A stretch of 38,608 nucleotides of DNA, from NCBI GenBank assembly GCA_036007185.1, contig DASYOZ010000072.1:1-38608 (forward strand), given 5' to 3'. Under the pieces are notes generated by a model. It was given only the letters and a program-made list of their open reading frames with translations. It did no database searches and was not told the origin of the DNA. The translations under genes were made by a program, and so were the position numbers. The number at the start of each line of letters is the position of its first letter. The stretch's first letter is position 1. Origin of the DNA: Gaiellaceae bacterium. Lineage in GTDB: Bacteria; Actinomycetota; Thermoleophilia; Gaiellales; Gaiellaceae. Positions 1-38,608 of the stretch are shown in pieces.

Positions 1-920
1 TCGTCATGGGGATCAACGTCCAGGTGTGCTGGGAGAAGCTCGCGAACTACTGGGACATCGAGATGCGGCTCGTGCCGATGGAAGGCGACCGCTTCCACAT
101 GAACGCCGAGGAGGCCGTGAAGCTGTGCGACGAGAACACGATCGGCGTGATTCCCGTGCTCGGCTCGACATTCGACGGCTCCTACGAGCCGGTTAAGGAG
201 ATCTGCGACGCCCTCGACGACCTGCAGGAGAAAACGGGGCTCGACGTCCCCGTGCATGTCGACGGTGCGTCCGGCGCGTTCATCGCCCCGTTCGTCGACC
301 CGGACCTCGAGTGGGACTTCAGGCTGCCGCGCGTAGCCTCGATCAACGTGTCGGGCCACAAGTACGGGCTCGTGTATCCCGGCGTGGGCTGGGTGGTGTG
401 GCGCGACGCAGACGCCCTTCCGGCCGACCTGATCTTCTGGGTCAACTACCTCGGCGACAACATGCCGACGTTCGCGCTGAACTTTTCCCGGCCGGGCGCC
501 CAGGTGGTCGCCCAGTACTACAACTTCCTCCGCCTCGGCTTCGACGGCTACAAGGCGGTACAGGGCTATGCCCGCGATGTGGCGACGACACTCTCGGCGC
601 AGATCGCCGAGCTCGGGCCGTTCGAGCTGCTGACGCGGGGCGACGAGCTGCCCGTGTTCGCGTTCACGCTCGCGGATGGGATCGACAACTTCTCGGTCTT
701 CGACGTCTCGAACGCGCTCCGCGAGCGCGGCTGGCTGCTGCCGGCGTACACGTTCCCGAAAAACCGCGAGGATCTCGCGGCGCTGCGCGTCGTGGTCAAG
801 CGCGGCTTCGGCCAGGACATGGCGAACCTGCTCGTCGAGGACATCAAGCGCCAGCTGCCGAAGTTGCAGAAGCAACCCGAGCCGGTTCACGAGACCGCGG
901 CGACCGGCTTCCACCACTAG
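1..920 (+). CDS. gadB: glutamate decarboxylase, C-terminal ~305 aa (5' end lies outside the window)
   Basis: The reading frame is open to the window edge. The PLP-lysine motif SGHKYGLVYPGVGWVVWR and the overall sequence match the C-terminal half of group II PLP decarboxylases (GadA/GadB). Confidence 0.9.
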   Translation, partial: VMGINVQVCWEKLANYWDIEMRLVPMEGDRFHMNAEEAVKLCDENTIGVIPVLGSTFDGSYEPVKEICDALDDLQEKTGLDVPVHVDGASGAFIAPFVDPDLEWDFRLPRVASINVSGHKYGLVYPGVGWVVWRDADALPADLIFWVNYLGDNMPTFALNFSRPGAQVVAQYYNFLRLGFDGYKAVQGYARDVATTLSAQIAELGPFELLTRGDELPVFAFTLADGIDNFSVFDVSNALRERGWLLPAYTFPKNREDLAALRVVVKRGFGQDMANLLVEDIKRQLPKLQKQPEPVHETAATGFHH

Positions 921-931
921 GCGTTCAGGCG

Positions 932-1750
932 ATGAGCGCAACGGCGAAGCACGTTGAAGGAGTCCTCGCCGAGCGGATCGACAAGGACATCCTCGAGCCG
1001 ATCGCGGACTTCCAGAACCCCGCGCAGGAGTGGCGACGGCTCTTCTCGGAGCTGTACGGCACCTTCCTGCTGGTGATCGTGGCCGCCGGGGGCGGGATGA
1101 TGGGCCAGGCATTCCCGGGCACGATCAGTCGCACAGCCGCGGTCGTCGCGCCGGGCCTGATGGTGATGGGGATCATCATGTTCATGGGCAAGATCTCGGG
1201 CGCACACCTCAATCCCGCCGTGAGCGTCGCCTTCTCCCTCCGCGGCGACTTCCCATGGCGGCGGGTCCCGGGCTACATCGTCGTGCAGCTCGTGGGCGCG
1301 ACGCTTGCGGCGCTGTTCCTGCGCGAGGTGATCAAGGTGTCGGCCAGATACGGCTCCAATTACCCGGCGAGCGGCTACTCGAACTGGCAGGCATTCCTGA
1401 TGGAAGCGCTGCTCACGCTCGGGCTCGTCAGCGTGATCCTCGGCACCGCCTCGGGCGCGCAGAACATCGGCATCTTCGGCGCGATCGGCGTCGGCGGCTA
1501 CATCGCGCTCGCCGGCCTGTGGGGCAGTCCGATCTCGGGCGCCTCGATGAACCCCGCGCGCACATTCGGCCCCGACCTCGTCGCCCGCGAGTTCGGGGGC
1601 TACTGGGTCTACGTCGCCGGTCCACTCCTCGGCGCTGCCATCGCCGTCGGGTTCGCGTACGTCCTCCGCGGCGCCGGGGGCGGCAAGGCCGGGTCCGCAG
1701 CCGCCCAGGGCGACCTGCAGACCGAAGTCGCCAGACCCGGGCAGGCCTAG
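932..1750 (+). CDS. MIP/aquaporin family channel
   Basis: Two NPA boxes (HLNPAVS and MNPART) and six hydrophobic segments. The ATG at 932 is in frame inside the longer ORF 311..1750, whose upstream part is Arg/Ala-rich and non-protein-like. Confidence 0.9.
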   Translation: MSATAKHVEGVLAERIDKDILEPIADFQNPAQEWRRLFSELYGTFLLVIVAAGGGMMGQAFPGTISRTAAVVAPGLMVMGIIMFMGKISGAHLNPAVSVAFSLRGDFPWRRVPGYIVVQLVGATLAALFLREVIKVSARYGSNYPASGYSNWQAFLMEALLTLGLVSVILGTASGAQNIGIFGAIGVGGYIALAGLWGSPISGASMNPARTFGPDLVAREFGGYWVYVAGPLLGAAIAVGFAYVLRGAGGGKAGSAAAQGDLQTEVARPGQA

Positions 1751-3190
1751 ATGGGCACCGCGCAGAACAAGACCGCGCGAAGGAGTCCCAAACCGGTTCC
1801 GCACCCCACGCGCGCCGAGCGGGTTGCCGGTGGGAGGGCTGCGAGAGCGGACGTGCCGCGCTCGGCGCACGCCGGGATCGAGTTCCCCGAGCCTCGCGAT
1901 CCTGTGGGGCTGCTGGAGGAGCAGGCTGTCTCTCGGGTGCCCGAGCTCGTCCCGATCCGGTATGGGCGGATGCTCGCGTCCCCGTTCGCGTTCTACCGCG
2001 GCGGCGCGCTGCTCATGGCGGCGGACCTGGCACCGACCCCGAGCTCGGGGCTTCGCGTTCAGCTCTGCGGCGACGCGCACCTCTCGAACTTCGGCGTCTT
2101 CGGCTCTCCCGAGCGGAACCTCGTTTTCGATATGAACGACTTCGACGAGACCGCTCCCGGTCCGTGGGAGTGGGACGTCAAACGCCTGGCGGCCAGCTTC
2201 GCCGTCGGAGGGCGCGAGAACGGGTTCAGCGAGACAGAGCGCAGAGCGGTCGTCCTCGACACGCTCCGCGCCTACCGGGAGTCGATGACCGCCTTCGCGC
2301 AGATGCGGAACCTCGACGTCTGGTACGCGCATCTCTCCGTCGATCAGGCCATGGCCGAGTTCAGCGCCGGCGTCGACCCCAAACGCCTGAAAAAGGCCCA
2401 GGCCGTGATCGAGAAGTCGCGCACCAAGGACAGCATGCACGCCTTCGAGAAGCTGACCCACCTCGTCGACGGAGAACCGCGCATCATCAGCGACCCGCCA
2501 CTGATCGTGCCCATCGACGAACTCACTCCCGCGGCGACCGAGCGGGAAGCACTCGAAGAGGAAATGCGCAACCTGATCCGCTCCTACCGACGGACACTGG
2601 AGACCGACCGCCGCCACCTACTCGAGGACTTCCGGTTCGTCGACCTGGCCCGCAAAGTCGTCGGGGTCGGAAGCGTCGGCACCCGCGCCTGGATCGCGCT
2701 CATGCTCGGCGCCGACCAGCAAGACCCCCTCTTCCTCCAGATCAAGGAGGCACAACCATCCGTCCTCGAGCGGTTCGTCGGCAAGAGCGAGTACAGCAAC
2801 AGCGGCCAACGCGTCGTCGCCGGCCAACGCCTGATGCAGGCGGTCAGCGACATCTTCCTCGGCTGGCAACACGTCAACGCCGGCCTCGACGGCCAAGAGC
2901 GCGACTTCTACATCCGCCAACTCAAAGACTGGAAAGGCTCCTTCGCCTTCGAAACAGCCGCCCCACCCGGCGCCGCCGCCTACGGCAAAGCCTGCGGCTG
3001 GACACTCGCCCGCGCCCACGCCCGCTCCGGCGACCGCGTCGCGATCGCCGCCTACCTCGGCAAATCCGACGTATTCGACCGAGCGATCGCCACCTTCGCC
3101 GAAACGTACGCCGACCAAAACCAACGCGACTACCAGGCATTACAAGCCGCCGTCGACGACGGCCGCATCCAGGCCGAGACAGGACTCTGA
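1751..3190 (+). CDS. DUF2252 domain-containing protein
   Basis: RYGRMLASPFAFYRGGALLMAADL and LCGDAHLSNFG are typical DUF2252 motifs. The ATG immediately follows the stop of the upstream gene (TAGATG). It contains an in-frame TTA codon at 3140-3142. Confidence 0.8.
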   Translation: MGTAQNKTARRSPKPVPHPTRAERVAGGRAARADVPRSAHAGIEFPEPRDPVGLLEEQAVSRVPELVPIRYGRMLASPFAFYRGGALLMAADLAPTPSSGLRVQLCGDAHLSNFGVFGSPERNLVFDMNDFDETAPGPWEWDVKRLAASFAVGGRENGFSETERRAVVLDTLRAYRESMTAFAQMRNLDVWYAHLSVDQAMAEFSAGVDPKRLKKAQAVIEKSRTKDSMHAFEKLTHLVDGEPRIISDPPLIVPIDELTPAATEREALEEEMRNLIRSYRRTLETDRRHLLEDFRFVDLARKVVGVGSVGTRAWIALMLGADQQDPLFLQIKEAQPSVLERFVGKSEYSNSGQRVVAGQRLMQAVSDIFLGWQHVNAGLDGQERDFYIRQLKDWKGSFAFETAAPPGAAAYGKACGWTLARAHARSGDRVAIAAYLGKSDVFDRAIATFAETYADQNQRDYQALQAAVDDGRIQAETGL

Positions 3191-3217
3191 CCCCCTCGCT
3201 GCTCTACCTCTCGAGAA

Positions 3218-3793
3218 TCAGTTCAGTACGAGGTGCTCCCGCCGCCCGATTGCAACGGCCTCGAGCCGCGAGTGAGCGTTGAGCGCACGCAGGATGTGGC
3301 GGATGTGGTTCCGCACCGTGTCCATGCTGAGATGGAGCTCATCCGCGATCTGCTCGGTCGAGCGGCCCTCCTCCAGCAGGGTCAGCACCTGTGCTTGTCG
3401 CGGCGTGAGGCTCGGGTGCGGCGCCAGGGGCCGTTCGCGGGTGTCGACGTGCTTGACCTGGCCGAAGACGCCGATCACCCGCTCACCGCTTCGGAGCGGT
3501 ACTGCGCTGACCTCGACGGACAGGCGCTCGCCATTCGCGTCGAGGACGACGCCCTTGTTGTCCGACCCCGACCGAGGCCCCACAAGATTCCGGACGAAGA
3601 TCTCCCGCGCCCGCCGCGTTTCCTCGGGCGCGACGACCGAGGTCAGCTGGCGGCCTCGAACGTCCCCGACCAGCTTCCGTGCTGCCGGATTGAGCCACCG
3701 GATGATCCCGTGCCGGTCGATCACGTAGGCCGGAACTCGAACCCGCTCCATCGCGTCTTCGATCTCGCCGCCGAGGTTCTCCAACTCTGACAT
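3218..3793 (-). CDS. PAS domain + LuxR-type HTH transcriptional regulator
   Basis: The N-terminus is PAS-like (VPAYVIDRHGIIRWLNPAARKLVG). The C-terminus is a LuxR/GerE HTH (LTPRQAQVLTLLEEGRSTEQIADELHLSMDTVRNHIRHIL). The start is taken at ATG 3793 (MSELENL) rather than ORF-track position 3829. Confidence 0.85.
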   Translation of the reverse strand: MSELENLGGEIEDAMERVRVPAYVIDRHGIIRWLNPAARKLVGDVRGRQLTSVVAPEETRRAREIFVRNLVGPRSGSDNKGVVLDANGERLSVEVSAVPLRSGERVIGVFGQVKHVDTRERPLAPHPSLTPRQAQVLTLLEEGRSTEQIADELHLSMDTVRNHIRHILRALNAHSRLEAVAIGRREHLVLN

Positions 3794-3895
3794 CGCTCTG
3801 AGTTTGCTCCTCGCGCCGAGAGATCGCAACTACCCGGGCGCGGCCCCTGGCTGAGCCAGCGTCATCACCGGCGGAGCTCATCAGCGTGTCCTGCA

Positions 3896-3980
3896 TGCCG
3901 GGGGCGGGACTCGAACCCGCATGGCCCGAGGGCCACCCGATTTTAAGTCGGGCGCGTCTGACCAGTTCCGCCACCCCGGC
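3896..3980 (-). tRNA. tRNA-Leu, anticodon UAA (reads UUA), class II with long variable arm
   Basis: Hand-folded cloverleaf. The acceptor stem is GCCGGGG/CCCCGGC with discriminator A. The anticodon stem is CCCGA/TCGGG with loop CTTAAAA. The variable arm is GGCCC-TCG-GGGCC-like, the T arm is GCGGGTTCGAGTCCCGC, and no CCA is encoded. Confidence 0.9.
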
Positions 3981-3986
3981 GCGGTG

Positions 3987-4019
3987 AGGGTAACTGCCGA
4001 CTGCCGTGCCGGATACCCT
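3987..4019. promoter_or_regulatory. Possible divergent -10 elements (TACCCT on each strand) for the tRNA-Leu and the dsbB-like gene
   Basis: AGGGTA at 3987-3992 reads TACCCT on the minus strand, 6 nt before tRNA position +1. TACCCT at 4014-4019 sits 8 nt before ATG 4028, and no Shine-Dalgarno is visible. This fits the actinobacterial TAnnnT -10 and leaderless geometry. It is inference only. Confidence 0.25.
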
Positions 4020-4027
4020 GCGGCCCG

Positions 4028-4621
4028 ATGACGCGCGACGCGATTTACCTGTTTTCCGTCCTCGGCGTCGTCGGGCAGGTGCTTGTCGCGGTGATGATCG
4101 TCGCCGGCCTGCTCGCGCTCGCGGGTGTCCGGGGACCGCTCGACGGGATCCGTCGGCTGCTCTGGGGCTATGAGCTGTGGGCGGCATTCGTCGTCGCGGC
4201 GATCGCGACCTGCGGCAGCCTCTTCTACTCCCAGATCGCGAACTTCCAGCCGTGCGAGCTCTGCTGGTTCCAGCGGATCTGCATGTACCCGCTCTCGATC
4301 CTCACGCTCCTCGTCGCCTGGCACGGCGACAACCGCGCGGCGCGCTACCTCCTACCGCTGCCGGTCGCCGGCGCCTGTGTCTCGATCTACCACATGCTGA
4401 TCCAGTACGGAGCCATCACCGAGCCGAAAGGGTGCTTCATCGGCGCGCCGGCGGGCTGCGGCACGAACTGGATCGCCTCTCACCCGGATGCGTCCTTCGG
4501 CTATCTCTCCATTCCGACCCTCGCTCTCACCGGCTTCCTTCTTCTCATCGGATTCTTGGTCCTCGCGACCACCGGGACCACCGAGGAGACGGCTACCCTT
4601 CCCGCGCATGCCGAGCGGTAA
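4028..4621 (+). CDS. disulfide bond formation protein, DsbB/BdbC family
   Basis: Four TM segments with paired cysteines (CGSLFYS, QPCELCWFQRICMYP, CFIGAPAGC), typical of BdbC-type thiol-disulfide oxidoreductases. Confidence 0.8.
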   Translation: MTRDAIYLFSVLGVVGQVLVAVMIVAGLLALAGVRGPLDGIRRLLWGYELWAAFVVAAIATCGSLFYSQIANFQPCELCWFQRICMYPLSILTLLVAWHGDNRAARYLLPLPVAGACVSIYHMLIQYGAITEPKGCFIGAPAGCGTNWIASHPDASFGYLSIPTLALTGFLLLIGFLVLATTGTTEETATLPAHAER

Positions 4622-5468
4622 GAGAGCAAGAGAGCAGCGGCGGACGGCCGCGACCGCGCCACGGACGCCTCCGCCGGTGCGCTCGAAGGGCATGGGCGGA
4701 CGCGGCCCGCGTCAGGCGTCGCCGCGCGCGCTCGCGATCGGAGGCGGCATCGTCGCGGTCGTGGTGATCGCCATCGTGCTCGGAGTGGTGCTCGGACGCG
4801 GCAACGGCAGCAACTCTCCGTCGAGCGTCCTCGGTGGCCTGGGGTCGGTCGGCAACGCGAACAGCCCGGTGGCACTCCAGGGCGCGCCCGACGCGAACGC
4901 GCTCTTCAATCGCATCCCGCAGAAGGGAATCGTGCTCGGCAACCCCGGCGCGCCGGTCAAGATGGAGATGTTCATCGACGTCCAGTGCCCGATTTGCCGG
5001 GACTACGAGGTCAGCAACCTGCCGGAGATCGTCCAGAAGTACGTCAAGACGGGAAAGGTGCAGCTGCACGTGCAGCCGTGGGCCTTCCTCGGACCGCAAT
5101 CGACGTCCGGTCGGCTCGGTGTGATCGCGGCCTCGTTCCAGAACAAGGGTTACGAGTACGCGAAGGTGCTCTACGACAATCAGCAGACGGAGAACACGGG
5201 CTGGCTGACCAACCGGGAGATGGCGATGATCGCCGCAAGCGTGACGGGGCTCAACCTGCACCGGTGGTGGTCGGACGTCAACAGCTCGCAAGCGAAGGCG
5301 ATCGCGAGCCAGGTCGACTCGCTCGCCACGAAGGCGAATGTCCAGGGCACGCCGACGGTCCTCGTCGGCCCTGCCAATGGCAAGCTGCACGACATCATCC
5401 AGCCGGGCCTCGCGCCGACCCTGCAGATCACCGAGCAGGCGCTCGACCGCCAGCTCGCGAAGAGCTAG
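4608..5468 (+). CDS. DsbA-family thioredoxin-fold protein, membrane anchored
   Basis: CPIC active site (FIDVQCPICRDYE), an N-terminal basic region plus a TM anchor, and GTPTVLVG near the C-terminus. ATG 4608 overlaps the dsbB-like stop by 14 nt. The ORF-track start at 4488 is rejected. Confidence 0.8.
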   Translation: MPSGKRAREQRRTAATAPRTPPPVRSKGMGGRGPRQASPRALAIGGGIVAVVVIAIVLGVVLGRGNGSNSPSSVLGGLGSVGNANSPVALQGAPDANALFNRIPQKGIVLGNPGAPVKMEMFIDVQCPICRDYEVSNLPEIVQKYVKTGKVQLHVQPWAFLGPQSTSGRLGVIAASFQNKGYEYAKVLYDNQQTENTGWLTNREMAMIAASVTGLNLHRWWSDVNSSQAKAIASQVDSLATKANVQGTPTVLVGPANGKLHDIIQPGLAPTLQITEQALDRQLAKS

Positions 5469-5514
5469 CCCGCGCCCACGGGCGGAAATTCCGCAAAGAG
5501 CGCGCTTTTCTCTC

Positions 5515-5544
5515 TTGACCGCTGACGAGACGCCCGAGTAGGCT
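5515..5544 (+). promoter_or_regulatory. Candidate sigma-70-type promoter upstream of rmuC
   Basis: TTGACC (5515-5520), an 18-nt spacer, then TAGGCT (5539-5544), about 90 nt upstream of ATG 5634. This is a sequence pattern only. Confidence 0.3.
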
Positions 5545-5633
5545 CTGCGAGCCGGTTCCGATGGACTTACGGGTTCGTCGGGGCCGGCGTTTTGGTGGTC
5601 CGTCCGATCTGATCTCTAGGGTTCTGCGCCCCA

Positions 5634-6647
5634 ATGATCGTCGGACTCCTCATCGTTCTCGTCCTCCTCGCGCTCGGGGCGGCCGTCGTCTGGCTGCCCC
5701 GCATGATCGCAGCCCAGCTCGCGTCGCTGCGCGTGGAAACTGCCCGGCAGCTCGGAGAGCGGAACGCCGAAGTGGACCGCCGTCTCGCCGACGTCACCGA
5801 GACACTCGACCGCCGCCTCGCGAGCAGCGGCCAGACGGCGACGCAGATCCACGAGAAGCTCGGCCAGGTCACGACGGTGATGGCCGAGGTAAACGAGCGC
5901 GCGAAGGATCTGGGGCGACTCGAGCAGGTCCTGCGTCCCCCGAAGGCGCGAGGCGGCTTCGGCGAGCTCCTGCTCGAGAACCTCCTGCGCGACCGGCTGC
6001 CGCCGGAGGCCTACGCGATGCAGCACACGTTTGCGACCGGCGACCGCGTTGACGCCGTGATCCGGGTCGACAGGCTCGTCCCGGTCGACTCGAAGTTCCC
6101 GCTCGACAACTTCGAGCTGATGATCGGAGCCGAGGACGAGGCGCAGCGCCACCTGCACGAGAAGGCCTTCGCCCGCGACGTGAAGAAGCACATCGACGAC
6201 ATCTCGGCGAAGTACATCCTCCCCGACGAGGGCACGTACGACTTCGCGCTCATGTACCTGCCGGCGGAGGCGATCTATTACGAGCTCGTCTCCGGCAAGA
6301 CCGGCCAGCTCCTCACCTACGCGCACGAGCGGCGCGTCTTCCCGGTCTCGGCGACGACCTTCACCGCGTATCTCCAGGTGATCGTGATGGGGCTCAAGGG
6401 GCTCCAGATCGAGGAGACCGCACACGAAGTGATGGCCTACTGCGCAGCGCTGCAGAAGGACTTCGGCAAGTTCCGCGAGGACTTCGAGCTCGTCGGGACG
6501 CACCTCTCGCGGGCGCAGAGCAAGTACGCGGAGGCGGACAAGCGCCTCGACCGCTTCGAGACGCGGCTCGAGCGCGCCGCCGACCTCGAGGTCGACGCCG
6601 CTCCGGCCGAGCCGCCGGCGCTGCCGCGAGCGCTCGACGCCGCCTAG
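5634..6647 (+). CDS. rmuC: DNA recombination protein RmuC
   Basis: N-terminal TM segment and coiled coil. The conserved RmuC core is present (GGFGELLLENLL, VDAVIRVDRLVPVDSKFPLDNFE, DFALMYLPAEAIYYEL). Confidence 0.85.
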   Translation: MIVGLLIVLVLLALGAAVVWLPRMIAAQLASLRVETARQLGERNAEVDRRLADVTETLDRRLASSGQTATQIHEKLGQVTTVMAEVNERAKDLGRLEQVLRPPKARGGFGELLLENLLRDRLPPEAYAMQHTFATGDRVDAVIRVDRLVPVDSKFPLDNFELMIGAEDEAQRHLHEKAFARDVKKHIDDISAKYILPDEGTYDFALMYLPAEAIYYELVSGKTGQLLTYAHERRVFPVSATTFTAYLQVIVMGLKGLQIEETAHEVMAYCAALQKDFGKFREDFELVGTHLSRAQSKYAEADKRLDRFETRLERAADLEVDAAPAEPPALPRALDAA

Positions 6648-7852
6648 AAACGAAGGAGTGCGGCGACGCCGCCGACCGGATCGAGGTCGCGATGCTCCTC
6701 GCCGATCACCTCGACCGTCCCGCCGTGCGTCAACGTCTGGTGCACGACGAGATCGAGGCCGGTATCCGCCGGCTGCAGCGTCGTCCCGTCGAGCGGACAG
6801 CTTCCGTCCACGACCTGCGGGCGGCCACAGGCCGGGCAGACGTACGCGGGCTGGTCGGCGCCCTCCTGCACGAGCAGGAGCTCGACTCGGCCGTCGGACG
6901 CGGCCTGCAGGGTCTCCTCCCAGCCGGAGGCGGCGCGGCCGTTCCGCGCGGCTTCCTCCCGCCAGCGGGCGAGTAGGTCCTCCTCCCTGCCGGCACGCCA
7001 CTCGTCGAGCAGTGGCCGGGCCGCCTCGAGCAGCCGCGTCGCGTCGACGTGTGCCTCGGCCGCGACCCAGCCGACGAGCGCGCCCCGAACCTCGGGCGAG
7101 AGCAGGCTCTCGAACTCGGATCGCGTCTCCTCGGGCCCGGCGAGCACGACGCGGACGTTCCGGAGCCTACGGACGCGGCGGTCGAGTGCATCCGCAACGT
7201 CACGCAGATGCCGGTCGACGATCTCCTCGATGTGGCGCCCGTAGCGCGACTGCGACCAGCCGCCCTGGTCGTGGCGGCCCGGAACGTCCGCCGACTCGTC
7301 CACGAGCGGAGTGAGCCGGCCCGCGCGGAGCCGGTAGACGTCGCCGCGCTCCCGGCCCACATAGGCGACCAGCGCGCCGTCGCCGCGCCCGACGACGCGA
7401 ACGAGCGGCGCGAGATAGAGCTGATTCGCGATGCGGGCGTCGTCGTCCACCGGCCACGGCAACAGCAGCGGCTGGAACAGGTCGTCGAGCTCGGCGGCGA
7501 AGACCGCGACGCCTTGAACGCCCTCGCGGTTGAGCTCGCTGTCGAACCAGGTCTCGATCCGCTCGAGATCGCGCGCGAGCGCCTTGCGCTCGTCATGCGA
7601 GAGCGACGCGCGTCGCTCGTCCAGCTGTCGCTCCCCACGCGCCAGCAACGACCGCGTATGCGAGGCGAGATCCCCCGCGGTCGGCACGATGCGGGGATCG
7701 AGACCGACGTAGACGCTCACGGCGCAACCGTGCGTCGCCCGGAAAGCCGCAAGCTCGCGCAGCTGCTCCCAGGTGATCGATCCGGCCACGGCGCCCGTCT
7801 CCCCCTCACCGCGGATTCTATGCCTCCGGACCGGCGACCTCGGGAACGTCAA
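6644..7852 (-). CDS. eRF1-like (bacterial archaeo-eukaryotic release factor / Vms1-type peptidyl-tRNA hydrolase family) protein with an embedded Zn-ribbon
   Basis: The motif PGRHDQGGWSQSRYGRHIEE is comparable to eRF1 HGRGGQSALRFARLR. The C-terminal domain has CPACGRPQVVDGSCPLDG. The start codon is uncertain. Confidence 0.65.
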   Translation of the reverse strand: MTFPRSPVRRHRIRGEGETGAVAGSITWEQLRELAAFRATHGCAVSVYVGLDPRIVPTAGDLASHTRSLLARGERQLDERRASLSHDERKALARDLERIETWFDSELNREGVQGVAVFAAELDDLFQPLLLPWPVDDDARIANQLYLAPLVRVVGRGDGALVAYVGRERGDVYRLRAGRLTPLVDESADVPGRHDQGGWSQSRYGRHIEEIVDRHLRDVADALDRRVRRLRNVRVVLAGPEETRSEFESLLSPEVRGALVGWVAAEAHVDATRLLEAARPLLDEWRAGREEDLLARWREEAARNGRAASGWEETLQAASDGRVELLLVQEGADQPAYVCPACGRPQVVDGSCPLDGTTLQPADTGLDLVVHQTLTHGGTVEVIGEEHRDLDPVGGVAALLRF

Positions 7853-7902
7853 TCCGGCCCAGATCGTTTAATACAGCAGACACGTTTGGGAGAGAGGAAT
7901 CC

Positions 7903-8886
7903 ATGAGCGACGTACGTGACCTGATCGTGATCGGCGGGGGGCCCGCGGGTTACACCGCGGCGCTCTACGCTGCGCGCGCGAATCTGCGGCCGCTCGTGAT
8001 CGAGGGCTTCAGCTGGGGCGGCCAGCTCATGATCACGAGCGATGTCGAGAACTATCCCGGCTACCCCGACGGGGTCATGGGCCCGGAGATGATGGCGGAG
8101 TTCCGGCGCCAGGCGGAACGCTTCGGCACGGATTTCGTCACCGACAACGTGACGCGGGTCGACTTCTCCGAGCGGCCGTTCCGCGTCTGGGTCGAGGACG
8201 AGGAGTATCAGGCGCAGTCGGTGATCATCGCCACCGGTGCGAGCGCCCGCTGGCTCGGCCTCGATTCCGAGGAGCGGCTGAAAGGCCGCGGCGTGTCGGC
8301 CTGCGCCACGTGCGACGGCTCCTTCTTTCGCGAGAAGCACATCATCGTCGTCGGCGGCGGCGACTCGGCGTTCGAGGAGGCGCTCTTCCTGACGCGCTTC
8401 GGCTACAAGGTGTCGCTCGTCCACCGCCGCGACGAGTTCCGCGCCTCGCAGATCATGATCGACCGGGCGCGCGACAACGGGAAGATCGAGTTCAAGACGC
8501 CGTACGTCGTGGACGAGGTGCTGGGCGAGGAGTCGATCAGCGGGCTCCGGCTCCGCAATACCGAGACCGGCGAGACGGAGGAGGTCGAGGCGGGCGCGCT
8601 CTTCGTCGCGATCGGCCACGACCCGAACACGACGCTCTTCCTCGACCAGCTCGACCACGACCCGAACGGCTACCTCGTCACGAAGCCTGGAACGACCGAG
8701 ACGAACGTGCCCGGCATCTTCGCGGCGGGCGACGTCCAGGATCACGTCTACCGCCAGGCGGTCACCGCCGCCGGCAGCGGCTGTATGGCGGCGCTCGACG
8801 CCGAGCGGTTCCTCGCCGCCGAGGAGGGCCACACCGGCACCGCCCTGACCGCTCCGAGGCCGGAGGCCGAGCCGACAAAGGTGTAG
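7903..8886 (+). CDS. trxB: thioredoxin-disulfide reductase
   Basis: FAD motif VIGGGPAGYTAALYAAR, redox CATCDG, NADPH motif VVGGGDSAFEEA and GIFAAGDV. A Shine-Dalgarno-like GAGAGAGGA lies upstream. There is a short Ala/Pro/Glu-rich C-terminal tail. Confidence 0.95.
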   Translation: MSDVRDLIVIGGGPAGYTAALYAARANLRPLVIEGFSWGGQLMITSDVENYPGYPDGVMGPEMMAEFRRQAERFGTDFVTDNVTRVDFSERPFRVWVEDEEYQAQSVIIATGASARWLGLDSEERLKGRGVSACATCDGSFFREKHIIVVGGGDSAFEEALFLTRFGYKVSLVHRRDEFRASQIMIDRARDNGKIEFKTPYVVDEVLGEESISGLRLRNTETGETEEVEAGALFVAIGHDPNTTLFLDQLDHDPNGYLVTKPGTTETNVPGIFAAGDVQDHVYRQAVTAAGSGCMAALDAERFLAAEEGHTGTALTAPRPEAEPTKV

Positions 8887-8912
8887 GCACGTGCGCGGCG
8901 AATCGCGCCGCG

Positions 8913-9824
8913 ATGGCTGCAACCTGGATCGACCTCCTCGACCCGACCGCGGATGAAGTACGCGAGAAGGCGCCGCGCGAGCTCGAGGAGACGGCGATCG
9001 GCCAGCTCCTCGCGCCCCCGCAGCACGAGGACGAGCCGCGGCCGACGCTCATCGGCCACGGCGACTACATCTTCGGCGTCTTCCTCGTCGCGGTCGCCGC
9101 GCCCGAGGAGGACAGCGTCTACTACCAGGAGATCGACCTGGTCATCACGCACGACACGCTCCTCACCGTGCGCAAGACGCCGCCCGCGGGCCGGCCGGCC
9201 TGCGACGTCGCGGCCGTGCAGAAGACCGCGAAGCCGAAGGACTCGGCCGGGCTGCTCGCGTATCGCCTCCTCGACGAGATAGCCGAGCGCTACCTCGACC
9301 TCGTCGACGCGCTGGACGAGGAGATCGACGAGCTCGAGGACCGGGTCGAGACACAGCAGGCCGACGTCACCCGCGCCCGCATCTCCACGCTCCGGCACGA
9401 CCTACTCCACATCCGGCGCACGCTCAGCCCGATGCGCGACGCGGTGCGCCGCGTGATCGACGGGACGGTCGAGGTCGAGAACGGCCCCGAGGTCTTCCCC
9501 CACGAGGTCGAGGTCGCCTTCAACGCCGCCTACGACAAGTTCCTGCGCGCATCGGACGGGCTCGACCTCGCGCGTGACCTGCTGGCGAGTGTTCGCGACT
9601 ACCAGCAGGCGAAGATCGCGAACGACCAGAACGACGTGATGAAGCGGCTGACCGTGATCGCGGCGCTCCTGCTCCTCCCCACGTTCATCGTGGGCCTCTA
9701 CGGCCAGAACTTCCGGGACATCCCGGAGCTGCGCTGGCACTTCGGCTACGGGTTCGTGTGGGGAGTGATCATCGTCACGACCGCGCTACAGCTCTGGTGG
9801 TTCCGCCGCAAGCACTGGTTCTGA
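8913..9824 (+). CDS. corA: CorA-family divalent cation transporter (signature reads GQN rather than GMN)
   Basis: Two C-terminal TM helices with YGQNF between them and a cytoplasmic N-domain of CorA type. ATG 8913 is in frame inside the longer ORF 8310..9824. Confidence 0.85.
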   Translation: MAATWIDLLDPTADEVREKAPRELEETAIGQLLAPPQHEDEPRPTLIGHGDYIFGVFLVAVAAPEEDSVYYQEIDLVITHDTLLTVRKTPPAGRPACDVAAVQKTAKPKDSAGLLAYRLLDEIAERYLDLVDALDEEIDELEDRVETQQADVTRARISTLRHDLLHIRRTLSPMRDAVRRVIDGTVEVENGPEVFPHEVEVAFNAAYDKFLRASDGLDLARDLLASVRDYQQAKIANDQNDVMKRLTVIAALLLLPTFIVGLYGQNFRDIPELRWHFGYGFVWGVIIVTTALQLWWFRRKHWF

Positions 9825-9842
9825 CCCGGGTACCCTGACCGC

Positions 9843-10295
9843 GTGCCCAACTTCATCTGCCCGAACTGCAAGGAGCGCTCGGTCGACATCGACCGCAAGG
9901 AGGGGATGTTCGACGAGGCAGTCGCCTGCCACCACTGCGGGTTCGGCTTCCTCTTCGAGCTGATGGACGACTACTACCCGGCGCCGACGACCGGCCTGGT
10001 CACCTGCGACCAGGAAGGCCGCATCCTTGCGCTCGGGCGCGGCGTTTTCGAGCTGAGCGGCTGGAGCGAGCAGGAGGTGCTCGGCGCCGACGTGGTCGCC
10101 GCCTTCGGCCTCGCCGGCTTCGAGGAGGAGAAGAACCCGGTCAAGCTCTCGCTCGAATGGGGCGTGCGCCGCCTGAACGAGCAGCTCCAGCTGCGCACGC
10201 GCGGCGGCCAGGTGAAGCGCGTCATCGGCGACTTCTTCCCGGCGCTCGACGACGACGGCGGCCTGCTCGTCGCGCTGACCCCAGCGCTCAGCTAG
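9843..10295 (+). CDS. hypothetical protein, N-terminal Zn-ribbon (CPNC...CHHC) fused to a PAS-like domain
   Basis: GTG start at 9843. Contains CPNCKERS...CHHCGF, then LVTCDQEGRILALGRGVFELSGWSEQEVLG (PAS-like). GC3 is high. Confidence 0.5.
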   Translation: MPNFICPNCKERSVDIDRKEGMFDEAVACHHCGFGFLFELMDDYYPAPTTGLVTCDQEGRILALGRGVFELSGWSEQEVLGADVVAAFGLAGFEEEKNPVKLSLEWGVRRLNEQLQLRTRGGQVKRVIGDFFPALDDDGGLLVALTPALS

Positions 10296-10310
10296 CAGCG
10301 TCGGTCCGGC

Positions 10311-11465
10311 CTACTCGGACGGCGCGGGCGCCACGGGCGCTGTGAGATCGCGGTGGGTAGCCAACCGCGGCTGGTAGAAGCGCTGCGCGATTGCGGTCGG
10401 AACAATCGCCGAGAGCACAACGACCGCGATCAGCAGCGAGAACTGTGTTCTGTCGATGATCCCTGCCGTGAGGCCGTAGAGCGATGTGATCGTCCCGAAC
10501 GTGAGTCCCGTCGACATCAGGAGTGTCGTGAACGCCGCATGTGGTGCCGTGAACCTCCGCGCGAGCGGGTAGACGCCGAGGAGCTTCGGGCCCATCTTCG
10601 AGACGACAAGCAAGCCGAGAATCCCGAGGTTCGCCCAGAGAGCGCTCGTCGACACACTGAGCCCGCCTTTGAGGAAGAAGAACGGCGTCAGAAACGCGAA
10701 CGAGACGACGCGCAGACGGTCTTGCTCGACGCGGTGCGAGGCATAGAACTGCGACATCGCGAGCCCGAGGACGAATGCAGGCAGGACCGCCTGCGAGTTC
10801 GCGCGCGATCCCAGCCACATGAGCAGGAAGAGGCATGCGAAGACGAGCTTGATCTCGGGCTCGATCACGCGGTTGCCGTAGCGCGGGAAGAAATGCCGCG
10901 CCGCGTGCGGCAACCCGAAGATGAGCCCGATCGAGACCAGGGCGAACGGGATGATCCACACCGTCGGCTTGAGGAAGAGGACGGTGAGCCCGGTGACGGT
11001 CGCGATGTCCGTGACGAAGGTTGCGGACATGAGTCGCTTGCCCACGAGCTCCCGATTCAGTCCCGTTTCGACGAGCACCGCATAGACGACCGCGAGGCTC
11101 GTCGTCGACAGCGCGAGGCCGCCGATCTCGGCCTGGCGCCGCGACCAGTCGAGCGCGTAGTACGTCACTAGAGCCACGACGGCGAACGGGGCAAAGAACG
11201 ACACGAGCCCGATCGACACCGACGCCTTCCACTCGCGCACGAGCTGCGGCACGTCCACCTCCGCCCCGGCCTGGAACGTCAGGACGATCCCCGCGAACGC
11301 GCCGATGAAGCTCAGCCAGCTCGGGATGACGACGTGGGCGGCGTTGCCGACGATCACGCCGGCGAGCAGCTCGATCAGCGCGACGGAGAGCCCGAGCTCG
11401 ACCGAGATGGTCGAGGCGAGCAGGATCGTTCCGGCCAGGACTGCTGCCAATGCAAGGTCGCTCAC
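10311..11465 (-). CDS. cation:proton antiporter (Na+/H+ exchanger family, CPA type)
   Basis: About 11 TM segments. ELLAGVIVGN and FQAGAEVD are typical of the Sodium/hydrogen exchanger family. Confidence 0.85.
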   Translation of the reverse strand: MSDLALAAVLAGTILLASTISVELGLSVALIELLAGVIVGNAAHVVIPSWLSFIGAFAGIVLTFQAGAEVDVPQLVREWKASVSIGLVSFFAPFAVVALVTYYALDWSRRQAEIGGLALSTTSLAVVYAVLVETGLNRELVGKRLMSATFVTDIATVTGLTVLFLKPTVWIIPFALVSIGLIFGLPHAARHFFPRYGNRVIEPEIKLVFACLFLLMWLGSRANSQAVLPAFVLGLAMSQFYASHRVEQDRLRVVSFAFLTPFFFLKGGLSVSTSALWANLGILGLLVVSKMGPKLLGVYPLARRFTAPHAAFTTLLMSTGLTFGTITSLYGLTAGIIDRTQFSLLIAVVVLSAIVPTAIAQRFYQPRLATHRDLTAPVAPAPSE

Positions 11466-11581
11466 CGCGTTCTCCTTCCAGGCGTGGTCTCGTCTTCAGA
11501 GGCCATCAGCCCGGACGGGGCGGTTAGGCGGGAGCCTCATCCCGCGAACGACGGCCCCATCGTACCGGGCACAATGGGACC

Positions 11582-12124
11582 GTGGATTCGCTCAGCGGAC
11601 ACCTTCTCGTCGCATCGCCGTCGCTGCTCGACCCGAACTTCCGCCGCGCCGTCATCCTCGTGACCGAGCACACCGAGGAGGGTGCGGCGGGGCTCGTCCT
11701 CAATCGCCCGTCGCCGGTCGAGGTGGCGGGCGCGGTACCGCAACTCGAGCCGGTCGTCGACGACGGCGACCAGGTCTGGGTCGGCGGCCCCGTGCAGCCG
11801 GAGGCCGTGCTCGTGCTCGGAGAGTTCCTCGATCCGGACGACGCCGCGGTGCCGCTCTTCGGCGCGCTCGGCTTCCCCTCGCTGGACGAGCCGGAGGAGA
11901 TCATCCCGGCGACGACACGACGGCGGGTGTTCGCCGGCTACGCGGGCTGGGGAGAGGGGCAGCTCGAGTCCGAGCTCGCCGACGAGGACTGGATTCTCGA
12001 GCCCGCGCTCCCCGACGACGCCTTCACGGAAGATCCGGATGAGCTGTGGCGCGACGTGCTGCGCCGCAAGGGCGGGATCTACGAGCTCGTCGCCCGCATG
12101 CCCGAGGACCCCCGCGTCAACTGA
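11582..12124 (+). CDS. YqgE/AlgH family protein (UPF0301)
   Basis: GHLLVASPSLLDPNFRRAVILVTEHTEEGAAGLVLNRPS and GYAGWGEGQLESEL are the family signatures. GTG start. Confidence 0.85.
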   Translation: MDSLSGHLLVASPSLLDPNFRRAVILVTEHTEEGAAGLVLNRPSPVEVAGAVPQLEPVVDDGDQVWVGGPVQPEAVLVLGEFLDPDDAAVPLFGALGFPSLDEPEEIIPATTRRRVFAGYAGWGEGQLESELADEDWILEPALPDDAFTEDPDELWRDVLRRKGGIYELVARMPEDPRVN

Positions 12125-12193
12125 CCTGAGGCTTCTGGCTCGTCGCTGGCAAGTGAGCCGAGCGAACGAGAGATCGCGCCGCCAGCGGCGAGA

Positions 12194-12235
12194 GCGCATC
12201 GCGGAGGCCGGCTTCGCCGGCCGGGAGCGATGCGC
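12194..12235. terminator. Strong GC hairpin between convergent genes (candidate bidirectional terminator, no U-tract)
   Basis: A 9-bp outer stem GCGCATCGC/GCGATGCGC encloses a 6-bp inner stem GCCGGC/GCCGGC with loop TTC. Pairing was checked base by base. Confidence 0.4.
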
Positions 12236-12247
12236 GGCCCAGGAGCC

Positions 12248-13045
12248 TCAGACGCGCGCGAAGGCGAAGACGTAGGTGAGGCGCGGCAGGGGGAACCGAT
12301 CGCCGTAGCGGGCGGCGCGCGCGTACACCTCGCGCAGCCAGTTCTCGCCGTCCGCGGGAGCCGCGGTCAGGAAGCGGCTCGTCGTGGCCAGCAGACCGAC
12401 GAGCGCATCCGGGCTCGACTCGTCCACGCTGTCGACGATCGTCCGGCCCAGCTCGCGGAACCACGGCGCCCCGGGCAGCTCCTCCTGGACATACGGCTCG
12501 TGGCCCCCGTAGCCGATGAGCTCGCCGAGCTCGCGCTGCAGCGGATCGCGCTCGTCCCACCAGTTCCAGAGCAGGGCAAGGCCGCCTCCCTCAGCGACCA
12601 CGCGGTGCAGCTCTGGCACCGCTCGGGCGCGGTCGAACCAGTGGAACGCCTGCCCCGCGAAGGCGGCGCGGACGCTCGCGTCCGGAAGGGGGATCGATTC
12701 GGCCGGCCCCTCGAGCGCCTCCGCCTCCGGCACCGCGGTCCGGAGCTGCTCGAGCATCGGCGCGCCGGGCTCGACCGCCATTACGTCGAAGCCGAGCGCG
12801 ACGAGACCGCCCGCCAGCTTCCCCGTCCCGGCCCCGAGGTCGAGGACGCGGTCGCCGGGCGCGATACCGAGGATCTCAGCCGCCCAGCGGAGCGCCTCCT
12901 CGGGATAGTCCGGCCGGCGCCGTTCGTACTCCGCCGCGGCCGTATCGAAGCTGCGGGAGCGTGTTGCGCGATCAGGCACGGCTGGAGGGGCAGAGGTCGT
13001 TGACGACACAATCCTCGCAGCGCGGACGCCGCGCGTCGCAGACAC
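12248..13045 (-). CDS. class I SAM-dependent methyltransferase
   Basis: Motif I VLDLGAGTGKLAGGL, with FDTAAAEYERRRPDYP at the N-terminus. The start is uncertain. GTG candidates are at 13045, 13009 and 12979. The last overlaps the nth stop by 8 nt and is the most compact option. Confidence 0.8.
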   Translation of the reverse strand: MSATRGVRAARIVSSTTSAPPAVPDRATRSRSFDTAAAEYERRRPDYPEEALRWAAEILGIAPGDRVLDLGAGTGKLAGGLVALGFDVMAVEPGAPMLEQLRTAVPEAEALEGPAESIPLPDASVRAAFAGQAFHWFDRARAVPELHRVVAEGGGLALLWNWWDERDPLQRELGELIGYGGHEPYVQEELPGAPWFRELGRTIVDSVDESSPDALVGLLATTSRFLTAAPADGENWLREVYARAARYGDRFPLPRLTYVFAFARV

Positions 13046-13640
13046 GGCGACCGTGCCAGATCAGGAGGTGCGGGAAGCGGCCCCAATCGGCGCGCGGCAC
13101 GAGCCGGACAAGATCGCGCTCGATTTTCACAGGGTCATCCTGCCGCGTGAGCCCGAGGCGCTGCGAAAGGCGCCGGACGTGGGTGTCGACGACGATGCCC
13201 TGCGGCTCTCCGAGCTCGGCCGCGACGACGTTGGCCGTCTTCCGCGCGACGCCGGGCAGCCGGATCAGCTCGTCGAGCCGCCGCGGCACCTCGCCGTCGA
13301 ACTCCTCGAGCAGCAGCCGCATCGTCCCCCGCACCGCTTTCGCCTTCTGGCGGTAGAAGCCGGTCGCAAAGATGTCCCGCTCGAGCTCCTCCTGCGGCAC
13401 CGCGAGATAGTCCTCGGGCCTGCGGTACTTCTCGAACAGTGCCTGCGTGACCCGGTTGACGTTCACGTCGGTCGTCTGCGCCGAGAGCATCACGGAGACG
13501 AGCAGCTCGAGCGGGCTCCGGAAGTGGAGCGCGATCGCGGCGTCGGCGTGCTCGGCTGCGAGCCGCTCGATGATCGGCCCGATCCGGTTCTTCTTCGGCC
13601 CGACGCGCCGGCGGGCCTCGTTCAGGTAGCTACGAGGCAA
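12972..13640 (-). CDS. nth: endonuclease III
   Basis: HhH-GPD core (LPGVARKTANVV, VVDTHVRR) and the C-terminal 4Fe-4S cluster CDARRPRCEDCVVNDLC. There is no in-frame ATG, so TTG 13640 is taken as a tentative start. The ORF-track N-terminus (to 14093) is rejected because it overlaps addA. Confidence 0.85.
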   Translation of the reverse strand: MPRSYLNEARRRVGPKKNRIGPIIERLAAEHADAAIALHFRSPLELLVSVMLSAQTTDVNVNRVTQALFEKYRRPEDYLAVPQEELERDIFATGFYRQKAKAVRGTMRLLLEEFDGEVPRRLDELIRLPGVARKTANVVAAELGEPQGIVVDTHVRRLSQRLGLTRQDDPVKIERDLVRLVPRADWGRFPHLLIWHGRRVCDARRPRCEDCVVNDLCPSSRA

Positions 13641-16600
13641 CGGCCTCCGGCAGACGCGGACGCAGGCGCGGGCCGGCACAGACGAGGTCGAGCGCAGGAC
13701 ATGCCGCGCAGGCGAAGTCGCTCGGCGTCGGCGGGAACTCGCCGGCCTGGATCCGCGCGATCGCGGCGGAGAGCTCCGCCTCGAGCTCGACGACGTCAGC
13801 GCGGACGAAGGCGGCCTCGACGGGCACCTCCGGCCGCTCGAGGAAGTGGTAGACAACCTCGACCTCCTCGGCGCCGGCACGGAAGCAGGCGAGCGCGTAG
13901 ACGAGCCGCTGCAGTCGGTAGTCCTGCTCGACGATCTCCTCCGGCGACGCGTCGCCCAGCAGGTTCGTCTTGTAGTCGACGACGAGCGCCCGGCCGTCAG
14001 CGAGATGAAACGCGTCCAAATAACCGTGTACGAGCGCGCCGTCGTGCTCGAAGGTGAAGTGGCGCTCCTTCTGGACGCCGGTGAGGGCCGCAACGCGGCC
14101 GGCGAGATCCGACTGGCAGTACGCGGCCACGAAGCCGCGAATCCGCTCGTCCTCGAGCTCGGGCACGATCGGCTCGGCGAGGTCGAGTTGCTCGAGCAGT
14201 GCGTGGACGGCGCTGCCGACCTCGGTCCCCGTCATCTCGGCGGTTCCGTCGCCTTCGACGGGCCGCTCGCTCATCCCGAGCCCGTAACGGGCGAAGTACT
14301 TGTACGCGCACTGCTCGAAGGTCGAGAGCGCGGTGAAGGACAGCTTGCGCACGCGGAGGAGCGGCGGCTCCGGCAGCGCCACGAGCGGCGGCAGCGCAGG
14401 CCCGGCGAGCGGAGCGGCGACCTCCTCGACGGCCGCGAAGAGTGCCAGCTGCCCCGGCTCGGGCTCATCGGCCGCAACGGCCACGGCTTCTGCGAGCTCC
14501 GGCCGGTAGCGGTCGAGGCGGACGAGCAACCGCGCATCGCCGCGGACGAGCTCGATCGGCACTTCGCCGGCCCGCGCGAGGTCTTCGTCGGCGTCGAGCC
14601 GGTCGAGCACCCATGCGATCGGCGTCGGCACCTCGCGCTCCGAGCCGAGATCGACGGAGCCGGAGATGATCAGCCGTTCCTTGGCCCGCGTCATCGCCAC
14701 GTAGTAGAGGCGCAGGCGCTCGGCCCGCTCCGCCTCCTGCCGCGCCTCCTTCACCGCCTCGTAGTCGAAGGCGCCGCGCCGCCGCGCGGTCACGGGATCT
14801 GCGACGCGGAACCCGAAGCGGCCGTCGGGCAGCGCGAGGATCTCGTCGGGCGACGGCGGCACGCGGTCGCGCCCCGCGTCGGCGACGATCACGACCTTGA
14901 ACTCGAGCCCCTTCGCGGCGTGGATCGTGAGGAGGCGTACCGCGTCGGCGCCCTCCTCCTCGGCGAGCGCCTCGAGCTCGCGCGCGCCGACCGCCTCCTG
15001 CTCGGCGACAAAGCGGACGAAGCCTTCGACGTCCGGGCCGCGGAGCTCCTCGTACGAGCGCGCGAGGCGCGCGAGCTTCCGCATGTTCGCGTAGCGGCGA
15101 CGCCCGTCCCACTGCGCGAGCACGGCGAGGTCGTAGTCGTGCTCGGCGACGATCTGCTCGCACAGCCGCTCGAGCGAGATCCGCGGCATCGCCTCGACAA
15201 GCCGCTCGTAGCGCTGGCGGAAGGCGCGCATCAGCCTCTCGTCGCGGTCCCCGAGGCCTGGCGGCAGCGAGTGCTCGAGGCCGGAGAAGAGTGGCCGCCT
15301 GGACGCAACCCGGCGGAGAAGCGCGAGCGCGTCGTTCGAGACGCCGACGAACGGCGACGCGAGCACCGACAGGAGCGCCACGTCGTCGTAGCGGTTCTGC
15401 AACAGGCGGAGGTACGAGAGCAGGTCGACAACCTGCTGCTGGCCGAAGTAGCCCTTGCCGGTCGTCCGGTACGTGGGCAGCCCCGCTCGGCGCAGCTCGT
15501 CCTCGTACCACTCCGCGTCCGTGCCGGCGGCGAAGAGGAGGACGATCTCGCCCGGCGTCGCGGCCCCGCCGTCCACGAGCTCGCGGACGCGCCGTGCCAC
15601 CGCGCGCGCTTCCCCACGCCGCCAGTGGACGCCGCCGTCCTTGTAGCTCTCCTTGTCGGTGACGAGGAGCTCGACGGGATGGCCGAAGACCGGGTCCGGG
15701 AACTCGACCGCGGCCGCAAGCTCCTGGAACTCGCCGCCGAAGTGGGAGCCGAAGAGCTCGTTGACCGCCGCGAGCACCTCGGGGCGCGATCGGTAATTGA
15801 GCGTGAGCGAGAGAGGCTGCTGGGCGGCCTCGCGCCGCTCGCGGAAGACCTGCACGTCGGCGTGGCGAAAGCCGTAGATGGACTGGAACTCGTCGCCGAC
15901 GAAGAAGAGCTCCGTGTCCGGGGTGCGGAGAAGGTCGACGATCTCGGTCTGCAGCCGGTTCGTGTCCTGGAACTCGTCCACGAGGATCGAGCGGAAGCGC
16001 GCCTGCTCGCGCTCACGCAGATCCGGCTGCAACTGGAGCAGGTCGCGCGCCTCGAGCTGGAGGTCTTCGAAGTCGAGCGCCGACTCGCGCGCCTTCGCCT
16101 CCGCGTACCTCGCGGCGAACAGCGTCAGGAGCTCCTGGAGCAGGGCACGGTCGCGTGCCGCGGCTTCGTCGAGAGCGGCCTGCTCCACGGCCGCGAGCGC
16201 CTCGCAGTACCCGGCCGCACGGTCTCCGCGCACCTTGAAGCCGGTCAGGCTCATCAGCCGGTCGGGGCGACGGTCCCGTTCCAGCAGCTCGAGTAACTCT
16301 GCCGCCGTCCGCTGCTGAGGCTCCGTCGCGTCCGCGTCGGAGACGAGCGAGGTCGCGGCGGCCAGCAACTCGTCGACCCGTTCGGCCAGCTCCGGCCTCG
16401 CGGCCACCGCGAGGTCGAGCTCGCGGCCGGCGGCGCGTAGCGTCTCGTAGACGCTCGTCAGCATCCGGCGCAGCCGGTCACTCCCGTACGTGGCGAGCAG
16501 CTCGAGCCGTTGCGGATCCTCGCCGGCGCAGAACTCCGCGAGGGCCTGCCGGAATGCCTCCGAGCGGAGCACCGCCGCCTGGGCTTCGTCGAGCTCGCGG

Positions 16601-16989
16601 AAACGGGGGTCGAGCCCGGCCGCGAGCGGATAGGCCCTCAACAGCCGGGCGCAGAAGCCGTGGATCGTCGAGATCCAGGCGCCGTCCAGCTCCCGCGCGA
16701 GGTCGTGCCGGCCGCGCTCGGCGAGCGCTGCGCGGATCCGCGTGCGCAATTCCCCGGCGGCGCGGCGGGTGTACGTGATCACGAGGATCGAGTCGACGTC
16801 GAGACCGCGATCGCAGACGGCGCGGACGACCCGCTCGACGAGCACGGCCGTCTTGCCGGTACCGGCGCCGGCGGAGACGAAGACTTCTCCCCCGGCCTCG
16901 ACCGCCGCGAGCTGCTGCTCGTTGAGCTCGTACCCGCTCACGGGCGCTCGATCCGGCACATCGGCCACAGGTCGCACCAGCTCGGGCAC
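13630..16989 (-). CDS. addA: ATP-dependent helicase/nuclease subunit A (UvrD-type motor + C-terminal PD-(D/E)XK nuclease)
   Basis: Walker A SAGAGTGKT, motif II VDEFQDTN, the TIHAAKGLEF and YVAMTRAKE helicase motifs, and nuclease motif VVDYKTN. An alternative GTG start at 16941 would form a GTGA overlap with the addB stop. It contains an in-frame TTA codon at 16294-16296. Confidence 0.85.
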   Translation of the reverse strand: MPELVRPVADVPDRAPVSGYELNEQQLAAVEAGGEVFVSAGAGTGKTAVLVERVVRAVCDRGLDVDSILVITYTRRAAGELRTRIRAALAERGRHDLARELDGAWISTIHGFCARLLRAYPLAAGLDPRFRELDEAQAAVLRSEAFRQALAEFCAGEDPQRLELLATYGSDRLRRMLTSVYETLRAAGRELDLAVAARPELAERVDELLAAATSLVSDADATEPQQRTAAELLELLERDRRPDRLMSLTGFKVRGDRAAGYCEALAAVEQAALDEAAARDRALLQELLTLFAARYAEAKARESALDFEDLQLEARDLLQLQPDLREREQARFRSILVDEFQDTNRLQTEIVDLLRTPDTELFFVGDEFQSIYGFRHADVQVFRERREAAQQPLSLTLNYRSRPEVLAAVNELFGSHFGGEFQELAAAVEFPDPVFGHPVELLVTDKESYKDGGVHWRRGEARAVARRVRELVDGGAATPGEIVLLFAAGTDAEWYEDELRRAGLPTYRTTGKGYFGQQQVVDLLSYLRLLQNRYDDVALLSVLASPFVGVSNDALALLRRVASRRPLFSGLEHSLPPGLGDRDERLMRAFRQRYERLVEAMPRISLERLCEQIVAEHDYDLAVLAQWDGRRRYANMRKLARLARSYEELRGPDVEGFVRFVAEQEAVGARELEALAEEEGADAVRLLTIHAAKGLEFKVVIVADAGRDRVPPSPDEILALPDGRFGFRVADPVTARRRGAFDYEAVKEARQEAERAERLRLYYVAMTRAKERLIISGSVDLGSEREVPTPIAWVLDRLDADEDLARAGEVPIELVRGDARLLVRLDRYRPELAEAVAVAADEPEPGQLALFAAVEEVAAPLAGPALPPLVALPEPPLLRVRKLSFTALSTFEQCAYKYFARYGLGMSERPVEGDGTAEMTGTEVGSAVHALLEQLDLAEPIVPELEDERIRGFVAAYCQSDLAGRVAALTGVQKERHFTFEHDGALVHGYLDAFHLADGRALVVDYKTNLLGDASPEEIVEQDYRLQRLVYALACFRAGAEEVEVVYHFLERPEVPVEAAFVRADVVELEAELSAAIARIQAGEFPPTPSDFACAACPALDLVCAGPRLRPRLPEAVAS

Positions 16990-19874
16990 TCGCCGCCGAG
17001 AGGGTCATGGAGGACATCGCCCGCCTGCATCCGCTCTGCGAGCGAGGTCGCGGTCTCGCGCGCCGACTCGACGGCGCCCCAGAACGCCTCTTCGTCGAGG
17101 TAATCGTGCGAGACGTAGCCCGGCAGCGTCTCGGCCTCCGAGCCGCGAACGAGGCCTCGCGGCTTGCGCGCCCCCGCGAGCGGCCGGTAGAGGCCGCCGA
17201 GCGGTTCCAGCCCGACGAGGTCGCGCAGAACGAGCATGTAGAGCGGGATCTGGAGCCGCAGCTCGCTCTCGATCTGCCGGGCCGAGTGCGCGGTCTTGCC
17301 GGACTTATAGTCCTGGACGATCCCGCGCGCGCCGAACGGGTCGACGTCGATCCGGTCGATCTTGCCGGAGAGGGTCAGGCCCGGCGCGAGCTCGAGCCCG
17401 CGCTGCAACTCCGGCGCAGCGCGGTCGCTGCCGAACGAGACCTCGAAGCGCCGGGGCACGAGCTGCAGCTGCGACTCACACTCCTCCTCCACGAACGCGG
17501 AGAGGTCGCGCCACAGCGTCTGGTCGAGCTCCCGCTCCTGCATCTCGGTGAGGTCCATCCGCACGCCGGCGAGCGCCTCGTCGAGGCAGCGGCGCATGAG
17601 CCCGGTCGCCGCCTCTACGTGTTGTGGCTCCAGCTTCTCGACCCCGAGTTCCGCCGGCACCCGCGAGAAGAAGCGGTGCAGGGCGTTGTGCGCGACGCTG
17701 CCGCGCTGCTTCGCGTCGGGCTCCGCGTCGATCGTCCTCGGTGAGAGGAACCGCTCGACGAACCAGGCGGACGAGCAGTCGGCGAAGCGCTCGAGCTCGG
17801 TCACGGCGAAGGTGGTGCGCGCGGCGAGCTGCTCGAGCACGAGCGGGTGCGTGATCCTCGTCGGCCGCCGGAACGCCGCGCGGGCGCGGTCGAGTCTCCG
17901 CTCCCACCCGTTCGCATGGGCGAGCGCCTCCGCCGCGGCCGGATCGCGGGCGGCGAGCTCGGCTAGCGCCCGCAGCCGCTCGCGCTCTGTCGGCGCTTCC
18001 TCGAGCGGCCAGGTCAGCGCCGAGAGCGGGCGGCGGCGTGTCCAGCGCCGAACGTCGTCACGGTCGAAGAGCGCCTGCACGTCGTGCCAAAACGGGCTTG
18101 CCTCGCGCGGGCTGCCGTCATCGTCGGCCGCTTCGCGGACGAGATAGAGCCGCTCCGAGGCGCGCGTGCAGGCGGTGTAGAAGAGGTACCGATCCCGCGC
18201 GACCCGGTCGGGCCGGGCCAGCCGCGCTCCGCGCTCGTCGAGCCCTCGCCGCGCCTCGTCGTCGAGGAACGGCGAGCCGGCGCCGCGGCGCGGCAGGCTC
18301 CCCTCCTCCAAGCCGAGGACGAAGACGGCGTCGAAGCGCCGCGTGCGGGCGCGCAGGAGGTCGACGACCGCGACGCGACCCGCCTCGTCGCCCAGTCGCG
18401 GACGAAGCGCGGCCCGCTCGACCGCGGCGAGCACGTCCTCGCGGCTCAGGTCTCCGCTGAGGTCGCGCCAGCGCTCGAGCTCCGCGAGCAGCCGGGTCAA
18501 GGCCTCGTGGGCTCTGAGGTCGAGCCGGCTCGCAGCATCCGCAGGCGGCCGCTCGACGCCGTACGCGTTCCGCAGCATCCGCTCCGCGAGCTCCCACACC
18601 GCCGCGATCGGGTCGGCCGCTTCGCGCAGCTCGGCGAGAGCAGGCAGCGGCGCGTCGCGCAGCCGCTCGGCCTCGTCGACGACCCGCTCCGGCATCTGCA
18701 CGGCGCGGCCGCGCAGGCGCCCCTCCACGAAGTCGACCGACCGCCGCTCGAGCCCCGAGAACGGCGAGCGGAGGAAGCGGAAGAGGTCGTTCCGCGTCCC
18801 TCCTCCCCACGCGAAGCGCAACATCGCCGCGAGCGCGTTCGCGAGCGGCGTCTGCGTGAGCCGGAGCTCGCCGTCGATCGCGTACGGGATGCCGCACGAG
18901 CCGAGCGCCGTCTCGAGCGCACCACGCAGCCGGTCGTATCCCGGCACCACGAGCCCGATCCGCTCCGGCGGCATGCCGGCGCGGGCGAGCGCGAGCACCT
19001 CCTCGCCGACGAGCTCGAGCGTTCCGCGGCTTCCCGCGCCCTCGAAGAAGCGGATCGCGCCGTCGATGGGCGGCGCGGCCCCCGGCTCGTCCGCGAACAG
19101 CGCACGCTCGAGGTGCGCGAGGGCCGGGGGCGCGATCGCCGCGTAACGCGGCGGCAGCTCCTCGGCCCCCGACGTCGCGAGGCCGGCGAGATCCTCGGCC
19201 GTCCGGCGGAGCGCGGCAAAGGCCGGCCTGCCCGGCTCGTAGGGAAGCGAGACCGTCACCTCGGTGCGCGCGGCGAGCGCCTCGAGCAGCGCCCACTCCG
19301 CGCCGGTGAGATCCTCGAAGCCGTAGGCGAACACCGGCTCGTCGTGCCAGGCGTCGAGATCGGTCAGGAGACGCTCGACCGCGCGGTCGCGAAGGAGGCC
19401 GCGGTCCCACCGTCCGAGCCGGTCGAGCTCGGCGCGGTACGCGGCGTAGAGCGTGCCGAGCTCCCCCCCGACCTCTCCCGGAGCGAGCAGCCCCGACTCG
19501 AGCTCGTCGAGCGCCTGTATGAGCGAGTCGACGAAGCCGACACGCGCAGCTGACCCGGCGAAACCAGCGAGCTCGGCGCCGTTCACGACGCGACGCACGA
19601 GCAGCGTTCGCTCCGTCTGCCCGAGCCGCGGCCGTAGATCTCTGGCGCCGTCGGCGAGACGTGAAAACACGTCGTCGAAAGTGCCGATCGCGCCCCCGAG
19701 GAGCGCCGACCGCCGCGCCAGGAGCTCGAGCTGGACGCGGTCGACGTCTGCCCGGTTCGGCACGATCAGCACGGGCTCGGCCCCGCCGGGAGACTCAAGC
19801 GCCTCGAGGTAGCGGCCAAGCAGAAGCTCGACCTTGCCCGCGTTGGCGGGCCCCGCGATGAGGCGCAGCGGCAC
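16938..19874 (-). CDS. addB: helicase/nuclease subunit B (AddB-type: degenerate P-loop, RecB-like nuclease, Fe-S cysteines)
   Basis: N-terminal GPANAGKV, nuclease motif IVQDYKSGK, and a cysteine set FADCSS ... CPSWCDLWPMC that resembles the AddB iron-staple cluster. GTG start at 19874. Confidence 0.8.
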   Translation of the reverse strand: MPLRLIAGPANAGKVELLLGRYLEALESPGGAEPVLIVPNRADVDRVQLELLARRSALLGGAIGTFDDVFSRLADGARDLRPRLGQTERTLLVRRVVNGAELAGFAGSAARVGFVDSLIQALDELESGLLAPGEVGGELGTLYAAYRAELDRLGRWDRGLLRDRAVERLLTDLDAWHDEPVFAYGFEDLTGAEWALLEALAARTEVTVSLPYEPGRPAFAALRRTAEDLAGLATSGAEELPPRYAAIAPPALAHLERALFADEPGAAPPIDGAIRFFEGAGSRGTLELVGEEVLALARAGMPPERIGLVVPGYDRLRGALETALGSCGIPYAIDGELRLTQTPLANALAAMLRFAWGGGTRNDLFRFLRSPFSGLERRSVDFVEGRLRGRAVQMPERVVDEAERLRDAPLPALAELREAADPIAAVWELAERMLRNAYGVERPPADAASRLDLRAHEALTRLLAELERWRDLSGDLSREDVLAAVERAALRPRLGDEAGRVAVVDLLRARTRRFDAVFVLGLEEGSLPRRGAGSPFLDDEARRGLDERGARLARPDRVARDRYLFYTACTRASERLYLVREAADDDGSPREASPFWHDVQALFDRDDVRRWTRRRPLSALTWPLEEAPTERERLRALAELAARDPAAAEALAHANGWERRLDRARAAFRRPTRITHPLVLEQLAARTTFAVTELERFADCSSAWFVERFLSPRTIDAEPDAKQRGSVAHNALHRFFSRVPAELGVEKLEPQHVEAATGLMRRCLDEALAGVRMDLTEMQERELDQTLWRDLSAFVEEECESQLQLVPRRFEVSFGSDRAAPELQRGLELAPGLTLSGKIDRIDVDPFGARGIVQDYKSGKTAHSARQIESELRLQIPLYMLVLRDLVGLEPLGGLYRPLAGARKPRGLVRGSEAETLPGYVSHDYLDEEAFWGAVESARETATSLAERMQAGDVLHDPLGGECPSWCDLWPMCRIERP

Positions 19875-19883
19875 CCGCTTAAG

Positions 19884-20116
19884 CTAGCGCGCGAGACCTG
19901 CGGTCTCACGCGCTGGGACAAACGAACTCCGCGCGCCGAGAGTGCGATCTCGGGCACGCTCCGTGCTGTTCTGGTTTTTGATGCTCTGAACGAGAGCGTT
20001 GCCTGGTGCGCTCGCGCGCGGCGGAGGCCGGCGCGAGCGCAGTTCGGCCTGCGGCTAAGCCCCCGCTAAAGCGGATGTCTTAGCCTCCGGCCCTTTGCCT
20101 AGTTCTGGTTGAAGCG
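19884..20116 (+). repeat. Copy A of a ~230-nt hairpin-rich intergenic repeat
   Basis: Hand alignment to 22561-22791 in the same orientation, roughly 85% identical. Long identical blocks include GGTGCGCTCGCGCGCGGC, CGGCCTGCGGCTAAGCCCCCGCTA and GCGGATGTCTTAGCCTCCGGCCCTT. Confidence 0.85.
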
Positions 20117-20135
20117 GCGGTGGCGCCGTATCGTT

Positions 20136-20351
20136 TCAGACTGTGGCTGACTTGGGTCGGCGGCCGCGGCGGGCGGCGGCGCGGCCCGGCATCTTGCCGG
20201 CGCACGGGTCGCAGAGGTCGGCCTGCTTCGCCCCGCGGCGCGCGTCGGTGTACGTGACGCGCATCACCGCACCCTTTCCTTCGTCGACCTCGCTGCCACA
20301 GCTGTCGCACACGAGCACCGTTTTCCGAGCCACCGTTCTCCTCCTTCGCAT
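20136..20351 (-). CDS. small Zn-ribbon protein (CDSC...CDPC) with an Arg-rich C-terminal tail
   Basis: High GC3. An AAGGAGGAGAAC Shine-Dalgarno sits directly before an internal GTG at 20333, so the real start may be 20333 (65 aa). Two CxxC pairs and the tail AARRGRRPK. Confidence 0.55.
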   Translation of the reverse strand: MRRRRTVARKTVLVCDSCGSEVDEGKGAVMRVTYTDARRGAKQADLCDPCAGKMPGRAAARRGRRPKSATV

Positions 20352-20392
20352 GGGGCGATTTACGTGGAAACCTTATAGAAACTCGAGTGCAA

Positions 20393-21433
20393 CTATGCGG
20401 CGTCTCGTGCGCGCCTGATAGCCAAGAACGAAGCAGACTGAGCATCGCCTGCTCTTCGGGCAACAGCGCGGCATCCCGTGCCTTGACCACCCGCAAATGG
20501 CGGGGCCGGAAATCGTCGATCGTTCGTCCCTCGAGGTACTGCTCGACAACCGCAGGCGAGACATAAGACTCTCGCGTCACGGCAGGCGTATTTCCGAGTT
20601 GCTTCGCGACACGCTGCATGACAGACGTGATCGATCGCTTCTGCTCCCGTTCCGATTGCGGAAATCCCTGCCGGTCCATACCTTCCGCAAAGTAGATCGC
20701 GGCGAGGAGCGTGCCGCCCCCCGTCCGGGAGTCCTTGGCGCTGAATTCCTCCCCGAGCTAGATCTTCACGTAGTCGTTCAGCCGTTTGCTCGTGAGGTTG
20801 TAGAGGTCGTCCTCCCAGCGGTACTTGAAGACCCGCGGGCCACCCCCTGACCTGCAGGAGGCCGCGGATCTCGTCCGCCAGGTCCTTGTCGACGAGCTCG
20901 GAGCGCACTCGAATTCCGGCTTTCGACGGGAACGAGAGCCTGATTCGCCTGCCGCGGACATGGACTTGCCGCCTGAGCAGCGTCGTGACGCCGTAGGTTC
21001 CCTCCCGCGCATATCGCTCGGAGCCGACGCGGAACCAGCCGAGCGAGATGACGCGAAGCGCGATGGCCGAGACGCGCTCGCGGTCGAGCTCGTCCTTGTC
21101 GAGGTGCTCCGTCATTGCGGCGCGCAATTCCGGCAGGCGTTCCCCGAAGCGGATCAGGCCGTCGTACTTCGCCTCCTCCTGCGCCGCCCGGTAGTCCGGG
21201 TGGTAGAGGTACTGCTTCCGGCCCGCCTTGTCGTAGCCGGTCGCCTGCAGCTTCGCGTAGGGGCGCGGCGAGATCCAGACGTCGGTCCACGCCGGCGGAA
21301 TCGCGAGCGACTCGATTCGAGTGATCCGCTCCTCGTCGCCGATGCGCCTGCGGTTCCGGTCGAGATAGCGGAACCGCCCCTTGCTTCCGGCACGCAGCCA
21401 GCCGCCGCGTGGCCTGTTCCGCTCCTCCGACAT
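20393..21433 (-). pseudogene. DNA topoisomerase IB (poxvirus-like bacterial type), disrupted
   Basis: The N-terminal 190 aa are intact (RYLDRNRRRIGDEERITRIESLAIPPAWTDVWIS...LQATGYDKAGRKQYLYH). The frame switches at a C5 run (20843-20847). An in-frame TAG lies at 20758-20760 within NDYVKI*LGEEFSAKDSRT. The catalytic region LGNTPAVTRESYVSP continues in the shifted frame. Confidence 0.75.
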
Positions 21434-21490
21434 GTCCGCGGATTGTGGACCGCACCGGCGGATGCGAAACCGGTACTAGGATCGAATCCG

Positions 21491-22564
21491 ATGCGCGACG
21501 AGCGGACGATCGTCGTCCTCGAGGGCGACGAGACGGGACAGGAGCTGCTGGAGGAGGGCCTGCGCGTTCTCGAGCCCGGCGTGATCGGGGTCGAGCTCGA
21601 CTTCCCGCGGTTCGATCTCTCCCTCGACCGCCGCCGCGAGACCGACAACGGGGTCGTCCACGAGGCGGCGGCGGCGATCCGCGAGCACGGGCCCGGGTTG
21701 AAAGCGGCGACGATCACGCCCGAGGGCCGCGGCGACATCGGATCTCCGAATCGCATCCTTCGCGAGGAGATCGGCGGCAAGGTCATCGTCCGCACCGGCC
21801 GGCGGATTCCGGGCGTCGCGCCGCTCGGCGGCGTCCACGCGCCGATCTCGATCGTGCGGATGGCGGTCGGCGACGCCTACGGCGCGAAGGAATGGCGCGA
21901 GGGCGAGGGCGACGACGAGGTCGCCTTTCGTACCGAGCGGATCGAGCGCCGCATCTGTCACGCCGTCTCCGAGTTCGCGTTCCGCCAGGCAGAGCGGATG
22001 AGCGCCAAAGTGTTCGGCGGCCCTAAGTACACCGTCAGCCCGACGTACGAGGGGATGCTCAAAGAGGAGATGGACGCAGCCGCCGAGCGCCATCCGGACG
22101 TGCCCTACGAGCCACAACTGATCGACGCGACGTTCGCGCTCCTCCTCTCCTCCGCCGGCGACCCGCTCGTGATCCCCGCCCTCAACCGCGACGGCGACAT
22201 CCTCTCGGACCTCGTCCTGCCGCTCTTCGGCTCGATCGCCGGCTCGGAGTCGCTGCTCGTCGCCTTCGAATCGGACTTCGAGCCCGCGGCGATCATGGCC
22301 GAGGCGGCCCACGGGACAGCGCCGTCCTTGCAGGGGAAGAACGTCGCGAACCCGATCGCGATGATCCTCGCGGGAGCGGCGCTCCTGTCGCATGCGGGCG
22401 ACGAAGCGCAGTCCGCCGGCCGCGCGATCCGCGAGGCGTGCCTCGAGGCGGTCGGGCAGGGCGCGCGCACGGCCGATCTAGGAGGCCACCTCGGCACGCG
22501 CGAGTTCACCGACGACGTGATCGACCGCGTCCGCGCGAAGCTGGAGGTCTGGGCGGCGCTCTAG
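21491..22564 (+). CDS. isocitrate/isopropylmalate dehydrogenase family oxidoreductase
   Basis: NRDGDILSDL and AHGTAPSLQGKNVANPIAMILAGA motifs. ATG 21491 (MRDERTIVVLEGDETGQELL) is in frame inside the longer ORF 20825..22564. Confidence 0.85.
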   Translation: MRDERTIVVLEGDETGQELLEEGLRVLEPGVIGVELDFPRFDLSLDRRRETDNGVVHEAAAAIREHGPGLKAATITPEGRGDIGSPNRILREEIGGKVIVRTGRRIPGVAPLGGVHAPISIVRMAVGDAYGAKEWREGEGDDEVAFRTERIERRICHAVSEFAFRQAERMSAKVFGGPKYTVSPTYEGMLKEEMDAAAERHPDVPYEPQLIDATFALLLSSAGDPLVIPALNRDGDILSDLVLPLFGSIAGSESLLVAFESDFEPAAIMAEAAHGTAPSLQGKNVANPIAMILAGAALLSHAGDEAQSAGRAIREACLEAVGQGARTADLGGHLGTREFTDDVIDRVRAKLEVWAAL

Positions 22565-22791
22565 CTCGCGAGACCTGCGGTCTCGCTCGCTGGGAGACCG
22601 AACTCCGCCGCCGGGAGAGCGCGGTCTCCCGGCGGCTCCGTGCTGTTCTGGTTTCGATGCTCTAGACGAGAGGGCTGCCCGGTGCGCTCGCGCGCGGCAG
22701 AGGCCGGCACGAGCGCAGTCCGGCCTGCGGCTAAGCCCCCGCTACGCGGATGTCTTAGCCTCCGGCCCTTCGCCGGGTTCTCGTTCACGCG
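22561..22791 (+). repeat. Copy B of the ~230-nt hairpin-rich repeat
   Basis: See copy A. It starts on the TAG stop codon of the IDH-like gene (CTAGC). It contains a perfect 12-bp hairpin at 22607-22636. Confidence 0.85.
22607..22636 (+). terminator. 12-bp perfect GC hairpin followed by a T-rich tract, possibly the terminator of the IDH-like gene
   Basis: GCCGCCGGGAGA-GCGCGG-TCTCCCGGCGGC, followed by TCCGTGCTGTTCTGGTTTC. It lies inside repeat copy B. Confidence 0.3.
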
Positions 22792-22857
22792 CTCTCGAAC
22801 CTTCACCACGACGGGAGTGCGATCCCGAACCTTGCGTCAGCCCCCGTGTGTCCTCAG

Positions 22858-23424
22858 CTAAGAGGCAGCGGCGTGCCAGACGTCCCAGCCATCTGCCCAC
22901 GCATCGACGAACAGCTCCGCTGCCAGCGGGTCGAACTGCGTTCCGGCTCCGTGCTCCACCTCGGCGAGCGCGTGCTCGTGGGTGAGAGCGCGGCGGTACG
23001 GCCGCGGCGAGATCATCGCGTCGAACGCGTCGGCAATCGCGAGGATCCGCGCCTCGATCGGGATGGCGTGGCCCTTCAGCCCCGCCGGGTAACCGCCGCC
23101 GTCCCAGCGCTCGTGGTGGAAAAGGACGTAGGGAAGCGCCACCCGGAACCTGCGCAGCGGCATGACCAGTTGGGCGCCGGCGCTCGGGTGGGCGCGGATC
23201 TCCGCCATCTCCTCGAGTGTGAGAGGGCCGGCTTTGCCGAGCAGCTGTGGTCGGACCTTCACCTTCCCGATGTCGTGGAGCGGGGAAGCAAAGCGGAGCG
23301 TCCGGATCCGCTCCCGGTCCCACCCGAGCTCCCGGGCGACGGGCTCGGCGAGCGCCGCGACGCGGTCGCCGTGGCCGAGGGTCTGGTCGCGCTGCTCGAG
23401 TGCGCGGGCGATCGAGTGGAGCAT
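22858..23424 (-). CDS. stand-alone HD-GYP domain protein (putative cyclic-di-GMP phosphodiesterase)
   Basis: LHDIGKV and HHERWDGGGYPAGL motifs. No sensor or receiver domain is present. Confidence 0.85.
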   Translation of the reverse strand: MLHSIARALEQRDQTLGHGDRVAALAEPVARELGWDRERIRTLRFASPLHDIGKVKVRPQLLGKAGPLTLEEMAEIRAHPSAGAQLVMPLRRFRVALPYVLFHHERWDGGGYPAGLKGHAIPIEARILAIADAFDAMISPRPYRRALTHEHALAEVEHGAGTQFDPLAAELFVDAWADGWDVWHAAAS

Positions 23425-23457
23425 GCCTGGACGGATTCCCCACCTAAACGCGGACTC

Positions 23458-24366
23458 CTACCTCTTCCAGATGCCGCCGATCGGGGTCCCCGTCCGGGAG
23501 AGCCCGAGCCGCGATAGTCCCCACGCGTCCTCGATCGTGCGCAGCAGGCCGTAATGGTTCGTCGCCCGCGGGAACCTCGAGCCGCGCCGCACCGTCGGGC
23601 CGAGCGCGAGCGCTTCGACGCGACCGCCGCCGCCCGCGTCGCTCGTTCCCTCGTCGAACACGACGAACACCACACCACCGCGTAGCTCCGGCGAATGCAG
23701 CAGCGGCACCACGTGTGCCTTCAGCCAGGCATCGCCGGTCACCACGGAACAGTCGTGCATGTCGTCGCAGAGGTTCGGGATCACGAGGGAGAAGTCGGGC
23801 AACCGGTGCCCGGCGAGATCGCGGGCGAGCTGCGTGAAGGGGACGACGCGGTCGCGCCGTGCGCGTGAGTCGACGACGTTCCGGAAGTACAGAAACGGGT
23901 TGTGCTTCTTCGCGTAACGGCCAGCCGACCCGCCTGTGAAGCCTGGGTACGGGAGGTCCTCCGCGTACGTCTTCCACGTCTTGCCGGCAGCGCCGAGCGT
24001 GTCGGCCAGGCTGCGGGCGTGCACGACGCAGTCGGTGCAGTCACTCGAAATCCCCTGCGTCGAGCCTGAGACGAGGGCGAGGTAGTTCGGCAGGCTCGGG
24101 TGAGCGACGGCCTCGTAGTCGGCCACGCGCGCGTAACGGCGTGCGAGGGCGTTGAAGGTTGAAGCGGAGGAATTGCCGACAATCGCCGTCGCCTCGTGAT
24201 TCTCGAACACGACGAGAACGACATGCGTGAAGCGAGGCACCCGCACCGACGGCGGAGCGATCGTCGGCGCGGTGGCACCGGCCGAGCTACCGCCGCAACC
24301 GGAAGTGACGCTCGCAAGCACGAAGGCGAGCGCGAGCCCCCTGGCTAGAGCCGACCTTCGAGCCAC
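23458..24366 (-). CDS. secreted phosphoesterase family protein (acid phosphatase / phospholipase C-like), possible lipoprotein
   Basis: Signal peptide MARRSALARGLALAFVLASVTSGC. FTHVVLVVFENHE and HPSLPNYLALVSGST are typical of the Phosphoesterase family. Confidence 0.8.
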   Translation of the reverse strand: MARRSALARGLALAFVLASVTSGCGGSSAGATAPTIAPPSVRVPRFTHVVLVVFENHEATAIVGNSSASTFNALARRYARVADYEAVAHPSLPNYLALVSGSTQGISSDCTDCVVHARSLADTLGAAGKTWKTYAEDLPYPGFTGGSAGRYAKKHNPFLYFRNVVDSRARRDRVVPFTQLARDLAGHRLPDFSLVIPNLCDDMHDCSVVTGDAWLKAHVVPLLHSPELRGGVVFVVFDEGTSDAGGGGRVEALALGPTVRRGSRFPRATNHYGLLRTIEDAWGLSRLGLSRTGTPIGGIWKR

Positions 24367-24935
24367 TTCTTACCGTAGTGCGTGACGAAGAAGCCGATCA
24401 CGGCCGCCGCGGCGATGCCGGCGGCGGCATAGATCCCGTAGCGCTGGATCGCATCGGCGGCGGCGTTGCCGGCGTAGTAGGCGACAAGCCCGACCGCCGT
24501 CGCCCAGCAGATTCCGCCCGCCGCGTTCCAGAAGAGGAAGTCCCACCACGGCATCCGGGCGATGCCTGCCGCCCAGGCGGCCGTGTAGCGGAGGACGGTG
24601 ACGAAACGGCCGAAGAAGACGATCTTGCCGCCGTGCTTCGCCATCAGCCGCTCTGCCGCAGGGAGGAAGCGTTCCGAGTAGCGACGTAGCGGCCCCCAGC
24701 TCTCGAAGAGGCGGCGCCCGCCGAGCCGGCCGATCAACCAGTAGCCGAGGTTGTCGCCGACGATCGCCGCCGCCGCGGCGACCACGATCACGGAGACGAT
24801 CGAGTAATGGCCCTGCGACGCGAGCACGCCGAAGGCGATCAGAGCCGTCTCGCCCGGTAGCGGCAGGCCGAAAGACTCGAGGGCGACAACGGCGAAGAGC
24901 AGCGGCAACCCGTGACTCGTGAAGAAGTGCGTCAA
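24345..24935 (-). CDS. DedA family membrane protein
   Basis: ESFGLPLPGETALIAFG and GRFVTVLRYTAAWAAG motifs. There is no in-frame ATG, so TTG 24935 is a tentative start. The ORF-track extension to 25952 is antisense to pntAA and is rejected. Confidence 0.8.
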   Translation of the reverse strand: MTHFFTSHGLPLLFAVVALESFGLPLPGETALIAFGVLASQGHYSIVSVIVVAAAAAIVGDNLGYWLIGRLGGRRLFESWGPLRRYSERFLPAAERLMAKHGGKIVFFGRFVTVLRYTAAWAAGIARMPWWDFLFWNAAGGICWATAVGLVAYYAGNAAADAIQRYGIYAAAGIAAAAVIGFFVTHYGKKWLEGRL

Positions 24936-24956
24936 GGTGCGTAGGCTATTTGTCGG

Positions 24957-26045
24957 ATGAGGGTCGGGATCCCGCGCGAGACGACCGAGGGCGAGCGGCG
25001 GGTCGCGCTCGTTCCCGAGACCGTCGGGAAGCTTGCTGCGGGAGGCTTCGAGCTCGTGGTCGAGGAGGGCGCAGGCGCTGCCGCCTCGTTCCCGGACGCT
25101 GCGTACACCGAGGCCGGCGCGACGCTCGGGGACCCCTGGGAAGCCGACGGCCTCCTCAAGGTGCGCAAGCCTTCCGCCGACGAGCTCGGGCGGCTCCGCT
25201 CCGGCCAGTTGCTGATCGGCTTCCTCGAGCCGCTCTCGGACCCGGCCGGGGTCGAGGCGCTCGCGGCGGGCGGCGTGACGGCGTTCGCACTTGAGTCCGT
25301 GCCTCGGATCACACGCGCGCAGTCGATGGACGCGCTCTCGTCGCAGGCGACCGTCGGCGGCTACAAGGCGGCACTCCTCGCCGCGGAGCACCTTCCGCGC
25401 TTCTTCCCCATGCTGATGACGGCCGCCGGCACGGTTCCTCCAGCGAAGGTGCTCGTGATCGGCGCGGGCGTGGCCGGGCTCCAGGCTCTCGCCACGGCGC
25501 GCAGGCTCGGCGCGGTGACGACCGGCTTCGACGTCCGCCCCGTCGTGCGCGAGCAGATCGAGAGCCTCGGGGCGAACTGGCTCGACCTCGGCGTGACGGG
25601 CGGCGAAGCGGAAGGCGGATACGCACGCGAACTGACGACGGAGGAGATGGCAGCGCAGCAGCAGGCGCTCGAGGGACGGATCGCGGACTTCGACGTCGTG
25701 ATCACGACGGCCGCCGTCCCCGGCCGGCCGGCCCCCAAGATCATCCCGGCTTCGGCCGTCGAGGCGATGCGGCCCGGCTCGGTGATCGTCGACCTGGCCG
25801 CCGAGACCGGCGGCAACTGCGAGCTGACCGAACCGGGAGAGATCGTCCAGCGCGCCGGGGTCACGCTCGTCGGGCTGACGAACATCGCGAGCACGATGCC
25901 CTACCACGCCTCGACGCTGTACTCGCGCAACGTCCAGGCGCTTCTCCTCCACCTCGCGCCGGAGGGCGAGCTCACGCTCGACTGGAGCGACGAGATCACG
26001 AACGGCGCCTGCGTCGCCGGGAAGAAGGAAGGAGCCGCAGCGTGA
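24957..26045 (+). CDS. pntAA: NAD(P) transhydrogenase subunit alpha, part 1 (dI)
   Basis: MRVGIPRETTEGERRVALVPE and the Rossmann motif VLVIGAGVAGLQA. Alanine dehydrogenase/PNT family. Confidence 0.9.
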   Translation: MRVGIPRETTEGERRVALVPETVGKLAAGGFELVVEEGAGAAASFPDAAYTEAGATLGDPWEADGLLKVRKPSADELGRLRSGQLLIGFLEPLSDPAGVEALAAGGVTAFALESVPRITRAQSMDALSSQATVGGYKAALLAAEHLPRFFPMLMTAAGTVPPAKVLVIGAGVAGLQALATARRLGAVTTGFDVRPVVREQIESLGANWLDLGVTGGEAEGGYARELTTEEMAAQQQALEGRIADFDVVITTAAVPGRPAPKIIPASAVEAMRPGSVIVDLAAETGGNCELTEPGEIVQRAGVTLVGLTNIASTMPYHASTLYSRNVQALLLHLAPEGELTLDWSDEITNGACVAGKKEGAAA

Positions 26046-26353
26046 GCCATAACACCTTGCTCGTCTTCGAGGTGACCATTCTCGTTCTCGCGATCTTCCT
26101 CGGCTTCGAGGTGATCTCGAAGGTGCCGACGCTGCTGCACACGCCGCTGATGTCGGGCACCAACGCGATCCACGGCATCGTGATCGTCGGCGCGATGATC
26201 GTGCTCGGCGTCGACCACAAGGACACGTTCACGTGGGTGATCGGCTTCCTCGCGGTCGTGCTCGCCTCCGCGAACGTCGTCGGTGGCTTCGTGGTCACCG
26301 ACCGGATGCTCGAGATGTTCAAGAAGCGCGAGCCTCCGCAGCGGGACGAGTAG
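26042..26353 (+). CDS. pntAB: NAD(P) transhydrogenase subunit alpha, part 2 (membrane)
   Basis: Three TM segments and the HTPLMSGTNAIHGIV motif. The GTG start forms a GTGA overlap with the pntAA stop. Confidence 0.9.
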   Translation: MSHNTLLVFEVTILVLAIFLGFEVISKVPTLLHTPLMSGTNAIHGIVIVGAMIVLGVDHKDTFTWVIGFLAVVLASANVVGGFVVTDRMLEMFKKREPPQRDE

Positions 26354-27756
26354 TGAGCTCGAACGCCGCCAACCTGCTCTACCTGATCACGATCGTCACG
26401 TTCATCCTGGCGCTGCGCTACCTCTCCAACCCGGCGAGCGCTCGGCGCGGCAACCAGATCGGCGCGGCGGGGATGGTGCTCGCGGTCGTCGTCACCTGGA
26501 TCCGCATCGGCACGACGAGCTGGTGGGCGATCGCGCTCGGGATGCTGCTCGGCGGCGGCTTCGGCGCCGTCGCAGCGCGCAAGGTGCACATGACGGCGAT
26601 GCCGCAGATGGTCGCGCTGTTCAACGGCGTCGGCGGCGGCGCGGCCGCGCTGATCGCCCTCGCCGAGCTGCATCGCATCTTGCCCCCGCCGGGCGCGCCG
26701 AAGATCGACATCTCGCTCGCGATCGTCCTCTCGGCGCTGATCGGCGCGATCTCCTTCGCCGGTTCGATGATCGCGTTCGCCAAGCTCCAGGAGCTGATCC
26801 AGGGACGGCCGATCACCTACCCGGCCCAGCAGTTCGTCAACGGCGCATTGTTCCTGGCGGCGCTCGGGTGCGGCCTCGCACTCGTGTCGGGCGTGCAGCA
26901 GCAGTGGCTCCTCTGGGTGCTCGTCGGCCTCGCGCTCCTGTTCGGCGTCCTGTTCGTGCTGCCGATCGGCGGCGCGGACATGCCGGTCGTGATCTCGCTC
27001 CTGAACGCATTCACCGGCCTCGCCGTCGCCGCGAGCGGCTTCGAGCTCGAGAACAACGTCCTGATCGTGAGCGGAATGCTCGTCGGGGCGTCGGGGACGC
27101 TGCTGACGCTGATGATGGGTCGGGCCATGAACCGGTCGATCGCGAACGTCCTCTTCAGCGCGTTCGGCCAGATCCAGGACGGCGGGGCCGCCGCGGCGGC
27201 GGCTGCTGCGGGCACGGACGGCGGCACCGTCCGAAGCGCGAGCGCCGAGGACGTCGCCGTGATGCTCGCGTACGCGCACAAGGTCGTCTTCGTGCCCGGC
27301 TACGGGTTGGCCGTCGCGCAGGCGCAGCACGACGTCCGGCAGCTCGCCGACCTGCTCGAGGCGAAAGGTGTCCAGGTCTCGTATGCCATCCACCCGGTCG
27401 CCGGGCGGATGCCGGGACACATGAACGTCCTCCTCGCCGAGGCGAACGTCCCCTATCCACAGTTGAAGGAGATGGACGAGGCGAACCCCGAGTTCTCGCG
27501 CACGGACGTCGTCGTCGTCGTCGGCGCGAACGACGTCGTCAACCCCGACGCACGGAACAACCCGGGCTCGCCGATCTACGGGATGCCGATCCTCAACGTC
27601 GACGACGCGCAGGCCGTCGTCGTCCTCAAGCGGTCGATGAACCCGGGCTTCGCCGGGATCGAGAACCCGCTGTTCTACAACCCGAAGACCGTGATGCTGT
27701 TCGGCGACGCGAAGGACTCGATCAGCAAGCTCGTCGCCGACGTGAAGAACCTCTGA
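26353..27756 (+). CDS. pntB: NAD(P) transhydrogenase subunit beta
   Basis: Multi-TM N-terminus and a dIII domain (VPGYGLAVAQAQH, AIHPVAGRMPGHMNVLLAEA, VVGANDVVNP). GTG 26353 overlaps the pntAB TAG by 1 nt. Confidence 0.9.
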   Translation: MSSNAANLLYLITIVTFILALRYLSNPASARRGNQIGAAGMVLAVVVTWIRIGTTSWWAIALGMLLGGGFGAVAARKVHMTAMPQMVALFNGVGGGAAALIALAELHRILPPPGAPKIDISLAIVLSALIGAISFAGSMIAFAKLQELIQGRPITYPAQQFVNGALFLAALGCGLALVSGVQQQWLLWVLVGLALLFGVLFVLPIGGADMPVVISLLNAFTGLAVAASGFELENNVLIVSGMLVGASGTLLTLMMGRAMNRSIANVLFSAFGQIQDGGAAAAAAAAGTDGGTVRSASAEDVAVMLAYAHKVVFVPGYGLAVAQAQHDVRQLADLLEAKGVQVSYAIHPVAGRMPGHMNVLLAEANVPYPQLKEMDEANPEFSRTDVVVVVGANDVVNPDARNNPGSPIYGMPILNVDDAQAVVVLKRSMNPGFAGIENPLFYNPKTVMLFGDAKDSISKLVADVKNL

Positions 27757-28109
27757 TGGCGATCACCGGCGCCCACGTCCTCCTCTTCAGTCCCGAGGCG
27801 GAGGCCCTGCGCGCCACGTTGCGCGACGTGATCGGTTGGGACTTCGTCGAGGCGCATCCCGGCTGGCTGATCTTCGCGCTCCCGCCGGCCGAGCTCGGAG
27901 TCCACCCGTCCGACGGCGACACGAGGCACGAGCTCTGGCTGATCTGCGACGACCTCGACGCCACCGCCGACGAGCTCCGCGCACGCGGGGTCGAGGTCGT
28001 CGGTGAGCCGAGCGACGAGGGCTTCGGGCGCTGGGTCCGGCTGCGGCTTCCGGGCCGTGTCGAAGTGCCGCTCTACGAGCCGAAGCATCCGCTCGCGATC
28101 GACGTCTAG
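27756..28109 (+). CDS. VOC (glyoxalase/bleomycin-resistance fold) family protein
   Basis: A 117-aa protein (MAITGAHVLLFSPEAEALRATLRDV...) with a VOC-like beta-alpha-beta pattern. The ATG overlaps the pntB TGA (TGATG). Confidence 0.55.
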   Translation: MAITGAHVLLFSPEAEALRATLRDVIGWDFVEAHPGWLIFALPPAELGVHPSDGDTRHELWLICDDLDATADELRARGVEVVGEPSDEGFGRWVRLRLPGRVEVPLYEPKHPLAIDV

Positions 28110-29233
28110 TCGGAGTAGCGCGCCGGGTCGAGCAGTTCGAGCTGCGGCGACTCGCGCCCGAGCAGCGCGTCCGCGACCAGCTCGCCGCACGCGAAGCCGA
28201 GGACGTTGCCGTGGCCGGAGTAGCCGCCCGCGACCCAGACGCGACCGTCCCGGCCGGGGACAGGCCCCACGAGCGGCAGCATGTCCTGCGTCAGGCCGAA
28301 GATCCCGGCCCAGCGATGCGTCACCTGTAGGTCCTCGCCGGCGAGCTCGTGGAGGAACGACTCGAGTGACGCCTGGATCGTCGGCGTCGTCTCCTCCACG
28401 TCCGTGAGCTCGTCGAGGATCGAGACGTCGCGGAAGCCGCCGAGCAGGATTCGCCCGTCGGAGAGCTGCTGCCAGTAGTCGAAGCCCTGGCGCGCGTAGT
28501 GGGGGCGGTCGTAGAGGACGCGCTCGAGCGGCTCGCTCGCGATCACCTGGCCGCGCGTCGGCCAGATCGCGTCAGAGAGCTCCGGGACGAGCCCGTGCCC
28601 GTAGCCGTCGGTCGCGACGAGCACGCGATCCGCGTCGAGCGCCTCCACGTCTTCGACCAGGTCGTGCTCACGGATCTCGGCTCCCGCGCCGGTCGCGAGA
28701 GCCGCCAGGCGGCGGACGAAGCGCGCCGGCTGGATCGAGCCGTCCCGCGGATGCGAAATCGCGCCGTGGAAGCGGCCGGCGGCTCCCCCGGGAACGTCGT
28801 CGAGCCATTCGGCCTCGAAGCCGTCTTCACGCAGGGCCTCGTACTCGAGCCGGATGCCCTCACGCTCCTCCTCGTCGCCGGCGAGGCGATAGCTGCCCGT
28901 AGGGCGCAGGGCGTCGCCGGCGAGCTCCGCCATCCGCTCGATCGCCTCTTCGGTCCAGCGCCAGTACGAAGCCGCCCGCTCCGCGCCGTACGTCTCCCGC
29001 GCGACGTCGTAGCGCGCGGCGCCGCCGCCGAGCGCGAAGCCGCCGTTGCGGCCGCTCGCGCCCTCCGCGATCCCGCGCGCGTCGTGCACGCGCACGCGCA
29101 GGCCCGCGTCGGCCAGGCGATATGCGGCTGAGCAGCCCGTGACGCCGGCGCCGACGATGGCGACGTCCACCCGGCCTTCCTGCCGCATGTCGGTCCGTAG
29201 CGGGACCGGATCCTCGAGCCAGTACGGATTCAC
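28106..29233 (-). CDS. FAD-dependent oxidoreductase (DAO family)
   Basis: N-terminal dinucleotide motif VAIVGAGVTGCSAAYRLA and C-terminal GGYSGHG. The GTG start forms a GTGA overlap with the dprA stop. Confidence 0.8.
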   Translation of the reverse strand: MNPYWLEDPVPLRTDMRQEGRVDVAIVGAGVTGCSAAYRLADAGLRVRVHDARGIAEGASGRNGGFALGGGAARYDVARETYGAERAASYWRWTEEAIERMAELAGDALRPTGSYRLAGDEEEREGIRLEYEALREDGFEAEWLDDVPGGAAGRFHGAISHPRDGSIQPARFVRRLAALATGAGAEIREHDLVEDVEALDADRVLVATDGYGHGLVPELSDAIWPTRGQVIASEPLERVLYDRPHYARQGFDYWQQLSDGRILLGGFRDVSILDELTDVEETTPTIQASLESFLHELAGEDLQVTHRWAGIFGLTQDMLPLVGPVPGRDGRVWVAGGYSGHGNVLGFACGELVADALLGRESPQLELLDPARYSD

Positions 29234-30189
29234 GAAGCGCGACGGTACACGCCATCGTGCATTGCGACTCGGCCTTCCAGCTCGAGCTCGACGAGCGCGC
29301 GGGCAACTTCATCGGCGCCGAGACCGGTCCTGCGAACGAGCTCGTCGGCGCTTGCGGGTAGGAGCTCGAGGAGCGGCGACCCCTCGCCCTGCACCGGCTC
29401 GGGCTCGATCCCGAACGAGGCGAGGACGTCGGCCGCGCTCGTCAGCGGCGCGGCGCCGAGCTTCAGCAGCGCATTTGTGCCCGCCGAGAACGAGCTCGTG
29501 ATCTCGCCCGGCACCGCGAACACCTCCCTCCCCTCCTCGAGGGCGAGGTCCGCCGTGATCAGCGCGCCGCTGCGCTCGCGCGCCTCGACGACGACGGTCG
29601 CGGCGCACAGGCCGGCGACGAGGCGATTGCGCGCCGGGAACCGCCACGGCGCGGGCTCGACCCCGGGCGCGTACTCCGAGACGATGACGCCGGCGTCTGC
29701 GACGCGGCGAGCGAGCTCGGCGTGTGCGGCGGGGTAGTCGCGGTCGATGCCGCAGCCGAGGACCGCGACCGTCGGCCCGTTTGCCTCGAGAGCGCCGCGA
29801 TGCGCCTCCGCGTCGATCCCGCGGGCGAGGCCGCTCACGACGACGAGGCCCGCAGCCGCGAGCTCCCGGCCCAGGCTCCGTCCAACCGAGGCGCCGTAGC
29901 CGGAGCACGCGCGTGCTCCCACCACGGCGACGGCGGGCCGCGAGAGGACCTCCGGCTCGGCCCCGCCGCGCAGAAACAGCCCCGCCGGCGGATCGTGGAT
30001 CGCGCGCAAGAGCGGCGGGAAGCTCGCAGACGAGCACGGCAGGAAGCCGTGCCCGGCAGCAGCGAGCCGCTCGAGGTAGGCGCGCTCGTCGAAGCGCCGC
30101 TCGAAGGCGCGCCAGCGGGCGCTGCGCGGCGGCCGGACGAGATGCGTCCCCGTCTCGGAGGCGAAGACCGCAAGCGCGAGCTCAGACAC
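29230..30189 (-). CDS. dprA: DNA-processing protein DprA
   Basis: VVGARACSGYG, VVSGLARGIDAEAHRGAL and FPARNRLVAGL motifs. GTG 30189 overlaps the comM stop by 8 nt. The ORF-track extension to 30516 is rejected. Confidence 0.85.
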   Translation of the reverse strand: MSELALAVFASETGTHLVRPPRSARWRAFERRFDERAYLERLAAAGHGFLPCSSASFPPLLRAIHDPPAGLFLRGGAEPEVLSRPAVAVVGARACSGYGASVGRSLGRELAAAGLVVVSGLARGIDAEAHRGALEANGPTVAVLGCGIDRDYPAAHAELARRVADAGVIVSEYAPGVEPAPWRFPARNRLVAGLCAATVVVEARERSGALITADLALEEGREVFAVPGEITSSFSAGTNALLKLGAAPLTSAADVLASFGIEPEPVQGEGSPLLELLPASADELVRRTGLGADEVARALVELELEGRVAMHDGVYRRAS

Positions 30190-31645
30190 TCTCGAGCTCC
30201 TGTGGCGAGCGATACGAGAGTGCTTCCGCCAAGTGCTCGGACCGCACGGCGTCCGACTCCGCGAGCGCCGCGATCGTCCGCGCGACCCTGCCGACGCGCG
30301 CGTAGCCCCGGCCGGAGAGGTGGAGACGGTCCGCCGCCCGGCGCAGGAGCGCGTCGGCTTCCGCGTCGCGTGACGGCGGGCTCGAACCGAGCCGTTCGCG
30401 TGCGGCTGCCACCCGTCCGCCGACCGCGACCGAGCTCTCGCTTGGCGCTGAGGCGAGCTCCTCGCCACGGACGCGCGGCATCGCGAGGACGAGATCGAAG
30501 CGGTCGAGCAGCGCACGCGAGAGCTTGTCGCGATAGCGAGCGAGCCGCTGCGCTGAGCAGCTGCACTGTGCGGCAGGGTCGCCGCGGCCGCCGCAGGCGC
30601 ACAGATTCATCGTCGCCACGAGCTGAAACCTGGCTGGAAAGACGACCCGGCCGGCGGCCCGCGAGACCGAGACGAAACCGTCCTCCAGCGGCTGGCGCAG
30701 TGCCTCGAGCGCCGGCCGCTGGAACTCGGCGAGCTCGTCGAGCAGGAGCACGCCGCGATGGGCGAGACTCGCCTCGCCCGGCCGCAGGTGTGGCCCGCCG
30801 CCGACGATCGCGGCGGTCGACGCGCTGTGGTGCGGCGCGCGGAACGGCGCCAGCGAGACGAGCGGCTGCTCGTCGTCCACGAGCCCGGCGACCGAGTGGA
30901 TCCGTGTCACCTCGAGCGCGGCCTGGGAGTCGAGCGGCGGCAGGATCCCCGGCAAGCGGCGCGCGAGCATCGTCTTCCCCGTCCCGGGCGGCCCGCCGAG
31001 GAGGACGTTGTGTCCGCCCGCGGCGGCCAGCTCGAGCGCGCGCCGGGCGCGTTCCTGCCCGCGGACGTCAGCGAGGTCGGGTGTCGCCGCCGCCCCGTGG
31101 CCATTCGGCGCGAGCGGCGACTCGGGCTCCAGCTCGAGCTCACCGCGAAGGAAGGCGACCGCCTCGGCGAGGTGCCGGATCGGCATCGCCGCGACACCGG
31201 CGAGAGCTGCCTCGCGCGCGGAGTCGGCCGGACAGAGGAGACGCTCGACGCCGAGCCGCCGCGCGCCTTCGGCTACCGCGAGAACGCCGCCGACCCGGCG
31301 CAGGTGGCCGTCGAGCGCGAGCTCCCCGACGGCGGCGGTGCGCTCGAGCGCGCTTCTCGGCACCTGCCCGGACGCTGCAAGGAGGGCGAGCGCGATCGGC
31401 AGGTCGAAGCCGGAGCCCTCCTTGCGCAGCTCTGCCGGCGCAAGGTTGACCGTGATGCGCCCGAGCGGGAAGTTCAGCTCGGCGGCAGAGATCCCGCTGC
31501 GGACGCGTTCCCGTGCCTCTTGGCAGGCGCGGTCGGCGAGGCCGACGATCGCGAAGCCGGGGATGCCGTCACGAACGTGCGCCTCCACGTCGACGCGGCG
31601 CGGCTCGAGGCCGACGAGCGCATGCGTGACCGCGCGTGCAAGCAC
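30182..31645 (-). CDS. comM: YifB/ComM family Mg-chelatase-like AAA+ ATPase
   Basis: N-terminal Lon-protease-like domain, Walker A GPPGTGKTMLA, Walker B VLLLDELAEF. GTG start. Confidence 0.9.
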   Translation of the reverse strand: MLARAVTHALVGLEPRRVDVEAHVRDGIPGFAIVGLADRACQEARERVRSGISAAELNFPLGRITVNLAPAELRKEGSGFDLPIALALLAASGQVPRSALERTAAVGELALDGHLRRVGGVLAVAEGARRLGVERLLCPADSAREAALAGVAAMPIRHLAEAVAFLRGELELEPESPLAPNGHGAAATPDLADVRGQERARRALELAAAGGHNVLLGGPPGTGKTMLARRLPGILPPLDSQAALEVTRIHSVAGLVDDEQPLVSLAPFRAPHHSASTAAIVGGGPHLRPGEASLAHRGVLLLDELAEFQRPALEALRQPLEDGFVSVSRAAGRVVFPARFQLVATMNLCACGGRGDPAAQCSCSAQRLARYRDKLSRALLDRFDLVLAMPRVRGEELASAPSESSVAVGGRVAAARERLGSSPPSRDAEADALLRRAADRLHLSGRGYARVGRVARTIAALAESDAVRSEHLAEALSYRSPQELESV

Positions 31646-31883
31646 GCAGCGAGGCTAGGAGCGAACTCGTGACGCAGACCTGGCGTGTTCGTCGAAGAAC
31701 GCCAACTTCGAGCCGGCGTGTCCGGTCCTAGACGGGCTGCTTCTCCGCTGCGGCGAGCGCGTCCGGAGGTACGAGCGCCACAACTCCTATCCCTGCAGCG
31801 CCTGAGCCCCAGCCAGGAGGGATCGCCCCGTCGGGACGATGTCTCGGCGCGTACGATGGTGCCCCAGCCAAAGGAGGAGATGA

Positions 31884-32333
31884 ATGACCGACAAGGAGAC
31901 CGAGCTCGGCCCCGTCGACTACCTGATCGTCGAATGGCCGCCGGGCAAGCAGCCCACCGGCGAGGGGCTCGGGGTGCTCGCCGACCTGACGGACCGCGGC
32001 CTCATCCGCGTGCTCGACCTGGCGTTCGTGCGGAAAGAGCAGGACGGCAGCGTGTCCGGGCTCGCGATCATGGACATCGACTCCGACGGCGACCTCGACC
32101 TCGTGCAGTTCGAGGGCGCGTCGTCCGGCCTGCTCGGCCAGGAGGATTACGACGAAGCGGGCGCCGCGCTCGAGCCGGGCGCCTCCGCCGCGATCCTGCT
32201 CTACGAGAACCGGTGGGCGCGGCCGTTCGTCGCGGCCGTCGCGCGGAGCGGCGCGCAGCTCGTCGCGAGCGGCCGTATCTCCGCGGGCGACCTCGTGGGG
32301 GCCGCCGAGGCCCTCGAGACCGCGAACGCCTAG
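31884..32333 (+). CDS. DUF6325-like protein
   Basis: LGPVDYLIVEWPPGK...LIRVLDLAFVRKEQDGS...ILLYENRWARPF matches my recollection of the DUF6325 pattern. There is a strong AAGGAGGAG Shine-Dalgarno. Confidence 0.6.
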   Translation: MTDKETELGPVDYLIVEWPPGKQPTGEGLGVLADLTDRGLIRVLDLAFVRKEQDGSVSGLAIMDIDSDGDLDLVQFEGASSGLLGQEDYDEAGAALEPGASAAILLYENRWARPFVAAVARSGAQLVASGRISAGDLVGAAEALETANA

Positions 32334-32347
32334 GAAGGAGGCAAAAG

Positions 32348-32608
32348 ATGCCATTGCTCCGAGGAATCGCCCGCACCGCCGTGATCGCCGGGACCGCGAC
32401 GGCAGTCTCGAACCGCGTCTCCCGCCGGCAGGCGAATCGCTGGGCCCAGGAGGAACAAGCTCCAAGCGGCGGCTACGAGCAGCCCGCCGCCGCGCCGGCA
32501 CCCGACCCGCTCGAGCAGCTCAAGCGGCTCGGCGAGCTGAAGGCGTCAGGCGTCCTCACGGACGCCGAGTTCGACGCGCAGAAGGCCAAGATCCTCGCCG
32601 GCGTCTAG
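32348..32608 (+). CDS. SHOCT domain-containing protein
   Basis: The C-terminal LKRLGELKASGVLTDAEFDAQKAKIL is a classic SHOCT motif. An AGGAAGGAGG Shine-Dalgarno lies upstream of ATG 32348. Confidence 0.7.
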   Translation: MPLLRGIARTAVIAGTATAVSNRVSRRQANRWAQEEQAPSGGYEQPAAAPAPDPLEQLKRLGELKASGVLTDAEFDAQKAKILAGV

Positions 32609-32625
32609 ACCGAGACGGCGGTAGC

Positions 32626-32668
32626 CGCCGCGCCGGCCGCGGGCCAAGCGACCGCGGCCGGCGTGGCG
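32626..32668 (+). terminator. Very stable GC hairpin downstream of the SHOCT gene (terminator candidate, no U-tract)
   Basis: A perfect 12-bp stem CGCCGGCCGCGG/CCGCGGCCGGCG (32631-32642 / 32652-32663) with a 9-nt loop. It extends to about 17 bp if one G-U pair is allowed. Confidence 0.45.
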
Positions 32669-32713
32669 TCGGCGAGCATGCCCGGTTACATCTGAGGCCG
32701 AAGCGGGAATCGG

Positions 32714-32959
32714 GTGTGCATGGCCACGCGCACGCCGCTGCGCGAGTACCGGCGCTCCCGTGCGGAGCCTCCGCACGGCCTGCTCGAGCGGGCCGAAGAG
32801 TGGGCCGAGGAGACCGGGCTTGCGCCGGAGGGTGAGCCTGCCGAGGGGGTGCCGTGGCACGTCGTGGTGCTGATCGTCGTCGGGCTCGTGCTCCTCATCG
32901 CCGTCGAGATCACGCTCTCATTCGGGATCGCGAAGCTCGTCACTGGGCACGCGTACTAG
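32714..32959 (+). CDS. hypothetical small membrane protein (one C-terminal TM)
   Basis: High GC3 and a hydrophobic segment WHVVVLIVVGLVLLIAVEITLSFGIAKLV. The start is either GTG 32714 or ATG 32720. Confidence 0.4.
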   Translation: MCMATRTPLREYRRSRAEPPHGLLERAEEWAEETGLAPEGEPAEGVPWHVVVLIVVGLVLLIAVEITLSFGIAKLVTGHAY

Positions 32960-33069
32960 AGATGTTGGAGTCCGCGAGCAAGCGAATCGGGCTCATGAGA
33001 CACGTGCGCTCGGCTGAGCCAGTGTTCCGCGACCCGATTTTGCGGCTGCGGCAGTTAGGGTGAACGGCC

Positions 33070-33558
33070 GTGCAGGAGCGCTCGGGACAGCTTGTCCTTC
33101 GCGAGATCGAAGATCGTGATCTCGGCGTGCTGTTCGAGCACTGGACGGACCCCGAGGCGATCCGGATGGCCGCGTTCACGTCGCCGGATCCCGATGATCG
33201 AGCGAGCTTCGACCGACGGTGGGCGCGGCTGAGGAGCGACGTCTCTACGACGAACAGGGTCATCGAGATCGATTGTCGAGTCGTAGGCCACATTGCGAGC
33301 TTCGACCTTGAGGGTCGCCGCGAGATCACCTATTGGATCGGCCGTGAAGATTGGGGCCGGGGCATCGCCACGCGTGCCCTACAAGAGTTCCTGCAGTTGG
33401 AGGCAACCCGTCCGCTTTACGCCGGGGCCGCGAGCGACAACGCCGCGTCGATTCGGGTGTTGACGAAGTGCGGCTTTCGTATCGTGGGCGAGGGGCGCGG
33501 TTTCGCTCATGGGCGCAACGAGGAGACGGACGAGGTCGTGCTCCGACTCGATGCGTGA
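33070..33558 (+). CDS. GNAT family N-acetyltransferase (RimJ/RimL-like)
   Basis: YWIGREDWGRGIATRALQEF (acetyl-CoA motif A) and SIRVLTKCGF. GTG start. Confidence 0.8.
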   Translation: MQERSGQLVLREIEDRDLGVLFEHWTDPEAIRMAAFTSPDPDDRASFDRRWARLRSDVSTTNRVIEIDCRVVGHIASFDLEGRREITYWIGREDWGRGIATRALQEFLQLEATRPLYAGAASDNAASIRVLTKCGFRIVGEGRGFAHGRNEETDEVVLRLDA

Positions 33559-33587
33559 TCACGACTGACCTCGGGACAGCTCTCGAG

Positions 33588-33809
33588 TCAGGCGACGCGC
33601 TCTACGACGAGGAGGTTTCCCGGCGAGTCAGTGCGGTTCGCCAGCGTCCAGTCGACAACCCGCCATGGCCCCGAACCGTCAGGCAAATGCAGGACCTCGC
33701 CGATCCTCGGTTCGTGCACCGGATGCGTCGAGCGATATCCGCTCACGAGCTCCGGCGCGTCGAGCTGGCCGATCTTGCCTTCGCGAATGCTCCACACGAC
33801 TCGGGACAC
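33588..33809 (-). CDS. hypothetical 73-aa protein (strand assignment uncertain)
   Basis: Its composition looks globular (VVWSIREGKIGQLD...HLPDGSGPWRVVDW...LLVVERV). A plus-strand ORF at 33555-33908 occupies the same triplets and cannot be excluded. Confidence 0.35.
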   Translation of the reverse strand: MSRVVWSIREGKIGQLDAPELVSGYRSTHPVHEPRIGEVLHLPDGSGPWRVVDWTLANRTDSPGNLLVVERVA

Positions 33810-33914
33810 GCCTACATGGTGGCACGCGGCGACTCCCCCGAGATGAGGGATCTTTCCTCCCCCGAACTCGCAGAGATCTGCACGCTGCCATCTACCGTGG
33901 GCCTCTAGGTTGGG

Positions 33915-34733
33915 GTGATGACCGTCGTCTACCCGGGCCCCGAGGGCTCACATTCGGATGCCGCTGCAGCAGCGATGTTTCCGGATGCCGAGCGCGAGCC
34001 GGTGAGCAGTTTTCGAGGGGTTGCCGAAGCGGTCGGGAGCGCGGTCGCCACACACGGGGTATTGCCGATCGAGAGCTCGCTTGCCGGAGCGGTGCCGGAG
34101 ACTCATGACCTCCTGAACGAATACCCGCTCTCAATCGTCGCCGAGGCGGTGCTCCCGATCACCCACGCGCTCCTCGCTCCACGACACCTCCCGCTGGCCG
34201 ACATCCGTCTCGTCCGGTCGCACCCCAGCGCCCTCGACCAATGTCGCCGGTTCCTCCACCGCCTCTCGCACGCTCGGATCATCTCGACCGCAACGACCGC
34301 GGACGCCGCACGCGAGACGGCAGAGGGCGGCGATCCGCGCGCGGCTGCGATTGCAAGCACGGAAGCCGCGTCGCGGTACGGGCTCGTGTCGCTCGTCGAC
34401 AACGTCAGCGATGCTCCGACATTTACCCGGTTCGTCGCGATCGCGCCATACACCCGGCTCGACGCCGACCGCGAGCGCGCGCGGACGGCGTTCACGTTCG
34501 TGGCCGACCACCGGCCTGGAGCCCTGCATGCTGCGATCGAGCCGTTTGCCCTCGGCGGTCTAGATCTGCTCCGTCTGGTCTCCCGCCCACTGCCATCCAC
34601 TCCGTGGAGCTACCGCTTCGATGCCGTGGTCGCAGGCCATCCACTCGATCCGACCGTTCGGCGGGCATTCGGAGAACTGCGCCGGGCGACGCGCTCCTAC
34701 CGGATCGTCGGCGTCTACGAGAGCAGTGACTGA
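33915..34733 (+). CDS. pheA: prephenate dehydratase (catalytic + ACT domain)
   Basis: VVYPGPEGSHSD, GVLPIESSLAGAV and TRFVAI motifs. ACT region TAFTFVADHRPGALHAAIEPF ... SRPL...WSYRF. Confidence 0.85.
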   Translation: MMTVVYPGPEGSHSDAAAAAMFPDAEREPVSSFRGVAEAVGSAVATHGVLPIESSLAGAVPETHDLLNEYPLSIVAEAVLPITHALLAPRHLPLADIRLVRSHPSALDQCRRFLHRLSHARIISTATTADAARETAEGGDPRAAAIASTEAASRYGLVSLVDNVSDAPTFTRFVAIAPYTRLDADRERARTAFTFVADHRPGALHAAIEPFALGGLDLLRLVSRPLPSTPWSYRFDAVVAGHPLDPTVRRAFGELRRATRSYRIVGVYESSD

Positions 34734-34748
34734 CGTTCGCGAGGTCGC

Positions 34749-35320
34749 CTACGACGTTGGCTCGACGACCTTGGTGACGACCCAGCGATGCTTGCCGATC
34801 TTGCAGTCGCGGGAGAATCCCAGCTTTTCGTAGGTCGACAAGGCGCCGTTGAAGAGGAAGCCGGCAGGAACCGAACCCGCGTCCTCGGGATAGCCCTCTA
34901 CGTTGCCACCGCCGAGACTGGCGATCAGTTCGAGCGCCCGACGAGCGCCGCCGTGGCGACGCCCTTGCGACGGTGCCCCTTGCCCACGAAGTTGCAGGCG
35001 ATCCGCCAGTCCGGCAGGGTCGTGAGGCTCTCCTCGTAGGCAGCCCGGTTCTTGATCTTTGCCACCTCGTCCGGGGCGCCGAACTGGCACCAACCCACGC
35101 AGTCGTCGCCCTCGAGCACAAGAGCCGCATGCGCCGTACCTGCCCGCACCCGTGCGAGCTTGCGTTCCTTGTTCAACGCCGGCTCGCGGCCGTCAACCGG
35201 ATGGAAGCCCATGCACCAACAACCCCCGAAGACGCCGTTGTTCGCCTCGACCAACCTGGCGAACGCATCCCAGCTCGACTCATCGAGAGCCTTGATCGTG
35301 TACCCCGACCCCACCACCAA
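34749..35320 (-). pseudogene. GNAT family acetyltransferase, frameshifted
   Basis: ORF 34925-35320 (…GGCWCMGF…NFVGKGHRRKGVATAALVGRSN*) continues in another frame as ORF 34749-35093 (…ALELIASLGGGNVEGYPEDAGS…YEKLGFS…). The junction is at a GGG run (plus strand CCC, 34937-34939). Confidence 0.7.
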
Positions 35321-35353
35321 CTCAGACTGTCCGCCGGCTATCCAAGCACTGGG

Positions 35354-35382
35354 CTGGGCCGGTGTTCGGGAATGACCCCTGA
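35354..35382. repeat. Copy 1 of a perfect 29-nt intergenic repeat, CTGGGCCGGTGTTCGGGAATGACCCCTGA
   Basis: Identical to 37150-37178, checked base by base. It lies between the DUF1003 stop (35406) and the GNAT start (35320). Confidence 0.9.
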
Positions 35383-35405
35383 AAGAGGAGCAGACGGTCG
35401 GCTAT

Positions 35406-35909
35406 CTAGCTCTGCTTCGTGAGGAGCCCGTGGATCTGCTTCGCTAATTCCGCGACCTGCTCGGTCAACTCCTTGTCTTCTTGCGTCAGCGTTGTGTTGG
35501 ACTGGAGCAACTCGAGGAGCTTGTCGGTCTCGGCCCTCGCGGCTCGCTCGATCCGTTCATGGTTCTTGTCGATCCGATCGGAATGGAGCTTGTCTCGGTC
35601 GGCTTGACGGGTTTGCGCGAGCAGGATGAGCGGCGCTGCGTAAGCGGCCTGTAGCGAGAACAGAAGGTTCAGAGCGATGAACGGGTAGACATCCCAGGCG
35701 AAGCCGAGATGCAGCTGGGTGGAGTTCAGGACCACCCATGCGAGGACGGCGAAGGTCTGGCCCACGATGTACTGCGGCGTGCCGAAGAATCTGGCGGCCT
35801 TCTCCGCCATCCGCCCGAAAGCGTCGGTGCCGAACGCACTATGCAGCTCGGCGCGGCGAGACTCCAATGGGCTCAAGAGTTGATCTTCACGATTCGAGGA
35901 CACGACCAC
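35406..35909 (-). CDS. DUF1003 domain-containing membrane protein
   Basis: YPFIALNLLFSLQAAYAAPLILLAQTRQADRDK is the DUF1003 signature. GTG start. It contains an in-frame TTA codon at 35445-35447. Confidence 0.75.
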   Translation of the reverse strand: MVVSSNREDQLLSPLESRRAELHSAFGTDAFGRMAEKAARFFGTPQYIVGQTFAVLAWVVLNSTQLHLGFAWDVYPFIALNLLFSLQAAYAAPLILLAQTRQADRDKLHSDRIDKNHERIERAARAETDKLLELLQSNTTLTQEDKELTEQVAELAKQIHGLLTKQS

Positions 35910-36084
35910 CCCGCCTGTTCTCTGGGTGACAGTCCGTTCCTCTGCCGGCGGCTACACGGGTGGCCAGTTCGCCTGGACGATCGCCGAGTAGCTGCGACCT
36001 GTCTAGACCTATCCGTGGCGTGGACCGGCTTGTGCCGCGAGCAGCACGGGATTTGCCGTCGCCGAAACCGGGGAAACCGCAGGC

Positions 36085-36264
36085 ATGAAGAAGCTTCTCG
36101 AAATCCTCGTCTGCTTCGTGCACCCGCTCGCCGTCGTGCTCGCCTGGATCAACCTCGCCGGCCGGAGTGACCTGGGCGGCGGCCAGAAGCTCGCCTGGGG
36201 CGTCTTCCTGATCGTGCCGGTCGTGCCTTTCCTCTACGTCCTGACCGGCGGCGACCTTTGGTGA
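36085..36264 (+). CDS. small membrane protein, PLD-nuclease N-terminal (PLDc_N)-like, 59 aa (below the ORF-track cutoff)
   Basis: Hand translation: MKKLLEILVCFVHPLAVVLAWINLAGRSDLGGGQKLAWGVFLIVPVVPFLYVLTGGDLW*. Two TM helices with a K-x-x-W linker typical of PLDc_N domain proteins. High GC3. Confidence 0.6.
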   Translation: MKKLLEILVCFVHPLAVVLAWINLAGRSDLGGGQKLAWGVFLIVPVVPFLYVLTGGDLW

Positions 36265-36369
36265 GCTAGAGGCGCGGCTTGCCAGCCCTCATCGTTCGCC
36301 GGCCAGAAGTCGGGGGACGCCGTGCGAGCCCATGGACGAGGAGCATCGCCGCGCTTCCTGGCTCCCATC

Positions 36370-36747
36370 TCAGCCGGCGAATCGCATCTCGAACCGACTG
36401 ACCTTCCCGTCGCGGATCGTCAGCTCGAAGCTGCGATCTCGACTGTAGGACAACTCGCCCGTCGCCTTCGACCGATAGAGCAAACGTATCTCGCAGGAAT
36501 ACCGTCCGCCGCCCCTGCCCTTCCAATCACCGTTCTGGAACTCGACCTCGAGACTCTCGGCCGGCCGCGCACGACTCAACTCCTCGGTGATCGCGTCGAC
36601 CCCATGCAGGGAGTGCTGAGGCATGACGCACTCCACATCCGGTGCGAGGAGCGCGACAACCGGCCCGAAGTCGCCCGTGCGCAGCGCAACTTCGGCAACC
36701 GTTTGGAACTGCTGGGCGATGTCGAGGTCTGGAGCGCGCATTTCCAC
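36370..36747 (-). CDS. nuclear transport factor 2 (SnoaL-like) family protein
   Basis: 125 aa. The N-terminal alpha region has GDFGPVVALLAPDVECVMP, followed by beta-rich SCEIRLLYRS...SFELTIRDGKVSRFEM. The assignment is by pattern and was not searched against a database. Confidence 0.5.
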   Translation of the reverse strand: MEMRAPDLDIAQQFQTVAEVALRTGDFGPVVALLAPDVECVMPQHSLHGVDAITEELSRARPAESLEVEFQNGDWKGRGGGRYSCEIRLLYRSKATGELSYSRDRSFELTIRDGKVSRFEMRFAG

Positions 36748-36867
36748 TGGTCGTCCGGAGCGTGAGTCGCCGTTCCATCCGCAACCTCATCCCGGCGGGA
36801 TGAGGTCAGCGCTGTCCAGCGAAGCGGACGTTCGCCTGAGCCAGCCCGGAATGGCCCCTGACGGTTC

Positions 36868-37101
36868 TCAGCCGCCGGCGCGACGACCGCGGTGGTTGGC
36901 AACGACACCCGCGGCGATCAGCAAAGCCGCGATCGCGAGGCTGATGCCGCCCGCCAGGTGCGCATCCATCTGACTACCGGCGATCCTGATGTAGGTCCGT
37001 CCGGAGCCCTCCCTGAAGGTGAGTGCGAAGACGCCGTAGAGCGCGAACAGCGCGCCGATCACGAACAGCGGTAACGAGAGCGCGCAGCGCAGCACCTTCA
37101 T
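36868..37101 (-). CDS. hypothetical 77-aa membrane protein (two TM)
   Basis: LSLPLFVIGALFALYGVFALTF and GGISLAIAALLIAAGVVA hydrophobic segments. It contains an in-frame TTA codon at 37072-37074. Confidence 0.45.
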   Translation of the reverse strand: MKVLRCALSLPLFVIGALFALYGVFALTFREGSGRTYIRIAGSQMDAHLAGGISLAIAALLIAAGVVANHRGRRAGG

Positions 37102-37149
37102 ACACGGCTGGACGCTAGCTACCTCGTCCGCAGGAGTCAGAACGGTGGC

Positions 37150-37178
37150 CTGGGCCGGTGTTCGGGAATGACCCCTGA
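37150..37178. repeat. Copy 2 of the perfect 29-nt intergenic repeat
   Basis: Identical to 35354-35382. It lies between the DUF202 stop (37190) and the start of the 77-aa membrane protein gene (37101). Confidence 0.9.
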
Positions 37179-37189
37179 GGAGACAGGCG

Positions 37190-37618
37190 TCAGGTCTGCG
37201 CGATCACGAGCACGATGGTCAGCACGGCAAGTGCGACTCCACCGAAGGTGAACAACGCGACCGTGCGGAATCGCAGCGGTACGTGACCGCCGGTTCGCAG
37301 CGCATGCTCCAGCTCGCGCTGGCGTTGTGCGCCGACGATCGAGAGCCCGACCGCGAGCGATGCGTAGCCGCAGCCGAGCAGAATGTAAGGCCACGGGGCG
37401 ACGCCGAGCAGTTTGGGGGCGAACCGACCCACGGCGAGCGCCCCGGCGGTCGCGCCCAGCGCGGTGCGCCACCACGCCAGCCAGGTGCGCTCGGCCGCCA
37501 TCGACGTGCGCCGCTCCTGATCTAGATCGGAAGGCGATGTCTGGACTGGGGGCGCTTCGTCCGCGGAGTCGGTTTGCTCTGAGCCTGGCTGCGGCTGCGT
37601 CATAGCTGCATCTAACAA
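37190..37618 (-). CDS. DUF202 (YidH-like) membrane protein
   Basis: ERTWLAWWRTAL is the DUF202 signature, and there are three TM segments. The start is either TTG 37618 or, more likely, ATG 37603 (MTQPQPG). Confidence 0.75.
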   Translation of the reverse strand: MLDAAMTQPQPGSEQTDSADEAPPVQTSPSDLDQERRTSMAAERTWLAWWRTALGATAGALAVGRFAPKLLGVAPWPYILLGCGYASLAVGLSIVGAQRQRELEHALRTGGHVPLRFRTVALFTFGGVALAVLTIVLVIAQT

Positions 37619-37678
37619 GTTAATCCCGCGGACGTCACCGGCCGACCTGCACTCGACCGCCCGAAGGACAGCTGGTGC

Positions 37679-38608
37679 TCAGATCACACGCGCGACGAGG
37701 ACGTCCTCGAAGTACTCGCCCGCGCGGCGGCCCGTGCGGCGGTTGACGTGCCGGCGGTGACGAGCCTCGAGCCGGAGCCCAGCGCGCGCGAGGATCTCCG
37801 GGTAGAGGTCGCGCCGGTCGTTGACGACGACGAGGATGGGAGAGTCCGGCCGGAGCTTCACTGCCGCCCAGGCGAGGACGGCCGCCACGCCGTTGCGGTA
37901 CGCCTCGAGCGCCGCCAGCGACGTCCCTGAGGCGGCGGCTCCGATCTCCCGCTCCCGCCGGTCGTCGAGCCCGAGGAGCTCGTACGCGTAGCGGTGCTGC
38001 TCGTGGTAGTCGATGAGTCCCGGATACGGCGGGGAGGTCAGGATCCCGTCGAACGGGCCTCCGAGCGCTACGTCCCGCGCGTCCCCGTGCAGCACCCTGG
38101 CCTCGCGTTCCAGGTCGCGGGCCCGCGCGAAGTCCTCGATCCGCGCCAGCGTGTCGCCGGTGTACCGGCGGAGGAAGCCGGCGGCGGACTCGACGGGCCG
38201 ACACTCACGCCGATGCTTGTGGCACCAGTACTCGCCCCGCTGCGGCTCCTTCGGCGCCTCGAGGTCGAAGTGGGCAGCCCGCCGCGCCGACCGCGCGGCC
38301 CGCGACAGGATCACGCGTAGGACGTCGCCGTGCCGGTACTCCGGGATCAGGTCGCGGAAGGCGAGGAGCTCCGCAGCCGCCCCCGGTGCGTACCACTCGC
38401 GCAGATACCCGCTCACGCGCTTTCCGCGTCGCGGCAGCGACTCGACGCGCGCCGATACGTCCCGCAACTCCTCCCCCAGCTCCCCGAGATCGTACGGAGC
38501 CGTCTTGACCCGCATCAGGAGGCAGTTGAACGCCGCGATGTCCACTCCCGTCGCGTCGAGCCCGGATTCGAGCGCCTGGACGAGCGTCGTCCCCGAGCCG
38601 GCGAAGGG
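37679..38608 (-). CDS. amino-methyltransferase (N6-adenine/N4-cytosine type), 5' end outside the window
   Basis: The frame is open to the window edge. Motif I PFAGSGTTLVQALESGLDATGVDI is at the edge and motif IV ILTSPPYPGLIDY lies about 155 aa downstream, followed by VKLRPDSPILVVVND. Confidence 0.7.
   Translation of the reverse strand, partial: PFAGSGTTLVQALESGLDATGVDIAAFNCLLMRVKTAPYDLGELGEELRDVSARVESLPRRGKRVSGYLREWYAPGAAAELLAFRDLIPEYRHGDVLRVILSRAARSARRAAHFDLEAPKEPQRGEYWCHKHRRECRPVESAAGFLRRYTGDTLARIEDFARARDLEREARVLHGDARDVALGGPFDGILTSPPYPGLIDYHEQHRYAYELLGLDDRREREIGAAASGTSLAALEAYRNGVAAVLAWAAVKLRPDSPILVVVNDRRDLYPEILARAGLRLEARHRRHVNRRTGRRAGEYFEDVLVARVI

Follow-up and report, generated by a model that had tools for sequence, protein, structure and literature searches.

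Two hairpin-rich repeats in a Gaiellaceae genome as probable truncated members of a dispersed non-autonomous element family

Two repeats among host genes

The window analysed here, a 38,608-nt stretch of a Gaiellaceae bacterium (assembly GCA_036007185.1, contig DASYOZ010000072.1, positions 1 to 38,608), carries two repeats in the same orientation, copies A and B, separated by a small open reading frame, a topoisomerase IB gene and an Iso_dh-family gene, with addB beyond copy A and a convergent HD-domain gene beyond copy B (Table 1). A first-pass annotation made from the sequence had proposed the repeat, and it is real: 19884-20116 and 22561-22791 align by blastn at 85.5% identity over 235 columns (E 3.4e-70), and a global alignment gives 203 matches, 25 mismatches and 8 gap columns in 236 (86%), near the roughly 27 substitutions and 4 indels counted by eye. 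Its reading of the left edges also stands: CTAG opens each copy, copy A beginning at a TAG, 10 nt from the addB GTG (19874), and copy B at the stop codon (TAG, 22562-22564) of the Iso_dh gene. The extent that it gave for copy B (231 nt) is too short; 22792-22857 is family sequence too, and the inserted DNA, about 293 nt, reaches 22857. Searches with blastn and nhmmer returned no further family copy in the window.

Pfam supports the assignments of AddB, topoisomerase IB (Top1B_N_bact/Topoisom_I) and Iso_dh, but not that of the proposed Zn-ribbon gene, a 70-aa ORF without a Pfam match. The topoisomerase gene, which had been called multiply disrupted, has a single detectable frameshift, near residue 188, and the closest relative, L001, carries the same frameshifted allele. 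Exact look-ups of the window's Iso_dh and HD proteins found neither on record. The TAGCTT hexamer noted near addB is present, but it is not derived from the element: a TAG-containing counterpart, TAGCGT, occurs in relatives without copy A, so the hexamer pre-dates the element. In relatives lacking the element, TA/TAG likewise pre-exists at the left junction of copy A (...CGCTAGCGCG...).

Table 1. Coordinates of the repeats, their parts and the neighbouring genes in the window
Feature	Position	Strand	Basis or remark
Copy A	19884..20116	+	nhmmer against profile of full-length copies: profile positions 5-238 only
CTAG, left junction of copy A	19884..19887	.	filled versus empty site comparison
Copy A terminal hairpin H1, GCGCGCGAGACC-TGC-GGTCTCACGCGC	19887..19913	+	folds, family alignment, covariation
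Copy A left inverted module	19914..19983	+	recurs inverted at right end of full-length copies
Copy A core hairpins H4 (20006-20042), H5 (20046-20092)	20006..20092	+	family alignment, covariation
Host genes between the copies	20136..22564	.	context only, outside any mobile unit
Zn-ribbon ORF	20136..20351	-	70 aa
Frameshifted topoisomerase IB	20393..21455	-	Pfam Top1B_N_bact/Topoisom_I
Iso_dh gene	21491..22564	+	Pfam Iso_dh
Iso_dh-family gene TAG stop, flush with copy B left tip	22562..22564	+
Copy B	22561..22857	+	CTAG plus ~293-nt insertion 22565-22857; nhmmer, relatives' alignment
Copy B terminal hairpin H1, GCTCGCGAGACC-TGC-GGTCTCGCTCGC	22564..22590	+	folds
Copy B left inverted module including H2 (22609-22634), with T-rich tract	22591..22659	+
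Copy B core hairpins H4 (22682-22718), H5 (22722-22767)	22682..22767	+
Convergent HD-domain gene stop (CTA on + strand), flush with copy B truncated right edge	22858..22860	-
Probable recombination tract carrying copy B	22499..22891	.	window-versus-L001 mismatch clustering

Both window copies are truncated members of a ~450-nt element, and neither has its right end. Copy A spans the left tip to hairpin H5 plus a short tail, with the entire right half and right end missing; its left module comprises, in order, GGGAC..GAACTCCGC, hairpin H2 (19933-19959), TCCGTGCTG and a T-rich tract. Copy B covers profile positions 7 to about 262, skips H6 and H7, and resumes at about 330-385 (22807-22857), without the right inverted module or right tip.

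The two copies also differ in age and origin. Copy A is common to the local population of relatives at 99.7-99.9% identity, and is 100% identical in L001-L003; it is missing from L007/L008, L010 and L012. Copy B is missing from all six contigs of these 99.7-99.9%-identical relatives, which read TAG-GG-CTA instead, so that among them a copy between the Iso_dh and HD stop codons occurs only in the window. Against L001 the window is 99.73% and 99.86% identical over 21 kb without gaps, copy B being the sole structural difference; 15 of the 44 mismatches fall in 22499-22556 and 22861-22891. This cluster around copy B suggests import by recombination, probably on a short tract, and recombination, not transposition in this lineage, may be what placed copy B here. 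The identity of copy B is 90% with the copy at L023, 88% with that at L045 and 85.5% with copy A; each window copy has nearer kin in other genomes than in its partner, so the pair is not a local duplication. Of the origins suggested in the first pass, remnants of insertion therefore fits each copy taken singly, whereas remnants of duplication does not. Nor do the repeats bracket the 2.4-kb segment as a unit, as had been proposed: compared across relatives, the segment is not present or absent as a whole, and the order Zn-ribbon, topoisomerase IB, Iso_dh persists in L001-L006, contigs from JGI soil metagenomes that have copy A without copy B, and in L007 and L012, which have neither.

A family of structured elements at gene ends

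Pattern scans returned 33 metagenome and 16 genome matches, from which blastn and nhmmer confirmed 47 copies at about 28 sites. The hosts are Gaiellaceae/Thermoleophilia-type MAGs and soil metagenomes, and every confirmed genome match falls in a MAG labelled Actinobacteria, Actinomycetes, Thermoleophilia or Gaiellaceae; assemblies with matches include VAXA01 ('AC_20'), DASXDE01 (Gaiellaceae), CAWCLA01, CAWEJU01 and JAICSH01. Near-identical strains have gained or lost copies, which, together with this spread over many sites, bears out the suggestion of a dispersed REP/MITE-like family. Our literature search found no described repeat family for Gaiellales or Thermoleophilia and no paper tying either to MITEs, REPs or REPINs, and the element is apparently undescribed. 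In phage and plasmid collections, BLAST with copy A and a full-length copy gave only a 40-nt chance match, of the GC-rich H4 palindrome in a Curtobacterium LysM gene, and scans of viral contigs with two conserved blocks gave zero matches apart from two chance 17-mers.

The intact unit of ~450 nt is non-coding and runs from a terminal GC hairpin through a left module (GGAACTSCGC, hairpin H2, GCTCCGTGCTG), a T-rich tract and hairpins H3 to H7 to an inverted module and a terminal hairpin, such that the first ~85 nt recur inverted ~450 nt away. Family copies have no open frame in common, and 111 of their 140 gap runs are not multiples of 3, which leads us to reject coding potential for the core and agrees with the earlier view that both window copies are non-coding. 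The H4-H5 region is the most conserved part of the family, although the conservation of H5 is inflated, since both scan patterns lie in it.

The hairpins are maintained across the family. In the predicted structure 95.5% of cells are paired and 36 pairs show compensatory changes, values that none of 500 shuffles reached, while slid controls were 37-41% paired; invariant pairs number 10 of 13 in H6 and 12 of 17 in H5. Compensatory substitutions maintain the pairing equally well on both strands, and Alifold energies are -179.0 for one strand and -180.4 for the other. We discarded a strand call from 61 G-U versus 21 A-C mismatches as circular, because the structure had been predicted on that same strand; a strand-neutral test, of low power and using pairs predicted on both strands, was without bias (G-U 27, A-C 20, other mismatches 22, from 12 sequences and about 70 mismatched cells).

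Where does such an element sit in a compact genome? Most copies lie in very short spacers at gene ends, mainly between convergent genes, and their junctions read TAG/.../CTA (slashes mark the element's edges), the triplets being in-frame stop codons of the flanking genes. The left junction is NTAG/C in about 21 of 28 cases, the base before TAG varying (C > G > T), and CTA(N) stands at most right junctions. In about 17 copies an ORF of 200-716 codons ends in frame on the left triplet, and in about 12 a convergent ORF of 187-693 codons does so on the right one. At both empty sites with convergent genes the stops lie 2-3 nt apart: TAG-GG-CTA for copy B and TAG-CTC-CTA at L028. The outermost 25-30 nt, by contrast with the core, fall into at least five unrelated hairpin types, left and right types differing within one copy, and at L043, L063 and L033 host coding sequence itself forms the tip hairpin. 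The orientation of copies relative to flanking genes is not fixed.

Several loci record how copies change. L028 is an empty site for the full-length copy L019a, and deletion in place is seen in L019b and L028. Decay proceeds by internal deletion, short forms rejoining to right tips, and a 155-nt mini copy lies at L051 (210-370). At L023 and L027 the core is inverted between collinear flanks, and it can flip in place via recombination between the inverted modules. No mobilising gene, and no RAYT (Y1/HUH) gene in particular, was found in the window or beside or between copies within the ~8-20 kb read around each match. Recurrent neighbouring proteins, taken as transposase candidates, proved to be only syntenic host genes, and the ORFs between paired copies encode an S13 peptidase and a Na/Ca exchanger.

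Mobility and competing explanations

We think it likely that copies A and B belong, independently of each other, to a dispersed family of non-autonomous mobile elements in Gaiellaceae/Thermoleophilia-type soil actinobacteria and that, having lost their right ends, they are probably immobile; dead remnants of a REPIN/MITE-like element is the best reading of both. The gene for the enzyme that mobilises the element in trans would lie elsewhere in the genome; the element would enter at TA/TAG, and tips of the form (TA)G...C(TA) would keep a TAG stop on both strands, so that insertions at gene ends could be tolerated.

Recognition of single-stranded DNA hairpins by HUH/tyrosine transposases has been proposed for REP/REPIN elements. 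By analogy, we tentatively suggest, short of even odds, that an enzyme of the RAYT or IS200 type recognises the hairpins of this family as ssDNA; the preference is drawn from the conservation of tip structure rather than tip sequence, the host hairpins that replace H1, and the lack of a G-U over A-C bias. An IS630-type DDE transposase would account just as well for the TA found on both sides, often as part of CTAG.

An IS630/Tc1-mariner-type MITE is, overall, a somewhat unlikely but substantial alternative, in which the ~85-100-bp terminal inverted repeats are recognised as dsDNA by a DDE transposase whose gene lies elsewhere, and the element is cut out and pasted at TA, preferably CTAG, with TA duplicated. 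Insertion of IS630-family elements takes place at TA and duplicates these 2 bp, IS630 itself favouring the TA of 5'-CTAG-3' (PMC2170065, citing Tenzen & Ohtsubo 1991). The junctions partly agree: in both window empty sites TA occupies the precise point of insertion, TA also flanks most a-type tips, most copies with such ends reading TA/GCTCGCG...CGCGAGC/TA, and among left tetranucleotides CTAG is the most frequent. Long inverted repeats form the ends, and both are retained in deletion derivatives down to the 155-nt mini copy. However, b-type ends are followed by 0-10 nt without a consistent TA, and full-length L019a lacks TA on one side. Comparisons for TA duplication (the short copy in L017 against L065, L066, L069 and L070, and L019a against L028) involve flanks that are too diverged, and the loci compared include no exact empty/filled pair for a both-ended copy in a near-identical genome. 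A dsDNA-binding transposase would also have no need of the internal hairpins that compensatory changes maintain, nor is it easily squared with tips that are unconserved in sequence, of at least five hairpin types and different at the two ends of one copy, or with host-derived hairpins standing in for H1 at three loci; no IS630-like gene was found in the window or loci.

We regard as improbable a functional structured RNA, multiplied or riding on a mobile element, whose fold is under selection and so explains the covariation; it might act as a 3'-UTR or a terminator/insulator between convergent genes, or as a guide or scaffold RNA. The covariation strongly supports a multi-hairpin architecture with conserved unpaired stretches, single-sequence folds of the window copies have z-scores of -3.9 to -5.0, read-through transcripts of both neighbouring genes would cover the copies, and the T-rich tract after H2 is conserved despite a 70% GC genome, with weak terminator-like matches there in both window copies. 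Both strands nevertheless fold equally well with no G-U over A-C asymmetry, orientation to flanking genes varies, the core flips in place, and genomes that are otherwise intact freely carry truncated or internally deleted copies. Region 19700-23000, which holds both window copies, yielded no sigma-70-type promoter. An Rfam search, proposed in the first pass and now run, matches the repeat to no known RNA family: at the gathering threshold Rfam 15 finds only a tRNA-Leu in the window, which a tRNA/tmRNA scan also finds alone and elsewhere than the repeats; in 19700-23000 at E up to 10 there are only weak matches below gathering scores (13-22 bits, E 2.6-6.5), none covering the repeat as a unit; and the seven loci with full-length copies give nothing at E up to 0.1. 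The repeats may, as suggested earlier, be paralogous small RNA genes; they have no Rfam match and no strand asymmetry in their pairing.

A long shot, in our estimate, is that the core of ~290-350 nt, with its seven hairpins closed by long-range pairing of the inverted modules, is a functional nucleic acid rather than passive cargo. In the manner of IS200/IS605 omega RNAs or IS110 bridge RNAs, it might be a guide or scaffold RNA, or ssDNA, needed in cis or trans by the mobilising enzyme; another possibility is an insulator between convergent genes, co-opted by the host.

A local event, whether segmental duplication or a composite or integrated 2.4-kb element with the copies as its long direct repeats and the Zn-ribbon, topoisomerase IB and Iso_dh genes as its cargo, is hardly credible, for although the copies are directly oriented and flank three genes, one of them frameshifted, and in relative L043 family copies likewise lie to either side of topoisomerase IB and Iso_dh, the sequence affinities and relatives described above speak against it, the truncation points of the two copies differ internally, and in a family this common (three copies in 8.6 kb at L017) two copies 2.7 kb apart are unremarkable.

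Relation to known elements and significance

A dispersed, non-autonomous mobile family, as we read it, invites comparison with several known systems. GTAG REPs are found between ORFs that converge or run in the same direction, and often provide the TAG stop with their termini (PMC3733652); REPINs consist of two REPs in inverted orientation and are believed to fold into hairpins as ssDNA or RNA (PMC3337134). The family resembles RAYT-associated, GTAG-tagged REPs and REPINs in its multi-copy, non-autonomous nature, its GC-rich palindromes behind a TAG-containing tag (NTAG at ~21/28 left junctions), its placement and stop-codon termini, and its inverted pairs that fold into a larger hairpin whose structure is kept by compensatory change (PMC3733652, PMC3337134). 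REPINs, however, are ~60-150 nt long with a poorly conserved spacer between REPs of the same group (PMC3337134), whereas the interior here, the best-conserved part, is ~350 nt long and furnished with seven or more further hairpins, and variation falls on the terminal hairpins, whose types often differ between one end and the other. Unlike in GTAG REPs, the base before TAG is not a fixed G, and unlike for RAYT systems, no RAYT gene was found for the family in the window and loci.

Like BIMEs, copies combine palindromic units with conserved linkers over several hundred bp at gene 3' ends, and variable numbers of terminal hairpins are stacked at their edges (L017, ~237-300; L051, 300-370). BIMEs are arrays of one or two REP types, which also occur as singletons; in this family, by contrast, no standalone REP-like hairpins of the terminal types were found outside elements, and the core has a single fixed architecture.

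Bacterial MITEs derived from IS630/Tc1-mariner elements include Correia/NEMIS and RUP. IS630/Tc1-mariner-derived MITEs share with the family TA at both junctions with a CTAG preference (PMC2170065), terminal inverted repeats, and a character of small non-coding deletion derivatives lying in intergenic DNA close to genes; the family differs in inverted ends that are unusually long (~85-100 nt) and themselves built of hairpins, in tips that are not conserved in sequence, and in a conserved and structured core, and no parent IS was found for it in the window or loci. IS200/IS605-derived PATEs offer a further parallel: their ends bear hairpins, they insert directly 3' of a specific short motif without an obligatory duplication, and the constraint on them acts on ssDNA. 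The ends of IS200/IS605 elements are not inverted repeats of each other, and such elements insert in one orientation, whereas in this family one end is an inverted copy of the other and the same site can hold either orientation.

What the finding means for the locus is that the 2.4-kb segment was a false lead, neither mobile nor duplicated, and that the repeats are decayed copies of a genome-wide element. Gaiellales and Thermoleophilia are among the commonest soil lineages and have few cultured members; to them the family adds an abundant and architecturally unusual non-autonomous element, and it shows how mobile DNA persists in a compact, 70% GC genome by occupying the 2-3-nt gaps between convergent stop codons while keeping a TAG for each strand. 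In soil MAGs such copies are expected to cause assembly breaks and gene-calling artefacts, with ORFs running into the tips and altered C-termini, and strains can readily be told apart by their pattern of presence and absence. Should the conserved core turn out to be functional, it would represent a new class of structured nucleic acid; as a guide, a scaffold or an insulator it would also make the family a new class of mobile element, structured and embedded in stop codons, in which hairpins at gene ends, including those supplied by the host, would be part of recognition.

Two separate insertions flank the topoisomerase region

The window holds two directly repeated sequences, copies A and B, which the first-pass annotation had judged about 85% identical by eye. 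That estimate is borne out by blastn (85.5% over 235 columns, E 3.4e-70) and by global alignment (203 matches, 25 mismatches and 8 gap columns, 86%), and a search with blastn and nhmmer found no third copy in the window, whose GC content is 69.7%. Copy A does begin 10 nt from the addB GTG, and copy B on the Iso_dh TAG.

Features of the window bearing on the repeats
Feature	Position	Strand	Basis
tRNA-Leu (anticodon TAA), long variable arm	3896-3980	-	Rfam/ARAGORN
AddA	13630-16989	-	Pfam
AddB	16938-19874	-	Pfam
Copy A	19884-20116		blastn
70-aa ORF (first-pass Zn-ribbon), no Pfam family	20136-20351	-	
Topoisomerase IB	20393-21455	-	Pfam
Iso_dh-family gene	21491-22564	+	Pfam
Copy B, part aligned to copy A	22561-22791		blastn
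Copy B, resumed family sequence	22807-22857		
HD-domain gene	22858-23424	-	Pfam

Homologues of the Iso_dh protein with a named source bear the label Gaiellaceae or, once, Candidatus Limnocylindrales, and the majority are from soil metagenomes. An Iso_dh protein 98% identical to the window's is encoded on six contigs (L001-L006) drawn from different JGI metagenomes, and L001 matches the window without gaps at 99.73% over 11,074 nt and 99.86% over 9,999 nt. Copy A is present in L001-L003 at 100% identity; copy B is present in none of the six, where the Iso_dh and HD stops lie 2 nt apart (TAG-GG-CTA). Comparison with relatives, a check proposed in the first-pass annotation, reveals presence and absence of the copies but not of a 2.4-kb unit between them: gene order is kept with both copies missing in the more distant L007/L008 and L012/L013. 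Neither copy occurs in L010/L011, which lack topoisomerase IB altogether. Where copy A is absent, its site reads ...CGCTAGCGCG..., and the empty sites of the L001 type and of the distant relatives together place both insertions directly 3' of a pre-existing (C)TAG.

The same spacers are occupied elsewhere. L043 (Iso_dh 93% identical) also has family copies in both, the one between addB and the Zn-ribbon gene being reversed relative to the window's copy and placed at another TAG, and a copy between Iso_dh and HD in L041 has cost the HD gene its last ~14 codons. The bracketing in the window therefore reflects repeated use of two short spacers. Local duplication, another of the origins first proposed, is rejected because each copy is nearer to copies in other loci than to its partner: copy B to those in L023 (90%), L045 (88%) and L019 (87%), and copy A likewise at ~87%, which makes the two separate arrivals of different family variants. 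The Iso_dh|HD junction varies beyond the element, with two extra small ORFs in L007, a 381-aa ORF in L010, and a 215-nt spacer and 145-aa ORF in L012 (comparison across L007/L008, L010/L011 and L012/L013).

How did copy B enter this population? Of the 44 mismatches between the window and L001, 15 fall within 58 nt to its left and 35 nt to its right, and this clustering suggests that the copy B allele was probably brought in on a short recombination tract. Tight clusters in addA, at 14344-14468 (8 in 125 nt) and 16165-16186 (3 in 22 nt), stand out from a background of ~1 per 700 nt and look like other such tracts in the same population.

The TAGCTT noted earlier at the edge of copy A is indeed present (19881-19886, minus strand, 6 nt before the addB GTG), and matches the actinobacterial -10 pattern (TANNNT), spaced as in leaderless mRNA. 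Relatives without copy A have TAGCGT here, so the putative -10 is older than the element, which inserted at the TA of the hexamer; the former upstream region of this putative promoter is replaced by the terminal hairpin H1.

Topoisomerase IB, previously described as multiply disrupted, carries only one frameshift, close to residue 188 (tblastn against the intact L007 protein, frames -2 then -3), and its two halves retain 72-81% identity to that protein. The allele is identical in L001, the closest relative, and is thus fixed in the population rather than a sequencing error in the window. Elsewhere in the window, GC content falls to 60-66% at ~35200-37200, where there are only short ORFs (<170 aa) and no Rfam match, amid otherwise dense long genes.

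A dispersed family of hairpin-rich elements

The suggestion of a dispersed, REP/MITE-like family proved right. Exact-pattern scans with two blocks, both within hairpin H5, found 33 metagenome and 16 genome loci, and blastn with an nhmmer profile resolved 47 copies (score >100) at ~28 distinct sites, 70-90% identical. All nhmmer-confirmed genome matches are in metagenome-assembled genomes labelled Actinobacteria (AC_20, four contigs), Actinomycetes, Thermoleophilia or Gaiellaceae; a scan match in an Actinomycetota genome (L049) lacked nhmmer support, and pattern matches in other phyla are chance 18-mers. We found no published description of such elements in the Gaiellales/Thermoleophilia lineage.

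In most loci the first ~85 nt recur inverted ~450 nt away. From left to right, a full-length element comprises a terminal GC hairpin of several sequence types (H1); GGGAnAAGGAACTSCGC; hairpin H2, with a variable lower stem and then GAGA-GCGCGG-TCTC; GCTCCGTGCTG and a T-rich tract; hairpins H3, H4 and H5; a GTTCGAA-type palindrome; hairpin H6 (GGCGGCGGCGTAACG...); hairpin H7; CAGCACGGAGC, hairpin H2' and GCGCAGTTCC; and the terminal hairpin H1'. Copy A spans profile positions 5-238 without the right end. Copy B runs from 7 to ~262, skips H6 and H7 and resumes at ~330-385, ending at CCTCAG|CTA, where it abuts the HD stop, with the right module missing. Both are probably immobile remnants, and each folds well on both strands (z-scores -3.9 to -5.0).

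For 12 non-redundant copies of full length, RNAalifold predicts 14 helices comprising 117 pairs, with 95.5% of cells paired and compensatory change in 36 pairs (by pair count). None of 500 shuffles attained these values, and slid controls were only 37-41% paired, with covariation scores of 0.04-0.06 against 0.257 observed. Compensatory changes lie mostly in H1, H2, H2', H7 and H1', and H4, H5 and H6 are nearly invariant, the conservation of H5 being inflated by the scan patterns; four copies found without either pattern have the same architecture.

A coding element is rejected, in keeping with the first-pass view of both copies as non-coding: family members share no reading frame, and 111 of 140 core gap runs are not multiples of three. 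Nor did a known RNA emerge from the Rfam check: Rfam 15 matched only the tRNA-Leu in the window (also the sole ARAGORN match), with no credible match over the repeats at thresholds as loose as E = 10, and was negative for seven loci with full-length relatives. We discarded an initial count of 61 G-U against 21 A-C as circular, the structure having been predicted on the counted strand. Over 103 pairs predicted on both strands there are 27 G-U, 20 A-C and 22 other mismatches, and the strands have similar fold energies (-179.0 and -180.4 kcal/mol). In this low-power test both strands seem to be constrained to Watson-Crick pairing, and hairpins at the DNA level fit the strand data better than an RNA from one strand.

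Stop codons, decay and mobility

The left junction reads NTAG|C(T/G)CGCG in ~21 of 28 distinct copies, and the right mostly ...CGCGAGC|TA or ...|CTA(G). A 200-716-codon ORF stops in frame at the left TAG in ~17 copies, and a convergent 187-693-codon ORF at the right CTA in ~12. The two available empty sites are both convergent stops 2-3 nt apart (TAG-GG-CTA in L001, TAG-CTC-CTA in L028). The YkuD gene of L017 ends in a TAG flush with its copy; relatives without the copy have TGA followed by a spacer of 10 nt, or of 23 nt in L070.

Some tips are built from host sequence. In L043 (~290-340), L063 (~6400-6445) and L033 (~395-425) the hairpin at the H1 position consists of the flanking gene's last codons, and similar tips occur in L044 and L054, the stop codon falling in stem or loop. 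The L043 tip accompanies an altered Zn-ribbon C-terminus (SATSA* versus SATAA*), and even in the element-free L012 these codons form a weaker hairpin. The terminal hairpin types were found only within family members in the loci examined. At the L019 tip (5246-5262, minus strand) a convergent 661-codon ORF enters by four codons, with its TGA inside H1. Its empty-site orthologue in L028 has a different, longer C-terminus, so insertions can alter the C-terminal residues of proteins encoded by the host.

Short forms (L024, L059b, L036/39/50, L027, L028) are internal deletions rejoined to a right tip; at one site L019b is full-length and its L028 orthologue lacks 219 nt in place. A 155-nt copy in L051 (210-370) has only two modules around H2 and no core. 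L023 (3619-4081) and L027 (874-1153) share a site with flanks and outer module collinear at 93% and the core inverted, which points to inversion in place, the inverted modules having recombined with each other. In L051 and L017 (~237-300) two or three different terminal hairpins are stacked with TA between them, as if such hairpins were added or exchanged at element edges.

The elements would be mobilised in trans; searches of the window, of the DNA separating paired copies and of proteins that recur beside copies turned up no transposase. Two routes fit. Mobilisation by an IS630/Tc1-mariner-type DDE transposase agrees with the TA at both junctions, since these elements duplicate TA and IS630 prefers CTAG (PMC2170065); we hold this route to be somewhat less likely than the other. 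We tentatively favour HUH (RAYT/IS200-type), REPIN-like mobilisation, which would account for tips that vary in sequence yet stay structured, for hairpins taken from host sequence and for the lack of wobble bias. Hairpins, provision of TAG stops and a position between convergent ORFs are features of GTAG-tagged REPs and REPINs (PMC3733652, PMC3337134); compared with REPINs, the present elements have hybrid tips and a long, conserved interior. The element is REPIN/BIME/MITE-like. Its family is non-autonomous and occurs in multiple copies; these differ in presence from strain to strain, are under constraint to keep their hairpins and are lodged at stop codons.
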